Positions 1 to 64,000 of a stretch of 64,000 nt of DNA are shown here, piece after piece (positions within the stretch are counted from its first letter, which is position 1; every line of letters starts with the position of its first letter). The notes beneath the pieces are model-generated. The model saw only the letters and a program-made list of their open reading frames with translations, made no database searches and was not told the DNA's origin. Both the position numbers and the translations under genes were made by a program. This DNA is from a virus: IMG/VR virus record IMGVR_UViG_3300045988_054045; one strand, given 5' to 3'.

Positions 1-21
1 TATTGTTATCTTATATAATTA

Positions 22-2067
22 TTAAACTACTTTATTTAGTGTCCTGAAGCCCACATTAGGATGAGCATAGCCGACCCCAGCATGAGAAGAGAAGCAGCCA
101 AGACCAGCAGTACCACCATAAAGAGCGCGGCCGCCAACGAAGAGCGTTCTTAATGCTGTGCTTGATGCATTGCAATAGTGGTAGTCACACATATATGTCG
201 TAGCTGAACCACCTACAGCAGAAGGGATTATCTCACCCTTTTCTCCAAGGTCAAATGCCTTTGTCCAACCATCAGATGCTACCTCTGTCCCTGCAACAGT
301 CATCTTGCCCTTAGCAGTGTTATCATCACCAAATGCTGATGTGTCAGTTGTAGTGTATACAGTACTTGGTTGATTAGCTTCTGTTCTTTCAAGGATAATA
401 CCATCTAAGTTAGTCCAGATGTCTCCGAATGGATTATCAAATCCTCTCCATCTTGGAACTTTAAATGTCTTAGTAGCTACTGTTACAGTTTCACTTACTA
501 CAGTCTCAGGAATTACTAAGTCTTTAACACCAGTAAAGTTACCAAACTCATTGCAATATCCACATGGAGTTAAAGGATAATAACCGTTATAGTTATTCCA
601 GCTAGTTCCATCCCATGTAGTAACACCATCTCCTAAACCACCTTGATGATAACCTTCAGCAGTTAACTCAGCATTATATGCAGCTTGAGAGTTAAATGTT
701 GCATACTCAATAACCCAAGCCCAGTAGAATATCCACTTGTAATACTCATAGCATAGCATTTCAGAACCAGCATTAGTAGCATAAGTTCTCATGTTAGCTC
801 TTGAGATATTAGTTCTAGGCTTACCTAAATCACTTCTGAATGCGTCTGTATCTAGGTATGTATCATTAGCAGTTCTATTACCTCCACCTCTGAATTGGGC
901 AGTAGTATTAACTACAGAGACTGCTTTTGGAGTTGCAGAAGTTGTAGTGTCGACTGTACTTCTATAAGCATCAATTAACATTTCAGGAATCTCTATCCAA
1001 GTATCATCCATCTTAATGGTAGATATTCTCACCCATTTCTTATTAGAGTCTTGTACATTAGTTCCAGATTTACCATAGAACTTAGGTGTGTGTACTCTTA
1101 CTGTACCATCAGTTCCATCAAGTACTGAATCCTCACCTGTAATCTTCTTACTCCAATCATTTGGGTCTAGATAATAGTTAATCACACCATTGTTAGCTAC
1201 ACAGCCCTTGTATTGTGATTGTATAGGTAGTGACTTGTGAAGTAGAGGATTACCAATTCTAGTTAATGCAGGGTCAGCTACAGTAGTATCCCACTCTACA
1301 CCATAAGAATAAATATCTTCTAGACCTGTGTAATCAATAGTTCCACCTCCGCCACCTTGATTGTCTTGCCACTCTGCTGTGCCATCTCCAGTGTTTACCA
1401 GAATTTGTCCTGGTGTACCTCCTGCTGGAATGTGCTTATTACCAGCTGTGGTAGGGTGTGTATAGTTATTAGCATTGTCTGCTATCCCACTCAGCTTAGT
1501 TTTCTCAGCTGTTGTATAATCTTCTGTAGATAATTGTTTACCTTCAACCTTATCCACCTTGTTAGCTATCTTTGCCACTTCTTGCTTCTCAGCTGTTGTG
1601 TAGTCGTTAGTAGATAACTGCTTACCGTCTACCTTATCAACTTTTAGAGCAATAGCAGCTGTGCTTCTTGCCTCAGAATCCTCAATAGCTTTATCTACCT
1701 GTGTCTTGTTGTAGTAGCCTGTAAGGTCTACTTCTACGTGTTTATTACCTAAGAACTCCCAACCAGTTTTCTCAGTAGTAACCATCCATATATACTCATC
1801 GTATACATCATTAGCTCTAGAGCTTTCATTAGGAACCATGTAAATGGTATTGGGATTACCCTTAGCTGGTAGTTCTGTAACAACAAGAACCTTACCTCCT
1901 GCATCAGCTATTGCATCAGTTACCCATTGTTCTGTAGCTAAACCTTCAATTACTTTATTAACAGTAGTTGACTTATTAGCCCCATTCTGAACAATAGGAA
2001 TTAACTCATCACCAGCTAGTGTTGTAGCAGGGGTCATTTGAGAGATTTTAATGTCAGTTGCTGCCAT
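22..2067 (-). CDS. tail fibre protein
   Basis: 681-aa ORF and last gene of the structural operon. N-terminal ISQMTPATTLAGDELIPIVQNG-type fibre motif. Two 28-aa KVDKV(D/E)GKQLST(N/E)DYTTAEK repeats. Confidence 0.7.
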   Translation of the reverse strand: MAATDIKISQMTPATTLAGDELIPIVQNGANKSTTVNKVIEGLATEQWVTDAIADAGGKVLVVTELPAKGNPNTIYMVPNESSRANDVYDEYIWMVTTEKTGWEFLGNKHVEVDLTGYYNKTQVDKAIEDSEARSTAAIALKVDKVDGKQLSTNDYTTAEKQEVAKIANKVDKVEGKQLSTEDYTTAEKTKLSGIADNANNYTHPTTAGNKHIPAGGTPGQILVNTGDGTAEWQDNQGGGGGTIDYTGLEDIYSYGVEWDTTVADPALTRIGNPLLHKSLPIQSQYKGCVANNGVINYYLDPNDWSKKITGEDSVLDGTDGTVRVHTPKFYGKSGTNVQDSNKKWVRISTIKMDDTWIEIPEMLIDAYRSTVDTTTSATPKAVSVVNTTAQFRGGGNRTANDTYLDTDAFRSDLGKPRTNISRANMRTYATNAGSEMLCYEYYKWIFYWAWVIEYATFNSQAAYNAELTAEGYHQGGLGDGVTTWDGTSWNNYNGYYPLTPCGYCNEFGNFTGVKDLVIPETVVSETVTVATKTFKVPRWRGFDNPFGDIWTNLDGIILERTEANQPSTVYTTTDTSAFGDDNTAKGKMTVAGTEVASDGWTKAFDLGEKGEIIPSAVGGSATTYMCDYHYCNASSTALRTLFVGGRALYGGTAGLGCFSSHAGVGYAHPNVGFRTLNKVV
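1477..1644 (-). repeat. tandem 84-nt (28-aa) fibre repeat, 2 copies, inside the tail fibre gene
   Basis: aa 142-169 and 170-197 of the fibre ORF are near-identical. Confidence 0.8.
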
Positions 2068-2486
2068 TATTCAAATAAAATTAAATCACCATTTTCTGTA
2101 ACCATAAATTTACCATCTTCTAATATAATGTTTGCCAAATCCCTAAAGATTAGACCTCCATCTTCTGTAAGTATATTAACGCCAATTTCAGCAAGAATAT
2201 TTCTAGTAACATCAGTGAGATATATATCTCCATTTTCTAGTTTCCACTTATCCACTATATAGGACTCATGTCCTTGTCGTTTAACTATTAATGGATAACT
2301 ACTATTCTCAAATCCCTTTAATATTACTTGTCCATTGGCATCAGTTATATACTCTTTACCCTTAAAGATAACTATAGCACCTACTAAGGGTAATCCAGTA
2401 CCTCTGTCTATAATTCTAACTACAACTGAGATAACCTTTAAATTAGCCCTCCCAATATGGTTACCAATGCCAATATAAATTCCCAT
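2067..2486 (-). CDS. hypothetical structural protein (139 aa)
   Basis: ORF abuts the fibre gene start and sits in the structural operon. Confidence 0.55.
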   Translation of the reverse strand: MGIYIGIGNHIGRANLKVISVVVRIIDRGTGLPLVGAIVIFKGKEYITDANGQVILKGFENSSYPLIVKRQGHESYIVDKWKLENGDIYLTDVTRNILAEIGVNILTEDGGLIFRDLANIILEDGKFMVTENGDLILFE

Positions 2487-2487
2487 G

Positions 2488-2751
2488 TTAGTTACCTACT
2501 TGTAATGTACTTTCAGGTACAGCTTTAATCCCTATAACTAATTCAGGATTCCATCCTGGATAGAATACAGTAGATACATACTGACCTTCCGAATCTTTTA
2601 ATAACACCTCTACAGTTACATTATCATCAGTAATGTTCTTAACAAGAACAGCATTACTTCCATAAGGTAACTCAAAGTCACCTGCAGGCAGTAGATATAG
2701 TCTACTTACTTGCAGGGAGGTTGGTCTTTCATTTTGATTGAGATTTATCAT
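2488..2751 (-). CDS. hypothetical protein (87 aa)
   Basis: Tightly packed between the portal gene and the 139-aa ORF. Confidence 0.5.
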   Translation of the reverse strand: MINLNQNERPTSLQVSRLYLLPAGDFELPYGSNAVLVKNITDDNVTVEVLLKDSEGQYVSTVFYPGWNPELVIGIKAVPESTLQVGN

Positions 2752-2753
2752 TC

Positions 2754-4976
2754 TTATGCGTTTTTAACTTCGTTATTCATTTGATTACCATCAAACAGTT
2801 GAGCATACTCAATATCTGTTCTCTTAGTATCATTCTCAGCATCACTCTGTGACTTGTCTCTTTGAGTCCTAGCATTGTACCAGTTAATATCAGCTTCGTT
2901 TTGAACCTTCTGTCTTTCAATTTCCAACTTAGCCTCATTAAGACTTTCAATCTTACCTTGAGCCTGTTGAAGTTGTTGTTGAAGTTGCTGATTCTGTTGT
3001 TGTAATTGTTCAAGCTGCTGTTGTAATTGCCCCATCTCATTCATCTCCTTTTTCTTCTTAGAAAAGGCTTTAGTAACCTTTACTTTAAGCTCAGTAAGAC
3101 TTCTAGCTGTCAGAGCATCTACAATCATATCGGGGTCTAATTGACCACTCTTAATAAGCTCTATAATTACTTGTTGTATGTTTTGCATCTCCTTCATAAT
3201 CTGGGTACTTGGTACAATATGTACATCATAATCAGTATGAGTAAAATGCTCTGGTAATGCTGTAAATACCTTCTGCAACTTATCACCAAGAATTAGAGTT
3301 CCAGTTAATCCCTTCTTCCATACTATCTTAGCCATGTCAATACAATCTCTAAGTATATCTATTGACAACGTATCCATAGTCTGATAGAAAGGTTTAGTAA
3401 TAGTATAGGAGTTTCTAGCCCCAGCTTCTACATTACTAACTGCATCTTTCTGTTGAATACCATTTAACCTTTCCCTAAATACACCAGTAATAGATGATGT
3501 TTGGTCTTCCACTCTTTGTAAGGCTAGGTCAAATGCCTGTATAGTTTGAACCTTAATAGTATCAGTAAATCCAGCAAATGAGGTATTGTTATTAAATGCT
3601 CTACCTTCCTGACTTGTATCTACTAAAGCAACTCCAGTCTTTTTAAAGGCTATCCACTTTTGTATTCTCTCAGTAAGGTCATCGCCTAATATAGTAGGAA
3701 GCATTGATAAGTCTAACCAGTCACCATCTGTACCACTATTAGCAAGAATATTATCCCTGAAATATGTAATTAAGTCATACTTATCTTGCAGGTGAGCACA
3801 TTGTAGTACTAAGGATTGTGGAACATTGTCTCTATTAACAAGATATACACCATTAACAGATAATCCGCATTTAGTTGGGGCATCCTTAGTCCTAATAACA
3901 TTCTCTGATTTACCAGTAAGAACGTATATAGATTGTCCTATTCTTACCCCCTCGTATCTATTCTGAACATATTCATCTCCTTCTTTGTCAATGTCAATCC
4001 ATTCTATTTCATAAACAGGTAATAGTTTATAGTTAAATGACTCATAAGTATCAGCTGGGAATCCTGGAACAATACCTTTACCAGCATCTAATCCAGCCCC
4101 TTCGCCTTCCATAATAGGTCTACATCCAACTTGATTCTCCATAGCTCTAATATACATATAAGAACTATCAGAGTAGTGTTCATACATATCCTCTAACTCA
4201 GCCCTACTTTCGTCACTCAAGTCCTTACCATATTCAACTAGTATCTGCTGCTTGGTCATCCATTTCCTAATTACAACTCTGTAACTATCCTTTACATAAG
4301 GTGACTCTGGATTTCTATCAACAAATGTGTTTAATGGATTGAGAACGTCAATACTAATATTAGTACCACTTGCTGACGGTTTAACCTTGTAGAATGAACA
4401 GCCAGTAACAAGTAAGTCTAACAGTAATGCTTTTAGTTTATTAGCTAAGTCAGTATTTCTAGACTGAATTACATATTCAATAACATTCTGAGCTGCTATT
4501 TCATAGTCACTAATAAAGTTATTATTAATATCCTCAATCAGTTTCTCAATATCAGCCTCAACAGATGCATCACTAACATTACCTCCACCTATAAAGGACA
4601 GTATTTGGTTATTTAGATGCTTTTGTAAGAATGTATATACTTGCTGACTTATCTCTAATTCCTTCTGCCTAGTAATCTTAGAGATTGTTTCCTTGTCTTT
4701 ACAAGATACTTTCGGAAGAATTGGAATATCTAAATACTCTCCAATTAAAGCATCAACGTGTTTCTTTATAAGAGGAGTGAACTCAATAGAAGTAGGATTA
4801 CCTATTCCAAAGTTTTCTTCAAGATACCTAAATTGCTCGGCATCTCTCTTACCGTTATAATAGTTGTATGCCTTCTGTAATTTCCATTTGTTGAAGACTA
4901 ACTCATTTACAGCTTTGTCAATCTTCTCTATCAAATAATCATCACTTCTTTTGTTTGCACCCATCTTCGTAATCAT
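2754..4976 (-). CDS. portal protein (probable)
   Basis: 740-aa ORF just downstream of the large terminase. Size, position and a Q-rich coiled-coil C-terminus (QQLEQLQQQNQQLQQQLQQ) fit a portal. Confidence 0.6.
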   Translation of the reverse strand: MITKMGANKRSDDYLIEKIDKAVNELVFNKWKLQKAYNYYNGKRDAEQFRYLEENFGIGNPTSIEFTPLIKKHVDALIGEYLDIPILPKVSCKDKETISKITRQKELEISQQVYTFLQKHLNNQILSFIGGGNVSDASVEADIEKLIEDINNNFISDYEIAAQNVIEYVIQSRNTDLANKLKALLLDLLVTGCSFYKVKPSASGTNISIDVLNPLNTFVDRNPESPYVKDSYRVVIRKWMTKQQILVEYGKDLSDESRAELEDMYEHYSDSSYMYIRAMENQVGCRPIMEGEGAGLDAGKGIVPGFPADTYESFNYKLLPVYEIEWIDIDKEGDEYVQNRYEGVRIGQSIYVLTGKSENVIRTKDAPTKCGLSVNGVYLVNRDNVPQSLVLQCAHLQDKYDLITYFRDNILANSGTDGDWLDLSMLPTILGDDLTERIQKWIAFKKTGVALVDTSQEGRAFNNNTSFAGFTDTIKVQTIQAFDLALQRVEDQTSSITGVFRERLNGIQQKDAVSNVEAGARNSYTITKPFYQTMDTLSIDILRDCIDMAKIVWKKGLTGTLILGDKLQKVFTALPEHFTHTDYDVHIVPSTQIMKEMQNIQQVIIELIKSGQLDPDMIVDALTARSLTELKVKVTKAFSKKKKEMNEMGQLQQQLEQLQQQNQQLQQQLQQAQGKIESLNEAKLEIERQKVQNEADINWYNARTQRDKSQSDAENDTKRTDIEYAQLFDGNQMNNEVKNA

Positions 4977-5256
4977 ATAATTGTATAGCAGTGAAGTATT
5001 TAGTTCTAACTAAACTTCGCTCCTTTAATTCCTTCTCAATAAACTTTATAAATTCTTCAGCTGTACCATCGCACGCAATGGACAGTGGCTTTTCATCTTT
5101 ATTGAGTCCAAGGTCCATTCTATATCCCACGTGCTCAGGTTCTTCCCCTGGAAATTTGTAAGTGGTTTCGTAAACCTTTAGGACTCCCTGATATTCTTTA
5201 CAATATAGAGATTTAATTAAATCTCGGATTGCTTGTTCGATGTCCTGTGTCGTCAT
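4942..5256 (-). CDS. hypothetical protein (104 aa)
   Basis: ORF between terminase and portal that overlaps both neighbours. Confidence 0.4.
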   Translation of the reverse strand: MTTQDIEQAIRDLIKSLYCKEYQGVLKVYETTYKFPGEEPEHVGYRMDLGLNKDEKPLSIACDGTAEEFIKFIEKELKERSLVRTKYFTAIQLYDYEDGCKQKK

Positions 5257-7462
5257 AGTATTGTGTTGGGAATAGATTAAACTTAGGTACTATAGACTGT
5301 TTATCGGGAATAACCCCTTTATGTTTAATTCCATATTCATCAGTCCAGTAACCAAATAGTCTTAACTTTCTCCCTCCGTTATCAGCCTCCTGTGGTGGAA
5401 TACCACTTAACTCTTCATCTCCTAACTCAGCCATACCCATCGCTGCTACAATGTCAAACTTTCTTTTATTCTCATAGGAATAAGTAATAAGTTCATTAAT
5501 CATTGGTTCAAACCACATATTGTGGCAGTAATCATTGATATAGCAATCAATAAGGTCTAACTGGTGTTGAATAACAGCTTCAGTTGCAGGAGCACCAAAT
5601 TGTCTACTTCTACCTGCCTGTATATCGGACTGTGTAGCTCTAGGTCTTCTCATTAAGAATCTCTCTTCTTTCTTCTTGGTTCTAAACCAAGTAAGAATAC
5701 TAATACGAGTAGATTCAAGACAAGCCTTACAGTTATAGTACTCAAGAATTTTGAGGGTTGTTCTATAAGCCTCTTCAAGATTATTAGGTCTGTCTTTGTA
5801 GATACAAACATACATTGGTTCTTGTAGACCAAAGCATCTCTTCTTAACTACTACACAGAAGTCTGACGGGTCTCTTGTATTATCTGATGTATCATTCATA
5901 CCCATGTCAATACCGTCAATACCAGCCACATATAAGTTCCTGAAGTCTGAACCATTCTCACTCTTAATGGGATGTTCAATAATGCAAACCTTACCTTTAT
6001 CACTTGGTATAAACCTTACCCCGTTCTTAGCTTCCTCAGAGTGTACATTGTTTTGGAATGTATATTCCAACTGTCCCCATTTAGGTTTTAACTCTGGAGG
6101 AGTAACCTTATGTAATTTAATAGCAGCTAATTGTTCCGTTAATAATACAGTGTTGAACTGGTTATCACCTTCCAAAGCTAATGCTTCATCTGGAGTAAAA
6201 CAATACTCAGCTGAATATAACATCAATCCTTTAGGGTCGGCAATCTTAGTAGCTCTCTTAGCCATATAAAATTCCTTACCCTTCTCTGGGTCAGTCCAAC
6301 CTCTCTTATCAACATATCCTGGAGCAGTAACAATAGTATATGCAGGAATGAAATATGCTGTCTCAACGTATGTACCTTCCTTAGTATAATTATGTCTATA
6401 AGGAAGAACATCATATCCTTTAGGGTCATGGAATGCGGCAGCTACACCTTCTAATGCAGGACCACTATCACCACCTGTACCCCAAGCTAATTTAATACCG
6501 AATCTCTGTCCCTGAATATCAATAAGAGCATCACCCTGAATGAAAGCTTTCTTCCAATTGGGCCAAGAACCACTTTCCTCGTACATTAGAATATCAGTAC
6601 GGTCACCACGAATCTTATTAGGCTTATCAGCTGTAATTCCTTCAATCTCAGACATCCATCCAGATTCTACACCATCTACATTCTTACTAGAAGCCCTCTT
6701 CCATTTGGCTGTGTTGTGGACCTGCCTTAGTTTTCTCATACCGTCCTCGGTATTATCATCTAGGTATGATAACTGCATCCAGCATTTACTAAGAGTGTCA
6801 TCAACATAACCTTCTTGCTGTGCAGCCACTACTCCTCTAAAGTGTGGTCTAGTAATATAACCATTAATAAGAATAGCAGCAGCTATTTCAGAGAATCCAA
6901 CACCACGAGCTTTCAATCCAATAGCGTTCTTTCTCAGTACCTTACATAGTTCAATGTAATGGAAGTACTCATACTGTTTGACAAAGAAATTGGGGAAGTC
7001 TACTGAACGACCACCACCAGCCTTAGTTGCAGATGATAGATTAGGTAACTGATAGTAGTTAATAAAGAAATAATTATCACCAGTAATAGTATAACCATTT
7101 ACAGTCATACCATTTCTACACCTATCATATTCTTGGTCCCAGAACTCTCCATAAGCCTTACCAAACATTGGTTCATTACAATATTTACCAGTAGAGGCTT
7201 TAGTTCTTCTAGCTTCCATAAACCACTCTGGGTCAAAGTCTAGTCCTCTTGTTCCATCAATAGGTCTGTAACCAGTAAGCTCATAAGATAGATTAGAGTC
7301 AAAGTAGTCTATTGGGTCTCCAATTCGTACATCCCATTGAAACTCTGAGAGCTTCTCTTCTAGTACACCAGTAGGTTCCCCTACTTCTGTAACCTTTTCA
7401 ACTAAGGCTTGGACAGTAGGGGATTCTGGTAATTTATTTTTAGGTTTCCTTCCACGTGCCAT
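5213..7462 (-). CDS. terL: terminase large subunit
   Basis: 749 aa. ATPase-like GLKARGVGFSE and ILMYEESG motifs. RNaseH-like nuclease motif YVAGIDGIDMG. Adjacent to the portal gene. Confidence 0.75.
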   Translation of the reverse strand: MARGRKPKNKLPESPTVQALVEKVTEVGEPTGVLEEKLSEFQWDVRIGDPIDYFDSNLSYELTGYRPIDGTRGLDFDPEWFMEARRTKASTGKYCNEPMFGKAYGEFWDQEYDRCRNGMTVNGYTITGDNYFFINYYQLPNLSSATKAGGGRSVDFPNFFVKQYEYFHYIELCKVLRKNAIGLKARGVGFSEIAAAILINGYITRPHFRGVVAAQQEGYVDDTLSKCWMQLSYLDDNTEDGMRKLRQVHNTAKWKRASSKNVDGVESGWMSEIEGITADKPNKIRGDRTDILMYEESGSWPNWKKAFIQGDALIDIQGQRFGIKLAWGTGGDSGPALEGVAAAFHDPKGYDVLPYRHNYTKEGTYVETAYFIPAYTIVTAPGYVDKRGWTDPEKGKEFYMAKRATKIADPKGLMLYSAEYCFTPDEALALEGDNQFNTVLLTEQLAAIKLHKVTPPELKPKWGQLEYTFQNNVHSEEAKNGVRFIPSDKGKVCIIEHPIKSENGSDFRNLYVAGIDGIDMGMNDTSDNTRDPSDFCVVVKKRCFGLQEPMYVCIYKDRPNNLEEAYRTTLKILEYYNCKACLESTRISILTWFRTKKKEERFLMRRPRATQSDIQAGRSRQFGAPATEAVIQHQLDLIDCYINDYCHNMWFEPMINELITYSYENKRKFDIVAAMGMAELGDEELSGIPPQEADNGGRKLRLFGYWTDEYGIKHKGVIPDKQSIVPKFNLFPTQYYDDTGHRTSNPRFN

Positions 7463-7463
7463 G

Positions 7464-8051
7464 TTACTTTAGTTTAGGTACATATCCTTCAACTGCACCA
7501 GCACGAAGACCTGTAGCAGCCTTCTGTTTCTTCTTAATACGAGCTTCTAAAGCATCTAATTCATCCAATACTTTAGATATAGATGACATTTCCCCAATAA
7601 CATCTTTAGCTTTAAATATAGGCTTACCAGTAATTGGGTCACGTTCCTGTAAATCAGAACCTTCATTGAAATAATCAATTAGTTCATCTACCTTATTCTG
7701 AGCTGCCCTTATTAATTTAATGTCTCTTGCTGATTCCTGTATCTCTCTATATTTTCTACACGCTGCCCTAAATAGAGGGTCATTAAATTCCTCCTCTGTA
7801 ATGCCACTATCTTGTTTGGCTGCTTCATTACGTTCAGCTTCAGTAAATTGTGAATAGTGTGATTGCCAATCAATCATTAGGTACATATACGTGAACTCTC
7901 TAAAGGCTCTAGTTTTCTTAGTGCCCTTTGGGTCTTCTTTGGTGATATTTCTATCATTAGTCCATAACTCAGAGAACTCCTTAATAAGAAGAATCTCTGG
8001 TTCGTTTAGCCTTAATTCGTGATTTACATTATCATATAGAAATATTGTCAT
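7464..8051 (-). CDS. hypothetical protein (195 aa), upstream of terL
   Basis: ORF ends 2 nt before the terL start. Small-terminase position only; no motif seen. Confidence 0.5.
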   Translation of the reverse strand: MTIFLYDNVNHELRLNEPEILLIKEFSELWTNDRNITKEDPKGTKKTRAFREFTYMYLMIDWQSHYSQFTEAERNEAAKQDSGITEEEFNDPLFRAACRKYREIQESARDIKLIRAAQNKVDELIDYFNEGSDLQERDPITGKPIFKAKDVIGEMSSISKVLDELDALEARIKKKQKAATGLRAGAVEGYVPKLK

Positions 8052-8056
8052 AACAA

Positions 8057-8689
8057 TTATTGTTTAATTATACGTCTTTGGATTGAGCCTCCGAAGAAGT
8101 TTTTACCGATGCCTTTATTCTTTACTACATGAGCACCTTCTCCACCTCTACCATTCTCTTGGTCTTTGAGGTCAACTTTTACTTTTTCATTGTGTGGTAA
8201 CTTCTTGTAGTCAGCGGGAGTCATTTTCTTGTAGGGAAGTTTCTTGTTACTAACATTATAAATTCCCTTACTTGTATGAACAGTATCAGCCTTATTAACT
8301 ACAGCACCTTTTTGGTCTTTCTTAACTCTCTTCTTAGCCTTACCTCCACACTTATCTTTAAATATATCTACTACTTTAGCACCCTCAGCTTTCTTCTTGC
8401 ACTTAACACAACCCCCAGCCATATACTTCTCAACCTCGTATCCTTCTGGGCATTCACCTCTAAGGGTTTGAACATAACTTAATTTGGCTCCTAACTTAGC
8501 CATTGAAATTTGATTACCTTCCATTGCTTTGTATTGTTTATAAAACTCTTTTAAATCACTTTCTGATAGCTGTGCTACTTTGTTCTCAAAGTCCGCTGCA
8601 TCTTTAGGGTTTAGGACTTTAATAAGATAGGCAGTGAATGCTTTTTGCTCGTCATTCATCTGCCCACCCTGTTGAAACATACTTATCAT
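8057..8689 (-). CDS. hypothetical Lys-rich protein (210 aa)
   Basis: ORF in the operon with a basic K-rich C-terminal half. Confidence 0.5.
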   Translation of the reverse strand: MISMFQQGGQMNDEQKAFTAYLIKVLNPKDAADFENKVAQLSESDLKEFYKQYKAMEGNQISMAKLGAKLSYVQTLRGECPEGYEVEKYMAGGCVKCKKKAEGAKVVDIFKDKCGGKAKKRVKKDQKGAVVNKADTVHTSKGIYNVSNKKLPYKKMTPADYKKLPHNEKVKVDLKDQENGRGGEGAHVVKNKGIGKNFFGGSIQRRIIKQ

Positions 8690-8913
8690 ACTTTAACTAA
8701 ATCCTTAGTATTGTAGATTGCTTCCTGTAGAACGCCTTCCGTAGAAAACCATCTACATCTAATCCCTTTAAAATAATCTTCTGAAACATTAGGAACACCA
8801 TGAGTTCTTATGTTCATAGTTTCCTTTTTAACCACAATCATTACAGGTTTGTTAGGTATATCTTGTTTAAGAGTTACCACCTCACCTGGCATAAAATAAA
8901 CCTTCTCTTCCAT
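8686..8913 (-). CDS. hypothetical protein (75 aa)
   Basis: 4-nt overlap with the downstream gene. Confidence 0.5.
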   Translation of the reverse strand: MEEKVYFMPGEVVTLKQDIPNKPVMIVVKKETMNIRTHGVPNVSEDYFKGIRCRWFSTEGVLQEAIYNTKDLVKV

Positions 8914-9464
8914 TATTCAATATTCTTAAAACGTTCTGTTAATCCTTCATTAATTACAGCCTGAATTTGCTGTTCAGCTACAACCTCAAACCCTTGTCTG
9001 AAGAATGGAACTGGAACTCCACAAGCACGTCTGTAATAAATATCATCTCCTTCCTTAATGAATTTACATAGTGGACTCACTGCAATTACATTAGCTACAA
9101 CTGATAGATTCTCCTCTTGGTCTTCCTCACCAGAATCTGGATTCTTAAACTTACCAGTATATTCTGGGATAATTAAGCCACTACTAGTAACCTCAATCTT
9201 TTGATAAGGGTTCTTTGCGTATGGTTTAACCAGTACATAGTAGTTAATAGGCATAATCTCCATAGACTGCATCTTCTCAGTCACTTCTTGTGCTTTCTGT
9301 AATTCATCTTTAAGATTTTCATTCAAAGCTCTAGTATAAGCATCTACTGCTTTATTATGTGCTTCTACAGCAGCGTTCTTCTTCATGTCATCAAAACTTT
9401 CAGCTCCAGCAAATCCTACAGCTTTACCACCAAACATTAAATCCATTTGTCCATTACCTCTCAT
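8913..9464 (-). CDS. protein with GroES/gp31-like co-chaperonin domain
   Basis: The YVLVKPY...SSGLIIPE...acidic loop...VANVIAVSP...IKEGDDIYY pattern parallels the GroES RVIVK...GGIVL...GEVLAVG...VKVGD layout. Confidence 0.45.
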   Translation of the reverse strand: MRGNGQMDLMFGGKAVGFAGAESFDDMKKNAAVEAHNKAVDAYTRALNENLKDELQKAQEVTEKMQSMEIMPINYYVLVKPYAKNPYQKIEVTSSGLIIPEYTGKFKNPDSGEEDQEENLSVVANVIAVSPLCKFIKEGDDIYYRRACGVPVPFFRQGFEVVAEQQIQAVINEGLTERFKNIE

Positions 9465-9488
9465 AATACATTCAAAATTTTTAATTTA

Positions 9489-9761
9489 TTACCATTTTCC
9501 TACAGGACAGAACTCATTAGGTAGAGTTGTTTTAGCTCTTAACCTACATCCACATCCATTAATATAACCATCTTTCTTCTCTGTACTTATATCTCCATTA
9601 TCAGGGTTGAGCCACAATTTACTGTTACATATCTCCCCCAATATTACACTCTTTTTATAGAGCTTACATTCCTTACATACACGGATGCGGGCTTCAGACA
9701 TATTCTTGTTAAGCCCTAACATCTCGTTTGTATGCCCATTTAAAATAGCACTAAGACCCAT
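9489..9761 (-). CDS. Cys-rich small protein (90 aa)
   Basis: CKECKLY...C...GCGCRLRAKT...CPVGKW motifs suggest metal binding. Confidence 0.5.
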   Translation of the reverse strand: MGLSAILNGHTNEMLGLNKNMSEARIRVCKECKLYKKSVILGEICNSKLWLNPDNGDISTEKKDGYINGCGCRLRAKTTLPNEFCPVGKW

Positions 9762-9835
9762 AATTTATTCCATTTAGTTCATAAAGTTGCTAATATCTCA
9801 AACCTAGTTGTTTGAAAGATACTCATATAGGTATA

Positions 9836-10753
9836 TTAGAATTCTATAGGTCTTCTGCTATTTTTTCTTGCCTCCAATATGGCTTCTTTCTTGTAGAACT
9901 TACACATTCTTTCTACATCATCTTTTAGGTAATCTAATTCATGTTCTGAAACATTACCCTGATGGTCATAATGTATAAGCATTAATTTCTTAATGACGAA
10001 CTTGGGGTTCAACTTCTGAAGCATCCAAGCATAGGTTGATAATTGTAATGCGTAGTGCATTTTATTACAATCCATAATGTTGTTCATAGGATACTTCATC
10101 ATTTGACATTTCTTAGTCCTCTTATCAAAGAATGATTTGTCGTCTAACTTCTTGTTAGTTTTATAGTCTATGATATAGATGTCATTACCATCCTTAATAA
10201 GTAAGTCAATCTGTCCTGCCAGTCTAAACTTGCCATCCTCAGACTTCCTATATATCATATACTCAGGGAACACTCCCTTCTCAATGTCAAGTAAATCCTG
10301 ATTGTGTTGCATTAATGAATCATTGGTATTTACTTCAAACTTACCTCCAAGTCCAAACTTTTTAAGCTCGCACTGCCTTTTAGAAGTATAATTACTTTCT
10401 AATTCGGCGTGAATTTTAGAACCTCTTTCACAGGATTCAGCATTAGTTTTCTGCCACTCATCTAAGATGTCCTGCTGAGCCTTATTGTAATCGTTACGGG
10501 TAAATCCATACATATTACAGAAATATTCAACATCTATCTTATGGGTATTAAGTAACTGAGATTTCTCAGCCTTAAATTCCTCCGCTGATAACATCTTCTC
10601 TAATGCCTTATAGCCTGACCAGAATTCTTTGTCAAAGTCTTGGCAGAATTTGCCAATTAATGTTGTTACTGATACATATACTCCATTTTCATCCCAGTAC
10701 ATATGCTTCTCATCGTTGTAGCAAACGTTCTGGTTCTGCTTGTCCACTTTCAT
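9836..10753 (-). CDS. PD-(D/E)XK family nuclease (RecB/Cas4-like)
   Basis: GQIDLLIKDGNDIYIIDYKTNKK matches the D...(D/E)xK core. Confidence 0.6.
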   Translation of the reverse strand: MKVDKQNQNVCYNDEKHMYWDENGVYVSVTTLIGKFCQDFDKEFWSGYKALEKMLSAEEFKAEKSQLLNTHKIDVEYFCNMYGFTRNDYNKAQQDILDEWQKTNAESCERGSKIHAELESNYTSKRQCELKKFGLGGKFEVNTNDSLMQHNQDLLDIEKGVFPEYMIYRKSEDGKFRLAGQIDLLIKDGNDIYIIDYKTNKKLDDKSFFDKRTKKCQMMKYPMNNIMDCNKMHYALQLSTYAWMLQKLNPKFVIKKLMLIHYDHQGNVSEHELDYLKDDVERMCKFYKKEAILEARKNSRRPIEF

Positions 10754-11447
10754 ATAGCCTTTTAAATTTATCCTTTACTGAATTATAATCTAACCATGTT
10801 GTTAGAGGTTGTAGAGATGGTGATATTACAGATTGATAATATCCTAAGTAATACTGCTTCTTAATAGGATAAATAACTATTAGCATTCCTACAGGTCCTT
10901 CTACACCAGTTAGTGGGTAAAAGGCAGCTGACTTAGCATTACTACGTTGCAACAATTCTACTAAGTTTGGCAACCTTGAGCTGTACTCTGGGATACTATC
11001 CATTCTTAATGACTTGTTTGCATTTATTCTCTCAATCTCATCTCCATAGTTTATATATTCTAATTCCTTCCATATTCTTAAACAGCTCTTAGTATCCAGA
11101 CCTCTCTTCTTCTCAGTTAGTGCTGTAAGGTATCTATAAGATAATCCATGAGTACTAACCAAGGTATTATGATAATTCAATAAAATAACATTAGAAGCAT
11201 CCTTGTCCTGTGCTAATATTTTTTCAATGTATTCATTAATAGAAGGAGCAATTATCTTTGTATATTCCTCAGCTAGGTACTTTTCCTGCTGGACTTGTTC
11301 AGTATAATCTTGTAAAACGAGTTTCGTATGCCCTCTAAAACTAGTTTCCACAACTATCACTGATAAAATTATAATTATGATAGTCTTAACATTTGGACCT
11401 AAGTTATTAATCCAGGCATAAATTGCTTCTAGTCTACTTAACGACAT
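10710..11447 (-). CDS. membrane-anchored hypothetical protein (245 aa)
   Basis: N-terminal hydrophobic segment TIIIIILSVIVV. First gene of the minus-strand operon. Confidence 0.5.
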   Translation of the reverse strand: MSLSRLEAIYAWINNLGPNVKTIIIIILSVIVVETSFRGHTKLVLQDYTEQVQQEKYLAEEYTKIIAPSINEYIEKILAQDKDASNVILLNYHNTLVSTHGLSYRYLTALTEKKRGLDTKSCLRIWKELEYINYGDEIERINANKSLRMDSIPEYSSRLPNLVELLQRSNAKSAAFYPLTGVEGPVGMLIVIYPIKKQYYLGYYQSVISPSLQPLTTWLDYNSVKDKFKRLYESGQAEPERLLQR

Positions 11448-11542
11448 TAATCTATTTCCTTTAATTGTTGAATGTTAGTCCGTCTAAAATTAAACTCTAA
11501 TTCATTTTCATCAATCCATTATTTATAATTTACTATCTTTCA

Positions 11543-11574
11543 TTTGATAATGTGCAAATTTAGCCTTAATTTTG
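11543..11574 (+). promoter_or_regulatory. Bacteroidota-type promoter (-33 TTTG, -7 TAATTTTG)
   Basis: TTTG at 11543-11546 and TAATTTTG at 11567-11574 with a 20-nt spacer, 35 nt upstream of the 11609 start. Confidence 0.45.
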
Positions 11575-11608
11575 TAAATAAAAAAATGAAACATAAACTT
11601 ATTTAATT

Positions 11609-11908
11609 ATGGAACTAAATCAGAGAGAATTGAAGGCAATGTATGTCTCTTTAAAAGAGATGTGTAGTAATGTAGATTGTGATAGTATTCCTATGTTTAG
11701 GCAGGGAAGTAGGCTAGTACCAAGATGTAAAAATGGAAGTGGTATCCATATTAAGAAGGAGAATAGAGGTAAGTTTACAGCATCCGCTAAGAAAGCAGGT
11801 CAAAGTGTACAAGAGCACGCTCGTTCTGTACTTAATAATCCTAATGCTACACCATTACAAAAGAAGAGAGCTAATTTCGCTAGAAATGCAGCTAAGTGGC
11901 ATCACTAA
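11609..11908 (+). CDS. hypothetical basic protein (99 aa)
   Basis: First ORF after the divergent intergenic region. Confidence 0.55.
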   Translation: MELNQRELKAMYVSLKEMCSNVDCDSIPMFRQGSRLVPRCKNGSGIHIKKENRGKFTASAKKAGQSVQEHARSVLNNPNATPLQKKRANFARNAAKWHH

Positions 11909-11917
11909 TAATCAATT

Positions 11918-12178
11918 ATGACTGAGAATGCTGAAACAGCTAAAGTTAACAAGAGTTTATTAAGGGAGAGGAAAAAAGAATGTTGTATATGTGGGGAGAC
12001 TACTTACTGCTGTTTAGAGTTACATCATATAAGAAACAAACTCTATACAATATCAAGAGCAGTTAAGAACCTTCCCACACCTCTTTTTATTAAGGAGATG
12101 AATAAGTGTATAGTAGTTTGCTCTAATTGTCATAAGAAACTACATAATAATATAATTAGATATGAGGATAATAAGTAA
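11918..12178 (+). CDS. HNH endonuclease
   Basis: CCICGE...LELHHI...CIVVCSNCHKKLH. Paralogous to the C-terminus of ORF 32345. Confidence 0.75.
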   Translation: MTENAETAKVNKSLLRERKKECCICGETTYCCLELHHIRNKLYTISRAVKNLPTPLFIKEMNKCIVVCSNCHKKLHNNIIRYEDNK

Positions 12179-12182
12179 CGTA

Positions 12183-15182
12183 ATGAAACTCCAATCTGGA
12201 GGAGAACCAAAGAGGGTAAGATATATATCTGCTCCCAGCCGTAATATCAATAGAGGAATTGGAGACCCAGATAGAGTTACTAGTGTGGGCAATGAAATAG
12301 CTAAGGCTAGAGAATGGGAAGCTAATTGGTATAAAGGAAGAAAAGCTACTGGTAAGTTTGAAGACCAATTAGATGATACTACATATAACTTTATGATTGA
12401 TAGAATAACTAACTCCCCCATAACAGTTAGGGATGGAGCTAGCTATAGAGCTGACGGTGCTAATGGTGTAACTACTATTAAAGATGGAGAAGCCATTATT
12501 ACAGCTAATGCGGACCCAACTTATGAAAGGAAGGCTGAATCGTTTGGAAATACATTAGGGTCTATATTGACACATGAATTAGACCACGCTGCCACCATTA
12601 AAGATATGAATGTGTGGGGTCAAACTCAAGAAGAGTTCAATAAAAATTCCATAAAGTCAGCTACACCTAGTCTTATAAAGGTTAATGATATTATTGGAGG
12701 TGGCATATTTAAAGGAGGTAATAATGACTACATAAATAATGCTGCTGAAGTTAAAGCCAGGCTTAATAGTATGAGAAGGGATGCTAAGATGGACCCAGCT
12801 AGAACTGACTATAAGTACAAGGATTATAAATACTGGCTTGACAAATATGGATTAGATTATGGTAAAGAGAAATCTGAACTATTAATGAATACAGTTGCTC
12901 AGGCTCAACCAACCAACAACGGCACACTGTTTGCACAGGAAGGTACTGTACTAAGACAGGATAATACTAGAGTAGCTAAACCAGTTATCCCAGAACTTAT
13001 TAAAGCTAAACCAAGACAGTATTACATTACCGATTTAGGTGGAAAACCATCTACTGATAACAGAACTGCCGCCGAGAGAAATAGGGATTATTGGCATCCT
13101 TTTAAAGGTGCTAAAGAACGATTTAAAGCCTCAATGAGGAATGGAACTAATCCATTAGTAGGCTTAGAAAGGACTGTAATGCCTGCTATGGCTGGTGCAG
13201 CATTAGTAACCACTCCAGCAACTGTAGTTGGAGGAATATTAGGAAGTGAAGCAGTTAATAATGCTACTGGAGGATTTGGGCAATGGTTAGAAGGTAAGGT
13301 AGGTATTCCAGCAGAAATTGGTGAGTATCTAAATCCAGGAGCAGTATATGGTGGAGGCAAAGGCTTAAATATTACTAAGAACAAACTAGCTACTAAGTTT
13401 ATTAAGGGAGATGCTGACTTAGGTTGGAGTGCTCTTAACAAAGACCATTGGATATTTAATAAGGAAGCTCGCACACCTACTAATATGGCTATGGCATCTA
13501 TAAATAGAGTAATGCCATTCTTATCTAACGTAGAGAAAACTCCTGCTAGAGTTGCAGCTTATAAAGTGGGAAGGAGAACTAAAGGCAATGCTTCTGTATC
13601 TTTAAAGGATATTAAGAACAATGATTCTACCTATACTGGTTCAGCAACACCAGAGGGTAATAATGGTGATAGGGACTTATTAGGACTATATTTATTCCAG
13701 AATGACCCATTAATAAGTAGAAGTCCTTGGTTTCAGAGAATAGCTAAATCATTTAAGCCAGCTAAAGGTCAGGGGTTTAATTATGATAAAAGATATAGTG
13801 AGTTATATCCTGGTATTGAAGGTAGAAGATACCAAATGCAATCTGTAGTTAAAAGTGGTCATCCATTAAGATTCAATAATGTAGATGAATTTAATAACTA
13901 TTCTAATGGCATTGGTAAATTACAAGGTAAGGAAGGAGATATGGTTATAGAAATGCCAGATGGATTTCAAACCTTTAGACAGCCTGGTACTAACTATGTT
14001 GGTCCAATTGACGATGTAGGAGGTCATGTTATTAAAATAGACTATAACAAGAAAGGTAAACTAACCCAAATATCTCAGGATATGTGGAAGTTTAATCCCA
14101 GAGACTATGCTAAAAGATGGTCAGGAGATAATGTTGCTGAAGGAGTTAGAGCTACTAAGCAAGCTGCATTAATGGATAAAGTAGGAACTCCTTTTATATT
14201 ACAGCAAGAGAATCCTATTTATATAGGTAGTAGGAGAGTTTGGGATAGCATAAAGAGTATTCCTAGAAATCCATATATAAGAAGACAACCCTTAATGCAA
14301 GGTGCATTATTAACCATGAGGAAGGGTGGTAGCCTAGTATCAGATGGAAGGAGATTTAAATTCAAGGATTCTCCCCTAGTAAGAAACTCAAGAACTCTTA
14401 ATAATAAGAGAGATATGAGGAAGAAGTTTATGAAGTCTGACAGACCTACATATTCTACTAATAGAGTTAGAAAGGGTCAGGATGGATTACAGTTTGTATC
14501 ATATACCCCAGTGGAGACTCCTGACATACCTAAGTTCGAGTCTTCGGATGTATTTAGCACATATAATATTCCTATTGTTAGAGATGAGTCAGTAGTTTCA
14601 CAACCTAAGGTTGATGAGCCTAGAATAGATGAACCTATTATAGAATCAGCTGTAAACACACCTATGAAGAGAGAACTATTCAATATCAAGCCGTCTAAAG
14701 GTTTAGATGAGTTTAATAAGTGGTACGATGAAGTAGAAAAGGAAGACCCAGAAGCTAAGCATTATAGACAGTTCCTTACTAAAATGGCAGAGCAGGAATC
14801 TGGATTTAATAGTGCAATCCAAAATAGAGCTGGTGCTCCCGCTTACGGATACTTCCAATTCATGCAAGATGGTAAGAAATATAATAATATTACTGCTTAT
14901 GCAGGTACAGATATAGAGACATTTAGAAATAATCCTAAATTACAAATTAAGGCTGCAATTAAATTAGCTAAGTCGTTTGAGAGAGGATTTAATAAGAAAG
15001 ATTTAGAGCTAGCTGCACAAAAAGGATATACTAAATTTGGATTGTTAGGTGGAGCATGGTTAGCAGGTAATGGTGGTGTTAGGAAATACTTACAAGGATT
15101 AGCTAACCCATCTGATAGACATTGGAGTAAATCTGGAAGTGGAACTGATGTAGCTAGTAGGATACAGATGTTTAATTTCTAA
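12183..15182 (+). CDS. large multidomain protein: Zn-metallopeptidase motif plus C-terminal lytic transglycosylase
   Basis: HExxH (THELDH) near aa 135. C-terminal SLT motif AEQESGFN...GYFQFM. Start moved to the first ATG after the HNH stop. Confidence 0.75.
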   Translation: MKLQSGGEPKRVRYISAPSRNINRGIGDPDRVTSVGNEIAKAREWEANWYKGRKATGKFEDQLDDTTYNFMIDRITNSPITVRDGASYRADGANGVTTIKDGEAIITANADPTYERKAESFGNTLGSILTHELDHAATIKDMNVWGQTQEEFNKNSIKSATPSLIKVNDIIGGGIFKGGNNDYINNAAEVKARLNSMRRDAKMDPARTDYKYKDYKYWLDKYGLDYGKEKSELLMNTVAQAQPTNNGTLFAQEGTVLRQDNTRVAKPVIPELIKAKPRQYYITDLGGKPSTDNRTAAERNRDYWHPFKGAKERFKASMRNGTNPLVGLERTVMPAMAGAALVTTPATVVGGILGSEAVNNATGGFGQWLEGKVGIPAEIGEYLNPGAVYGGGKGLNITKNKLATKFIKGDADLGWSALNKDHWIFNKEARTPTNMAMASINRVMPFLSNVEKTPARVAAYKVGRRTKGNASVSLKDIKNNDSTYTGSATPEGNNGDRDLLGLYLFQNDPLISRSPWFQRIAKSFKPAKGQGFNYDKRYSELYPGIEGRRYQMQSVVKSGHPLRFNNVDEFNNYSNGIGKLQGKEGDMVIEMPDGFQTFRQPGTNYVGPIDDVGGHVIKIDYNKKGKLTQISQDMWKFNPRDYAKRWSGDNVAEGVRATKQAALMDKVGTPFILQQENPIYIGSRRVWDSIKSIPRNPYIRRQPLMQGALLTMRKGGSLVSDGRRFKFKDSPLVRNSRTLNNKRDMRKKFMKSDRPTYSTNRVRKGQDGLQFVSYTPVETPDIPKFESSDVFSTYNIPIVRDESVVSQPKVDEPRIDEPIIESAVNTPMKRELFNIKPSKGLDEFNKWYDEVEKEDPEAKHYRQFLTKMAEQESGFNSAIQNRAGAPAYGYFQFMQDGKKYNNITAYAGTDIETFRNNPKLQIKAAIKLAKSFERGFNKKDLELAAQKGYTKFGLLGGAWLAGNGGVRKYLQGLANPSDRHWSKSGSGTDVASRIQMFNF

Positions 15183-15186
15183 TACT

Positions 15187-15435
15187 ATGAGGTTTATAAC
15201 TTTTATAAAGGGAATGTTCAGTTCACACTCTGGAATTAGTAGTAAAAGAGTGTGTGGTGTATTGGGATGGTTCGTAGCTATTGCTGTATTACTATACTGT
15301 ACTGTACACGTTGTTCAAGCCCCATTAATGATAGATACATTCCTAGTCTGTTGTATGGCACTACTTGGTATTGATTCTATAACAGGAATTTGGAAGAAGT
15401 TTGATAATAAATCTAAGGATAAGAATGAATTATAA
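15187..15435 (+). CDS. small membrane protein, holin candidate
   Basis: 82 aa with two hydrophobic helices, directly after the transglycosylase gene. Confidence 0.45.
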   Translation: MRFITFIKGMFSSHSGISSKRVCGVLGWFVAIAVLLYCTVHVVQAPLMIDTFLVCCMALLGIDSITGIWKKFDNKSKDKNEL

Positions 15436-15616
15436 TCAAGCTACTTTACATGCTGCTACTGGTAAAATACTAATGCTTCCAGGATGGCATGGATATTTCT
15501 ATTGGAATTATGGTACTAAAGAGCTAAACTTTAGAGATGGTGATTATCACTTAGATAGTAAGCAACTAGAAGATAAGAATGTAAGAGATAGGAATGATTG
15601 GTATTATATTACATAA
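15425..15616 (+). CDS. hypothetical protein (63 aa)
   Basis: Start at an ATG that overlaps the preceding stop. Confidence 0.4.
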   Translation: MNYNQATLHAATGKILMLPGWHGYFYWNYGTKELNFRDGDYHLDSKQLEDKNVRDRNDWYYIT

Positions 15617-15657
15617 AGAAAAGGCGAGCCTAGCATTTAGCTAAGTTCGCCTTTTGT
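15617..15657. terminator. bidirectional intrinsic terminator
   Basis: AAGGCGA (15621-27) pairs with TCGCCTT (15647-53), flanked by an A-run and a T-run between convergent operons. Confidence 0.6.
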
Positions 15658-15999
15658 CATTTCTATCCACCTATATAAAGAATCAAGTACATAATTAAAC
15701 CCATCTTTCGTGAATGTATTAAATAGTATTAATGAAGTTTCATATCGGTTTGAAATCCTTCTCTCTCCTTCATAGGTAGACATATGTACAGTTATTGTTT
15801 CATCTATTATTGATATAGATAATCTACAATCCTTATATTTTCCTACATAAAAATAGTTATCGTCTAACGGAAAACCAAACTCTTCGAATTTCGGTTTGAT
15901 ATGTTCATCTATATAGGTATATGTATTATACCAGCAAGACCTACCTTCCGAAGGGCGAGGTCTAGAAAGGAGTAAGCATATAGCGGCAGATGATACCAT
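15637..15999 (-). CDS. hypothetical protein (120 aa)
   Basis: ORF track; last gene of the minus-strand block. Confidence 0.5.
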   Translation of the reverse strand: MVSSAAICLLLSRPRPSEGRSCWYNTYTYIDEHIKPKFEEFGFPLDDNYFYVGKYKDCRLSISIIDETITVHMSTYEGERRISNRYETSLILFNTFTKDGFNYVLDSLYRWIEMTKGELS

Positions 16000-16157
16000 T
16001 ACTCTATAGATTTAATTGTTACAGAAGGGTATCTAAGATAATCCCAACCTGGATGTATATAGGCATTTTCTTTTACAGCTCTATATATTAACTGGTAAAA
16101 TTCTAAGGCTTCCTCGATAGAAGTATGTCCCTCTAATATACTAAGTAATTCGTTCAT
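15999..16157 (-). CDS. hypothetical protein (52 aa)
   Basis: Not in the track (under 60 aa). ATGA overlap upstream and TAATG overlap downstream. Confidence 0.45.
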   Translation of the reverse strand: MNELLSILEGHTSIEEALEFYQLIYRAVKENAYIHPGWDYLRYPSVTIKSIE

Positions 16158-16372
16158 GTGTAATATAATATTTGACCCCAGTAAATCCCACTAATAGAAA
16201 TACAACATAGAGCCTGCTTCATAAAATCCTCATTATCTTTAGCTGACAATGGTGCAATTATATAATCTACGTGATTACCTCTCAGCTTGCTTGCAATCTT
16301 ATCATCTAAATCGGATTCCTCAATTAGTAACAGAGTTTCTTGTTTACGACCTTTAAATGTTTTCATATCCAC
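16154..16372 (-). CDS. hypothetical protein (72 aa)
   Basis: ORF track; overlapping packing. Confidence 0.5.
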   Translation of the reverse strand: MDMKTFKGRKQETLLLIEESDLDDKIASKLRGNHVDYIIAPLSAKDNEDFMKQALCCISISGIYWGQILYYT

Positions 16373-16647
16373 TCTACTTCCTTAAAGTTTATTTTAAAAC
16401 TCTTAGATGTATATCCAAGTGTACTATTATCCACATGAGAAGGAATGTCTACATCCTTAGTCTTTATATAAAGTTGGCAATGACAAGTACCTTCTTCCAT
16501 TTCCCTAAACTCTTTACACATACATACTGTATCATCTGTCCTTACTAAGGAACAAGGACAGTATCTTTTACCATACTTCTCCTTATTCCTCTGTAAGCCA
16601 GCTAATACAGTTTCCTTTATTTCTTTGTCATCAGTTATCCTCACCAT
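16363..16647 (-). CDS. ferredoxin-thioredoxin reductase catalytic-subunit-like protein
   Basis: GLQRNKEKYGKRYCPC-x9-CMC-x10-CHC mirrors the FTR-B CPC...CPC...CHC cluster. Confidence 0.55.
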   Translation of the reverse strand: MVRITDDKEIKETVLAGLQRNKEKYGKRYCPCSLVRTDDTVCMCKEFREMEEGTCHCQLYIKTKDVDIPSHVDNSTLGYTSKSFKINFKEVEWI

Positions 16648-16891
16648 ATACTTTAATTTCTAATGCCCGCCTTCTTTCTGTCTTTATTAATTCAGCCATC
16701 TGTTCATGGGCTTTTGATACATTCATATGTAATAGTTCCTCTGCAATTTTTGGGTCAGTTGGAACTGTATAAGCAATCTGTACCATATATTCCCCTTCTT
16801 TAAGGACTATAAAGCACATTCTGTCTCTGTAGTATATCATCCTCCAAAAGTATTTGACCATCTTTTGTTGGGAGCAATATCTTGGATACAA
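16631..16891 (-). CDS. hypothetical protein (86 aa)
   Basis: ORF track. Confidence 0.5.
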   Translation of the reverse strand: MYPRYCSQQKMVKYFWRMIYYRDRMCFIVLKEGEYMVQIAYTVPTDPKIAEELLHMNVSKAHEQMAELIKTERRRALEIKVYGEDN

Positions 16892-17118
16892 CCTGGAATA
16901 CGTTTGGTTTCATATTCTGTAATAGTCTTTGCGTCTAGGATATTACCAGCCTGCAATATCTTTTCTTTTAGCTCTTTGATGTATTTATCTCTAATAGTAA
17001 CCATTCCACATAAAGAAGATATTGCTTCTTGTATTACATTTGCATCTCCATTAGATAGGTGTGATAATACTTCATCAACAGCCTCTACATCATATAATTC
17101 AATTTCGTTAATAGTCAT
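16837..17118 (-). CDS. hypothetical protein (93 aa)
   Basis: ORF track. Confidence 0.5.
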   Translation of the reverse strand: MTINEIELYDVEAVDEVLSHLSNGDANVIQEAISSLCGMVTIRDKYIKELKEKILQAGNILDAKTITEYETKRIPGCIQDIAPNKRWSNTFGG

Positions 17119-17261
17119 TAGCCCTTCAATTTATTTTCTAGCTCAAGAATTTTAGCTTTCAACTTATCATTCTCTTTAGCTAGTTCTATATTATCATTCT
17201 TAACTTGCTCAGCCTTCTTCATAAACTCTTCTAAGCCTTGCTCGAAGAGAGTTAAGCTCAT
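17118..17261 (-). CDS. coiled-coil small protein (47 aa)
   Basis: Fills the gap with a 1-nt overlap to the downstream start. Not in the track. Confidence 0.4.
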   Translation of the reverse strand: MSLTLFEQGLEEFMKKAEQVKNDNIELAKENDKLKAKILELENKLKG

Positions 17262-17262
17262 T

Positions 17263-17649
17263 TTAATTTGCCTGATTTCTGGAATCATTTACTTTATCCT
17301 CTAGTTCATTAATAATTCTATGTAAACAAGGGAGTTTAGTTGTGATAATGCTATTCATATAATCTTTAATATCATCTAGAGTCATTGCATCAAATTCATC
17401 CTTAGTAAGGTTTCGTGATTCAATAGTCTCTATAAATACATCAATAGCATCTTTAATAGATTGCTTATCCCTTAGTAGCTGTTCATGGGTAAGGTGAACA
17501 TTAGTAATCTTAGAGAACAATGCTGGATATTTAGTAAATATCTCCTCTAGTTCTTCATCACTAATGAGCTGTAATAGCTCTACTGCCTTATTATAGAGTA
17601 CTTGCGCCTCTATAACATCATACTTATCAAGTATAGATTTTAATTGCAT
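17263..17649 (-). CDS. hypothetical protein (128 aa)
   Basis: ORF track. Confidence 0.55.
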   Translation of the reverse strand: MQLKSILDKYDVIEAQVLYNKAVELLQLISDEELEEIFTKYPALFSKITNVHLTHEQLLRDKQSIKDAIDVFIETIESRNLTKDEFDAMTLDDIKDYMNSIITTKLPCLHRIINELEDKVNDSRNQAN

Positions 17650-17852
17650 AGGTTCTTATAGATATTAGATAATACTAAACAATGCTCAATATTAGCACCA
17701 TTTTCCATTCCACGTATAATCTTATCCAATACTGTTAATTTAGCTACTGTAACTTTACCCCAAAGAACTGATTCCTCTTTAGGTTCTGCACTACCACACT
17801 GGCATTTTGCATCAGCTGATTCTGTTAGATTTTCTTTAACTTCTTTAGCCAT
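17640..17852 (-). CDS. hypothetical protein (70 aa)
   Basis: First gene of the minus-strand block. Confidence 0.5.
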   Translation of the reverse strand: MAKEVKENLTESADAKCQCGSAEPKEESVLWGKVTVAKLTVLDKIIRGMENGANIEHCLVLSNIYKNLCN

Positions 17853-18040
17853 AATTTAAAAATTTGTTATTAATATACTTATTCTTCCTTATTGTTTAAT
17901 AATACAAAGATAATATATTCCAAATAGACTACCTAATGATATATACTTAAATATATTTAATATAGGTGAACTCAAGTACTAGGTACTCCAAAAATACACC
18001 CCTCCCCCATTGAGGTGACCAGTCAATTGGAAATTTAGTT

Positions 18041-18329
18041 TTATTGGCTGATAAATGTCAAATTCGCGATTCGCGAATTGCAAATTTTAGTGTAAACTGT
18101 GTGATAGTCGAAATCGGGAAATGGGAATAGGTAGAAAAGACGAGAGGGAGGGTAGTGTTCTACGAAACACCCCCTGGGGGTTTCGTTAGAAAAATCAAGC
18201 CTAAATTTATAACACTTACATAAAGTTAGCGACAAAGGCGTAGCTCCCTGTGCAGAGGGAAACGGTTTGTCGTTAGGTGGAATTGACACAACCACTGAAC
18301 AAACCATTAGCGGATGAAAAAGGCATCCA
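18041..18329 (+). other. structured ORF-free leader upstream of ORF 18330
   Basis: Nested hairpins: CGAAACACCCCC/GGGGGTTTCG; TTAGCGACAAA...TTTGTCGTTAG enclosing TCCCT..AGGGA. Visibly more GC-rich than the flanks. Confidence 0.3.
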
Positions 18330-18839
18330 ATGTGTCAAAACATTAAAGCCATGTTAGAAGGTTTTACAAGAATTAACAAAGACAATGAAGCAATGTTCAA
18401 TCAGTTGGCAAATCAAAAAGCCAGTGTTCCGAATGATGACCTTTCACCATACCAAGAGGGTAGAAAGTTCAAACTTTCGGCGGAAGGATATTGCTTTGCA
18501 AGGTCTGAAAGTTCAAATCGTGTTAGTGTTGTTGCTTTGCTTATTGATGAGCAAGGCAATGAGCAAGAACTTTGGCTTTCTACCTTGTTGAAAAAGGCAT
18601 TTGAACGCAAAGGCGGTGAAACGGTGGAAGTTGTTAATAACTCCACTATTTCAAAAGAATTAAGGGATAAACTAACCGCACAAACAACTAACAAAGAGTT
18701 GGGCGAAATGTTCGTTTCCTTAACTAAGGGCAAAGAATTAGTTTGCCATAGACAAGTTTATGCACGTTCAATTCCAACTAAAACGGGCAGACCTTTTGAA
18801 GTTCCAGCCGCTTTAATTGGGTTTGAATTTGCAGAGTAA
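18330..18839 (+). CDS. hypothetical protein (169 aa), paralog of ORF 20102
   Basis: Shares EG(R/D)xFx...Q(E/K)EL(W/Y)LS(T/S)xxKKA...GK(E/K)L with ORF 20102. Confidence 0.55.
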   Translation: MCQNIKAMLEGFTRINKDNEAMFNQLANQKASVPNDDLSPYQEGRKFKLSAEGYCFARSESSNRVSVVALLIDEQGNEQELWLSTLLKKAFERKGGETVEVVNNSTISKELRDKLTAQTTNKELGEMFVSLTKGKELVCHRQVYARSIPTKTGRPFEVPAALIGFEFAE

Positions 18840-18912
18840 ACAAATAGACCTAAGCAAGTCTTTAAACTGCTTACATTAAATTAGAATAATCATTAAAAAA
18901 AGATATACAATT

Positions 18913-18987
18913 ATGACTACATACGTTTTATATTGCGGAGTTCTTATTACATTTGAAGAATACAAAGAAATCATAGCAAATAACTAA
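18913..18987 (+). CDS. micro-ORF 1 (24 aa, MTTYVLYCGVLITFEEYKEIIANN)
   Basis: Tandem twin of the next micro-ORF, with the same AAAAAGATAT leader. Confidence 0.3.
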   Translation: MTTYVLYCGVLITFEEYKEIIANN

Positions 18988-19014
18988 GTTACTAACAATC
19001 AAAAATAAAAAGAT

Positions 19015-19089
19015 ATGAATACCTATATATTATATTGTGGCGTGTTAATCACTTTGGAAGAATACAAAGAGATTATTTCAAACAACTAA
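19015..19089 (+). CDS. micro-ORF 2 (24 aa, MNTYILYCGVLITLEEYKEIISNN)
   Basis: 19/24 aa identical to micro-ORF 1, with mainly synonymous or conservative DNA differences. Confidence 0.3.
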   Translation: MNTYILYCGVLITLEEYKEIISNN

Positions 19090-19136
19090 TAATAACAAGG
19101 GCACTTGAAACATAGTGCCCACAAATTTACAAAGAT

Positions 19137-19406
19137 ATGAGATATACAATTTTCGTAGCATATTCCTTGAAAGGGAATGACTATACAGAAAGACCAAATC
19201 TTGAATGCTGCTATCATCTTTATAATTCCAAAGAGGAAGCAATTAAAGCCGTTGCAAACGAAATAGAGTGCAAATACAATAATAGGCACTATCACAGACT
19301 TAGAGTGAACTTACCAAAAGGCAATAGCAATCGCGGCTCATTTGAATGTGCTTATACTTTCGGACCTCTTTGCCATTATGATATTTACATTCAAGAAGTA
19401 GAATAA
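19137..19406 (+). CDS. hypothetical protein (89 aa)
   Basis: ORF track. Confidence 0.5.
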   Translation: MRYTIFVAYSLKGNDYTERPNLECCYHLYNSKEEAIKAVANEIECKYNNRHYHRLRVNLPKGNSNRGSFECAYTFGPLCHYDIYIQEVE

Positions 19407-19447
19407 TATAAAAAGTTGCGCACGACACGAATTAAGTGCATAAAACT

Positions 19448-19615
19448 ATGTTAGAAAAAATAATCAAAGGAGTTTACAAAGCAAAACTGCTTAAAACAAG
19501 GCTATGCGATGTAAAAATCATCGTTTGGGGTGATGGGCAACCTAAAACTATCGAGCAAATCAGTTATGCAGAATATGCCGTTATCAAACCATATTTAATT
19601 AAAGAGGGAGAATAA
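19448..19615 (+). CDS. hypothetical protein (55 aa)
   Basis: Not in the track; followed directly by a terminator hairpin. Confidence 0.45.
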   Translation: MLEKIIKGVYKAKLLKTRLCDVKIIVWGDGQPKTIEQISYAEYAVIKPYLIKEGE

Positions 19616-19630
19616 TCTCCCTCTATTATT
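19604..19630 (+). terminator. intrinsic terminator
   Basis: GAGGGAGA-ataa-TCTCCCTC followed by TATTATT. Confidence 0.5.
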
Positions 19631-20101
19631 ATATAATAACAATATAGCCTAACTATAAAACTTATAATATAGCCTAAATGTATAACGCCTACAGTATTGT
19701 GCCGATACTGAGTTATTGTATTCGGTATACACTTTTGGAATTAATCCAACCAAGAGTGTATTAACTTGAAAAATGGATTTATTATGGACTAAAAACAACC
19801 AGCCCAAGGTGAGAGGATAGTTCCTCTTTTAAAAATCCTTGGTTGTCCTGAAGCCCAAGGGACGTAATCAAAAGCGGGCAAGTTATAGTATAGCTCATCG
19901 TACTTATGAGATGGGATAGTAGGATTCACACTCCTATGAATTATGTGATAGAACGTGTGCGTTAGGGGAACGTTACATATCCCAAAAGGTTTAGAGAGTG
20001 TACCTTAAACACTCTCTTCTATATTTGTCTGTCCCAAGAGGCGGTATAGGAGCAATTAACTAGCTTGGGAATAGATTAACTTTTTTAAAAATTTAAGTAT
20101 T
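19631..20101 (+). other. 470-nt ORF-free structured leader upstream of ORF 20102
   Basis: Repeated ATATAGCCTAA (x2) and CCCAAGG/CCCAAGGG/CCCAAAAGG/CCCAAGAGG motifs, plus several hairpins. Confidence 0.3.
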
Positions 20102-20623
20102 ATGGCATTAAGTCAGAATGTTGCAACTGCACTCCAGAGAGTGAAGGTTGCTGGTGGTCAAGTAGGTAATGGTGTTAGCTTTGCAAACATCGAAGTACGT
20201 GTGAATGATGGTAGCAATATGTTTGCTGAAGGGGATGAATTTGAAATTCCTTCTGGTGAAGATTTGCAAGCTTGTAAGTTCATTCGTAAGTTCAATGGCA
20301 ATCCTGCTCCTGGTATCTTTGTTGAGGTTGCTGGTCAGCCGAAAGAATTGTATCTCAGTTCATTCGTAAAGGCTGTTGTACCTTACAATGATGATAGCAC
20401 AAGAGCAAAGGACGCTGCTGGAAACAATCTGCCTGCTGTGATTGCTACGGGTACAGCCGTTGACCTTTGGAAACAATCGGCAGATGCTGAGTCAGCTTTG
20501 AACAGCATTGCGGGTAAGAAATTGAAAATCTCCCAAATCCAATCGGTACAGACCATGCGACAGAGAGCTAATGGTACTAGAACATTGGGTAATCAATGGG
20601 TATTCAAAATCGACCTCGCATAA
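20102..20623 (+). CDS. hypothetical protein (173 aa), paralog of ORF 18330
   Basis: ORF track; see the paralogy motifs listed for ORF 18330. Confidence 0.6.
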   Translation: MALSQNVATALQRVKVAGGQVGNGVSFANIEVRVNDGSNMFAEGDEFEIPSGEDLQACKFIRKFNGNPAPGIFVEVAGQPKELYLSSFVKAVVPYNDDSTRAKDAAGNNLPAVIATGTAVDLWKQSADAESALNSIAGKKLKISQIQSVQTMRQRANGTRTLGNQWVFKIDLA

Positions 20624-20893
20624 CCGTAACCGTTAAAGGTGAATTAGTAGGTGACAGAATCCTCAGAGCAGGAACTGTCATCTACTCAGTTCTACCTAAC
20701 CCAGATGTTCCTAAGTATGATACATGTTTCTTTCTGCTACAGAAAGTAGGATATGTATATGCTATCTTAAACTATGTTGTATTGAGTCTGCACAACAAGA
20801 GCAACAAAGTAAGGAATGAGCATGGGGAGCAACACAAAGTCCTACCAAATTCCAAATTTTCCAAACATTCAAATGGGACTGGTTAAGGACTAA

Positions 20894-20936
20894 GTAAGAG
20901 AATACACTTTTCTAATGGTTTGTTGTGTTCTCTTAC
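20894..20936 (+). terminator. long hairpin, terminator candidate
   Basis: GTAAGAGAATACAC...GTGTTCTCTTAC (12 bp plus a bulge). Confidence 0.45.
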
Positions 20937-21042
20937 ACTATTTAATCCCAAATTTAGGAAATTGTCTGACGAGTCTTTGAAAATTAAGACGAAACGCCTT
21001 TAACTAGGCGTCACAATAACTAAATCAACTAATCGTAATAAC

Positions 21043-21117
21043 ATGGATATACTCATTTATTTTCTTTTATTTTGTATATTCTTGGTAGGAGTACTTTCAT
21101 GTGTATTCAAAGACTAA
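21043..21117 (+). CDS. hydrophobic micro-ORF (24 aa)
   Basis: MDILIYFLLFCIFLVGVLSCVFKD, 8 nt after an AACTAATCG motif. Confidence 0.25.
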   Translation: MDILIYFLLFCIFLVGVLSCVFKD

Positions 21118-21136
21118 ACATAAAGCATTACTTCTT

Positions 21137-21442
21137 ATGAGAATAAACAAATTTGGACAAGTTACGAATAAGAGTAGTGACTTACTCCTTACTCCTCAGC
21201 AGGAGGAATTTATGAAATCCCTATTGGATAATGGCAAAGCAACATCGTTATCATTACGTTATGGTAGAGCAGTAGCTAATAAGGTTATTATACCATCAAC
21301 GATACATGATATGACCTTTGATAGCATGGAAGAAGCATTTAAGTGTATGGACTCATTAGAATATGCAGCAGAGCATACTAATGACTTTGACAGCCAAGAT
21401 GCTAATTTGATGCAAGCACTTCAATATTATTTTGGAAAATAA
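21137..21442 (+). CDS. hypothetical protein (101 aa)
   Basis: ORF track; start moved to the first ATG. Confidence 0.55.
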   Translation: MRINKFGQVTNKSSDLLLTPQQEEFMKSLLDNGKATSLSLRYGRAVANKVIIPSTIHDMTFDSMEEAFKCMDSLEYAAEHTNDFDSQDANLMQALQYYFGK

Positions 21443-21458
21443 CTTAAAATCTCACAAA

Positions 21459-21641
21459 ATGGTAACAAAAGAAATAAATGACCTTATGAGTCTTATTGCT
21501 GACACTGCATTTCGTATTGGTGCTGGCATTATAATTGACAAGGCATATATTGAATATCATTTGGACCAAGTTGAAGATAAAGATATAAGAGAGCATAGTA
21601 AAAATGTAATTAATTCTCTACTATCAGCCAAAGGTCTTTAA
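21459..21641 (+). CDS. hypothetical protein (60 aa)
   Basis: ORF track; start moved to the first ATG. Confidence 0.5.
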   Translation: MVTKEINDLMSLIADTAFRIGAGIIIDKAYIEYHLDQVEDKDIREHSKNVINSLLSAKGL

Positions 21642-21708
21642 CACTATACAGAACACCTATCGCTGTAAAGGATAGGCAAGTTTAAACTAATCGCAAATCA
21701 ATCTCATA

Positions 21709-22599
21709 ATGAACACTTTACAATTACCTAGAGATATAGAAAAAGCACTTCAACTAAGTTGGGATGATATGCATCCTCTTACAGAGAAGTATAAATCCGA
21801 AATAACGGAAAAGCTTTCTACTATTATGTGCGTACCTAAGAAAAATATCTCTTGTAGAAGCAAATCTACTTTGAGATACCTAAACAGTGTATATAACATA
21901 AAGCTGACACAAGGAGTGGGAATTAGAACTCTATTAATAAATAATTCTGTTCTTACCTCATTAAAAGTTACTTGCTATAATTATACATTAGCAGAGTTGT
22001 ATCTTATAGACTTGGCTTGCAATTATATTCTATCTCAGCCCAACTTTCAACCTGGTAAGCAGGAAGAGATAAAGATTGCAGACATGACTATTGAAGACCA
22101 TATAAAAAGGCTCTTCAACTACAAACTGGGCAAAATAAACTCTACTATAGAAAGGAGATTAAAGAAAGAGTTTGGATTCACTTTAGATACCAAAACTTTC
22201 TCACTACCAGAAATCGTAACTGTACAAGTTGAAGTGTATCGTGAAGGTGTATTAATATATACCAATGAGGATGACTTCAAAGCTAGAGATGGCAGAATCA
22301 TACATAGTCTTGATGTAAAGAGAAGAATGACAGCATTAAAGACCAATGGATGGTTATACTTACTATCTAAAATCCCAACTCCAGACCGTAACACTGCAAA
22401 TATGAACACTCTCAAGGATAGTATATTTAGTCTAGAAAGGGAGCTGCAGTCGTTCCAAGAGAGTATAGTAGCTATTAAGGAATGTATTAACAGGAGGGAT
22501 GAAATTCACACTGTTCCCTACAATGCTCAAATAGATTCCATAAGAGCCAAGTTCAATCAAATGGTCAAGGATTATAATAAATATATAAAAGAACAATAA
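21709..22599 (+). CDS. hypothetical protein (296 aa)
   Basis: Long ORF with an AACTAATCG motif 16 nt upstream. Confidence 0.65.
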   Translation: MNTLQLPRDIEKALQLSWDDMHPLTEKYKSEITEKLSTIMCVPKKNISCRSKSTLRYLNSVYNIKLTQGVGIRTLLINNSVLTSLKVTCYNYTLAELYLIDLACNYILSQPNFQPGKQEEIKIADMTIEDHIKRLFNYKLGKINSTIERRLKKEFGFTLDTKTFSLPEIVTVQVEVYREGVLIYTNEDDFKARDGRIIHSLDVKRRMTALKTNGWLYLLSKIPTPDRNTANMNTLKDSIFSLERELQSFQESIVAIKECINRRDEIHTVPYNAQIDSIRAKFNQMVKDYNKYIKEQ

Positions 22600-22608
22600 A
22601 CCTACGTA

Positions 22609-22640
22609 ATGGGTGCTAGTTTAATAGCTAGCACCATTTA
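22609..22640 (+). terminator. hairpin terminator candidate
   Basis: ATGGGTGCTAG-tttaata-GCTAGCACCAT followed by TTT. Confidence 0.45.
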
Positions 22641-23310
22641 TCCATAATTAAGGCAGGTTCTCCGCGAGGAGAATAGGTGAAAGTACAAGTGCTTAGGTTG
22701 ATTACTGTGAATCGAGTAACTGAAGACCTGTGCTCACTTGGTATAAGAAGAAGCGTTTAATAGTGTACATAAAAGCGTGGATACTCAGAGCACCAAGTAT
22801 GGTTGTAGGTAAAAAACTCAATAACTTTCCAAGACATTGAGGACACCAGTTTCTTTACTATAAAATGCGCGCAAACTACCAAAAGGTGTGAGTTGCTGCT
22901 TGTAAAGTTTTAGGTGTAAAATGCGTTGATAATCTTTACTGAAAGGATTATTCACTTGTGGACAAAGACTATAATGGGTACGCCCTGAGACTAATGCAGA
23001 GCATCTCTTATTCCAAACAGTATGACCTTGATACTGGAGAGATGTCTTATCGAGACGGTAAGGCAAAGTATTGTGAAGTTGTTTGCGCACTAGCAACTGA
23101 AGACAGTCACGTACGATTTAATGACAGAGGTTATTAAATGACTGTAGGCACAGGAAAGTCTTGTTTATTGTAAAATTCCAAATATTTTTATGGAGAATAT
23201 AATTTCTCGATACCCCGTGAAGGGGTCGGCATCATGACTAAGCCTTTACGTGGCGATGCTATAAGTATATCTTATAACTAGATAGAAACTAATTAGTCAT
23301 ATTGTTTAAT
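22641..23310 (+). ncRNA. unclassified large structured RNA candidate (about 670 nt)
   Basis: No convincing ORF. GNRA-capped TTCTCC-GCGA-GGAGAA (22658-22673), ACCCC-GTGAA-GGGGT (23212-23226), many other stems. Confidence 0.3.
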
Positions 23311-23327
23311 TTAATAACTAATCGACA

Positions 23328-23621
23328 ATGAAAATTGAAAAGAACAAATTGGTGAATCGTGCTCAAGTATTAAACCCAGACATTCAGTTAGGTGTAATTG
23401 CCTATTCTGTTGCTGAAATGGCATCTATAATCGAACAGACAAATGCTAAGCTCAGCAGTGGGGAAGTCACTGAGGAACAGCACAAAGCTATAGTTAATGA
23501 TTGTACTGAGTACATCAAGTCAGCTAAAGAAATGTGTGTAGAATCCAACTTGGATTGGAACGTGTGTATCCTGCTGTCTCGTATTAATCTCGATAAGTAT
23601 GTGGAAAGCAAGATTGACTAA
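23328..23621 (+). CDS. hypothetical protein (97 aa)
   Basis: ORF track; AACTAATCG motif 4 nt upstream. Confidence 0.55.
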   Translation: MKIEKNKLVNRAQVLNPDIQLGVIAYSVAEMASIIEQTNAKLSSGEVTEEQHKAIVNDCTEYIKSAKEMCVESNLDWNVCILLSRINLDKYVESKID

Positions 23622-23751
23622 AGCCGTGTTCCTGTTATTTGCAGGATATTTAGGCTTCCATTGCTATATGGCATCCTTTTGGTTGCCATTAGTATTGTGT
23701 GTATTACTTATGATTTTTATTATTTCACTTAAAAACAAAGATTTAGCATGA
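23614..23751 (+). CDS. small TM2-like membrane protein (45 aa, non-ATG start)
   Basis: FLLFAGYLGFHCYM...hydrophobic sequence. ATGA overlap with the next gene. The TTG or GTG start is uncertain. Confidence 0.3.
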   Translation: MTKAVFLLFAGYLGFHCYMASFWLPLVLCVLLMIFIISLKNKDLA

Positions 23752-24188
23752 AAAAGATTGATGCAATTTTGAACAGAGAACAAGAAAAGTATCCTGCTCT
23801 TATCAACAAATTATCTATGATTCTTGAACCATTTGCACTGCTGGCAACAGGTAACGCTCCTGTATATGTAGGACGTATTGCCGAAGAAATGGCAGTCAAA
23901 GAGTGTAAAGAATGTGGTGCTTTCATATTCAGCATAGAAGGCAACGACTTGGCTTATGTAGACCTGAAGAAGATGGAAGCCTCTGTGTTCGGTGGTGAAC
24001 ATTTCTCTATATCCACTGAAGATGCTCAGTCTGTAAAGAATGTGCTGGAAGCATTGAAACATCGTGACGGTAGCGATAATGACATTGACCCTGTTAAGGA
24101 CATTATCGATGGTATGCCCAAGGAACTCAAATCACTTCTCGGAGCTGCTATTGCAGTATCAAGACTCCGCAAGAGAGGAGATAACTAA
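23748..24188 (+). CDS. hypothetical protein (146 aa)
   Basis: ORF track. Confidence 0.6.
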   Translation: MKKIDAILNREQEKYPALINKLSMILEPFALLATGNAPVYVGRIAEEMAVKECKECGAFIFSIEGNDLAYVDLKKMEASVFGGEHFSISTEDAQSVKNVLEALKHRDGSDNDIDPVKDIIDGMPKELKSLLGAAIAVSRLRKRGDN

Positions 24189-24215
24189 AGAAGGTTTTTG
24201 AAGACAAATATCATT

Positions 24216-24247
24216 GGGCTAATTTGCTGTGAAGCACGTTAGTCCAC
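24216..24247 (+). other. acceptor-like minihelix GGGCTAA/TTAGTCC-ACA with TTTGCTGTGAAG loop
   Basis: 7-bp stem with G3:U70-type wobble and an ACA tail. The 3' strand is identical to the fragment at 27096-27105. Confidence 0.35.
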
Positions 24248-24269
24248 ACTCTTTTAAACATAATTGAGA

Positions 24270-24470
24270 ATGAATATAAAAGAACAATTATTACAAGGTA
24301 AACCATTTTCAGGAAGAAATGGAGCTTTTACTGGTAGAGTTGAACCTCAATCAATAGATGGTGATACTCTGATAGTTATTTGTGATAAGGATGGAACTAG
24401 ATGGCATGAAGGTTGGGAACTTCAACATACTATCTGGGGTTTTGAACGTGGTGATTATTATTTCCTATGA
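24270..24470 (+). CDS. hypothetical protein (66 aa)
   Basis: ORF track; start moved to the first ATG. Confidence 0.5.
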   Translation: MNIKEQLLQGKPFSGRNGAFTGRVEPQSIDGDTLIVICDKDGTRWHEGWELQHTIWGFERGDYYFL

Positions 24471-24868
24471 GTAAGTGTGATATATCTAAATGCCATGCGA
24501 GTTGTTGTTATAATGCTCCATTGCCTAAGAAATACATATTTGCATTAAAGAATAGGATTGTTAATGCAGTCAAAGAAATCATGGTTCTTGATGATGAGAA
24601 GATGAAGAATGAGATAATGTGTTATCCCATTACTGATTATGACCCAGAAAAGAACAAATGTCCATTTCTAACGGAGAATTGCAGATGCAATATATATGAC
24701 AGAAGACCACCAATATGTAAGAAGTTTGGTAACGGTACTGAACCATTATTAACTTGTACTTATTTGGTTCCAGAAGAACAGAGAGAATCTGTATTAGCTG
24801 GATATAAATCTGCTGTTAATAGATTAACATCTCCAGCTGCATTAGAAATGGCAAAGAAATACAAATAA
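24467..24868 (+). CDS. YkgJ-like Cys-cluster (Zn/Fe-chelating) protein
   Basis: CHASCCYNAP...CPFL...CRCNIYDRRPPICKKF pattern. Confidence 0.5.
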   Translation: MSKCDISKCHASCCYNAPLPKKYIFALKNRIVNAVKEIMVLDDEKMKNEIMCYPITDYDPEKNKCPFLTENCRCNIYDRRPPICKKFGNGTEPLLTCTYLVPEEQRESVLAGYKSAVNRLTSPAALEMAKKYK

Positions 24869-24870
24869 CT

Positions 24871-25233
24871 ATGCCTAAGGATTACGCACTAAGAAAATTA
24901 CACTCTAAGGAGGAAAAGGTTATCTTCTGTGGGTGTGATGCTATAAGTGGCTTATTAATTCATTACCTACTTGATGAATTGTTTGGTAGAGGTGAGTATA
25001 AAATACTACATCGCTATGATTTACAATTACAGCAAGATTGGGAATGGACTATTGATGAGCCGATTCCCGACAAAGATATTATTAAGGAATGGTTCTTTAA
25101 AGAGCCTGAGAGAATAATCACTACTTGTTGGGATTACGAGAGAACACTTAAAGCTGTAGAGGATGCACAGATTAGTAATGTGCGAGTCTATGAGTTTTGT
25201 AGGTATAAACACATAACTGACTTACCATTCTAA
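24871..25233 (+). CDS. hypothetical protein (120 aa)
   Basis: ORF track. Confidence 0.55.
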   Translation: MPKDYALRKLHSKEEKVIFCGCDAISGLLIHYLLDELFGRGEYKILHRYDLQLQQDWEWTIDEPIPDKDIIKEWFFKEPERIITTCWDYERTLKAVEDAQISNVRVYEFCRYKHITDLPF

Positions 25234-25235
25234 TT

Positions 25236-25667
25236 ATGGAAGAAGTGTACATACAAGTTCCTAGAAGAATCTATCTTGAAATGCTTGGAGAGATAGAAGA
25301 CTTAAAGGAGGAGTTAGAGAAAAAGGATACACTACTAAGTGAACCAGATTCCTATGACAAATTCCTAATTAGGAAGAGTAAATACATTAATGGTCTTGTT
25401 AATTATTCAGTTGGCTATATAAACAACCAACAGAAGTTAAAAGCGACTAAAGAGACCCTTGATGCCTTGAGGGTCAGTTATAATACTCTAAACGATTTAT
25501 ATAATCAAAAGGTTGAGGAAATGAACACTTTAGCTAGTAACGTTAAAGAGGTTATGAGGTCACTTAGTGCTTGTATCAACAGGACTAGTCCTACCAACCG
25601 TATGAAGCAGGCTCAGAGTAGCTTGGCAAAGTTATATAACTCATTACTCAAAGGTGCAGGAGTATAA
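25236..25667 (+). CDS. coiled-coil protein (143 aa)
   Basis: ORF track. Confidence 0.55.
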   Translation: MEEVYIQVPRRIYLEMLGEIEDLKEELEKKDTLLSEPDSYDKFLIRKSKYINGLVNYSVGYINNQQKLKATKETLDALRVSYNTLNDLYNQKVEEMNTLASNVKEVMRSLSACINRTSPTNRMKQAQSSLAKLYNSLLKGAGV

Positions 25668-25679
25668 CTGCACCAACTT

Positions 25680-26227
25680 GGGCTTGTATGGTTTTGACAG
25701 GTGATTACAAGTTATGAGGACGTGTAGAGTTGGCACCAACTCTTATAAAATGATGCGCAAATTTAAGTGGCAACACTGTTTACAGAATGGTAGCTTAAGC
25801 TACTGGCTTATTAGTATTAACATATTAATATAGTCGGGTTAATGGAGAAGACCTAGAAACAGAAGAGGTGTGGGAAGAAGCATTATAGGAGCAGCCCACT
25901 TAACTTGAAAGCCAAAGGTTAGTAAAGCTGAGATTCTCCGCAAATGTGTATAGTAGGGACGCAAGGGTTTTACCTAAAAGTGCTACTCGTTCTTCAACGT
26001 AAATGAAGTGGTGGAGAGGATGACTTCGGTCAGCCCTATAGTTTGGTAGCTTGTAAATATAGCTTTACGTGTATTGTTGCCTTCATTGCGATGGAAACTA
26101 GGATGCAAATAAGTCTATTAAAACTATCTATATGCCAGAACTCACTGGCTGATGTAATATAAATGAGACACACGTTATCCTTATAATAAGGATTGTCTGG
26201 ACGGCAGTTCGATTCTGCCCAAGTCCA
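25680..26227 (+). ncRNA. ssrA: tmRNA-like RNA
   Basis: 5' GGGCTTG-TATGGTTTTGACAGG. 3' GGAC-GGCAG-TTCGATT-CTGCC-CAAGTCC-A. 7-bp acceptor with G3:U70. Candidate tag frame 25757-25798 with its stop in a hairpin loop. Confidence 0.6.
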
Positions 26228-26241
26228 CTTGAACTATAAAA

Positions 26242-26260
26242 ACTTACCTCAGAGGTAAGT
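26242..26260. terminator. hairpin between the tmRNA-like 3' end and the convergent HNH gene
   Basis: ACTTACC-tcaga-GGTAAGT. Confidence 0.4.
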
Positions 26261-26808
26261 CAGCTGTTGATAATATTAGCTGAAATAACTCTGAGGTATT
26301 CTCTTGTTTGCTCGTCACTCATAGTATTTTTCATATAGTTAATGGGAGTTGAAATAAATTGAATATTTCCAACTTCATATGGTCTGTCTGAATCAATTCT
26401 ATCAAGTGATGCTCGTATTGTGACATCTAAAGTATTAACATTACCGTTTTCTGGCAATGTTAGCCTCAATTTAGTGTAAGGACATACTCCTTGTTGGAGT
26501 TCCCATTGCTCTTGTAAATCTTCAAGAGTAAGTGTGCATCCTTTATATCTTCTCTTAGCACATCTAAGAGAATATCTAAATGGTGTAAATTCATCTCTGT
26601 GGTTATTAGAATATTGAGATATGTTATGATTAGGGTTAGTTGGCTTAGCTCTGTGTGAGTTATTATACCTAGCTGCACAACTTCTACTACAAAAGTTCTT
26701 CTTATCTAACCTGATGTTTCTCTCATACTCTGATTTAGCTTTAGTGGCTTCTTTACCACAGCAATCACAAATAAATTGGACTTGTGTTCGGTGATTTCTA
26801 CTTTCCAT
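26260..26808 (-). CDS. HNH-type homing endonuclease
   Basis: N-terminal Cys pairs (CDCCGK...CSRSC). C-terminal SLDRIDSDRPYEVGNIQFISTPINYMKN motif. Only minus-strand gene in this region. Start set at ATG 26808. Confidence 0.7.
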   Translation of the reverse strand: MESRNHRTQVQFICDCCGKEATKAKSEYERNIRLDKKNFCSRSCAARYNNSHRAKPTNPNHNISQYSNNHRDEFTPFRYSLRCAKRRYKGCTLTLEDLQEQWELQQGVCPYTKLRLTLPENGNVNTLDVTIRASLDRIDSDRPYEVGNIQFISTPINYMKNTMSDEQTREYLRVISANIINS

Positions 26809-26870
26809 ATTATATAATTTAATATGCAAATATACGAAATTTTGTGGAAACGAACAAGTTAAATATTGTT

Positions 26871-26895
26871 AGGGTTCGACTCCGCCCAAGTCCAC
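26871..26895 (+). repeat. displaced tmRNA/tRNA 3'-end copy (GGGTTCGACTCCGCCCAAGTCCACA)
   Basis: Shares the CCCAAGTCCAC end with 26218-26228. Confidence 0.55.
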
Positions 26896-27080
26896 ACGGA
26901 TTAACGCCTATAATGAGTGCACTTGTTATAGGACACTAATGATGCTACTTAGGAATAACTACTCCGCAGGTAGGTAATTTAGAAACTTCTCAAAGTCATT
27001 GCAAGGGCGGAGAGAAGAGACTTATTGCTGGTTTGGGAAATTTAAACCTATAGTGTCGGTGTGCTAAATGATTTAGTGAT

Positions 27081-27105
27081 GGGTTCGAATCCCTGTTAGT
27101 CCACA
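27081..27105 (+). repeat. second displaced 3'-end-like fragment (GGGTTCGAATCCCTGTTAGTCCACA)
   Basis: T-loop plus an acceptor 3' strand, with only a 3-bp T-stem. Confidence 0.45.
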
Positions 27106-27235
27106 AAGCGGGATGCCGAAGAATCAGTACTATACGCTTCATATTGGTTTAGGCAATAGGTCTTGAAATACAGAATGAGAGATGTCACCTGCATCTCTCC
27201 CGCTATTTTATGTTTAACTAATCGACAAATTGAAA

Positions 27236-28030
27236 ATGGAAAATTTAGACTTTGCTGACATGATTAAGGACATTCCCACAGAGAGTGTCTATGTACTTAC
27301 AGAAAAGAATGCTGATGTTATTAAGGCACTCAGATTACTTCCTGGCAATAGACCTATAAAGGCTAAGAAAGTAGAATCTTTAATAGAGGCTTACAAACAA
27401 GGCGTGTACATTCCACCAATATTAGTAGCTGTACCCTACAGATTTGTAACTGAGGGTAATCACAGATTAGCTGCGGCTCTGGAGTGTATAGAAAAAGGTA
27501 TTCCGTTTACCCTTAGAGTATATATGTATAAGGACGATGATTCGTTAGAAACAGCTCGTCTCATTAATAATTCCCAAGATAGATGGAAAGCTAACGATAG
27601 GTTAGACTCATATGTCTATGAGAGAAAAGAAGCATATGTTCGTCTTAAAGAGTTTATGGATTCGTACCCATCAGTCTTCAAGCTGGCTAACGTATATTCA
27701 ATCCAGGCTGCTTTGTGTATACTAGCATCTGGAAGGACCAGACAATCTATGCGAAATGCCTTTAACTCTGGTAAATTAGTAATAACAGAGGAAGCTATCT
27801 CTCATGGTAAAGAGTTGATGGAAGAACTTATCTTGATTTCGGAGATATTGAATACTAATTCAGTATTTGTCAGAGACCATTCAACTGCATGGGATAAGGC
27901 TAGAGATAGATTAGGTATATCCTTTAATAAATTTGTAGTTAGACTGCGGAAGAAGGCTGATACTTGGGAAGAACCCAAGGATAGTATTGAGGCGTGGTTT
28001 ACTATGTATCTCAAAGTTGCTGGATTATGA
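27236..28030 (+). CDS. ParB/Srx-like N-terminal domain protein
   Basis: FVTEGNHRLAAAL (the GxHR ParB-nuclease-like motif). AACTAATCG motif upstream. Confidence 0.55.
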   Translation: MENLDFADMIKDIPTESVYVLTEKNADVIKALRLLPGNRPIKAKKVESLIEAYKQGVYIPPILVAVPYRFVTEGNHRLAAALECIEKGIPFTLRVYMYKDDDSLETARLINNSQDRWKANDRLDSYVYERKEAYVRLKEFMDSYPSVFKLANVYSIQAALCILASGRTRQSMRNAFNSGKLVITEEAISHGKELMEELILISEILNTNSVFVRDHSTAWDKARDRLGISFNKFVVRLRKKADTWEEPKDSIEAWFTMYLKVAGL

Positions 28031-28275
28031 AAAGAGTGTACATTCAAATCATTGACCCAATTAATGGCACGTGTGTAAATGCGTGCCATGAATATCCTGA
28101 TGGTTATACTCAAGCTATTGACGCTACTCTCAGACAGTATGATGTGTATGATACTGGATATAGAGTTAAGGTTGTGGATGAAGAGGAAAAGTTTCCTATA
28201 ATGCCTGAATATATGAGGCTCTATGGAACTGTATCTGGTACATCTAAGCTAATAAATATGACAATCATAGGATAA
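28027..28275 (+). CDS. hypothetical protein (82 aa)
   Basis: ATGA overlap with the ParB-like gene. Confidence 0.5.
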   Translation: MKRVYIQIIDPINGTCVNACHEYPDGYTQAIDATLRQYDVYDTGYRVKVVDEEEKFPIMPEYMRLYGTVSGTSKLINMTIIG

Positions 28276-36089: not shown

Positions 36090-36119
36090 TAGTAGATTTG
36101 CTGTGAAGTAAGTCTACTA
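36090..36119 (+). other. GTGAAG-loop hairpin
   Basis: TAGTAGA-tttgctgtgaagtaag-TCTACTA, 3 nt before tRNA-Trp. Confidence 0.4.
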
Positions 36120-36122
36120 TAT

Positions 36123-36194
36123 GCGTCGGTGGCATGATGGGGAAGCAACGGTCTCCAAAACCGTGATATGGGGGTTCGAATCCCTCACGGCGTG
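36123..36194 (+). tRNA. tRNA-Trp(CCA)
   Basis: GCGTCGG/ACGGCGT (2 GU pairs, 1 mismatch). Stem ACGGT/ACCGT, loop CTCCAAA. Confidence 0.7.
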
Positions 36195-36211
36195 CAAGCG
36201 ATTAGTTAATA

Positions 36212-36279
36212 AGAAGACTTACAGCAAACATTTTGATTATAGCAGTATTTTGGACCGCAAATATCAACAATAGTCTTCT
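36212..36279 (+). other. stem-closed leader cassette
   Basis: AGAAGACT-TACAGCAAA...AGTCTTCT-GTTAAAT-tRNA. Confidence 0.5.
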
Positions 36280-36286
36280 GTTAAAT

Positions 36287-36360
36287 TGGGAGGTAGGACA
36301 ATGGGCTAGTCTACTACATTTGGGATGTAGAGGTTGCGAGTTCGAATCTCGTCCTCCCAA
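36287..36360 (+). tRNA. tRNA-Pro(UGG)
   Basis: TGGGAGG/CCTCCCA. Loop TTTGGGA. Confidence 0.85.
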
Positions 36361-36383
36361 CACATTTATGGTTAAGTTATATA

Positions 36384-36535
36384 AGAATACTTACAGCAAA
36401 ACTTAAAGCAAATTCAAACAAATCGTAATTTTGTCTTAAACGTAGGTTCGATTCCTGCCCTCCCCACCATTGTGTGTTATTATAAGGGGAGGTTGAAATG
36501 TTGGTGTAGTCCGAGAGGGCGAAAGAAAGTATTCT
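36384..36535 (+). ncRNA. permuted tRNA-like module b
   Basis: AGAATACT-TACAGCAAA...GTAGG-TTCGATT-CCTGC-CCTCCCC-ACCA, a 16-nt loop, then GGGGAGG...AGTATTCT. Confidence 0.45.
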
Positions 36536-36541
36536 GACAAT

Positions 36542-36614
36542 GGGGAGGTAGCATAATTGGCTAATGCGCTAGATTTGCAATCTGGAGGATTGGGTTCGAG
36601 TCCCACCTGCTCCA
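36542..36614 (+). tRNA. tRNA-Ala(UGC)-like
   Basis: GGGGAGG/CTGCTCC (G3:U70, one A-G mismatch). Loop TTTGCAA. One T-stem mismatch. Confidence 0.55.
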
Positions 36615-36699
36615 CAACTCTTATAGAGTTATTCGTTAATAATGTATTATTGAAACTAACCCAAATAGAGAACATAAGAACTCATAAGAAGTATTCTAT

Positions 36700-36770
36700 G
36701 TAGGGTTGCCCGAGCGGTTAGGGGCTGGTCTGCAAAACCAGTCAGAACGGTTCAACTCCGTTACCCTACT
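36700..36770 (+). tRNA. tRNA-Cys(GCA)
   Basis: GTAGGGT/ACCCTAC. Loop CTGCAAA. Confidence 0.85.
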
Positions 36771-36790
36771 CTATTTTTAGTTAAACTACA

Positions 36791-36908
36791 AGAAGTCTAA
36801 CAGCAAAACCTCAAGCCTTGTAAGCCGTAGGTAATTGGTTCGAATCCAATAAGTGGGAATTTCCCATTTTAGCTCATTTGGATAGAGCAACGTATTAAAA
36901 TGACTTCT
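36791..36908 (+). ncRNA. permuted tRNA-like module c
   Basis: AGAAGTC-TAACAGCAAAA...ATTGG-TTCGAAT-CCAAT-AAGTGGGA, a 3-nt loop, then TCCCATTT-D arm (GCTC ATTTGGATA GAGC)...GACTTCT. Confidence 0.5.
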
Positions 36909-36910
36909 GA

Positions 36911-36943
36911 ACCCACATCTATTGTTAATACAGTAATGTGGGT
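36911..36943 (+). other. hairpin between module c and tRNA-Lys
   Basis: ACCCACAT...ATGTGGGT. Confidence 0.4.
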
Positions 36944-36947
36944 ATTT

Positions 36948-37021
36948 CACTCCGTAGCTCAGCTGGTTAGAGCACCAAACTTTTAATTTGGGGGTCCTGG
37001 GTTCAAATCCCAGCGGAGTGA
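36948..37021 (+). tRNA. tRNA-Lys(UUU)
   Basis: CACTCCG/CGGAGTG. Loop CTTTTAA. Confidence 0.85.
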
Positions 37022-37052
37022 CAAGGTGCTCAGACACCTCCTTTCAACCATA

Positions 37053-37271
37053 AGGGGACGTACAGCAAAATGTACTTATACTAACAAATGATTGAACCGT
37101 GTCTGTCGAAGTAATCCCTTCAATGGGTGCAGATGGGCTAGAGAAGTACACTCGAATAAAATGTAATAAGCTGTGAATTAGCCTTGACCATGCTGGGTAA
37201 GTATGGTGTCTCACATTCTGAATTGGGAGAATGGTAGACATTAAAAGTAAACCCATGTCCCCTGTTAAACC
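37053..37271 (+). ncRNA. large stem-closed cassette (219 nt) with ACAGCAAAA
   Basis: AGGGGAC-GTACAGCAAAA...GTCCCCT-GTTAAAC, followed by a terminator rather than a tRNA. Confidence 0.4.
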
Positions 37272-37274
37272 CAT

Positions 37275-37322
37275 CCTAGAATTTCTGTTTCGGGAGGTAG
37301 GATGGGTTTATTTCACTAACAA
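37275..37322 (+). terminator. intrinsic terminator
   Basis: AAACCCATCCTA...TAGGATGGGTTT followed by ATTT. Confidence 0.6.
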
Positions 37323-37501
37323 GATTGACATATTCTATTCAGTAACACTTATTAATTATGAAAGCAATTAAATTGATTAAGAAAGCTGTTAAGTGGTATT
37401 TTGATAGGACTGCTAATTCCTACATTTACCCTACTGGAACTCTCCCTATTATAAAGGAGTAAGTTCCTATGCTGCTGAAGGGAATGTCAATAAAAACTTA
37501 T

Positions 37502-37589
37502 GGAGGTTTGCCAGAACGGTAATGGAACGGACTTGAAATCCGATGTAACGTACCCATTCGTTGAGTAGGTTCGACTCCTACAGCCTCCT
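37502..37589 (+). tRNA. tRNA-Ser(UGA), type II, CCA encoded
   Basis: GGAGGTT/AGCCTCC. Loop CTTGAAA. 21-nt variable arm. T73 followed by genomic CCA. Confidence 0.75.
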
Positions 37590-37612
37590 CCACTTTAAAC
37601 AAACAGATTATT

Positions 37613-37930
37613 ATGTTAGGAAGATTTAGAAAAGCTAATGTGCTTAGTAAGAAGAAACTAGGGCACATTTATGACACAGCTATGAAGGCTGTAGGCAGAG
37701 AACCTGTAATAATTGAAGCTATCGCAGGTGGGTTTAGTGATGAGTGTAAGAAGTTGGTAGAAGAACGGTTTGAGTATCTTGAAGCTGTTATATCTACTGG
37801 TAAGTTTTACAAAACACCACGTAAACTAAAGAAGAGAATATGCAAGGATATATCTGCTAGATTTAATCTGTGCGTGATTGTCCTGAATCAATGGGATGAT
37901 TATAAACTTATAAACAAGAAAGAAGCATGA
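37613..37930 (+). CDS. hypothetical protein (105 aa)
   Basis: ORF track. Confidence 0.55.
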   Translation: MLGRFRKANVLSKKKLGHIYDTAMKAVGREPVIIEAIAGGFSDECKKLVEERFEYLEAVISTGKFYKTPRKLKKRICKDISARFNLCVIVLNQWDDYKLINKKEA

Positions 37931-37996
37931 TTGACGTATTAATAGCAGACATTGTATTTGATTGGACTTTCCTCAAACCTTTAATTGAGAGAGACG

Positions 37997-38257
37997 ATGG
38001 AAAGAAAGAATCAAATGAAGTGGATGAATCCACGCAACAAGTATTGGCGCAGGCAGAAGTTAGTCCAGAAATATATTACTAGACTAAAGAAGTTTCCTGC
38101 AAGTAGTTACGGATTATGGTGTGATAACTATAATCAACACTGGACTTTATCTTACAAAACTACAAGTACTCCATGTAGTTGTTGGTTGTGTAAAGGTGAA
38201 AGATATAATAGAAGAAAATTTAAGGAAGAAACTAAACTTGAGATAGAAATGTTTTAA
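37997..38257 (+). CDS. hypothetical basic protein (86 aa)
   Basis: ORF track; start moved to the ATG. Confidence 0.5.
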   Translation: MERKNQMKWMNPRNKYWRRQKLVQKYITRLKKFPASSYGLWCDNYNQHWTLSYKTTSTPCSCWLCKGERYNRRKFKEETKLEIEMF

Positions 38258-38272
38258 GTTATTTAATCTATA

Positions 38273-38414
38273 AGAAGTCTAACAGCAACTTTATTAGCAA
38301 TTTCGATTATGGTTCGACTAGTTTGGGTTCGAATCCCAACAACCTCCCAAAGTATAACTAATATGGAGGTTGTAGTGTAAGGGTTAGCACAGTATATGCA
38401 AAAAAATGACTTCT
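38273..38414 (+). ncRNA. permuted tRNA-like module d
   Basis: AGAAGTC-TAACAGCAA...TTGGG-TTCGAAT-CCCAA-CAACCTCC, a 17-nt loop, then GGAGGTTG-TA-GTGT AAGGGTTA GCAC...GACTTCT. Confidence 0.5.
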
Positions 38415-38420
38415 GATGAT

Positions 38421-38493
<73 letters not shown>

Positions 38494-38508
38494 CTAATTA
38501 ATAAAATT

Positions 38509-38712
38509 ATGGTGGAAATTAAGAAAGAGATTACACAATGTAGAGAATGCCCCTATTGTAGAATTGTTCCTGACCCAGACCCTGATGACTGGTTCAACGA
38601 TGATGATGAGAAGGCTCTCTGCACAGAATCAGGAAATAGACTGATTGAAGGAATGTTAAGACCTTATGAAAAGGTAATAATTCCAGATTGGTGTCCTTTA
38701 AAGGCTAACTAA
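38509..38712 (+). CDS. Cys-rich small protein (67 aa)
   Basis: CRECPYC...WCP. Confidence 0.5.
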   Translation: MVEIKKEITQCRECPYCRIVPDPDPDDWFNDDDEKALCTESGNRLIEGMLRPYEKVIIPDWCPLKAN

Positions 38713-38913
38713 ACTCAAGTACCCAATTCCGTACACCAAAAGGTTAAAATGGGGAAGTGGTTCTAAGTGCGGATAGCTAGTAGTTAGCCTTTTTACAATA
38801 AATTAGACCGAGGTTGTGGTTAGGTGAAATGCCTTAAGTAGGATGAGGGTACAACTCACTGGTGACGCGTCACTGGTCATAAATGGAAGTGGATGTACGT
38901 GTAGGTCTTATAT

Positions 38914-38986
38914 GGTGTTTATAGTTCAACGGTTAGAATAACTGATTGTGGTTCAGTAGACGTGGTTTCGACTACCACTAGACACC
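38914..38986 (+). tRNA. tRNA-His(GUG) with encoded G-1
   Basis: G-1 pairs with C73. GTGTTTA/TAGACAC. Loop TTGTGGT. Confidence 0.85.
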
Positions 38987-39081
38987 CTTTAGTAATGGGT
39001 TTTAAAATAAAATCTTCCTGTTTGTTTACCATTACTTAACGTGGTTTAGAAGGGTTACACGAGATAACAATCCTTCCTCTT

Positions 39082-39153
39082 GGGGCGGTAGCTCAATGGT
39101 AGAGCGCAGGTCTGAAGAGCCTGGCGTTGGAGGTTCGATTCCTCCTCGCCCCA
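39082..39153 (+). tRNA. tRNA-Phe(GAA)
   Basis: GGGGCGG/TCGCCCC. Loop CTGAAGA. Confidence 0.85.
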
Positions 39154-39168
39154 CGTCGATTAGTAGAT

Positions 39169-39293
39169 AAGGACTAACAGCAATTTATCTTTTGTAGCCA
39201 AAGCAGCGGGTCTGGGGTTCGAGTCCCCACATTAGATTCGTCTAATAGTAGCTCAGGCGGTAGAGCAGCAGCCTAATAACAAAGATAGTCCTT
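39169..39293 (+). ncRNA. permuted tRNA-like module e
   Basis: AAGGACT-AACAGCAA...TGGGG-TTCGAGT-CCCCA-(C)ATTAGA, a TTCG tetraloop, then TCTAAT-canonical D arm GCTC AGGCGGTA GAGC...CAAAGAT-AGTCCTT. Confidence 0.55.
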
Positions 39294-39332
39294 AGCTGTT
39301 TTACAGAATTACAGGGTAAAGAAATTCTGTAT

Positions 39333-39420
39333 GGAGAGTAAACCTTGATGGTGATAGGGGCTACCTGCTAAGTAGTTTCGTACATAAAAAGTGTATGTGG
39401 TTCGATTCCACTGCTCTCCG
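39333..39420 (+). tRNA. tRNA-Ser(GCU), type II
   Basis: GGAGAGT/GCTCTCC. Loop CTGCTAA. 19-nt variable arm. G73. Confidence 0.75.
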
Positions 39421-39463
39421 CGAATGTTTGGAACTTTTATTATAACTTAAAAAACTTATTGTT

Positions 39464-39757
39464 ATGAATGAGGTTCAAGTATTAAATCCGAAGACGTTGG
39501 AACAAACTCCATCTCTTCCTAATGTTGTCATAGCTGTAATTAATCAGCTTATAAAGAAGTATTGGAATGGTAGTTGCAGTACCATTCGTGTAAATGATAT
39601 TCTAGTATTTGTTGGTTTAGCCACTACTTATCCCATTGAAAGCATTATGAGTAGTAACTGGGTTGAGACTGCTAAGGCTTTATACCAAAGCTGTGGTTAT
39701 AAAGTCTCGGAAATAAGTAGGGGTGAGGACAAGTACTTAGAGTTTAAACTGAGTTAA
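39464..39757 (+). CDS. hypothetical protein (97 aa)
   Basis: ORF track. Confidence 0.55.
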   Translation: MNEVQVLNPKTLEQTPSLPNVVIAVINQLIKKYWNGSCSTIRVNDILVFVGLATTYPIESIMSSNWVETAKALYQSCGYKVSEISRGEDKYLEFKLS

Positions 39758-39758
39758 T

Positions 39759-39832
39759 GTTGGGTTAGACGAACTGGTCAAGTCACCACACTTTCAATGT
39801 GGAGATTAGGGGTTCGAGTCCCCTACCCAATA
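39759..39832 (+). tRNA. tRNA-Glu(UUC)
   Basis: GTTGGGT/ACCCAAT. Loop CTTTCAA. Confidence 0.8.
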
Positions 39833-39963
39833 CCTTGTAGTCCTCCTTAACCCTTAATAGGGTAGTTAGGCTACACTGTGAACGAACAGAGGAGAGAAGT
39901 TCACACGTTGGCTAGCAACGTAGTACACAATGGTAGGATAGGAACGGCTAGCACCTACCACAT

Positions 39964-40035
39964 AGCCCTATCTACTAATGGTCAGGTAATTGCCCTCTCA
40001 AGGCAAAAATACGGGTTCGAATCCCGTTGGGGTTA
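39964..40035 (+). tRNA. tRNA-Glu(CUC)
   Basis: AGCCCTA/TGGGGTT. Loop CTCTCAA. Confidence 0.75.
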
Positions 40036-40040
40036 CTATA

Positions 40041-40181
40041 ACTATCAAGTGTAAAATCTTACTACGATGCCCAAACGAGCCAAATGTGTTTTGGGAGAAA
40101 TGAAAAGAAGACAAAGGACAGGAAGGAATCCGAAAGGGATTTAAATGATATTAATAGGGCTAATCCTTCCATCTTGATAGT
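40041..40181 (+). ncRNA. stem-closed structured element (141 nt) upstream of a tRNA
   Basis: ACTATCAAG...CTTGATAGT terminal stem with nested GGAAGGAT..ATCCTTCC. Lies 8 nt before the tRNA at 40190. Confidence 0.4.
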
Positions 40182-40189
40182 TATTTAAC

Positions 40190-40258
40190 GAGTGTGAAGT
40201 GTTACGGTAGCATACCGCCCTGTCACGGCGGCGGAGGGGTTCGACTCCCACACATTCG
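40190..40258 (+). tRNA. tRNA-Asp(GUC)-like, short T stem
   Basis: GAGTGTG/CACATTC. Stem CCGCC/GGCGG, loop CTGTCAC. The T stem has only 3-4 bp. Confidence 0.5.
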
Positions 40259-40280
40259 GCTTGTATTTATCATTAGTACA

Positions 40281-40423
40281 AGAAGGCTTACAGCAAATTT
40301 TATCTCTAAGTATTCAATTGGTAAGTGAAAGACGCAGGGTTCGAATCCTTGCCTATACCGTCAAAGTCCTGTTGGGTATAGTCGTTTAGTGGTAAGATGT
40401 ATTAGAAAACAGGCGTGCCTTCT
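40281..40423 (+). ncRNA. permuted tRNA-like module f
   Basis: AGAAGGC-TTACAGCAAA...CAGGG-TTCGAAT-CCTTG-CTATACC, a 15-nt loop, then GGTATAG-D arm (AGTGGTAA)...GCCTTCT. Confidence 0.5.
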
Positions 40424-40424
40424 G

Positions 40425-40448
40425 AGCACACATCTAAGTATGTGTGCT
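40425..40448 (+). other. hairpin between module f and tRNA-Thr
   Basis: AGCACACAT-ctaagt-ATGTGTGCT. Confidence 0.4.
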
Positions 40449-40453
40449 AATTT

Positions 40454-40526
40454 GCCTCCGTAGCTCAATAGGCAGAGCAACTCACTTGTAATGAGAAGGT
40501 TGTAGGTTCGATTCCTATCGGAGGCT
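40454..40526 (+). tRNA. tRNA-Thr(UGU)
   Basis: GCCTCCG/CGGAGGC. Loop CTTGTAA. Confidence 0.85.
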
Positions 40527-40533
40527 CAAAATT

Positions 40534-40572
40534 AGTCCTATTTGTTAGCAATAACAGTAGGACTTATTCTTT
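40534..40572 (+). terminator. intrinsic terminator candidate
   Basis: AGTCCTA...TAGGACT followed by TATTCTTTC. Confidence 0.5.
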
Positions 40573-40642
40573 CTAAATAGCAAGATTCTCAGTTAGTACT
40601 ACAAAGATTAGCATTTGCAAATGTTATTATGTAAAATGAATT

Positions 40643-41020
40643 ATGAGTAGCTTTAAAGACGGATTAAGGAGAAGTGGTCAGAGTGTACTTGATGCAAGGG
40701 CGCAGAACTTGTATGAAATGACAAAAATTGAAGAGGAACGATTCATCCAAGAATGTAAGATGAAAGTTCTTCGTATCAAGAATGAGTTAAACAAGCACAG
40801 AGACCTATCTGTAAAATCCACTACTTCGTTGGAAGTTGGTAATGGCTTTGACCCTAAGGCTTGGGTTGCTAAGAGACATCAATTGGAACGTGACTTACGA
40901 GTTGCTAACATTGAATATGCTCTTGCACTTAAAGTTGATGGTGAAGAGTTCCCAGCTGACGAAACTGAGGAAATGATTAATGTAGCAGAAGTGCTAGAAG
41001 ACGATGCTAAATTGAAGTAA
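40643..41020 (+). CDS. hypothetical protein (125 aa)
   Basis: ORF track; first gene of the vWA/PurA-like operon. Confidence 0.55.
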   Translation: MSSFKDGLRRSGQSVLDARAQNLYEMTKIEEERFIQECKMKVLRIKNELNKHRDLSVKSTTSLEVGNGFDPKAWVAKRHQLERDLRVANIEYALALKVDGEEFPADETEEMINVAEVLEDDAKLK

Positions 41021-41022
41021 TT

Positions 41023-41955
41023 ATGGGAAGTGGAAGTTATTCCTTTGCAGCTTATTCTGCATTATCTACCGATAGAGGGTATGCAACCAAGTCAGCTGAT
41101 GCTGTCTTTACGAATCACACTCTATCAGCAAAGTCAGACATTAAATTGTCTAACGTAAATGCAAGAAACTATAACACACAGGTTAAACCAGAAATGATTA
41201 ACACTGGTGTTAGGGAAAGTAGAGATAGCAACGAACATCCTGAAACTACTCCGATTATCATTGCTCTTGATGTTACTGGTTCAATGCGTAGAACACCCCA
41301 TGAAATGATTAAGGATAACTTCCCTAAACTCATGGATGCTCTAATGCAACTGGGAGTCAAAGACCCGCAGCTGTTATTTATGGCTGTTGGCGACCATGAG
41401 TATGATAGGTATCCTATTCAAGTTGGACAATTTGAATCTGATACTGAGAAGATTGTAAACTCTCTTGAAGAGTTTGTACTCGAAGGTGGTGGAGGTGGAA
41501 ATAGTGGTGAGAGCTACTTATTGGCTCATATAATTGCTGGCTATCACACTGAAACAGACTCATGGTTTAAAAGACACAAGAAGGGTTATCTATTCACCAT
41601 TGGTGATGAACCCAACTTGCACGGCATCAGTGGACGTGCTTTGGAAGATTTCTTAGGCTATCAACACCCTGCTAATCCTATTAGCGAGGAAGAGGCTGTC
41701 AAGAAAGCTCAAGAGCAATATAACGTCTATCATATTCATGTTACTAATGGTAGCTATGGTACAAGAATTGCTCCAGGTTGGAAGAATCTACTTGGACAGA
41801 ATGTACTTACTTGTGATTCACACAATGTTCACAACGTAATTGCTGAAGCCATTAAGCAACACGAAGACCTCACTGGAGTACCCTATGAAGCAGAAGCAGT
41901 AGTGGATGCCCCAACGACCAGTGCAGGTGAAGAAAGTGGAACTTATACCTATTAA
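41023..41955 (+). CDS. vWA domain protein (TerY-like)
   Basis: MIDAS IIALDVTGSM, later FTIGDEPN. Confidence 0.7.
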   Translation: MGSGSYSFAAYSALSTDRGYATKSADAVFTNHTLSAKSDIKLSNVNARNYNTQVKPEMINTGVRESRDSNEHPETTPIIIALDVTGSMRRTPHEMIKDNFPKLMDALMQLGVKDPQLLFMAVGDHEYDRYPIQVGQFESDTEKIVNSLEEFVLEGGGGGNSGESYLLAHIIAGYHTETDSWFKRHKKGYLFTIGDEPNLHGISGRALEDFLGYQHPANPISEEEAVKKAQEQYNVYHIHVTNGSYGTRIAPGWKNLLGQNVLTCDSHNVHNVIAEAIKQHEDLTGVPYEAEAVVDAPTTSAGEESGTYTY

Positions 41956-41961
41956 GAAAAG

Positions 41962-43068
41962 ATGAATGAAATTGTATTAGGCTCGTTCTTTGGTGACGAG
42001 GGTAAAGGGCAAACCGTCCATAATTTATGTAAGGCACATCCTAAAGAAGAAACAATAGTTATTCGATTCAGTGGCGGACATCAAGTTGGTCATACTGTAA
42101 GGCATGGTAAACTTGAACACACGTTTAGTAATTATGGTAGTGGAACTTTACTTGGCATACCAACATACTGGTCTAAATACTGTACTGTAGACCCTATTAC
42201 TACTATGGGAGAATTGGTAGACTTAAATAAGCTCGGAGTCTATCCAGAGATTATCTACCATCCACTCTGCGAGGTTGTTACTCCCTTTGATGTTATTAAT
42301 CAATGGAATAATGAGGAGAACCTTAAACATGGTACTGTAGGCACAGGATTCAAATCTGCTCTCGATAGAGTAGCCGCTGGTTATCATATTACTGTTCGAG
42401 ATTGTGCTAATATCATGGTTCTAAGAGCCAAGATTGCATCACTTATTAAGAACTACTATGATTTCAGTTCCAGCCTTCCAATGTATAATATTGATGATTG
42501 GTGTGTTAGAGTGCATGAGTACTTCAAATCTGTAACAATATATGACGAGAATATTCTTACTCGTTATAAATACAAGGTCTTTGAGGGTTCACAAGGTATA
42601 TTACTAGACCAGAGATTTGGTATAATGCCTTATTGTACTCCAAGTAACACTACTTGTCAAAATGCTATGGAAATTATTAACAGGATAAAGCAAGTATCTA
42701 AGAATCACTTAGATAGAATGACGGAAGAGATAACAGACCATGTGTATGTTATCAGACCATATATTACCAGACATGGTAATGGTCCAATTCCTACTTCTAA
42801 ACCTGTTAGAGCTGTAGATGACCCTAATAATCAGTTCAATGAGTTCCAAAAGACTCTTAGGGCTGTGGAGTTCGATGTTAAATTATTCGAACACGCATTA
42901 TTAGTAGATTCTACTTTCATCCCAAACCATTATACACACAGGAGGATGTTAGTTATCACCCATAAGGATGAAATTACATCACAGTTCAACGATGAACTAC
43001 TTTCTGGTAATTGGGAAGGACAATTTAGTGGCATGAATTTATCTTACTATGATGAACTCATGGTATAG
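41962..43068 (+). CDS. short adenylosuccinate synthetase family protein (PurA/PurZ-like)
   Basis: P-loop GSFFGDEGKGQ, RFSGGHQVGHT, GTVGTGFKS. 368 aa against about 430 for PurA. Confidence 0.7.
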   Translation: MNEIVLGSFFGDEGKGQTVHNLCKAHPKEETIVIRFSGGHQVGHTVRHGKLEHTFSNYGSGTLLGIPTYWSKYCTVDPITTMGELVDLNKLGVYPEIIYHPLCEVVTPFDVINQWNNEENLKHGTVGTGFKSALDRVAAGYHITVRDCANIMVLRAKIASLIKNYYDFSSSLPMYNIDDWCVRVHEYFKSVTIYDENILTRYKYKVFEGSQGILLDQRFGIMPYCTPSNTTCQNAMEIINRIKQVSKNHLDRMTEEITDHVYVIRPYITRHGNGPIPTSKPVRAVDDPNNQFNEFQKTLRAVEFDVKLFEHALLVDSTFIPNHYTHRRMLVITHKDEITSQFNDELLSGNWEGQFSGMNLSYYDELMV

Positions 43069-43078
43069 AATTATTGTA

Positions 43079-43173
43079 AGACGACTCACAGCAAAGAAAA
43101 TATTATGACTTTAAAATAGTGAACCCCTCTGCTGCCCATTGCGGAGGTTAAAGAGTTAGTGGGAAGGTCGTCT
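43079..43173 (+). other. stem-closed leader cassette
   Basis: AGACGACT-CACAGCAAA...GGTCGTCT-GTTCCAT-tRNA. Confidence 0.5.
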
Positions 43174-43180
43174 GTTCCAT

Positions 43181-43252
43181 TGGGCTATAGTGTAATGGTT
43201 AGCACACAACACTTTGACTGTTGTAGTCTAGGTTCGAATCCTGGTAGCCCAA
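43181..43252 (+). tRNA. tRNA-Gln(UUG)
   Basis: TGGGCTA/TAGCCCA. Loop CTTTGAC. Confidence 0.85.
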
Positions 43253-43269
43253 CATAAAGATTAAATCTT

Positions 43270-43572
43270 ATGAAGGCAATGAAGGATAAGAGAAAATTCG
43301 GAGGAGCATCTCCAGTATCTAAGAATCGTAACTGTAAGAAATTCGGATATAGTTATGATAAAGAGGTAAGGAGAATCTGGCGAATTGAGGCAAGACAGTT
43401 AGCTCATAAAATACTAATGCACCTACCTGTTAGTAGAGAGGAAATTCAAGCAGCATGGAGCAATCCATATACTGATAGCTCTGTGTTAGGTGTTCCTTAT
43501 ATATGGGACGGAGAAGGTTACTACGATAGATGGGTAGAGCAGGTGTATAAAAAACTAAACAACGTGATATGA
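43270..43572 (+). CDS. hypothetical basic protein (100 aa)
   Basis: ORF track. Confidence 0.55.
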   Translation: MKAMKDKRKFGGASPVSKNRNCKKFGYSYDKEVRRIWRIEARQLAHKILMHLPVSREEIQAAWSNPYTDSSVLGVPYIWDGEGYYDRWVEQVYKKLNNVI

Positions 43573-43742
43573 TTTACACAAGAGTAATTCTAGTATTGCT
43601 AATTATACTAATTTTGGTATATTATGCTATGATTGTTGCTCACCTTTCTGGTGTTATTAATCTTACTGAGAGAAAGATAACTTTTGGTAAGTTATGTATT
43701 CCGTTTTATTACTGGATACACCAAGAAGGTGAAAATGTTTAA
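43569..43742 (+). CDS. small membrane protein (57 aa)
   Basis: ATGA overlap. Hydrophobic VILVLLIILILVYYAMIVA segment. Not in the track. Confidence 0.45.
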   Translation: MIYTRVILVLLIILILVYYAMIVAHLSGVINLTERKITFGKLCIPFYYWIHQEGENV

Positions 43743-43762
43743 TGTTAAATGAGTAGAAGAAA

Positions 43763-44986
43763 ATGAGTCAACCTAAAGTTAAGAAAAGTACAATCTTTGC
43801 TATCTTGGCAGGAGTAATTGTAGTCGTGTTAGTTTGCCTATCTGGAGCACTCTTTGAGGATGCAGATAAGTCTAAGAACTATGTGTGTCAAATGCCTGTA
43901 ACAGGTGAGTATGTCGTTTGGACTGATGGTGGTCTACAATGGCAAGGTTTGGGTAATAAACACGAGTATTTCAAAACCTCCCAAGTAGAGTTTTCAGGTC
44001 TAGAAGAGGTTAGTGAGGGTAACTATGTAGCATCAGGTGCTAATCCTGCAGCAGCATTAACCTTCAATGATAAGGGTAGAGGCTTTATTATAGGCTCTTT
44101 CCGAGTTGTTATGCCTAATGATGATTCTAATATGAAGAAAATTCAGCAGGACTTTGGTTCTGAAAAGGCATTGATAGCTAATCTAATTAAACCTACTTTA
44201 TATAAGGTTGTAACTTCTTGTGGTCCTCTAATGTCTTCACTAGAGTCTGTATCTGAGACAAGAACAGACTTGATTGCCTATATTACTGACCAGCTTAATA
44301 ATGGAGTGTATAAGACTACTGTAATTCGTGATTCAGTAACGAATGAAATTACTGGAGAAAAGGAGTTGAGAGCAAAGGCACAGATTGTGGCTGATACTAA
44401 CTCTCCGAGCGGTTATAAACGTCAGGAAACATCACCATTTAGTCAGTACGGCATTACTTGTGGCTTGGTATCTATCTTAGACATTAAGTATGATGCTGCT
44501 ACTCAATCTCAAATTGATGCTCAGAAGCAAGCTAACTTGGCTGTAATTACTTCTAAGACTAAGTCTTTGGAAGCTATTCAAAGAACTGTTCAGATTACTG
44601 AAGAGGGTAGAGCAGCAGCCGAGAGAGCTAAATGGGAGCAAGAGAAAGAGAAGGCAGTAGCAGTTACTAAGGCACAGCAAGAGTTTGAAGTAGCAGAACT
44701 TGAAGCTAAGAAAGCTAAACAAGTGGCTTTAAAGGTTCAAGCAGAAGGTGAAGCTAAGGCAGCAGCAAATAGAGCATTGGTTTCAGCAGGTTTAACTCCT
44801 GCCGAAAGAGCTGAATGGGATTATAAAACAGCTGTCGGTGTAGCACAAGCTCTAGCTGAATCTAAAGTATCATGGGTTCCATCAGTAATGTTTGGAGGAA
44901 ATGGTTCAAGTAATTCAGCTATGGATGCCGTAGGTTTGAAGATGTTATTGGACATTACTAAGTCTTTTGATAAGACAAGTAAATAA
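43763..44986 (+). CDS. SPFH/band-7-like membrane protein
   Basis: N-terminal TM segment, globular core, then a long A/E/K coiled coil (AERAKWEQEKEKAVAVTKAQQEFEVAELEAKKAK). Confidence 0.5.
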   Translation: MSQPKVKKSTIFAILAGVIVVVLVCLSGALFEDADKSKNYVCQMPVTGEYVVWTDGGLQWQGLGNKHEYFKTSQVEFSGLEEVSEGNYVASGANPAAALTFNDKGRGFIIGSFRVVMPNDDSNMKKIQQDFGSEKALIANLIKPTLYKVVTSCGPLMSSLESVSETRTDLIAYITDQLNNGVYKTTVIRDSVTNEITGEKELRAKAQIVADTNSPSGYKRQETSPFSQYGITCGLVSILDIKYDAATQSQIDAQKQANLAVITSKTKSLEAIQRTVQITEEGRAAAERAKWEQEKEKAVAVTKAQQEFEVAELEAKKAKQVALKVQAEGEAKAAANRALVSAGLTPAERAEWDYKTAVGVAQALAESKVSWVPSVMFGGNGSSNSAMDAVGLKMLLDITKSFDKTSK

Positions 44987-45074
44987 TAAAACATAGGTTG
45001 TCGGACTAGTGGGCAACCTTCCGTAATCAGTCGGACGTTGGGAGCTTATAGCCCTACGATAGTGTGGCTAAATC

Positions 45075-45149
45075 GGACCTATAGCTCAGTCTGGTCAGAG
45101 CAGCTGACTCATAATCAGAAGGTCGGGGGTTCAAAGCCCTCTAGGTCCA
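45075..45149 (+). tRNA. tRNA-Met or Ile2 (CAU)
   Basis: GGACCTA/TAGGTCC. Loop CTCATAA. Confidence 0.8.
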
Positions 45150-45211
45150 CATCTGTTTATCGGAAGATAGATAGTATAGATTGGTACAGCCTAGGACAAT
45201 GTATTAATCTA

Positions 45212-45284
45212 TGGGAGTTAGAGCAGTGGTCAGCTCGCTGGGTGCATAGCCCAGAGGTCGTCAGTTCGAATCTGGCATTCCCAA
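45212..45284 (+). tRNA. tRNA(CAU) with G33
   Basis: TGGGAGT/ATTCCCA. Stem CTGGG/CCCAG, loop TGCATAG. Confidence 0.6.
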
Positions 45285-45362
45285 CAAAGGGCTAAATCTG
45301 AGTAGCTAACAGACTATGGGGTGTTATGCCTTGCCCTTTACCTATAACTAAAAATAGAGCTT

Positions 45363-45734
45363 ATGAAACATTTATTACTAATTCTAATGTTTATTCCATT
45401 ATTCTTATATGGGCAGCACAATGTTACTGCAACATATTATCATGCTGGACCAAAGCATGGTTTATCATGGTATACAGCTAGTGGAAATAAAATTAGTATT
45501 AAGGAACTAAATGCTAAAAAGTTAAGATGGGTAGCCCTATCACATGACTTATTAAAGCATTACAACTACGGTGATACTATCACAGTAATCTCTGATAATC
45601 CTAAACTCAGGGGTAAATGGGTAGTTATGGATAAGATGCACAAAAGACATAGAAATAGGATAGATTTCTTAACCCCTAGTGGAAACACATTAGGGATGTT
45701 ACGACCTACTAAGGTAAAGATAAAGAAACAATAA
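45363..45734 (+). CDS. secreted 3D-domain (RlpA/MltA-like) protein
   Basis: Signal peptide. TATYYHAG...YTASGNK...WVALSHD...GDTITV...VVMDKM...IDFL pattern. Confidence 0.6.
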   Translation: MKHLLLILMFIPLFLYGQHNVTATYYHAGPKHGLSWYTASGNKISIKELNAKKLRWVALSHDLLKHYNYGDTITVISDNPKLRGKWVVMDKMHKRHRNRIDFLTPSGNTLGMLRPTKVKIKKQ

Positions 45735-45736
45735 TT

Positions 45737-45817
45737 GGGGTAGTGGCGGAATGGTAGACGCGCTGGTCTTAGGAACCAGTACCTTCGGGTGTGTGAGTTC
45801 GAGTCTCACCTACCCTA
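45737..45817 (+). tRNA. tRNA-Leu(UAG), type II
   Basis: GGGGTAG/CTACCCT. Loop CTTAGGA. 13-nt variable arm. Confidence 0.85.
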
Positions 45818-45840
45818 CAAACTTTTAAACAAACAGGAAT

Positions 45841-45996
45841 ATGAAAGAGATTAAAGACTTTTTTGAAGAAATTGAGAAGCTGGAAATAGCACAAGGTGTC
45901 ATCGACATTAATGAAGCTAAAAGACTAGTGTCTGAGGCTTATGTAGCAGGTATAAACTTTCAAGCCAACCAAACTAAACAAGGAGGTAAGAAATGA
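45841..45996 (+). CDS. hypothetical protein (51 aa)
   Basis: ATGA overlap with the next gene. Not in the track. Confidence 0.45.
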   Translation: MKEIKDFFEEIEKLEIAQGVIDINEAKRLVSEAYVAGINFQANQTKQGGKK

Positions 45997-46199
45997 AAGT
46001 AGTTGCTATGTTACTAATGCTAGTAGGACTATGTTCATGCGTTAATAGAGGACCAGTTGCAACTATAACTACAGAGACTGGTATTCCAATGCGTGTAACT
46101 GAGTTTACATATAAGGGACACTCTTATATATGGTTCTCTAAATCATCTGGACAATCTGGTATAGTACACAACCCAGACTGCCGTTGCAATAAGAAATAA
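45993..46199 (+). CDS. small secreted or lipoprotein-like protein (68 aa)
   Basis: MKVVAMLLMLVGLCSC signal with Cys residues. Confidence 0.5.
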   Translation: MKVVAMLLMLVGLCSCVNRGPVATITTETGIPMRVTEFTYKGHSYIWFSKSSGQSGIVHNPDCRCNKK

Positions 46200-46329
46200 T
46201 CCACCACTAGTTAGTAAGGGTGAGAAAATTACTTAGAGGCTGTTGATGCTTATTAGACGTGATAGGCTACAATTACAGTTGCGGTGAAAAATTGATAAGA
46301 ATTGCTAACACTTATCAGGCGGATTTATC

Positions 46330-46356
46330 AGAGTGTAGTTAATTCTACACTCTTTA
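46330..46356 (+). terminator. intrinsic terminator candidate
   Basis: AGAGTGTAG-ttaatt-CTACACTCT followed by TT. Confidence 0.5.
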
Positions 46357-46357
46357 A

Positions 46358-46432
46358 GGCGACATAGCTCATTTTGGTTAGAGCGTGGGAGTCATAACCC
46401 CAAGGTGGTTGGTTCGAATCCAACTGTCGCCA
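46358..46432 (+). tRNA. tRNA(CAU), initiator-like anticodon stem
   Basis: GGCGACA/TGTCGCC. Stem TGGGA/CCCCA with three G-C pairs, loop GTCATAA. Confidence 0.7.
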
Positions 46433-46452
46433 CACATCTTAATTTAATATGT

Positions 46453-47685
46453 ATGAGTGATAAAGGCTTATTGTTTAAAAAGAGAAAAAATAATCACGGA
46501 AGCCATAATAGATGTAGTCAAGGAAGTGGCTTTCCAAGACGAGATATGGATAAATTCCCTGGAACTCATTTAGGAATGAAACTGAGGTATCAGAAAGCAT
46601 CAGTAGGTCGTCTTATTAAGGGATGGAACATTAACCGTGGTTATCTAAGAACAAACAGAATAACTGGCTTTATTGACAAATTTATAGGAAAACCCTATAA
46701 TGATTTAGTCAAAGCATTCTATGTTCTTATTAAGGACTTGAGAAATAGTCATAAGGAAGTGGGTCTTGCAGACCTTGAGTGGCATTTTGAACAGTTTAGA
46801 TATAGAAGATGGAGAGGTGATTATTATGTAGACGATGATGGCTTAGTTCAAGTTGTTAAACCAGAACTAGATAGAAAACAGACTAGTCATATCAATAAGC
46901 AACAAGTAGCATACAATAAGAAAGTTAAGATTCCCGATTTTGGTAGAGTATCTGTACCAAGAAAGGTGGATTCTAGTAAAACTAGATGTTGGAATAAATA
47001 TGGCTTTCCAGACCGTGAGTTTATTCATTATGAGAAATGTCAATACCATGCTCCAAGATTCTTAGGTAATTATTGGTGTGATATGGATGGTAAGATGTTA
47101 TTTTTACCTGTTTATCATGTTCCAGGTACTTACGAGTACGCTAAATATTGGACGGATACTCATGGAGTTCCTAAACCTAGAGCAGGTAGGTATTACTACG
47201 GCACTTATCCTAAGAAATGGGATAATAGTGGATATTGTGATAAGTTTACAGACAAGTATAGACCAGGCACTGATGAATATAAGTGGGCGCAAGGTATAGA
47301 GAATGGCTGGGTAATTCCTATTATTCCATTTAGTAAGAAAGAGTTCTATGGTCTTAGATATGCTATGTATATGAGAATGCAACATAGTAAGAGAGTACTC
47401 CTTCCTAACACAGAAGAGTTAGAGAGATGTAAGGCTGATATAAGAACTCAACAAGAGACATTAGCCAATACAGAGAACCCAGACAGCTATTGGTATGGTA
47501 AGACAGAACTAGTTCAGGGTCGACTAGAGGAAGCTAAACAAAGACTTGAAAGAACACCTAATATGGCATACTTTGAAGTAGGATATGGTCAGCTATTTCC
47601 TATGGTTAAAAGGTATGACTATGAGAAAGCATTAAGAATCTATGAGCAGGAGCAAAAAGAAGCCGATTTGGAAAGACAAGAGTAA
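46453..47685 (+). CDS. hypothetical protein (410 aa)
   Basis: Long ORF. Start moved out of the tRNA to ATG 46453. Confidence 0.65.
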   Translation: MSDKGLLFKKRKNNHGSHNRCSQGSGFPRRDMDKFPGTHLGMKLRYQKASVGRLIKGWNINRGYLRTNRITGFIDKFIGKPYNDLVKAFYVLIKDLRNSHKEVGLADLEWHFEQFRYRRWRGDYYVDDDGLVQVVKPELDRKQTSHINKQQVAYNKKVKIPDFGRVSVPRKVDSSKTRCWNKYGFPDREFIHYEKCQYHAPRFLGNYWCDMDGKMLFLPVYHVPGTYEYAKYWTDTHGVPKPRAGRYYYGTYPKKWDNSGYCDKFTDKYRPGTDEYKWAQGIENGWVIPIIPFSKKEFYGLRYAMYMRMQHSKRVLLPNTEELERCKADIRTQQETLANTENPDSYWYGKTELVQGRLEEAKQRLERTPNMAYFEVGYGQLFPMVKRYDYEKALRIYEQEQKEADLERQE

Positions 47686-47896
47686 CCATGTATGGTATAA
47701 CAGAATTGTCAGAAGAGTTCAAAGAATGCAAGTAAAGCAGATAGCACAGCTTAATGATATTTTAGAATACGAAATCTCTCAACCAAATGAGTTGGTGAAT
47801 GATTGGGATATTTGTGATTGGAAGTTTGATTATAGACATCCATTCTGGAAACAATTCCATACTCCAGCTGAGTTGAAAAGATTTTGTTGTAAGTAG
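47642..47896 (+). CDS. hypothetical basic protein (84 aa)
   Basis: ORF track. Confidence 0.45.
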   Translation: MSRSKKKPIWKDKSNHVWYNRIVRRVQRMQVKQIAQLNDILEYEISQPNELVNDWDICDWKFDYRHPFWKQFHTPAELKRFCCK

Positions 47897-48151
47897 CTCC
47901 CAATTCCAAATCAAAGGAGTTTAAATATTAGGTTTGGCGATGACAACTAAGCGAGTTGAGCGTATGTAATAAGACGTGCTCTGAAGTACAAGGAGTGGGG
48001 TGGGTGCAGAATACCTCTTTAGAGTACCTTAACGGTACTCAATCACTGCTTCAGTATAACTAAGAGGTATATATCGGATGGTAGAATTTAGCGGCTGAAA
48101 TATGCGTAAGTCTTGAGGATATGATATGTAAGTTGCAACCCTCTTAGTCAT

Positions 48152-48237
48152 GGCTCGATGGTGGAATTGGTAGACACGTCAGGTTTAAGCCCTGATGCTC
48201 AGTAATGGGCGTGTGGGTTCGAGTCCCACTCGGGCTA
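48152..48237 (+). tRNA. tRNA-Leu(UAA), type II
   Basis: GGCTCGA/TCGGGCT. Loop TTTAAGC. Long variable arm. Confidence 0.8.
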
Positions 48238-48278
48238 CTACCCTTGAATTTACTCTTAATCCTTAAATTACACTTAGT

Positions 48279-48509
48279 ATGAATATCTTTGGTAACACAT
48301 CAACAGGGTTTAGTAAGGAGATAGACAGTGCAATGTCTACTTTTAAGAGTACTATTACGAAACTTAAAGCTACCGCTGAGAAAGCAGCAGCGACTAAAGT
48401 TGAAAAGCAGGAAGAAATCAAAAAGCTGGAAGTAGAATGTACAGCTTTAGATGGAGTTTCTACTAAAGCCAATAACTTAGCTTCCAAGTTAGAGGCATTA
48501 TTTGAATGA
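48279..48509 (+). CDS. coiled-coil protein (76 aa)
   Basis: ORF track. Confidence 0.5.
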   Translation: MNIFGNTSTGFSKEIDSAMSTFKSTITKLKATAEKAAATKVEKQEEIKKLEVECTALDGVSTKANNLASKLEALFE

Positions 48510-48919
48510 TTATGAAGGTTGAAAATTTGATGGAACATCCCATTGACCTATCTACTATTAAGGAGTGTAATAGCTTCTCAGAGTGGGTTGGCGATGATAT
48601 TTCTAAGGCATTCTATTTAGGTTTTATGCGACATGAGTTTGCTGACCAAATAGAGGAAATTACTAATAGAGAGGATGGTACAGGAATTGCATTGCTTAAG
48701 AGTATTGATGGAGCTTCTATAGAAGCAAAACCTTACCTTAAGGAATTAGCCAGATTAATGGAACCTTACTTGCAAAGTCCAGAAGGGTTTGTGGTATTAG
48801 ATATGGTTAACGATGTTCTTGGGAAGGTAGTTCCGAAGAAAGAAGGTGACATCTATAAGATTGCTTATATATTAGGAATCTACACAGACTATCTGTATAA
48901 CTGCAAGGCGGAAGCATGA
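48506..48919 (+). CDS. hypothetical protein (137 aa)
   Basis: ATGA overlaps on both sides. Confidence 0.6.
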   Translation: MIMKVENLMEHPIDLSTIKECNSFSEWVGDDISKAFYLGFMRHEFADQIEEITNREDGTGIALLKSIDGASIEAKPYLKELARLMEPYLQSPEGFVVLDMVNDVLGKVVPKKEGDIYKIAYILGIYTDYLYNCKAEA

Positions 48920-49326
48920 GTACATATAGAGTATATACTGATGGAGCATATTCAAGTGCTCGTAATCAAGGTGGTATTGGATTTGTTATCCTTAAGGATG
49001 ATAAAGAAGTAGCTAGATATTCTAAGATGTACAAGAACAGTACAAACCAAAGGATGGAGCAAATGGCAGCTATAGTTGCCCTTGAATCTATTACAACACC
49101 TTCAGAAGTTACCATAGTTTCTGATTCTCAGTATGTGGTCTGCACATATACTAAGAATTGGAAGAGAAAGGCGAATCTGGATTTGTGGAAGAGATTTGAT
49201 GCAGCAATTGCTTTCCATACTAAGGTTGAGTTTGAGTGGACTAAAGGACACGCAGACGACCAATATAACAAGATTTGTGATAAGCTAGCACAAGAAGCTA
49301 GTAGGACTATAGAGATTACTGATTAA
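48916..49326 (+). CDS. rnhA: ribonuclease HI
   Basis: VYTDGA...NQRMEQMAAIVALE...IVSDSQYV...WTKGHADDQYNKICDKLA (DEDD layout). Confidence 0.85.
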   Translation: MSTYRVYTDGAYSSARNQGGIGFVILKDDKEVARYSKMYKNSTNQRMEQMAAIVALESITTPSEVTIVSDSQYVVCTYTKNWKRKANLDLWKRFDAAIAFHTKVEFEWTKGHADDQYNKICDKLAQEASRTIEITD

Positions 49327-49347
49327 TATATTTGTAAATTCTTCTAT

Positions 49348-49479
49348 ATGAAATACAAGAAAATGGTAGCTAACTTAGAAGCAGCTAAGAGATGGTGGGA
49401 TGCTCAGCCTGAATCATTCAAGAAAGCAACTACACGTCCTGGCTCAGTTAAATGCAAATCTGTTAATAGAGGTAAATAA
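49348..49479 (+). CDS. hypothetical protein (43 aa)
   Basis: Small ORF not in the track. Confidence 0.35.
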   Translation: MKYKKMVANLEAAKRWWDAQPESFKKATTRPGSVKCKSVNRGK

Positions 49480-49596
49480 CCACTTCGAGTTTAAGGTAAA
49501 GTAGGACTTGCGCATACCTTCATATCGTAGGTATTAAAACCTTTCTACATTGTAGATAAACCTATCGCGGAGAGGACAGTGGTGACTCTCCAACTT

Positions 49597-49668
49597 GACC
49601 CTATAGCTTAGTAGGTAGAGCTGCGGACTCTTAATCCGTAGACCAGGGTTCGAATCCCTGTGGGGTCA
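49597..49668 (+). tRNA. tRNA-Lys(CUU)
   Basis: GACCCTA/TGGGGTC. Loop CTCTTAA. Confidence 0.85.
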
Positions 49669-49708
49669 CAGTAAAAGTTGAAGTAATAAAAGAGAAGTAA
49701 TCCATGTT

Positions 49709-49746
49709 ATGCCATTTGCTCGTGAGAGTAGATGGCATTTTTATTT
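49709..49746 (+). terminator. intrinsic terminator
   Basis: ATGCCAT...ATGGCAT followed by TTTTTATTT. Confidence 0.65.
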
Positions 49747-49818
49747 GTCCCTATAGTTCAACGGATAGAACGAGAGTTTCCTAAACTCTAGATGAAGGTT
49801 CGATTCCTTCTGGGGATA
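49747..49818 (+). tRNA. tRNA-Arg(CCU)
   Basis: GTCCCTA/TGGGGAT. Loop TTCCTAA. Confidence 0.8.
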
Positions 49819-49838
49819 CTAATTTAACTTATTAGATT

Positions 49839-50168
49839 ATGAGAGTATATGATGTTATAAAGACTGCAGAGGATACCTATATAAGTGAGACTAGTAGACT
49901 TATTTATCCAGGTATGTGTTGGTGCTTAAAAGTATCAGCAGTCAAGGGGTTTGACTTTAAGGAGAAGAACAGAAAGGGACATCCATCTTACAAAGACTTG
50001 GTTGATAATATCCCTGAATTTAATCCAGAGTTCCTTAAAGCTACTGAGGAGGTAAAGATGGCTGGTTTAGATTTCTGGTGGGAACACCATGATACAGAAT
50101 CAAGGCTAAGAGCCTTCCAAGTATTAAAAGACATTTACAAGGATAATCCTAAAGAATTTGAATATTAA
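49839..50168 (+). CDS. hypothetical protein (109 aa)
   Basis: ORF track. Confidence 0.55.
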   Translation: MRVYDVIKTAEDTYISETSRLIYPGMCWCLKVSAVKGFDFKEKNRKGHPSYKDLVDNIPEFNPEFLKATEEVKMAGLDFWWEHHDTESRLRAFQVLKDIYKDNPKEFEY

Positions 50169-50171
50169 TAT

Positions 50172-50592
50172 AATAGAGGGGATGTAGGGTTAGTAGTACC
50201 CATCATTTAAAGAGTTGCGAGCGGAAGTTATGGTATATCCTTAGGTCACGAGTAGCTATCGTGGTGTTGACAAGCGTGAAGGTATAGAACTTACTGGTCC
50301 TTCCGTATAACCGCAGGGAGGCACAAGCATTAATCTCGGAGAGTAGTATTCCTAGTCTGAAATGACGAGGGTTCCGATACGTTGCTCAATGTGATATTAA
50401 GTGTCGGAGCCAGTTATTGATAAGTTTCAACAGTACAAGCGGAACCTGGAATTAAGATTGGGAGGGTACGTGATACCCTTAGCTGTTAGTAGGAGAACAA
50501 AAGTCGGCTAATGTGTACGTTAAGTCACTGCACATACGTTCAACGTCAATAACCGCCCTTAGAGCATTTGGTGTAACAACACACCCTCTATT
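50172..50592 (+). ncRNA. 421-nt stem-closed structured RNA candidate
   Basis: No ORF. AATAGAGGG (50172-80) pairs with CCCTCTATT (50584-92). Visibly more GC-rich. Lies 4 nt before tRNA-Arg(ACG). Confidence 0.4.
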
Positions 50593-50596
50593 CTTT

Positions 50597-50668
50597 AGTC
50601 CTATAGTTTAACGGATAGAATACCATACTACGGATATGGAGGTCTCAGTTCGATTCTGGGTAGGACTA
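50597..50668 (+). tRNA. tRNA-Arg(ACG)
   Basis: AGTCCTA/TAGGACT. Loop CTACGGA. Confidence 0.85.
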
Positions 50669-50687
50669 CAAACTTAAACAATTAAGT

Positions 50688-51026
50688 ATGAATAAGTTAG
50701 TAAAGCTTAGGGATAAGTGGTTTCCCAAGCCTAAGCCACTAAGTGCCTTAGATGCTTATACAATCACTAAATATGGGTTAAAACTTGATAGTAGCACCTT
50801 ACATCAGAAATGTATTGAAGAAATAGCTAGCTTAATGCAAGCTAAATCTGCAAGAAATTCTTATAGTTTGGTGTTCGACCTTGACGAGAATCTTCCTGAG
50901 TTGGGAATATACTTAGCTAAGTATTATACTGATTTAGGATTTAATTGCTTCGTCTTGGATAACAAGATAGATGAGAGGATTGAAACTCCTCAACTTTATC
51001 TTAGTTGGAAGCGAAAAGGCGTGTAA
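50688..51026 (+). CDS. hypothetical protein (112 aa)
   Basis: ORF track. Confidence 0.55.
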   Translation: MNKLVKLRDKWFPKPKPLSALDAYTITKYGLKLDSSTLHQKCIEEIASLMQAKSARNSYSLVFDLDENLPELGIYLAKYYTDLGFNCFVLDNKIDERIETPQLYLSWKRKGV

Positions 51027-51086
51027 ATCGTCTGTGTTTGAAGGATATTCCTTCAATTAATGTTTAATAACTTAACTACATTTATT

Positions 51087-51701
51087 ATGGCAATTAACTT
51101 GCAAAAAGGTGGACGCATTGACCTTTCTAAGGAGTCCACAGCTAGTGTGTTTAGAATTGGTTTGGGCTGGGATGCAGCACAACCTGGTAAAGAATTTGAC
51201 TTGGATGCTATGGCTATTCTGCTTGGTGCTGATGGTAAAGCTGTAAGTGACGATGCAATGGCTCTGTTTGGGCAGTTGGATGGTCCTGAAGCTATAGCTG
51301 CTACTGGCTGTATCCATCATTCAGGTGATAACCGTACTGGCGCTGGTGATGGTGATGATGAAACTATCACTATCGACACTGCTAAGGTTCCTGCCAATGT
51401 TCAGGAAATTGTAGTTCTTGTCAATATCCATGATGCCAAGAATCGTCAGCAGAATTTTGGTATGGTAAAGAATGCCAAGGTTAATCTGTATGAAGGCGCA
51501 GAAGGTAACAACGTTCTTGCCAAGTATGACCTGGAAGAAGATGCTTCTATGGATAGAGCATTGGTATTCTGCAGACTGTATCGCAAGGATGGAGCATGGA
51601 AGTTCCAAGCTGTGAACGAAGGTAAGGGTAACTATCAGAATGTGTTACTGTGTGACATTCTGTCCAGTTATGGTATCAACGCAGGTCCAAACAATCTGTA
51701 A
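51087..51701 (+). CDS. terD: TerD-family protein
   Basis: MAINLQKGGRIDLSKE start and the HHSGDNRTGAGDGDDE Ca-binding signature. Confidence 0.9.
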   Translation: MAINLQKGGRIDLSKESTASVFRIGLGWDAAQPGKEFDLDAMAILLGADGKAVSDDAMALFGQLDGPEAIAATGCIHHSGDNRTGAGDGDDETITIDTAKVPANVQEIVVLVNIHDAKNRQQNFGMVKNAKVNLYEGAEGNNVLAKYDLEEDASMDRALVFCRLYRKDGAWKFQAVNEGKGNYQNVLLCDILSSYGINAGPNNL

Positions 51702-51704
51702 GCT

Positions 51705-52352
51705 ATGATAAACTTATCTAAGGGAGGCAGAGTTAATCTGTCTAAGGATGATAACGGTAATAAGTTATCTAAAGTATTCTTTGGAGCAAACTGGGGAGCT
51801 ATCAAATCTGGTGGCTTCTTAGGTTTTGGTGGAGGTACTGAGGCTGTTGACCTTGATGCTTCTGTGGTTCTTATGGATGCTAACAAGCATAAGCTTGAAA
51901 CTGTTTACTTTGGTCATAAAGACTCTAGTGACAGAGCAATCCATCACTCTGGTGATGATTTAGTAGGTGATACTAACGGAGACGACGGAATGGATAATGA
52001 AACTATTTCAGTAGAACTGGATAGAATCAGACCTGAAGTTGAGTACGTTGCATTTATCCTCAACTCATATCGTCACCAAAGATTCGATAAGATTCCTTAT
52101 ATGGGATTGAGAATCTATACGACAACTGACGGACGTCCTGTAACCCGTCCAAACTCCAATCCTAACGTATTGGCTAAGTATAACTTGGACAATGATAGTA
52201 AAGACCCTGAAACTACATTCGTTGGTCGTGAAGCTATTGTTCTAGGCTATGCTTATCGTAAGGACGGTGAGTGGAAGTTCAAGGCTCTTGGTAACACTGG
52301 CTCTTGGCAATCTATAGGTGAAATCGAAAGGGTATTACCCAATCTTATTTAA
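51705..52352 (+). CDS. TerD-family protein, second copy
   Basis: MINLSKGGRVNLSKD start and HHSGDDLVGDTNGDDGMDNE. Confidence 0.85.
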   Translation: MINLSKGGRVNLSKDDNGNKLSKVFFGANWGAIKSGGFLGFGGGTEAVDLDASVVLMDANKHKLETVYFGHKDSSDRAIHHSGDDLVGDTNGDDGMDNETISVELDRIRPEVEYVAFILNSYRHQRFDKIPYMGLRIYTTTDGRPVTRPNSNPNVLAKYNLDNDSKDPETTFVGREAIVLGYAYRKDGEWKFKALGNTGSWQSIGEIERVLPNLI

Positions 52353-52370
52353 TTATTAAAACTTACAATT

Positions 52371-52724
52371 ATGTGTAAAGTAAATGTAGAAGAACTCCGC
52401 GAAGAAATTATGGCGGATGGTGTAGTGACAAAGGAAGAAGTTGAAATGCTGTGGGAGAAGAAAGACTCTCAAGAAGGTGATACTACTTCTGAGTTTGATG
52501 CATTCTTTGCTGAAGCTGTAATGGCTTGGCTGTTGGCTGACGGTGAAATCAGTGATGAAGAAGCTCAATATCTCATTGACAAAATCAATGAAGATGATGA
52601 TATTGACGACGCTGAAGATGAACTGCTGGAAAGCATCGCCGAGTGGGGAAGTGAAGAAGGACATAACGTTCCCGTTATCCTTATTGAAGCATTCCCTGAT
52701 TACTTCGAAGAAGACGAAGAGTAA
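52371..52724 (+). CDS. highly acidic protein (117 aa), TerB-like candidate
   Basis: D/E-rich. MADGVVTKEEVEMLW and LLADGEISDEEAQYL repeats resemble TerB-type helices. Confidence 0.35.
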   Translation: MCKVNVEELREEIMADGVVTKEEVEMLWEKKDSQEGDTTSEFDAFFAEAVMAWLLADGEISDEEAQYLIDKINEDDDIDDAEDELLESIAEWGSEEGHNVPVILIEAFPDYFEEDEE

Positions 52725-52778
52725 AAACTACACTGGTGGGCATCTTGTCCACCTTTTAATAATTAAATAACTTAAAAG

Positions 52779-55277
52779 ATGAATATAGAATTGTTAAAGG
52801 GCTTGACAGATGCTGAGGTTAATCATAGTAGAGATTGTCATGGCTCTAATGTATTAACTCCACCTAAAAGAGACCCTTGGTACATACTTTTCCTTGAGAA
52901 GTTCAAAGACCCCCTAATTCAAATATTGAGTGTCGCTGCAATTATTGCATTGGTGCTGGGAGTTATTAAGTCGGAATATTTAGAACCTATTGGTATTATA
53001 GCCGCTATCTTGTTAGCTGTAACTATAGGATTCTTAAATGAGTATAGTGCATCTAAGAAATTCGATGTACTTACTTCAAGTTCTGATGATACACTTGTCA
53101 AGGTAAGGAGAAATGGGATAGTAACCCAAGTAGCTCGAAAAGACTTAGTTGTTGATGATGTAGTGCTGTTAGAAGCTGGAGAAGAAATTCCTGCTGATAT
53201 TACAGCCTACGAATCTCATAACTTAAAGGTTAATGAGTCTGTTCTAACTGGAGAATCTAAGGCTGTTACTAAGCAACCTAAAGAGGAAGGTGAATTAAAT
53301 GCCACTTATCCCTCTTGGCTATTACTGAAAGGAACTATCGTTGAAGAAGGTTCTGTAGTAGGTGTGGTCAATGCAGTTGGAGATAATACGGCATTTGGAC
53401 AGACAGCACGTAAAGCTGCTGAAATTACTGACACAGAGACTCCTCTAAACAAGCAGCTCAATGGTCTTGCTGATTTAATCAATAAGATTGCATTTGGTGC
53501 TGCTGGATTCCTTATTCTTGCTTTATTAGTAAGGTACTTCTTTATAGAACAAGCTTATGTAGGACAAGACTGGATGCAGATTACTAATGACCTATTATCC
53601 TTCTTAATGATTGCAGTTGCACTAATAGTTGTAGCTGTGCCAGAAGGATTGCCTATGGCTGTAACACTAGCCCTTGCGTATTCAATGAAACGTATGTCTA
53701 AGGCGAATAATTTGGTCAGAAAGATGCACGCTTGTGAAACCTTAGGAGCAACTACTCTTATTCTTACCGATAAAACGGGCACTCTAACAGAGAATAAGAT
53801 GAAGGTTGTAAATGAGGTAATGCCTAATAGGGCATATATTACTATCAATGCTCTTGCCAATTCTACTGCATATGTAGATGGTGATAAGACCGTTGGTAAT
53901 CCTACAGAGGGTGCTATAATTAAGTATATGGATGCTGGGGACTTACTTGATGATATAAGGAGAGATAATACTCCTGTGTTCAGAATGGACTTCTCAAGTA
54001 AGACTAAGTTTATGATGTCCATTGTTAAACAAGGTGATGCCTTTATTTCGTTGGTAAAAGGTGCTCCCGAAGTTGTTCTTACCATGTGTAATGAAACAGT
54101 AGAAGGTGGCTTACCAAGCTGTGTTTCGGAGCAGAACAAAGGACGTAGAGTTATAGGCTTTGCTTATAAAGAATCTATGACCTTAGAGGATGCTCAGAAA
54201 CTGAATGGCTTTACTTATAATGGTTTCATGGCTATTGAAGACCCAATCCGTAAGGATGTTCCAGATGCAGTTAAAGCTGCAAAAGAAGCTGGTATTAAGG
54301 TTAAAATCATTACTGGAGATGATCCAGCCACAGCTACGGAGATAGCTAGGCAGGCAGGACTAAGTGATAACCCAAGAGCTTTATTAGGAGAAGAAGTAGA
54401 AGACAGAATGTCAATTACTACTTTGAATAATACTGATGTATATGCTCGTACTAAACCAGAGGATAAACAAACTCTGGTTAAAATGTATCAGAGTATAGGA
54501 GAGGTTGTTGCAATGACTGGTGATGGTACTAATGATGCTCCAGCTTTAAATCATGCCGAAGTAGGTATAGCCATGAATAATGGTACGGACGTAGCCAAAG
54601 AAGCTGCGGATATTATCCTACTCGACAATTCATTCCCATCTATCATCTTAGGTGTTAAGTGGGGAAGAAGTCTGTACAAGAATATACAGCACTTCATTCT
54701 GTTCCAATTAACAATCAATGTTGTAGCTATACTTATAGCTTGTGTTGGTCCGTTCATTGGTATAGACCTACCCTTCACTGTTACACAGATGTTGTGGGTT
54801 AATTTAATCATGGATACATTCGCTGCATTGGCTTTAGCAACTGAACCAGCTAACGATGCAGTTATGAAGGATAAACCAAGAAGTCCTAAAGCATTCATTA
54901 TCACTAAACCAATGTGGTGTGAAATCTTTGGAGTTGGTATTATATTCTTCGTATTCTTAGTCACTTTGCTCTATACTAAAGCAGTATCTCTAACAGAGTT
55001 CTTTACGATATTCGTATTGTTACAATGGTGGAATCTGTTTAATGCTAGAGTGTTCGGACAAAGAAGAAGTATCTTTGATGGCTTGCTAAAGAATCCTGCG
55101 TTTGCTGGAATTGCTTTAGTTATTCTCGTTGGTCAATTCTTAATCGTACAATATGGTGGTGCTATGTTCAGAACCGAACCTCTCTCTATGGAGACCTGGG
55201 GTTTGATTTTAGCTGGAACTTCCGTCGTTACGGTTGCTAGAGAGTTGATGTATCAAATAAGCAAAATTTTCAAATAG
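52779..55277 (+). CDS. P-type (type II) Ca2+-transporting ATPase
   Basis: DKTGTLT phosphorylation site. PEGLP in M4. TGDGTNDAPAL hinge. 832 aa with multiple TM segments. Confidence 0.9.
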   Translation: MNIELLKGLTDAEVNHSRDCHGSNVLTPPKRDPWYILFLEKFKDPLIQILSVAAIIALVLGVIKSEYLEPIGIIAAILLAVTIGFLNEYSASKKFDVLTSSSDDTLVKVRRNGIVTQVARKDLVVDDVVLLEAGEEIPADITAYESHNLKVNESVLTGESKAVTKQPKEEGELNATYPSWLLLKGTIVEEGSVVGVVNAVGDNTAFGQTARKAAEITDTETPLNKQLNGLADLINKIAFGAAGFLILALLVRYFFIEQAYVGQDWMQITNDLLSFLMIAVALIVVAVPEGLPMAVTLALAYSMKRMSKANNLVRKMHACETLGATTLILTDKTGTLTENKMKVVNEVMPNRAYITINALANSTAYVDGDKTVGNPTEGAIIKYMDAGDLLDDIRRDNTPVFRMDFSSKTKFMMSIVKQGDAFISLVKGAPEVVLTMCNETVEGGLPSCVSEQNKGRRVIGFAYKESMTLEDAQKLNGFTYNGFMAIEDPIRKDVPDAVKAAKEAGIKVKIITGDDPATATEIARQAGLSDNPRALLGEEVEDRMSITTLNNTDVYARTKPEDKQTLVKMYQSIGEVVAMTGDGTNDAPALNHAEVGIAMNNGTDVAKEAADIILLDNSFPSIILGVKWGRSLYKNIQHFILFQLTINVVAILIACVGPFIGIDLPFTVTQMLWVNLIMDTFAALALATEPANDAVMKDKPRSPKAFIITKPMWCEIFGVGIIFFVFLVTLLYTKAVSLTEFFTIFVLLQWWNLFNARVFGQRRSIFDGLLKNPAFAGIALVILVGQFLIVQYGGAMFRTEPLSMETWGLILAGTSVVTVARELMYQISKIFK

Positions 55278-55278
55278 T

Positions 55279-55671
55279 ATGGAATATTGGGTATTATACT
55301 TATGTAGTATCGCTGACTCAGTTCATACATTGTTAATGGTTCTTTCAATTGTTGGTTTAATTGTATCAGCTATCTTATTCTTCATGTCAGTATGTAGTTC
55401 ACAGTGCGATGTTTGCGGCACCAGAACTTGCGTGGCTAAAGGGGTAAAGAAGTCTGGTGTAAAGAGGAAACACTTTGTAATACCTACTGCAATAGCAGCG
55501 GTGTTATGCGTACTTACTCCCTCAACTAACCAATGCTATGCCATATTTGGCGTAGGTGCAACTTTACATTATGTAAATCATAGTGAAGAAATGCAGAAGA
55601 TACCTGACAATGCAATGAAAGCTGTCAACCGATATTTGGAGTCTCTGGCTCCCAACGACTCCATACAATAG
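55279..55671 (+). CDS. membrane protein (130 aa)
   Basis: Starts 2 nt after the ATPase stop and has hydrophobic helices. Confidence 0.55.
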   Translation: MEYWVLYLCSIADSVHTLLMVLSIVGLIVSAILFFMSVCSSQCDVCGTRTCVAKGVKKSGVKRKHFVIPTAIAAVLCVLTPSTNQCYAIFGVGATLHYVNHSEEMQKIPDNAMKAVNRYLESLAPNDSIQ

Positions 55672-55759
55672 TTATAGGGGTCAATTCTGTCTACATTAGT
55701 AGATGGGTTGACCCTTATTTTTTGTAGATGTATGGTAAAGTAACTGAACAAGTCAATAA

Positions 55760-56248
55760 GTGAAAGGACTAAGTAAAGTTAAGGCATGGCTTGAGAAGAA
55801 GGAATTTATCCAAGTAGAACAAGTTGGAGATACCAACTCTGAATATTTTCAGTTGAGTGGGTTTCCAATTACAGTTAGACTGGGTGACCATCTAGGAAGG
55901 CAGAATACTATCTCTGATAAGTATATCAATGTTTTACCAGGCAACGATTGTGATTCATATGTACTCGTGATAGATAAGACTACTAAAGTTGTAAAGTATA
56001 AAGAGTTATTAAAGGTTTTAGAGAGCTTTATTTCCCTTTATTCAATTCTTCCTGACCATCTCAAATTTAGAGTTGAGATGAAAAAGGAATTTCAACAGAA
56101 GGAGTCTATACTAAACTCTGAGATTAATAACCTGAAAACATCTATTCAATCTTTAAAGGCTAAGATGAAAGATAAAATGAACAATTTCAGTCAGGCTATT
56201 AAGAAAGTAAACAACGACATTGTAGTCGAAATGAACAACTTGCAATGA
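55760..56248 (+). CDS. hypothetical coiled-coil protein (162 aa, GTG start)
   Basis: ORF track. Confidence 0.5.
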   Translation: MKGLSKVKAWLEKKEFIQVEQVGDTNSEYFQLSGFPITVRLGDHLGRQNTISDKYINVLPGNDCDSYVLVIDKTTKVVKYKELLKVLESFISLYSILPDHLKFRVEMKKEFQQKESILNSEINNLKTSIQSLKAKMKDKMNNFSQAIKKVNNDIVVEMNNLQ

Positions 56249-56637
56249 TTATAAGTAATATTATAGATTCATGGAAACATATTCCATATACTCTTAGACA
56301 TTATATTGCCTTCCTCAAGACTGAGAAGAAGTATATTGGCTATTATAAGTATAAGTTTCATGATTTAGATAAAGTTCTTATGTATATTATTATCCCTTGG
56401 TTAGGCACTAAGAGAATCAAGAAAATACACAGAGCTATTAACAAACATCATATCCAAAACCATAAAGCTGCTTATGAATGTAATTATGAAGAAGCGGTAA
56501 TAGATTGGGAATGTTGTCGGTTAACTAAACCTAATGAACCTATGAGTGCAAGGGAGTATTTAGAGTACAAGAAAGACACTCTCAGAGATGTACACTATGC
56601 CCATATGGACATGGTGATGAAACAATTTAACCTGTAA
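56245..56637 (+). CDS. hypothetical protein with HD-like motif (130 aa)
   Basis: KFHDLDK and HRAINKHH motifs. Weak evidence. Confidence 0.45.
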   Translation: MIISNIIDSWKHIPYTLRHYIAFLKTEKKYIGYYKYKFHDLDKVLMYIIIPWLGTKRIKKIHRAINKHHIQNHKAAYECNYEEAVIDWECCRLTKPNEPMSAREYLEYKKDTLRDVHYAHMDMVMKQFNL

Positions 56638-56644
56638 AGTAAAT

Positions 56645-56965
56645 ATGGTTATCGAGGAAGCTGATTTTAGAATGACATCTGGAGCAAGTGATTATTTCTG
56701 GGATTTAGAACTGCTCTATACAGTAAGACCAAAAGGTAAACCTGAGCGTCAGGAGTTTAAAGACGCAGGATTTGGTATGCCTTTAGCTACTTGTATCAGA
56801 AAGGTAATTCATCACAGAATATCTTGCAAAAGAGAAGTTGGTACTCTTCAAGAGTATGTACAAGATTACAAAGCGGAAGTAAAGAGATTGGAAGAGCTGC
56901 TCAATTCTTCTGAAGTTGAGAAGATGGTAGCTGACTCTAAACTAGCTAAATCTATAAAATCATAA
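56645..56965 (+). CDS. hypothetical protein (106 aa)
   Basis: ORF track. Confidence 0.55.
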   Translation: MVIEEADFRMTSGASDYFWDLELLYTVRPKGKPERQEFKDAGFGMPLATCIRKVIHHRISCKREVGTLQEYVQDYKAEVKRLEELLNSSEVEKMVADSKLAKSIKS

Positions 56966-56967
56966 CT

Positions 56968-57129
56968 ATGGCTTCGATTAAGAAATCTCCTAAGAAGGGG
57001 ACAAGACGCGTACAATCAGTTAGAGTTCTGGATTGTGGCAGGTGTGGTTTGCCAACAACTCACACTCTGTATGATGCAGAGAACAAAGTCTACAAGTGTA
57101 CTATTTGTGGTAGCGTAATTAAATTATAA
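56968..57129 (+). CDS. zinc-ribbon small protein (53 aa)
   Basis: CGRCG...CTICG. Not in the track. Confidence 0.45.
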   Translation: MASIKKSPKKGTRRVQSVRVLDCGRCGLPTTHTLYDAENKVYKCTICGSVIKL

Positions 57130-57131
57130 GA

Positions 57132-57557
57132 ATGTGTAACTCTAATTCATCAAATAAAATGAAGAAAGAAGAGAAAAAGAAGAAGGAAGAGGATTTGAGA
57201 GTTGATGTAAACAATGATGCCGAAATGGTAGCATTGGGTATTCGTAATCCACATGTAAAACCTCGTGACCCATCTGTATGGACTAAGACTGAGAAAGAAC
57301 GTAGGGCTTGGAAGAAGCAGCGTCGTTTCCCAGCTCCTGACACACGTTGGGCACCTCCTACGAGAACATCACGATTTACAGGTCGTCTTATTGTCCATGT
57401 AAAGGGACTTGATAAGACTACTTATCGTCACGACTGCCCAGAAACAGATATACCTTATCTGTTGAGTAAGTACAAGAGCGAACGTAGCTCTATAGTGAGA
57501 GCATTCTGGAATGGCAAAGAAATCGACCCAGAACGTCTACTCAAACAAGCAGTATAA
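57132..57557 (+). CDS. hypothetical basic protein (141 aa)
   Basis: ORF track. Confidence 0.55.
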   Translation: MCNSNSSNKMKKEEKKKKEEDLRVDVNNDAEMVALGIRNPHVKPRDPSVWTKTEKERRAWKKQRRFPAPDTRWAPPTRTSRFTGRLIVHVKGLDKTTYRHDCPETDIPYLLSKYKSERSSIVRAFWNGKEIDPERLLKQAV

Positions 57558-57828
57558 GCTGACTGAATATCCTAAGTTCCTATATGAAGTATCTCTATAT
57601 AAGATATGGAAAGATAGGGCAGAGTGTGTAGGAAGTCAGTTCTATGCAGCTGATACACCTTTAACTATTAAGAAAGAAACTATTAGTAAAAAGGTGGAAG
57701 ATTATAGGTTAGTTAAGTTTATTACTTGGCTATCGGCACCTCTAGATTACTTGATGCAAAACAACTTTAAATTAGTTACTGATGAGAGTACTAGACGCAC
57801 AAGGAAATCCAGAACAAAAAGAGACTAA
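57511..57828 (+). CDS. hypothetical protein (105 aa)
   Basis: ORF track; 47-nt overlap with the upstream gene. Confidence 0.45.
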   Translation: MAKKSTQNVYSNKQYKLTEYPKFLYEVSLYKIWKDRAECVGSQFYAADTPLTIKKETISKKVEDYRLVKFITWLSAPLDYLMQNNFKLVTDESTRRTRKSRTKRD

Positions 57829-57853
57829 GCAAGGTGTTCAGACAGTGGATGCA

Positions 57854-58441
57854 ATGCCTACTATGCAATATACAGAGAAGAACATTGATGAGAGTAGACG
57901 TAAGTGTACCTTATCAAGTGTAATGGTTGAAATGCTAGTAAAGCAACTATCAGCTGAGCTGGCTAACCATAGTCTGTATAGAACCTTTGCTAATTACTTT
58001 GATGTAGAGGGATTACCCAAATTGGCTACCTACTGGCTCGGTAGGGCAGCTGAGGAATACCTTCACCATGAGTGGATTTATAAGTATTTAACTACTAATG
58101 ATGCTCTGTTCCAATATCCACCAGTTCCAGCTATCAAAGTGAACATAACTGACAGAGTTATGCCTTTTGCTGCTACTGTTGATAGGGAGATTGAAACTAC
58201 TATGAGTATCAATAAGATTGTAGACCAGGCTCAGAAAGAGGGTGATTGGGCTACATTCCAGTGGTTGAATGGAGAGGATGAAGAGGAAGGTAGACTTGTT
58301 AAAGAGCAAGTAGAAGAAGAGTCTATTAGTAGGACTATTCTGGATATGGCTAAAGAAGAAGGCTCATGGTTGCGTAAGCAATCCACTATCCTAGCTTTCT
58401 ATCGTAACCCCGATAGCTTGCAGCCATCTCGTAAAGCATAA
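57854..58441 (+). CDS. ferritin-like protein
   Basis: SAELANHSLYRTFANYF...GRAAEEYLHHEWIYKYL di-iron helix pattern. Start set at an internal ATG. Confidence 0.65.
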   Translation: MPTMQYTEKNIDESRRKCTLSSVMVEMLVKQLSAELANHSLYRTFANYFDVEGLPKLATYWLGRAAEEYLHHEWIYKYLTTNDALFQYPPVPAIKVNITDRVMPFAATVDREIETTMSINKIVDQAQKEGDWATFQWLNGEDEEEGRLVKEQVEEESISRTILDMAKEEGSWLRKQSTILAFYRNPDSLQPSRKA

Positions 58442-58498
58442 GATTGTTTAGAACTACAAAGATTAGCCTAAAAATTATCTTATAATTTACATTTTAAT

Positions 58499-59014
58499 AT
58501 GAAAAAGGTAGAATATATTGTAGACAGTTTCAAAGACTTTACTGGTGCAGAACGTCAATTCGTAATGGCTGCTGTTAGCATTCATGGTGAACCAGAAGTT
58601 TACATTGAGGAAGATGGAGATATTATTGATAATGACATGAAAGTGTTATCTATCGGAGTATCTGTATGTCGTCCCGATGATGAGTTTAATGAAACTCTTG
58701 GCAAGACTATTGCCGAAGGTAAAGCTACGAAATATCGTAATCACGCACTGTATGCTGTAGATGCTGGATTGATTAACGAAACAATGGTGAAGGCATTACT
58801 TCAGCAGGAAGCTGAATATTTCAAGGTTAATCCTGGTCGTTATCTAGCTGGATATGATAGGGATGCTGAGAAGTATCGCAGAAGCGAAAGAATTGAGAGC
58901 TATATTGACTCTCTTGAAGGAGAAGCCAAAACTACATTCAACTACCTCACAGATGCAACTGATGAGGAGATGGAAAACATGGCTGAAGCAGTAAACTACG
59001 TACTCGGTGAGTAA
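58499..59014 (+). CDS. hypothetical protein (171 aa)
   Basis: ORF track. Confidence 0.6.
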   Translation: MKKVEYIVDSFKDFTGAERQFVMAAVSIHGEPEVYIEEDGDIIDNDMKVLSIGVSVCRPDDEFNETLGKTIAEGKATKYRNHALYAVDAGLINETMVKALLQQEAEYFKVNPGRYLAGYDRDAEKYRRSERIESYIDSLEGEAKTTFNYLTDATDEEMENMAEAVNYVLGE

Positions 59015-59321
59015 GAATTTACTGTGGTTAGTAATCCTATGCTTAGTAGGAGTGCTAATCTGGACGTGGTTAACTCCAACTAAGGAACCACAACCAATAC
59101 CTGACTATAATGAGTTAGTTAATCATATTGACTCTCTAAATAGTGAAATAAGTTTGCTCAAACTTCAGAGAGATTCTTTACATAATGTAATAGATTCCTC
59201 TAAAGTTAAAGTTGATGTAATTGAACATTGGTATGAAAAAGAGCTTACTGATATTACTAATCAGTCTATTGCCGACGATGTGGTGTTCTTCACAGAATAC
59301 CTATCCGAAGTTGGTAAATGA
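59007..59321 (+). CDS. N-terminally anchored membrane protein (104 aa)
   Basis: LLWLVILCLVGVLIWTW TM segment followed by a coiled coil. Confidence 0.5.
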   Translation: MSKNLLWLVILCLVGVLIWTWLTPTKEPQPIPDYNELVNHIDSLNSEISLLKLQRDSLHNVIDSSKVKVDVIEHWYEKELTDITNQSIADDVVFFTEYLSEVGK

Positions 59322-59646
59322 TTCGTTAGTAGTAATTACACCTCAACAGCTAAAGGCAACTAACTTAATATTCTTGGAACATAAGAAGTTTAAACTGGAA
59401 ATTCCAGAGCTTAAAAAGCAAATAACATCTTATGAAAGTTTGATTAACTCTTATGAGCGCAATGACTCTGTTAAGAATGCACAGATAAATAGACTTATGC
59501 TTCATGCACAGGCTTCTGAGCAGGTAATGCAGAATCAACTTAGAGAGATTAATAAACTTGAATCCAAGAAGAAACTCTACAAAGGGTTAACAGTTGGTGG
59601 CGTTACTGTTAGTGTGGTCCTTCTAATAACACTATTACTAAAGTGA
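59233..59646 (+). CDS. membrane protein with signal-like N-terminus and C-terminal TM (137 aa)
   Basis: Overlaps the previous gene out of frame by about 90 nt. Start uncertain. Confidence 0.4.
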   Translation: MKKSLLILLISLLPTMWCSSQNTYPKLVNDSLVVITPQQLKATNLIFLEHKKFKLEIPELKKQITSYESLINSYERNDSVKNAQINRLMLHAQASEQVMQNQLREINKLESKKKLYKGLTVGGVTVSVVLLITLLLK

Positions 59647-59663
59647 AGTATACCGTAGGAGCA

Positions 59664-59804
59664 ATGGTTTTATTGTTCATAGTTGTTATACATTTTTTAT
59701 TTGTTATCCCAGACCTTCTACTGGTATTACTGATACTGAACGCAATAGTGAACTTAGATTGGATATCGAACAAGATTGTAAAACTGTTAAAAAGACAAGT
59801 ATGA
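59664..59804 (+). CDS. small membrane protein (46 aa)
   Basis: Hydrophobic. ATGA overlap with the next gene. Not in the track. Confidence 0.4.
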   Translation: MVLLFIVVIHFLFVIPDLLLVLLILNAIVNLDWISNKIVKLLKRQV

Positions 59805-59998
59805 ATTTCACAGACATTTTTAAAGGTAAGAACCTGGTAGCTTTAATAGCTGCTGTTATTGTGTGTGTTCTATTGTCAGTGTTTGGAGTACCAAAGATAG
59901 CTATTTATGTGGTTATGTTTGCACTCGGCTGTAACAATAAGAACTTTGCACAGTGGGTGGAAGAAAAAATCATAATTCCATTTAAGAGGTTAATGTAA
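59801..59998 (+). CDS. small membrane protein (65 aa)
   Basis: Start moved to the ATG. Two hydrophobic helices. Confidence 0.5.
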   Translation: MNFTDIFKGKNLVALIAAVIVCVLLSVFGVPKIAIYVVMFALGCNNKNFAQWVEEKIIIPFKRLM

Positions 59999-60058
59999 TC
60001 ATATTATCTGGTATAGCTAAATAGGGTCTGGAGTTCATACTGGACTCAAGGTATTTCA

Positions 60059-60232
60059 ATGGCAAAGCAACTAAGTAGTTCCTTCGATAAAGACAAGGAT
60101 GGAGTTAGATATCAGCATCCAGAGCGTACCTGCAAGGATTGTGCTAAGTACCCCTGTTTCAGAGGTCAAGAGACGAAAACTTGTGATTATGCCAAATACG
60201 GTTGTAGGAAATATAAAGATAAGGAAGATTAA
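60059..60232 (+). CDS. Cys-rich small protein (57 aa)
   Basis: CKDCAKYPC...CDYAKYGC. Not in the track. Confidence 0.4.
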   Translation: MAKQLSSSFDKDKDGVRYQHPERTCKDCAKYPCFRGQETKTCDYAKYGCRKYKDKED

Positions 60233-60252
60233 TTATTAAAATCTCAATCATT

Positions 60253-60477
60253 ATGATAGAGTGTAACATCTACTCTGGACGTAAGGGAAGAATAGATTAC
60301 CAGGAGACTGGTAACTTCGAATCACTATTGGAGGCAGAACTCTATGCACAGGAAATTTCTGAGATGGATGCTAATGAATATGGCTATCCGCTTGAAGAAT
60401 GTGAATGGTTAGCTGTAGAAACTGCTACTGATAACATTCCTTACGATGAACGAGTAGGAGTGATGTATCTGAATTAA
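60253..60477 (+). CDS. hypothetical protein (74 aa)
   Basis: ORF track. Confidence 0.5.
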   Translation: MIECNIYSGRKGRIDYQETGNFESLLEAELYAQEISEMDANEYGYPLEECEWLAVETATDNIPYDERVGVMYLN

Positions 60478-60774
60478 ATGGAAACAATCCATGCCAAGTT
60501 GATAACCTTACGAGAAGATGTGGGTGGTTATATAATCTATGTCTTCCAGAATTTAGCTAATGGGGCTTATGAAATGATAACTCGATTACCTAGGTGGGAA
60601 TCTCCAGTTCTCAAGATAGGTGATGTGGGGTTTTTAAAGTACAATGAAGTAATAGCTGGTGAGGATACTTGGTATGACAGAGAATCTGGTCAGAAAGTTC
60701 CTTACCGCTTTACTGGAGTTTATTTTATAGACTTTGTTTATGAGAAACCAGCGGAATCAGATTTAATATTGTGA
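60478..60774 (+). CDS. hypothetical protein (98 aa)
   Basis: Abuts the previous stop. Confidence 0.55.
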   Translation: METIHAKLITLREDVGGYIIYVFQNLANGAYEMITRLPRWESPVLKIGDVGFLKYNEVIAGEDTWYDRESGQKVPYRFTGVYFIDFVYEKPAESDLIL

Positions 60775-60838
60775 AATAGATAGATGAACGAACAAAGAGA
60801 TTATTTTATATGACAAAGACTTAATATAGAATAACAAT

Positions 60839-61678
60839 ATGATGAAGGAAAAATTGGCTGCCGCTATTGCTAAGAAGAATAATGACATTAACACTTTCGT
60901 GTGGAAAGGTCGCAAGGTTGAAGTAAATGGACAACTCGTACAAGAAGAAAAGAAACTTGTTGATTGTTCTGAGAAAGAACTAAGAACGTTCTATAACCAT
61001 TGTGAATCTATGCTGTATAATGACAGCAAAGAATATCCAGGTCGCTATGTTCTGTTGGACATTATTAAAGACCAAAGAGAAAGATGTAATACTGAATTAT
61101 TCCTTCGCTGGTTGGAGCAAGATAGAGGTATTCCAAGATTTACATTCCTGCCTTCGCTGAGAGTGTTCCTTGATAACAACAAAGGTATTGATACCAAGGA
61201 AACATTCATCTCTGAGGCTTTGGTTGGGGACTGTCCTGCGGAGTTCGCGAGACTTCCTATTGACGTTGTCCTCGAAGGCTGTCTTGATAAGTTGGGTAAA
61301 TTTAACAAGCAGCACATAACATTAACATTTATCTTAAAACAAGGTCTATGGTTTACGCAGCAGGAATCTAAGGACCTGACCGAGAAAACTCCTAATGGAG
61401 AATATCGTGAAAAGGCTGAGGTAGCAAGAGAACGCCTTGGCTTGAATCCTACTGCAAATCTGTATATGACGCCGAAAGGTTTGTCATTCACTCAACTTCG
61501 TGCAATGGTAAACCTTAAGAGTAAGAAATACTCTGAACTTACTACTGCTCAACTGGAAACATTGAGAAACAGAATTCTGTTCTCTTTGGAAGATGAGGTT
61601 AAATTCCACATCAATCAGTGGGAAACCCGTAAGAACCAAATCAAAATGGTTTGTGATGCTAAAGGATTTACTCTTTAA
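60839..61678 (+). CDS. hypothetical protein (279 aa)
   Basis: ORF track. Confidence 0.6.
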   Translation: MMKEKLAAAIAKKNNDINTFVWKGRKVEVNGQLVQEEKKLVDCSEKELRTFYNHCESMLYNDSKEYPGRYVLLDIIKDQRERCNTELFLRWLEQDRGIPRFTFLPSLRVFLDNNKGIDTKETFISEALVGDCPAEFARLPIDVVLEGCLDKLGKFNKQHITLTFILKQGLWFTQQESKDLTEKTPNGEYREKAEVARERLGLNPTANLYMTPKGLSFTQLRAMVNLKSKKYSELTTAQLETLRNRILFSLEDEVKFHINQWETRKNQIKMVCDAKGFTL

Positions 61679-61804
61679 CATCTATACCCATCTACATTGG
61701 TTCTACATTTATACTCCTGAGTTTTATTCACTTATTATAGGGGTTTTGTTTACATAGCTATCAATAGAATTATAGAGTAAATTCAAGGGTAAAATTGATA
61801 GTAT

Positions 61805-63073
61805 ATGGCAGACTTGTTTGGAAATCTAAGTAGAACGGAACGCCAAGAACAAGGTGTTCAACGATGGGTAGATAACAAGTTGTGTGGGACACTTAATTGG
61901 GCAACTGGAGTAGGTAAAACTAGAGGTGGACTAATGGCTATTAGTAGGTTTTTAAAGAAGAATCCAACTAAATCTGTTATTGTAGTTGTGCCCAGTGAAC
62001 CTATTCAGAGGCAATGGAATCAAGAACTAATTGATTGGAACTTATTCCAACAGTGTTCAGTTAAGACCATGAATGATACATCTACTAACAAGTACAGCTG
62101 TACTCTATTAGTTATAGATGAAATTCATAAAGTGGGAGCACCTACACTGCTGAACATATTTAAAAACGTCCAATATACAGTAATCTTGGGGTTAACTGCG
62201 ACCTTCGAGAGATTGGATGGTAAAGATGAAATTATAAGCAAGAAGTGTCCGATTGTGGATACCATTTCTGTAGAGGAAGCCATAGAGAATAAATGGCTCG
62301 CTGATTACCGAGAATATGAGGTGCTTATTGAGCCAGAAGATATTGATGTCTATAAAGAGGTCAATAAAGAGTTCTATGAACATTTCTCCTTCTTTAACTA
62401 TGACTTTAACCTTGCCATGAAGTGTGCAACTGACTGGAAGCGAAGAGCAGAGTTAGCTAAGGAAAGATGTAAAGAAGACCAGAGTGAAGACTTTAAAACT
62501 GTTAACAAGCAGATTTTAGTTCATGCTATGGGATTTAGTAGAACCTTACAGGCTCGTAAGAAATACATATATAATCATCCTAAGAAAATCGAACTTACCA
62601 ACTTAATCCTAGAGAATAGGCAGGACAAGAAGTGTATAACTTTTAGTGCTACTATAGCTATGGCAGAGAAAATTAAGTATGGTGCTGTGTATTCTGGTAA
62701 AGATTCTGCCAAGAAAGGGAGAATGAGTTTACAAGAGTTTGTGCAGCAGGATGGTGGAGTACTAAACACTGTTATGAAGTTGAATGAGGGTTTTAACTGT
62801 CCTGACATTAGTGTTTCAGTTATATTAGGCTTCAATAGTAGTTCCACTACTAAGAAACAGAGAGTGGGTCGAGTTATCCGACAAAAGGAGGGAAAGGTTG
62901 CTGAAGTATTCACTTTAGTTCTTAAGGGGACTGTAGAGGAAGAATGGTTTAGAAAGTCTACCAATTCTGGAAGATATATTCCAATAAGTGAGGAAAATCT
63001 TATAGATGTTCTTCAAGGAAGACCATTTAATCCTAAGAAGAAAAAGCAAACTAAAATGATATTTAGATTCTAA
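61805..63073 (+). CDS. SF2 DEAD/DEAH-box helicase
   Basis: Walker A TGVGKTRGG, DEIH box (VIDEIHK), motif III TATFER, motif VI QRVGRVIRQ. Confidence 0.85.
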   Translation: MADLFGNLSRTERQEQGVQRWVDNKLCGTLNWATGVGKTRGGLMAISRFLKKNPTKSVIVVVPSEPIQRQWNQELIDWNLFQQCSVKTMNDTSTNKYSCTLLVIDEIHKVGAPTLLNIFKNVQYTVILGLTATFERLDGKDEIISKKCPIVDTISVEEAIENKWLADYREYEVLIEPEDIDVYKEVNKEFYEHFSFFNYDFNLAMKCATDWKRRAELAKERCKEDQSEDFKTVNKQILVHAMGFSRTLQARKKYIYNHPKKIELTNLILENRQDKKCITFSATIAMAEKIKYGAVYSGKDSAKKGRMSLQEFVQQDGGVLNTVMKLNEGFNCPDISVSVILGFNSSSTTKKQRVGRVIRQKEGKVAEVFTLVLKGTVEEEWFRKSTNSGRYIPISEENLIDVLQGRPFNPKKKKQTKMIFRF

Positions 63074-63267
63074 TGTTTGAAGTAACTTATTACGATATTT
63101 CATCCAGAAGCGCATTATCTTCTTCCATTACGAAGACGATAGATGTCATAGAGGTATTGAAGTATTTGGAGAAAGCACAGGATAAGCACATTATTATAGC
63201 TTCTCTTACATTTGGAGGTAAGCGTTTAGATGTAAGTGCACTATGTTTATCCTTACAATTTAAGTAG
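63073..63267 (+). CDS. hypothetical protein (64 aa)
   Basis: Start overlaps the helicase stop. Confidence 0.45.
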   Translation: MFEVTYYDISSRSALSSSITKTIDVIEVLKYLEKAQDKHIIIASLTFGGKRLDVSALCLSLQFK

Positions 63268-63325
63268 ATTCATTTGGTAATTTAAGAGATTTTTAGTATC
63301 TTTGTACTCTTAACACGGTAACAAG

Positions 63326-63517
63326 ATGACAACAGAAAGAATGTTAGAACTCATTATTCTTAACAAATTCATGGACAGATATAACAATATGTCTCCGCAA
63401 GTTAAAGCACTTACTTGTGAGAAAATTCGTATATCTGAGATGGAGGAGAGAAGGCTTATGTTAGAAGAAGAGTTCTTAGACCCGTATGTAATTGACAACG
63501 CTGAGAAATCAGAATAA
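63326..63517 (+). CDS. hypothetical protein (63 aa)
   Basis: ORF track. Confidence 0.45.
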   Translation: MTTERMLELIILNKFMDRYNNMSPQVKALTCEKIRISEMEERRLMLEEEFLDPYVIDNAEKSE

Positions 63518-63605
63518 ACACTTTACAGTTAGTAGATTGTTAGTTATTGGCTAATGATTTATTTAATTGGAAAAACTAAGTTTAACAGTAGATAATCAGT
63601 TAGTA

Positions 63606-64000
63606 ATGATGGAGAAGTATAGACTTACAGCAGAAGAAGTTTTACTAATTGATTTATTATTTCTAGCTAGTATAGAAGAAGGGCATAAAGAATATCTAGT
63701 TAAGTATTTTACTATGCCTGTAACTAGAACAGACCTTCGAGACTTATTGTTAAGTCTTCAAGCTAAGGGAATTATCACCAAATCATATAAAGTTCCCGAT
63801 AAGGGTCAGAAGTTTGACCCTGAATGTGTCGTATTCAATCAAAATTTCCTTAATAACTATAGGAAGTTTAGTGGAGATTTGGGAGCAGAGTTCCTAATGA
63901 CCTATCCCCATAATGGGGTTATTAATGGTGTAGAGGTTCCCCTCAATAACTGGGCTAAGAAATTTAGTACAGAAGAGGAGTTCTATTATGCTTATGGTAA
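63606..64000 (+). CDS. hypothetical protein, 3'-truncated by the window edge
   Basis: Open frame from ATG 63606 (MMEKYRLTAEEVLLIDLLF...) to the end of the window. Confidence 0.5.
   Translation, partial: MMEKYRLTAEEVLLIDLLFLASIEEGHKEYLVKYFTMPVTRTDLRDLLLSLQAKGIITKSYKVPDKGQKFDPECVVFNQNFLNNYRKFSGDLGAEFLMTYPHNGVINGVEVPLNNWAKKFSTEEEFYYAYG

What the first reader, a model, noticed from the sequence alone, without database searches (positions are those of the whole stretch)
25680..26227. Phage-encoded tmRNA-like gene with an unusual tag
The 5' end GGGCTTG-TATGGTTTTGACAGG parallels the tmRNA 5' consensus (GGGGCUGAUUCUGGAUUCGAC). The 3' end GGAC-GGCAG-TTCGATT-CTGCC-CAAGTCC-A gives a T arm and a 7-bp acceptor with the G3:U70 alanine identity pair. 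An internal frame, GCA AAT TTA AGT GGC AAC ACT GTT TAC AGA ATG GTA GCT TAA (25757-25798), would encode the tag ANLSGNTVYRMVA. Its stop codon sits in the loop of the perfect hairpin GTAGC-TTAA-GCTAC (25790-25803), as in tmRNA helix 5. At 548 nt the gene is long, and the tag does not end in the usual ALAA.
Basis: partly seen in the sequence, partly recalled or inferred. Interest (0 to 1): 0.7.

Follow-up and report, generated by a model that had tools for sequence, protein, structure and literature searches.

The report
Oversized tmRNA gene in gut phage
A crAss-like human-gut phage carries its own, unusually long copy of tmRNA, the bacterial ribosome-rescue RNA; the standard phage annotation tool misses it, but phage tmRNAs are already known, so it is a new member of a known kind.

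Summary
Window 25680-26227 (+) matches Rfam tmRNA RF00023 end to end (70.2 bits, cut-off 47, E 3e-25).

I collected 40 distinct relatives from gut-phage contigs of up to about 200 kb. All keep a 7-bp acceptor stem, G3:U70, discriminator A and a 5-bp T arm. Compensatory changes support helix 2, PK1, helix 5 and a further pseudoknot.

Translation should resume at GGC 25769, giving (A)GNTVYRMVA. This codon follows a UAAGU frame-setting motif and lies 12 nt after PK1. The proposed GCA 25757 is ACA in the two nearest relatives.

All 12 family tags end in [R/K]M[A/V]A. Bacteroidota host tags end in YALAA.

The gene is about 150 nt longer than host ssrA (397-401 nt). The extra length is an enlarged pseudoknot domain with blocks invariant across the family.

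ARAGORN misses 37 of the 40 genes and gives the wrong tag for the other three.

No smpB lies in the window. The phage has a crAss-like portal and 36 tRNAs.

The last ~20 nt of the gene arrived with a ~640-bp HNH endonuclease cassette. The displaced original 3' end remains at 26873-26894. In one relative a group I intron sits at the same T-loop site.

Verdict: a genuine, selected tmRNA and a new member of a known kind. Interest is moderate.

The parts
25680..26227 (+). tmRNA (ssrA-like) gene, 548 nt, one-piece standard form, no encoded CCA
   Evidence: RF00023 at 70.2 bits against a cut-off of 47, E 2.9e-25, model 1-374. 40 distinct homologues were found.
25680..25686 (+). Acceptor stem, 5' strand GGGCUUG (G3 of the G3:U70 alanine identity pair)
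   Evidence: 7/7 pairs in 40/40 relatives across 4 stem variants, with G3:U70 always kept.
25687..25697 (+). D-loop analogue UAUGGUUUUGA
   Evidence: Aligned to the tmRNA consensus. The 5' 19 nt are 18/19 identical to Prevotella sp. BV3P1 ssrA.
25698..25725 (+). Helix 2, 5' strand
   Evidence: Pairs with 26170-26199. 13 of its 22 pairs show changes on both sides, and 96-100% of cells are paired (helices 1-3).
25726..25756 (+). Pseudoknot 1: P3 AGAGUU/AACUCU (25726-25731 with 25738-25743); P4 GCA/UGC (25733-25735 with 25754-25756)
   Evidence: P3 never varies. P4 shows a C:G to U:A swap (10 versus 19 sequences). The 10 relatives with a different PK1 module do not form P4 (helices 4-5).
25764..25768 (+). 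Frame-setting pentamer UAAGU directly upstream of the resume codon
   Evidence: A(-4) in 40/40 and U(-5) in 38/40 relatives. Bacteroidota ssrA genes carry the same kind of UAAnU motif. The role of the equivalent E. coli U85/A86 is described in PMC2481249.
25769..25798 (+). Tag reading frame GGC AAC ACU GUU UAC AGA AUG GUA GCU UAA, giving GNTVYRMVA plus stop
   Evidence: Resume position from the Rfam alignment. There are 12 different family tags of 9-11 aa, all in frame and all ending [R/K]M[A/V]A.
25789..25804 (+). Helix 5 hairpin with the UAA stop in its UUAA loop
   Evidence: 100% of cells paired. The Ala-to-Val codon change (GCA to GUA) in the window and its two nearest relatives is compensated on the 3' strand (C:G 37, U:A 3, helix 6).
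25805..26169 (+). Enlarged pseudoknot domain (365 nt), including the long-range pairing GGAGAA 25844-25849 with UUCUCC 25934-25939 and several blocks invariant across the family
   Evidence: The long-range helix has 4 of 6 pairs with changes on both sides (helix 9). Other helices are 7-8 and 10-17. Invariant blocks are listed. No similarity to host ssrA in this region.
26170..26199 (+). Helix 2, 3' strand
   Evidence: helices 1-3.
26203..26219 (+). T arm GGCAG-UUCGAUU-CUGCC
   Evidence: 5/5 pairs in 40/40 relatives. 4 of 5 pairs show changes on both sides (helix 18).
26220..26227 (+). Acceptor stem 3' strand CAAGUCC plus discriminator A. It is followed by CUU, so CCA must be added after transcription.
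   Evidence: Host Bacteroides and Parabacteroides ssrA genes also lack an encoded CCA.
26232..26872 (-). Inserted cassette holding an HNH/endonuclease VII-type gene (ORF 26260-26829, minus strand) and a long inverted repeat (26234-26309). Its left end, within about 26206-26231, supplies the present T-loop and 3' end of the tmRNA.
   Evidence: Relatives that are 95% identical (L036, L043) run straight from window 26231 to 26873. Family hits: phrog_3322, phrog_1035 and phrog_3118. Homologues lie at the tmRNA 3' end in L016 (downstream, same layout) and L054 (inside the T-loop intron).
26873..26894 (+). Displaced remnant of the ancestral tmRNA 3' end (GG-UUCGACU-CCGCC-CAAGUCC-A)
   Evidence: Identical to the 3' end of the L036 and L043 tmRNAs.

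Best explanation
This is a genuine tmRNA gene kept under selection by a large crAss-like phage of gut Bacteroidales. Related contigs reach 186-200 kb, so the phage is probably in the Zeta group.

Shown by computation:
- The RNA has all the defining tmRNA modules.
- Its stems covary across 40 distinct relatives.
- It carries a conserved short reading frame behind a conserved frame-setting motif.
- Its tRNA-like ends resemble Bacteroidales ssrA.

Inferred mechanism:
1. The RNA is made during infection, probably co-transcribed with the upstream + strand genes. RNase P cuts its 5' end, and CCA is added because it is not encoded.
2. Host AlaRS charges it with alanine through G3:U70.
3. Host SmpB and EF-Tu deliver it to ribosomes stalled on broken or stop-less mRNAs.
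4. Translation resumes at GGC 25769 and adds A-GNTVYRMVA, then stops at UAA in the helix-5 loop.
5. The ribosome is recycled. The non-polar C-terminus probably sends the product to host proteases.

Together with 36 phage tRNAs covering all 20 amino acids, the gene would add ribosome-rescue capacity while the phage, or host defence nucleases, damage mRNAs.

The present 3' end of the gene is a replacement copy that arrived with a homing-endonuclease cassette, and it leaves the gene intact.
For: - Model match: RF00023 full-length hit above the curated cut-off. 14 of 16 related loci tested also pass it, as does L001.
- tRNA-like domain: 40/40 relatives have 7/7 acceptor pairs in 4 stem variants, G3:U70, discriminator A and 5/5 T-arm pairs.
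- Covariation: in a named structure of 109 pairs, 91.6% of cells are paired against 37-46% when partners are slid. 43 pairs change on both sides against 5-16 when slid. The covariation score is 0.228 against 0.05-0.07. None of 500 shuffles reached the observed values.
- Reading frame: there are 12 different tags of 27, 30 or 33 nt, always in frame between an invariant A(-4) and a stop in the helix-5 loop.
- Spacing: the resume codon is 12 nt after PK1.
- Host resemblance: Bacteroidota ssrA genes also resume at GGC after UAAnU and encode GE[T/N]NYALAA. The window's first 19 nt are 18/19 identical to Prevotella sp. BV3P1 ssrA.
- Genomic setting: in relatives the gene sits within or beside the phage tRNA array. 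In the window the array starts 5.4 kb downstream.
- Tag end: an -LVA ending gives LacI a half-life of about 13 min in E. coli, against about 8 min for -LAA (PMC3511798).
- Phage identity: terminase large subunit, portal and tail genes. The portal is 23-27% identical to crAss-like portals. The exact TerL sequence occurs on 383 contigs of up to 190.6 kb.
- Precedent: phage tmRNAs are known (PMC4131195; PMC7162821).
Against: - There is no expression, charging or tagging evidence. No promoter signal was found upstream.
- The Rfam score (70 bits) is about half that of host ssrA genes (120-160 bits).
- PK1 stem P4 has only 3-4 bp.
- The conserved tag end may reflect RNA-level rather than peptide-level selection. 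The nucleotides AGAAUGG are almost invariant, including third codon positions, and partly lie in helix 5.
- No smpB lies in the 64-kb window or in about 0.5 Mb of relatives' flanks. The other roughly 120 kb of the genome could not be examined.
- Some relatives have altered 3' ends. L039 has lost the acceptor 3' strand, and L054 is split by an intron. Loss or interruption is therefore tolerated at least transiently.
- The window's own 3' end is chimeric, although its pairing is perfect.
Confidence: 0.8

Rival explanations
1. It rescues ribosomes but does not trigger ordinary degradation. The phage tag ([R/K]M[A/V]A instead of host YALAA) would give rescued products a different fate from host-tagged ones. 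They might be recognised poorly or differently by host proteases or adaptors, or read by a phage factor that binds the invariant pseudoknot blocks.
For: The tag end is conserved across all 12 tag variants and differs from the GE[T/N]NYALAA found in 101 of 103 sampled Bacteroidota ssrA genes. The pseudoknot domain is enlarged, has invariant blocks and shows no similarity to host ssrA.
Against: The C-terminus is still non-polar and ends in Ala. An -LVA ending works as a degradation tag in E. coli. The conserved RM codons may be constrained at the RNA level. No phage factor has been identified.
Confidence: 0.12
2. It is a decoy that titrates host SmpB, AlaRS or EF-Tu and so inhibits host trans-translation. 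This has been proposed for the tRNA-like-domain-only molecule of mycobacteriophage DS6A.
For: The tRNA-like domain resembles the host's. No phage smpB was found nearby. [quoted passage not shown]
Against: A decoy needs only the tRNA-like domain. Here the frame-setting motif, the in-frame tag, the stop in helix 5, PK1 and helix 2 are all conserved and covary.
Confidence: 0.05
3. It is a passenger in the tRNA island. On this view it was captured from a host and persists mainly through linkage to tRNA genes and to the adjacent homing endonuclease, with little or no function.
For: An HNH cassette lies at its 3' end, with co-converted flanks. One relative has a truncated 3' end and another has an intron-split gene.
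Against: Relatives are as little as about 68% identical yet keep every stem through compensatory changes, and they keep the reading frame through 3-nt indels. An unselected RNA gene would not do this. The pseudoknot domain is unlike any sampled host ssrA, so capture is not recent.
Confidence: 0.04
4. It is an attP-like copy of the host ssrA 3' end that the phage uses to integrate into the host tmRNA gene.
For: tmRNA genes are frequent integration sites for genomic islands (PMC11915505). A duplicated 3' end is present at 26873-26894.
Against: The gene is full length, not a 3' fragment. The duplication flanks a 640-bp endonuclease cassette inside the phage genome, not a phage-host junction. No integrase was seen among the window's annotated genes.
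Confidence: 0.01

Closest known systems
Bacteroidota chromosomal ssrA/tmRNA (Rfam RF00023, standard one-piece form)
   Same: 7-bp acceptor stem with G3:U70, T arm and D-loop analogue GGNUUUGAC. Helix 2 and PK1. A Gly (GGN) resume codon after UAAnU. A 9-11 aa tag that starts G-E/N-T and ends in Ala. No encoded CCA in the Bacteroides and Parabacteroides examples read. The 5' 19 nt are 18/19 identical to Prevotella sp. BV3P1.
   Different: The gene is 548 nt (507-601 in the family) against 397-401 nt. The region between helix 5 and helix 2 has no detectable similarity and is about 145 nt longer, with its own invariant blocks. The tag ends RM[A/V]A rather than YALAA. The Rfam score is 70 bits against 120-160 bits.
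Known phage tmRNAs: mycobacteriophage Bxz1 group, Bacillus phage G and huge phages (PMC4131195, PMC7162821)
   Same: The tmRNA is carried by a large phage alongside a big tRNA set and is presumed to support translation during infection.
   Different: The host phylum and phage lineage differ (crAss-like). The huge-phage tmRNAs of PMC7162821 were assigned with ARAGORN, whereas ARAGORN misses 37 of 40 members of this family. The huge-phage genomes of PMC7162821 include SmpB, and I found smpB-like ORFs in Lak megaphage records. None is in this window. I found no mention of tmRNA in two crAss-like comparative papers.
Mycobacteriophage DS6A tRNA-like-domain-only tmRNA
   Same: A phage-borne tmRNA derivative whose tRNA-like domain resembles the host's.
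   Different: DS6A lacks the mRNA part. This gene keeps the frame-setting motif, the tag frame and helix 5.
Intron-form tmRNA genes with a group I intron in the T-loop; those at subsite 3 are reported only from class Bacteroidia (PMC11915505)
   Same: Relative L054 has a group I intron (RF00028, 94.4 bits) between T-loop nucleotides 2 and 3, which is subsite 3. Splicing would restore a perfect T arm.
   Different: The window has no intron. A related HNH gene lies just after an intact gene, with the old 3' end displaced. The L054 endonuclease is HNH-type and on the opposite strand, whereas the endonuclease genes that paper detected were LAGLIDADG.
Free-standing homing endonucleases in phage tRNA clusters, such as T4 SegB (PMC2330249)
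   Same: An endonuclease gene embedded among phage translation-RNA genes, present or absent between close relatives, with flanking sequence co-converted.
   Different: The family differs (HNH/endonuclease VII-like against GIY-YIG). Here the cassette carries a replacement copy of the target gene's 3' end. Cleavage activity and target are untested.

Membership tests
tmRNA (RF00023, standard one-piece form) | Covariance-model score above the curated gathering cut-off over the full model | tested here: met
   70.2 bits against 47, model 1-374, E 2.9e-25.
tmRNA (RF00023, standard one-piece form) | 5' and 3' ends form a 7-bp acceptor stem with the G3:U70 alanine identity pair and a discriminator A | tested here: met
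   Window 7/7 pairs. 40/40 relatives, 4 covarying stem variants, G3:U70 invariant.
tmRNA (RF00023, standard one-piece form) | T arm with a tRNA-like T-loop; no anticodon arm; long helix 2 joining the tRNA-like domain to the rest | tested here: met
   T arm 5/5 pairs, 4 of 5 with changes on both sides. Helix 2 has 22 pairs, 13 with changes on both sides.
tmRNA (RF00023, standard one-piece form) | Pseudoknot 1 between helix 2 and the resume codon | tested here: met
   P3 is 6 bp and invariant. P4 is 3 bp with one C:G to U:A swap. It ends 12 nt before the resume codon. Support is modest, and 10 relatives carry a different module.
tmRNA (RF00023, standard one-piece form) | Resume codon set by an upstream pentamer with an essential A at position -4 | tested here: met
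   UAAGU|GGC in the window. A(-4) in 40/40 and U(-5) in 38/40 relatives. Rule taken from PMC2481249.
tmRNA (RF00023, standard one-piece form) | Short tag frame ending at a stop codon in or near helix 5 | tested here: met
   9 codons plus UAA in the UUAA loop. 12 in-frame tag variants in the family.
tmRNA (RF00023, standard one-piece form) | Tag ends in a non-polar degradation signal (typically ALAA) | tested here: inconclusive
   The window ends RMVA and the family ends RMAA. The end is non-polar and Ala-terminal, and -LVA works in E. coli. Recognition by Bacteroidales proteases is untested.
tmRNA (RF00023, standard one-piece form) | Further pseudoknots (PK2-PK4) between helix 5 and helix 2 | tested here: met
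   At least one covarying pseudoknot (25844-25849 with 25934-25939) plus about 10 helices. The one-to-one equivalence to PK2-4 is not resolved, and the domain is enlarged.
tmRNA (RF00023, standard one-piece form) | Alanylation, SmpB binding and trans-translation activity | not testable with these tools
   No expression or biochemical data. No smpB in the window. A search for smpB across related full-length contigs was saturated by E. coli prophage flanks.
crAss-like phages, Zeta group (PMC7886860, PMC12386605) | crAss-type structural genes (terminase large subunit and portal adjacent, portal homologous to crAss-like portals) | tested here: met
   TerL 5213-7462(-) and portal 2754-4976(-). The portal is 23-27% identical to portals of crAss-like phages, IAS virus, phi14:2 and DAC15.
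crAss-like phages, Zeta group (PMC7886860, PMC12386605) | Genome of 145-192 kb with many tRNAs, introns and homing endonucleases | tested here: inconclusive
   Related contigs reach about 186-201 kb. The window has 36 tRNAs and an HNH cassette, and a relative has a group I intron. No tree against named Zeta genomes could be made, because PV725988 is not in the collection.

The most novel reading that the evidence does not exclude
The phage may run a partly separate trans-translation channel. Its tmRNA uses host charging and delivery factors. However, through a tag ending RM[A/V]A and an enlarged, invariant pseudoknot domain, it would mark or route rescued products differently from host tmRNA. 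This could keep ribosomes recycling when host defences or phage nucleases cut mRNAs. The locus is kept intact against homing-endonuclease invasion in two ways: a self-splicing intron in one relative, and a cassette-borne replacement 3' exon in this window.
Probability: 0.2. Interest if true: 0.65.

Novelty: new member of a known kind. Interest (0 to 1): 0.4.

Why it matters
crAss-like phages are reported to dominate the human gut virome (PMC7886860). The exact terminase of this phage occurs on 383 public contigs.

Two comparative papers on crAss-like and Zeta phages do not mention a tmRNA. The usual detector in phage pipelines, ARAGORN, misses 37 of 40 members of this family and gives the wrong tag for the other three (pipeline use). 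Surveys that report how rare tmRNAs are in phages may therefore be biased low.

The phage tag (...RM[A/V]A) can be told apart from the host tag (...YALAA). In principle, metaproteomics or reporter assays could then show which proteins a phage tmRNA tags during infection. Why phages carry tmRNAs is still only a matter of hypothesis.

The 3' end also shows, side by side, two ways an essential RNA gene can survive homing-endonuclease invasion.

Tried and rejected
- **ARAGORN on the window and on the 40 homologues.** It made no call for the window. It made 3 calls among the 40, each with a spurious tag (VQQKDDRATVLNLKAKG).
- **Single-sequence MFE folding of the 548 nt.** The z-score was -1.13 and helix 2 was mis-paired. 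This is uninformative for a pseudoknotted RNA, so I used comparative analysis instead.
Rejected.
- **smpB search.**
  - The same query does detect Lak phage SmpB at 35-38% identity.
  - Pfam scans of the window ORFs found no SmpB.
  - An IMG/VR scan with an SmpB alignment was saturated by E. coli prophage flanks and said nothing about this family.
  - No smpB lies next to ssrA in the sampled host loci.
- **Fetching Zeta phage Lera (PV725988).** Not in the collection.
- **Promoter search.** Neither the sigma-70 scan nor the Bacteroides -7 motif TAnnTTTG gave a signal upstream of the gene or any enrichment.
- **Intron or intron remnant in the window.** None found.
- **Overlapping protein gene to explain the invariant blocks.** The longest ORF in the region is 45 aa.
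- **An attP or prophage-junction reading of the duplicated 3' end.** Rejected, because the duplication flanks an internal 640-bp cassette.
- **A possible pairing of AGAAUGG (25784-25790) with UCGUUCU (25987-25993).** It has no compensatory support and conflicts with better-supported helices, so it is left unresolved.
Full report

- 5' GGGCTTG pairs 7/7 with CAAGTCC at 26220-26226, including G3:U70.
- The T arm is GGCAG-TTCGATT-CTGCC (26203-26219), and the discriminator A is at 26227.
- The hairpin GTAGC-TTAA-GCTAC has an in-frame TAA in its loop.

Rfam's tmRNA model RF00023 aligns over its whole length (positions 1-374) to 25680-26230. The score is 70.2 bits against a gathering cut-off of 47. 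The E-value is 2.9e-25 for the whole window against all 4227 families.

ARAGORN reports 36 tRNAs in the window but no tmRNA.

**2. Relatives and comparative support**

blastn found two unannotated human-faecal phage contigs. An exact 20-mer from a conserved internal block found 55 IMG/VR loci on contigs of up to about 200 kb. These gave 40 distinct full-length homologues of 507-601 nt.

All 40 have:
- a 7/7 acceptor stem, in four variants (GGGCUUG/CAAGUCC, GGGCCUA/UAGGUCC, GGGCCAU/AUGGUCC and GGGCCUG/CAGGUCC, plus a G-U variant);
- G3:U70 and a discriminator A;
- a 5/5 T arm.

I wrote out a structure of 109 pairs in 18 helices, including two pseudoknot stems, and counted it on the alignment.

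| Measure | Named structure | Partners slid by 1-3 columns |
|---|---|---|
| Cells paired | 91.6% | 37-46% |
| Pairs with changes on both sides | 43 | 5-16 |
| Covariation score | 0.228 | 0.05-0.07 |

None of 500 shuffles reached the observed values on these three measures or on the count of cells with a change on both sides; the count of further pair types was no higher than in the shuffles (341 of 500).

The best-supported helices are:
- helix 2 (13 of 22 pairs with changes on both sides);
- the T arm (4 of 5);
- helix 5;
- PK1 stem P4 (a C:G to U:A swap);
- a long-range pairing GGAGAA/UUCUCC, 25844-25849 with 25934-25939 (4 of 6).

RF00023 also passes its cut-off in 14 of 16 related loci tested and in L001.

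**3. The tag**

The reading frame is right, but the start is not. Four lines of evidence place the resume codon at GGC 25769.
- The Rfam alignment puts the consensus resume codon there.
- GGC is preceded by UAAGU. In E. coli the pentamer UAGUC sets the frame, and the A four nucleotides upstream of the resume codon is essential (PMC2481249).
- In the family A(-4) is invariant (40/40) and U(-5) is nearly so (38/40). The following codon is always GGN or GCN.
- GGC lies 12 nt after the 3' strand of PK1, the same spacing as in E. coli.

It is ACA in the two nearest relatives, which have an identical tag. In other relatives, indels in the T-run shift the frame between that position and GGC.

The encoded tag is therefore GNTVYRMVA, or AGNTVYRMVA with the alanine carried on the tmRNA.

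The family has 12 different tags of 9-11 residues. All are in frame and all end in [R/K]M[A/V]A. The stop is TAA in 37 and TGA in 3.

The window's Val (GUA in place of GCA) is accompanied by a compensating change on the other strand of helix 5 (helix 6).

One caution applies. The nucleotides AGAAUGG are almost invariant, including third codon positions. Peptide-level and RNA-level selection on 'RM' therefore cannot be separated.

**4. Comparison with host ssrA**

I scanned representative bacterial genomes for a degenerate pattern encoding G-E-[T/N/K]-N-Y-A-[L/F]-A-A-stop.

Sixteen of these loci were scanned. All gave RF00023 hits at 83-160 bits. The 15 full-length genes are 397-401 nt and score 120-160 bits; the sixteenth hit (L112, 82.7 bits) is cut off at its locus end.

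Of 103 genes parsed, 101 encode GE[T/N]NYALAA. They resume at GGN after UAAnU-type pentamers.

The phage gene shares the tRNA-like ends. Its first 19 nt are 18/19 identical to Prevotella sp. BV3P1 ssrA. The rare acceptor start GGGC occurs in only 6 of 103 host genes, among them Prevotella, Bacteroides and Alloprevotella.

Between helix 5 and helix 2 there is no detectable similarity. That region is 365 nt in the window. It contains blocks that are identical in all 40 relatives, for example TTAACTTGAAAGCCAAAGGTTAGTA. No ORF longer than 45 aa overlaps the gene.

**5. The phage**

The window encodes a terminase large subunit (5213-7462, minus strand), a portal (2754-4976, minus strand) and a tail protein. 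The portal is 23-27% identical to portals of crAss-like phages.

The exact TerL sequence is on 383 public contigs, the longest 190.6 kb.

Several features fit the Zeta crAss-like group, described as 145-192 kb with many tRNAs and introns (PMC7886860; PMC12386605):
- genome size;
- 36 tRNAs covering all 20 amino acids;
- G+C of about 37%;
- homing-endonuclease and intron content.

I could not place the phage on a tree against named Zeta genomes. Neither Zeta paper mentions tmRNA or SmpB.

No SmpB is encoded in the window. The rest of the genome could not be read, and the IMG/VR scan for SmpB was uninformative.

**6. What is known**

Phage tmRNAs have been described in the mycobacteriophage Bxz1 group and in Bacillus phage G. 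Phage DS6A carries a tRNA-like-domain-only form (PMC4131195). Huge phages also have them, and the huge-phage genomes of PMC7162821 also include SmpB.

The kind is therefore known. What is new is:
- the lineage (crAss-like);
- the size and the family-specific pseudoknot domain;
- the conserved RM[A/V]A tag end;
- the failure of ARAGORN, which finds 3 of 40 and gives each the wrong tag.

The last point matters because the phage studies I checked all assign tmRNAs with ARAGORN.

**7. The 3' end is chimeric**

Relatives that are 95% identical (L036, L043) run straight from window 26231 to 26873. The intervening ~640 bp holds an HNH/endonuclease VII-type gene (26260-26829, minus strand) and a long inverted repeat.

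Immediately after the insertion lies GGTTCGACTCCGCCCAAGTCCA (26873-26894). This is the exact 3' end of the relatives' tmRNA.

The present T-loop and 3' strand (TTCGATT-CTGCC-CAAGTCCA) therefore came in with the cassette. A matching change in the T-stem 5' strand (GGCGG to GGCAG) keeps the pairing perfect. L016 has the same layout, with an HNH protein 79% identical.

In L054 a related HNH gene (53% identical) lies inside a group I intron (RF00028, 94.4 bits, E 1.3e-24). This intron splits the tmRNA gene between T-loop nucleotides 2 and 3. Joining the exons restores a perfect T arm.

Introns at that T-loop subsite (position 3) have so far been reported only from class Bacteroidia (PMC11915505). 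The window itself has no intron or intron remnant.

The closest precedent for the free-standing arrangement is T4 SegB, a homing endonuclease in the T4 tRNA cluster (PMC2330249).

**8. Most likely mechanism**

Shown by computation: gene anatomy, covariation, the conserved frame and frame-setting motif, and host-like tRNA ends.

Inferred:
1. The gene is co-transcribed with upstream + strand genes. Only 12 nt separate the upstream ORF's stop codon from the 5' end, most of them within a hairpin, and no promoter motif was found.
2. RNase P processes the 5' end and CCA is added.
3. Host AlaRS charges the RNA, and host SmpB and EF-Tu deliver it.
4. Translation resumes at GGC 25769 and terminates at UAA.
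5. The tagged product is degraded through its non-polar C-terminus. An -LVA ending is a working degradation tag in E. coli.

The likely benefit is extra ribosome-rescue capacity, next to a complete phage tRNA set. That benefit would apply when mRNAs are being cut by the phage or by host defences.

I put 0.8 on a functional trans-translation RNA. The rivals are a differently routed tag, an SmpB decoy, a neutral passenger and an att site. They are listed with their evidence in the rival-explanations section.

**9. Verdict**

This is a new member of a known kind and of moderate interest.

Noticed in passing
window 26232-26894: An HNH/endonuclease VII-type gene (26260-26829, minus strand) is a ~640-bp insertion directly after the tmRNA. 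It is absent from relatives that are 95% identical. It brought a replacement T-loop and 3' end for the tmRNA and displaced the original 3' end, which survives as a 22-nt remnant at 26873-26894.
   Followed up: yes
L054 7740-8616 (relative on contig IMGVR_UViG_3300045988_023864): The tmRNA gene of this relative is split between T-loop nucleotides 2 and 3 by a group I intron (RF00028, 94.4 bits). The intron carries an HNH ORF on the opposite strand. This is the subsite so far reported only from Bacteroidia chromosomal tmRNA genes.
   Followed up: partly
L039 about 7392-7958: This relative's tmRNA has a normal T arm, but the acceptor 3' strand is replaced by unrelated sequence followed by a terminator-like hairpin. 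It is a possible pseudogene or rearranged allele.
   Followed up: no
window 28265-28360 and 28674-31225: A RAGATH-34 RNA (71.5 bits) lies just upstream of a DUF2828+DUF7788 gene (phrog_850, annotated 'RNA-binding protein'; possibly Ro60-like, from my own knowledge) and a DUF7873 gene. RAGATH-34 recurs 1-2 kb from the tmRNA in at least five relatives, which suggests a conserved RNA-protein module.
   Followed up: partly
L021 444-516; L010 3518-3589: Relatives carry a RAGATH-1 hammerhead ribozyme and a Pistol ribozyme near the tmRNA/tRNA region. These phages are rich in small self-cleaving RNAs.
   Followed up: no
window 31648-50669: 36 tRNA genes, all on the + strand, cover all 20 amino acids. 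There are five CAU-anticodon genes and no suppressor anticodon. Several are unusually long (86-94 nt).
   Followed up: no
window 41962-43068: An adenylosuccinate-synthetase-like gene (Pfam PF00709) hits phrog_1211, whose annotation looks PurZ-like to me (from my own knowledge). This hints at 2-aminoadenine (Z-base) DNA. I did not test whether it is PurZ or PurA.
   Followed up: no
window 22811-22925: A 114-bp stretch is 98% identical to crAss-like phage cr109_1 and 88% identical to cr6_1, although the phages are otherwise only distantly related. It has no Rfam match. It may be a mobile or regulatory element.
   Followed up: partly
window 51060-55277: Two TerD-domain genes and a full-length P-type cation-transporting ATPase (832 aa) are encoded by the phage.
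   Followed up: no
alignment A2 columns 454-483 (insertion point after window 26037): A ~31-nt hairpin (AGGTTTGAAAGCGTCAGCTTTCGAGCCTTAA) is present or absent in the tmRNA pseudoknot domain of otherwise close relatives and appears in several different backgrounds. The window lacks it. Tag type, acceptor type and pseudoknot modules are also reassorted among relatives, so the gene is mosaic.
   Followed up: no

Follow-up and report, generated by a model that had tools for sequence, protein, structure and literature searches.

A candidate Ca2+-handling module pairing TerD-family proteins with a PMCA-type pump in a Bacteroidales gut phage

A TerD-pump gene cluster in a gut phage

Two genes for TerD-family proteins lie close upstream of a gene for a P-type ATPase of the PMCA type in an uncultivated Bacteroidales gut phage of ~185 kb, which is a distant relative of the crAss-like phages, and this pairing is found again and again in viral loci, far beyond chance. 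The window analysed here, a stretch of 64,000 nucleotides from this phage (IMG/VR record IMGVR_UViG_3300045988_054045), is identified as phage DNA by its terminase, portal and tail protein genes and its 36 tRNAs. The five consecutive plus-strand genes on which the original prediction of a calcium-handling module was built are all present (Table 1). The reading favoured here, which we hold to be somewhat better than an even bet, is that the cluster is a phage-borne, Ter-like module for Ca2+ handling, in which Ca2+ sensing would be combined with Ca2+ efflux.

Table 1. Features of the window, with coordinates and the evidence for each assignment
Feature	Coordinates	Strand	Evidence or remark
Ro60/TROVE-like protein	28674-30437		Beside tRNA block, 22 kb from module
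SPFH/Band_7-like gene, 407 aa	43763..44986	+	phmmer match to L053 copy
TerD1, canonical TerD-family beta-sandwich protein, 204 aa	51087..51701	+	Pfam TerD, E 2e-57
TerD2, divergent TerD paralog, 215 aa	51705..52352	+	Pfam TerD, E 3e-29
Acidic 117-aa protein, borderline TerB-like	52371..52724	+	TerB/DUF533 matches of homologs
Hairpin + UUUU, candidate attenuator/partial terminator	52735..52757	+	Folding energy
P-type ATPase, PMCA-type (P2B-like), 832 aa	52779..55277	+	TIGR01517, Pfam, motifs
Membrane protein, 130 aa	55279..55671	+	phrog_3878, E 7e-13; hydropathy
Intrinsic-terminator-like hairpin + U-run	55674..55724	+	Folding energy

The TerD proteins and the acidic protein

Both TerD proteins are real, as are the GDN/GDD Ca signatures attributed to them. 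TerD1 scores 193.9 bits and TerD2 102.2 bits against PF02342, for which the Pfam gathering threshold is 25.3. The Ca-binding loop of the family, GDN(R/L)TGxGDGDDE, is intact in TerD1 (GDNRTGAGDGDDE) and is conserved between this protein and the solved structures 3IBZ and 2KXT (E about 1e-45); the ATG at 51087 was preferred as the TerD1 start over that at 51060 because it aligns with residue 1 of solved TerD structures. TerD2, which groups with L056_T2 and L107_T2 in a distinct clade, carries an expanded acidic variant of the loop (GDDLVGDTNGDDGMDNE). TerD is known from structural work to bind Ca2+, and with their Ca loops kept, TerD1 and TerD2 are both putative Ca2+-binding proteins.

The third protein had been described as D/E-rich with TerB-like repeats. 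Its acidity is indeed extreme (41 D+E vs 6 K+R), but its likeness to TerB is borderline. It is built of all-helical DGxI(D/S)xxE helix-loop-helix units and has 142 homolog clusters. The window protein itself gives no match to Pfam TerB (PF05099) at E <= 1, the only hit being to DUF533 (E 0.1); among 50 homologs, 32 match Pfam TerB at E <= 0.01 (best 7e-9) and 24 match DUF533. Ten close homologs score 17-28 bits around the TerB threshold of 24.4, which two of them pass. A profile of the protein has 2H5N as its best match in the PDB (E 0.0018), and the AlphaFold model is confident and all-helical (pLDDT 91); a Foldseek search of the PDB with this model returned nothing better than E = 1.9.

Identity and substrate of the pump

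The three motifs by which the 832-aa ATPase had been recognised are all found in it (PEGLP288, DKTGTLT331 and TGDGTNDAPAL580), together with TGES157 and all five cation-ATPase Pfam domains. That it is a Ca pump rather than a Mg or heavy-metal pump is supported by the family models. The protein scores 652.6 bits against TIGR01517, the curated NCBI equivalog for the PMCA type, well over the cutoff of 507; the PMR1-type model comes second with 468 bits, far under its cutoff of 798, and the pump likewise stays under the respective cutoffs of the SERCA-type, H+, Mg2+ and heavy-metal ATPase models. Ten other viral pumps also pass TIGR01517, with 514-662 bits. The best solved relatives in the PDB are Ca pumps without exception (ACA8, SPCA1, PMCA and LMCA1).

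The residues E289, N647, A650, N675, M678, D679 and Q749 occupy what we take, by mapping onto SERCA numbering, to be the Ca-site positions. The ligands of Ca site II are present (E289 in M4, N675 and D679 in M6), and in a HMMER alignment NVVA in M5, NLIMD in M6 and Q749 in M8 match the plant PMCA ACA8. This pattern points to a PMCA-like pump with a single Ca site, in which the site I positions are substituted as they are in PMCA. No calmodulin-binding autoinhibitory extension is seen in the pump, whose Pfam N-terminal domain begins at residue 6 and whose C-terminal domain runs to residue 824 of 832; bacterial PMCA-type members are likewise not known to have such an extension, and comparison with bacterial pumps revealed no domain-sized difference. 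Both Ca2+ as the substrate and the direction of transport are predicted by homology.

The membrane gene and the hairpins

The membrane protein, correctly placed 2 nt after the pump stop, has a Cys cluster and, by hydropathy, two hydrophobic segments. By tblastn it is detected only in loci with a pump that is at least 72% identical, and it is a clade-specific accessory. A strong intrinsic-terminator-like hairpin follows (dG -25.6 kcal/mol, z -6.6; 0/200 shuffles fold as well) and closes the unit. A moderate hairpin of 8 bp (dG -12.3 kcal/mol, z -3.4) follows the TerB-like gene, ahead of the pump. In subclades of the window family the same gap is filled by GC-rich hairpins of differing sequence, most of them followed by a T-run, and a GC-rich hairpin also stands ahead of the pump in L119 and L124; in L055 and L098, which both have the TerB-like gene, the gap folds weakly. 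With such a terminator-like structure lying ahead of the pump, its strict co-transcription with the soluble genes is uncertain.

Linkage of TerD and the pump across loci

All five genes had been proposed to form one module. Within the window family, the arrangement TerD-TerD-pump is kept in 50 of 51 loci, down to 60% pump identity, and this part of the proposal stands. The acidic ORF, on the other hand, occurs only in some subclades and is absent from the L079 cluster (n=15) and the L089 cluster (n=2). Since it is missing in whole subclades and the membrane ORF is clade-limited, both being dispensable in sister clades, the conserved core is narrowed to TerD-TerD-pump.

Of the 19 viral pump clusters, this family included, 14 (75/81 contigs) have a TerD gene no more than 3 kb away from the pump, whereas none of the 80 closest cellular loci (60 clusters, mostly Bacteroidales) has one within 7 kb. 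The difference between 14/19 viral and 0/60 cellular clusters is highly significant (Fisher p = 9e-12), to be read with the provision that contigs within one viral lineage are non-independent samples and that truly independent origins of the linkage are few, about three or four. The pairing spans three pump lineages with a mutual identity of only 33-50%; the intervening genes differ, and the gene order is shuffled such that TerD is upstream of the pump in some lineages and downstream in others. L220 likewise has the pairing. An adjacent TerD is missing in five of the 19 viral clusters, including the family member L097. The TerD-pump linkage is recurrent and phage-specific.

Relation to known systems

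Chen et al. (Sci Adv 2026, PMC12880540) have already described gut phages with Ca-translocating P-type ATPases and TerD genes, and the original prediction, which knew of no phage operon linking the two, needs correction to that extent. In the text of that paper examined here, TerD is discussed solely as stress-related, and the TerD genes of the Jug phages are placed in operons separate from the pump, with no link drawn to it. The Jug pump gene is described as highly transcribed and as co-transcribed with a small ORF upstream. The Jug phages resemble the phage studied here in being gut phages with predicted hosts in Bacteroides/Phocaeicola, in having TerD genes in the same genomes, and in encoding a PMCA-like pump that is nearest to Bacteroidaceae pumps and immediately preceded by a small ORF. 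They differ in genome size (360-402 kb vs contigs of about 180-190 kb in the present family, the related contigs clustering at about 175-192 kb), in their separate TerD operons, as against TerD1 and TerD2 directly upstream of the pump here, and in the ORF upstream of the pump, which has 77-91 aa and is 'without detectable homologs' in Jug phages but has 117 aa and many TerB-like homologs here. The window is not from a Jug phage. The Ca pump phages of that paper include four of 159-197 kb, and the window may belong to these 'smaller-sized phages (159-197 kbp)'. Phage Ca pumps and phage TerD genes being already known, only the linkage of TerD/TerB to the pump appears to be new.

The cluster also resembles canonical ter clusters, in that TerD paralogs and a TerB-like protein adjoin a polytopic membrane protein for cation transport, and in that some lineages also have vWA-TerF-like and membrane-stress genes with the module. 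The canonical clusters L058, L059 and L221-L223 carry TerC next to TerD, and two of them also TerB. TerC did not turn up in the window ORFs scanned, nor among the genes called in L053, L055 and L057; its position is taken by the P-type Ca pump. The ATP-grasp, PRTase, HAD and C-C lyase biosynthetic module of ter clusters is absent from the phage flanks, and unlike those clusters the module is on a viral element. In L056, a TerD1/TerD2-type pair adjoins yet another transporter, a Na_Ca_ex (CaCA) antiporter that is non-homologous to the pump.

The pumps encoded by Listeria (LMCA1) and by Bacteroidales chromosomes share domain architecture, Ca site II residues and the lack of a calmodulin-binding tail with the window pump, which is 43-52% identical to the Bacteroidales pumps; a cellular pump locus has a TerB-like gene upstream in only one of 80 cases (L187). 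A P-type Ca pump encoded by a virus and expressed during infection is also reported for a Chlorella virus, which is a giant virus of eukaryotes (Bonza et al. 2010, PMC3052600, as cited by Chen et al.). We know of no Ter association for it.

A model for the module and its alternatives

In the favoured model, as judged by homology, each ATP-driven cycle of the PMCA-type pump would remove one Ca2+ from the cytoplasm of the Bacteroidales host during infection. The TerD paralogs, joined in some subclades by the acidic TerB-like protein, would be its soluble partners. At the membrane they would most likely detect or buffer increases in cytosolic Ca2+, and they would cooperate with the pump or regulate it; the weaker hairpin that precedes the pump gene may hold the pump at a lower level than its soluble partners. 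The module would probably serve to keep host cytosolic Ca2+ low while infection perturbs the envelope or, alternatively, to blunt Ca2+-triggered host responses. The physical or regulatory coupling of Ter proteins and pump, like the benefit to the phage, is what we infer here. The borderline TerB call, the dispensable acidic and membrane ORFs, the five viral clusters lacking TerD, the terminator-like hairpin and the small number of independent origins count against this model, as do the separate TerD operons described for Jug phages.

Another divalent metal might be handled instead, most plausibly Mn2+ alone or with Ca2+. SPCA/PMR1-like export would then serve envelope-protein metalation or detoxification, and the TerD/TerB proteins would be metal chaperones or buffers. 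The PMR1-type model is the second best for the pump and SPCA1 is among its best solved relatives; the window family keeps a ferritin-like gene 2-3 kb downstream; and the pump takes the place held in the sampled ter operons by TerC, a family implicated in Mn2+ export. Alx is described as a Mn exporter (PMC10197570). We nevertheless consider this alternative unlikely: the pump passes the PMCA-type cutoff and falls far short of the PMR1-type one, the Ca loop of TerD1 is intact, and the alternative partner in L056 is a Ca-type antiporter. A device mainly for superinfection exclusion or against toxins would differ from the Ca2+-handling module in purpose only, its mechanism being the same. Resistance to other phages and to pore-forming colicins is conferred by plasmid ter operons, and the module would likewise shield the infected or carrier cell from competitors. 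The pump would correct the ion leak caused by depolarising phages or bacteriocins, and in keeping with this the linkage is confined to viruses and mobile elements, with none in the sampled cellular pump loci, and SPFH and PspA-like membrane-stress genes recur beside the module. The ter operon has also been linked to the inhibition of phages and to resistance against colicins (PMC8123226). This main purpose seems improbable to us, however, as none of the five proteins matches any PADLOC defence model and these phages are not known to show any exclusion phenotype.

That the genes are functionally independent accessories, merely co-located in a variable, host-derived region by the tRNA block, is already disfavoured and we think it very unlikely. 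It would account for the abundance of small unannotated ORFs, for neighbours that differ between clades, for acidic and membrane ORFs that come and go, for the hairpin that sets the pump apart from the TerD/TerB genes and for the separate operons described in Jug phages (PMC12880540). It would not account for a pairing that recurs across pump lineages of 33-50% identity despite differing gene order and intervening genes and is absent from all 80 of the nearest cellular loci, nor for the non-homologous Ca exporter that adjoins the same TerD pair in L056.

The Ca2+-handling module admits of a bolder extension, which we regard as doubtful. TerD/TerB-like proteins would be subunits of cation exporters, devoted to sensing Ca2+ and regulating transport, and would play the part of calmodulin for PMCA-type pumps in prokaryotes and viruses; TerC or a CaCA antiporter could serve as the membrane partner instead. 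Large gut phages would use the pair of sensor and pump to suppress the signal of a Ca2+ influx that would otherwise set off abortive infection or a membrane-stress response. If this were true, Ca2+ signalling and efflux, and not resistance to tellurite, would be the natural function of the long-enigmatic Ter system. The pairing of pump and Ter proteins gives a testable clue to Ter protein function.

Neighbouring genes

An SPFH gene and vWA (MIDAS) proteins had been noted near the module. The SPFH gene exists, at a distance of 6 kb upstream. Pfam gives no match to the window copy, which is recognised only through its L053 homolog (6780-7982; phmmer E 3e-105), itself matched by PF01145 (Band_7) and directly upstream of TerD1 in that locus; the gene is loosely associated with the module. 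The supposed vWA protein is in fact Ro60/TROVE-like and probably RNA-related; it lies 22 kb away and is unrelated to the module. A vWA-TerF-like gene (E 7e-61) does occur within the module of another lineage (L121), and a PspA-like gene recurs near the module in other lineages. Small unannotated ORFs abound in the region around the module, whose neighbours vary between clades.

Gene content of the phage and its module

The five consecutive plus-strand ORFs that the original prediction read as a phage calcium-handling unit are all real and lie where it placed them (see the table of features), with the membrane ORF starting 2 nt past the stop codon of the pump. As judged from its predicted genes, which include a large terminase, a portal protein, a tail protein and 36 tRNA genes, the window is phage DNA. 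Its terminase is ~30% identical to crAss-like terminases, and the matches are phages of Bacteroidota hosts. Contigs related to the window cluster in size at ~175-192 kb; megablast with the window finds no near-identical GenBank phage. Searches with PADLOC defence models give 0 matches for every protein of the module.

Coordinates of features in the window and in other loci (L-numbers) compared with it
Feature	Locus	Coordinates	Strand	Properties
TerD1	window	51087-51701	+	Pfam TerD, E 2e-57
TerD2	window	51705-52352	+	Pfam TerD, E 3e-29
Acidic ORF, 117 aa	window	52371-52724	+	41 acidic, 6 basic residues
Hairpin + U-run, weaker	window	52735-52757		between TerB-like gene and pump; dG -12.3 kcal/mol, z -3.4
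P-type ATPase (pump), 832 aa	window	52779-55277	+	five of five cation-ATPase Pfam domains
Membrane ORF, 130 aa	window	55279-55671	+	two hydrophobic segments; matches phrog_3878
Hairpin + U-run, strong	window	55674-55724		after membrane ORF; dG -25.6 kcal/mol, z -6.6
Ro60/TROVE-like vWA protein	window	28674-30437	+	DUF2828/DUF7788; phrog_850 'RNA-binding protein'
DUF7873 protein	window	30434-31225
tRNA block	window	31648-50669	+	36 genes among small ORFs; five tRNA-Met calls
Adenylosuccinate-synthetase-like gene	window	41962-43068	+	matches phrog_1211, PurZ-type synthetase family
	L021	9891-11075
	L055	1-972
	L124	11053-12273
SPFH/Band_7 homolog	window	43763-44986
Ferritin-like gene	window	57782-58441	+
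Acyl-carrier-protein-like ORF (putative, identified by eye)	L021	4150-4425		DSLD motif
Na_Ca_ex (CaCA) antiporter beside TerD pair	L056	6656-9189		divergent
TerB-like multi-repeat protein, 296 aa	L187	1660-2550		Prevotellaceae MAG
Insert in pump gene, 1,127 nt	L102	8693-9819
Free-standing ORF in insert, 242 aa	L102	9046-9774

The pump and its putative calcium-binding partners

The claim that the ATPase is a Ca-type pump is supported. The protein scores 652.6 bits against the PMCA-type Ca2+-ATPase model TIGR01517 of NCBIfam (curated cutoff 507), a cutoff that is also passed by 10 of 10 other viral pumps tested, and it falls under the cutoff of each of the remaining P-type subfamily models. Its closest solved structures are all Ca pumps, namely ACA8 (plant), SPCA1, PMCA1/2, and LMCA1 (Listeria). 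The motif set TGES, PEGLP, DKTGTLT, and TGDGTNDAPAL is complete, the M4 glutamate (E289) and the M6 asparagine and aspartate (N675, D679) of the Ca site are conserved, and in an alignment with ACA8 the pump agrees at M5 'NVVA', M6 'NLIMD', and M8 'Q'. We take this residue pattern (in SERCA/PMCA numbering) to be the PMCA-like single-site arrangement, with site II only.

Identity of the window pump to its closest cellular counterparts, almost all of them from Bacteroidales, is 43-52%. Pfam domain extents reveal no autoinhibitory extension on the phage protein. The length gap between phage and cellular pumps was considered as the loss of a regulatory domain, and this was rejected because the gap is scattered over short loops; it is partly an artefact of ORF-start calling, and no difference of domain size separates the phage protein from bacterial pumps.

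For TerD1, the solved TerD structures 3IBZ and 2KXT give matches at E ~1e-45, and its loop GDNRTGAGDGDDE is intact; TerD2 groups with a distinct set of paralogs and carries an expanded acidic loop. The acidic ORF does have relatives: an exhaustive phmmer search with it yields 142 representative homolog clusters, whose consensus consists of serial DGxIDxxExxxL units. A Pfam scan of 50 homologs finds TerB in 32 and DUF533 in 24, and the top match of the profile in the PDB is 2H5N (E 0.0018). The window protein itself has no match to Pfam TerB. Because close homologs score 17-28 bits for TerB, straddling the gathering threshold of 24.4, and because a Foldseek search of the PDB returns nothing significant for the acidic protein, whose AlphaFold model is confident (pLDDT 91), we grade it as borderline TerB-like. 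A multi-repeat TerB-like protein is also encoded 25 nt upstream of a chromosomal Ca pump in L187, the sole case of a TerB-like gene upstream of the pump in 80 cellular loci.

Linkage of TerD genes to calcium pumps

The order TerD1-TerD2-pump is kept in 50 of 51 related viral loci, in which pump identity goes down to 60%. By tblastn, the acidic ORF is present in some subclades only, and the 130-aa membrane ORF is limited to loci with a pump identity of 72% or higher. Three more divergent loci found through TerD1 homologs (L053, L055, and L057) retain TerD-TerD-TerB-like-pump, and in L053 an SPFH/Band_7 gene with a homolog in the window lies directly upstream. The calcium-handling reading is supported for the TerD-TerD-(TerB-like)-pump core of the proposed unit; the membrane ORF is clade-specific. 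The vWA protein that had been counted toward the calcium theme is ruled out as a member of the module, as it is Ro60/TROVE-like, lies 22 kb away, and is unrelated.

A broader alignment-based scan recovers viral pumps at 32-47% identity, many with adjoining TerD genes in varying order.

Gene orders around more distant viral pumps
Locus	Gene order
L122	pump - 62-aa ORF - TerD x3 - PspA-like
L121	pump - vWA-TerF-like (E 7e-61) - TerD - PspA-like
L124	TerD x3 - pump
L119	TerD ... TerD - pump
L105	TerD - TerD - CW_7 protein - pump
L220	PspA-like - TerD - TerD - two small ORFs - GroES - GroEL - pump

In a neighbour-joining tree, the TerD-linked viral pumps form three groups: the window family (related loci with the TerD1-TerD2-pump order), which is sister to Bacteroidales pumps; L105, which is nested within Bacteroidales pumps; and a deep group with just 33-38% identity to either of the others. 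A homolog search meant to trace the deep, L122-type pump to a cellular origin was filled by a second large phage clade, with no named cellular protein among the matches listed.

A survey of TerD-ATPase synteny, which the original prediction had called for, places a TerD gene within 3 kb of the pump in 14 of 19 viral pump clusters (75 of 81 contigs), whereas 0 of 60 cellular clusters (80 loci, 1.08 Mb scanned) have one within 7 kb (Fisher p = 9e-12, counted by cluster). The TerD-pump linkage is recurrent and phage-specific.

Signals ahead of the pump gene

The gap that holds the weaker hairpin of the window contains GC-rich hairpins of differing sequence in subclades of the window family, as does the region preceding the pump gene of L119 and L124, and most of these are followed by a T-run; in L055 and L098, both of which have the TerB-like gene, the gap before the pump folds weakly. 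The recurrence of hairpins and T-runs ahead of the pump suggests that the element at 52735-52757 is a candidate attenuator, which would set expression of the pump below that of the soluble proteins.

Implications for Ter function

For decades, it has not been clear what the widespread Ter (tellurite-resistance) proteins naturally do. TerD homologs at middle distance lie in classical clusters, where TerD and TerC occur with TerB, vWA-TerF, AIM24, and ATP-grasp/PRTase biosynthetic genes in varying combinations. On L056, a plasmid- or ICE-like contig carrying ParA, PcfJ, SLT, and Mrr, the divergent CaCA antiporter adjoins a TerD1-type/TerD2-type pair that is followed by a PAS-domain protein. Thus, the membrane partner beside TerD is TerC in the canonical ter clusters sampled, whereas it is a P-type Ca pump or a CaCA antiporter in other elements. 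This variation in partner is our main argument that TerD would act jointly with a divalent-cation exporter, and the gene neighbourhoods point to sensing and efflux of divalent cations, probably Ca2+, as the common Ter function. The TerD-TerD-pump arrangement offers a compact three-gene system for probing it. In at least two lineages, the Bacteroidales phage family of the window (~185 kb) and another abundant one, the pump arrives with its own predicted Ca-binding partners; models of phage control over host Ca2+, and functional expression of the pump, should include these Ter proteins.

Relation to earlier reports

The presence of a Ca pump in phages is not itself novel, having been reported for the Jug phages, large gut phages of 360-402 kb (Chen et al., PMC12880540). 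There the pump gene is highly transcribed and is co-transcribed with the short ORF ahead of it (77-91 aa, 'without detectable homologs'), and phage TerD genes lie in separate operons, read as stress-related and not tied to the pump (PMC12880540). The literature searched gave no account of a TerD/TerB-Ca-pump association; outside it, the Anantharaman/Aravind comparative genomics of Ter systems could mention an earlier TerD-cation-ATPase neighbourhood. The linkage is apparently new to the literature, and it sharpens the picture recently given of Ca pumps in abundant gut phages.

Most 'phage' tblastn matches to the pump in GenBank were discarded as host contigs filed under phage names. The best such match (L052, MT838269.1, 44%) is a piece of bacterial DNA in which RibF and a CPBP protease follow the pump, and many matching OR84xxxx 'Listeria/Enterococcus phage' records resemble bacterial chromosomal fragments. 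Such mislabelled records call for caution in database-based claims of phage-encoded pumps.

Neighbouring genes and other observations

The tRNA block lies immediately upstream of the module. Beside it is the Ro60/TROVE-like gene, followed by that for the DUF7873 protein; the two products may form an RNA quality-control or repair pair. The adenylosuccinate-synthetase-like gene recurs near the module in L021, L055, and L124, and its PurZ-type match hints that these phages may carry 2-aminoadenine in place of adenine (Z-genome). In L021, of a 65%-identity subclade, the putative acyl-carrier-protein-like ORF is just upstream of the TerD pair. The ferritin-like gene, which the window family keeps at 2-3 kb downstream from the pump and which also occurs in L053, L055, and L057, suggests a wider metal-homeostasis theme.

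In the related phages L102 and L103 (the same contigs as L047 and L048), the pump gene is split precisely within the universal TGDG|TND motif by an insert that contains a free-standing ORF. The exons are in different frames, and the flanking exons are >99.5% identical to the uninterrupted pump of L079; the insert resembles a group I intron that carries a homing endonuclease.
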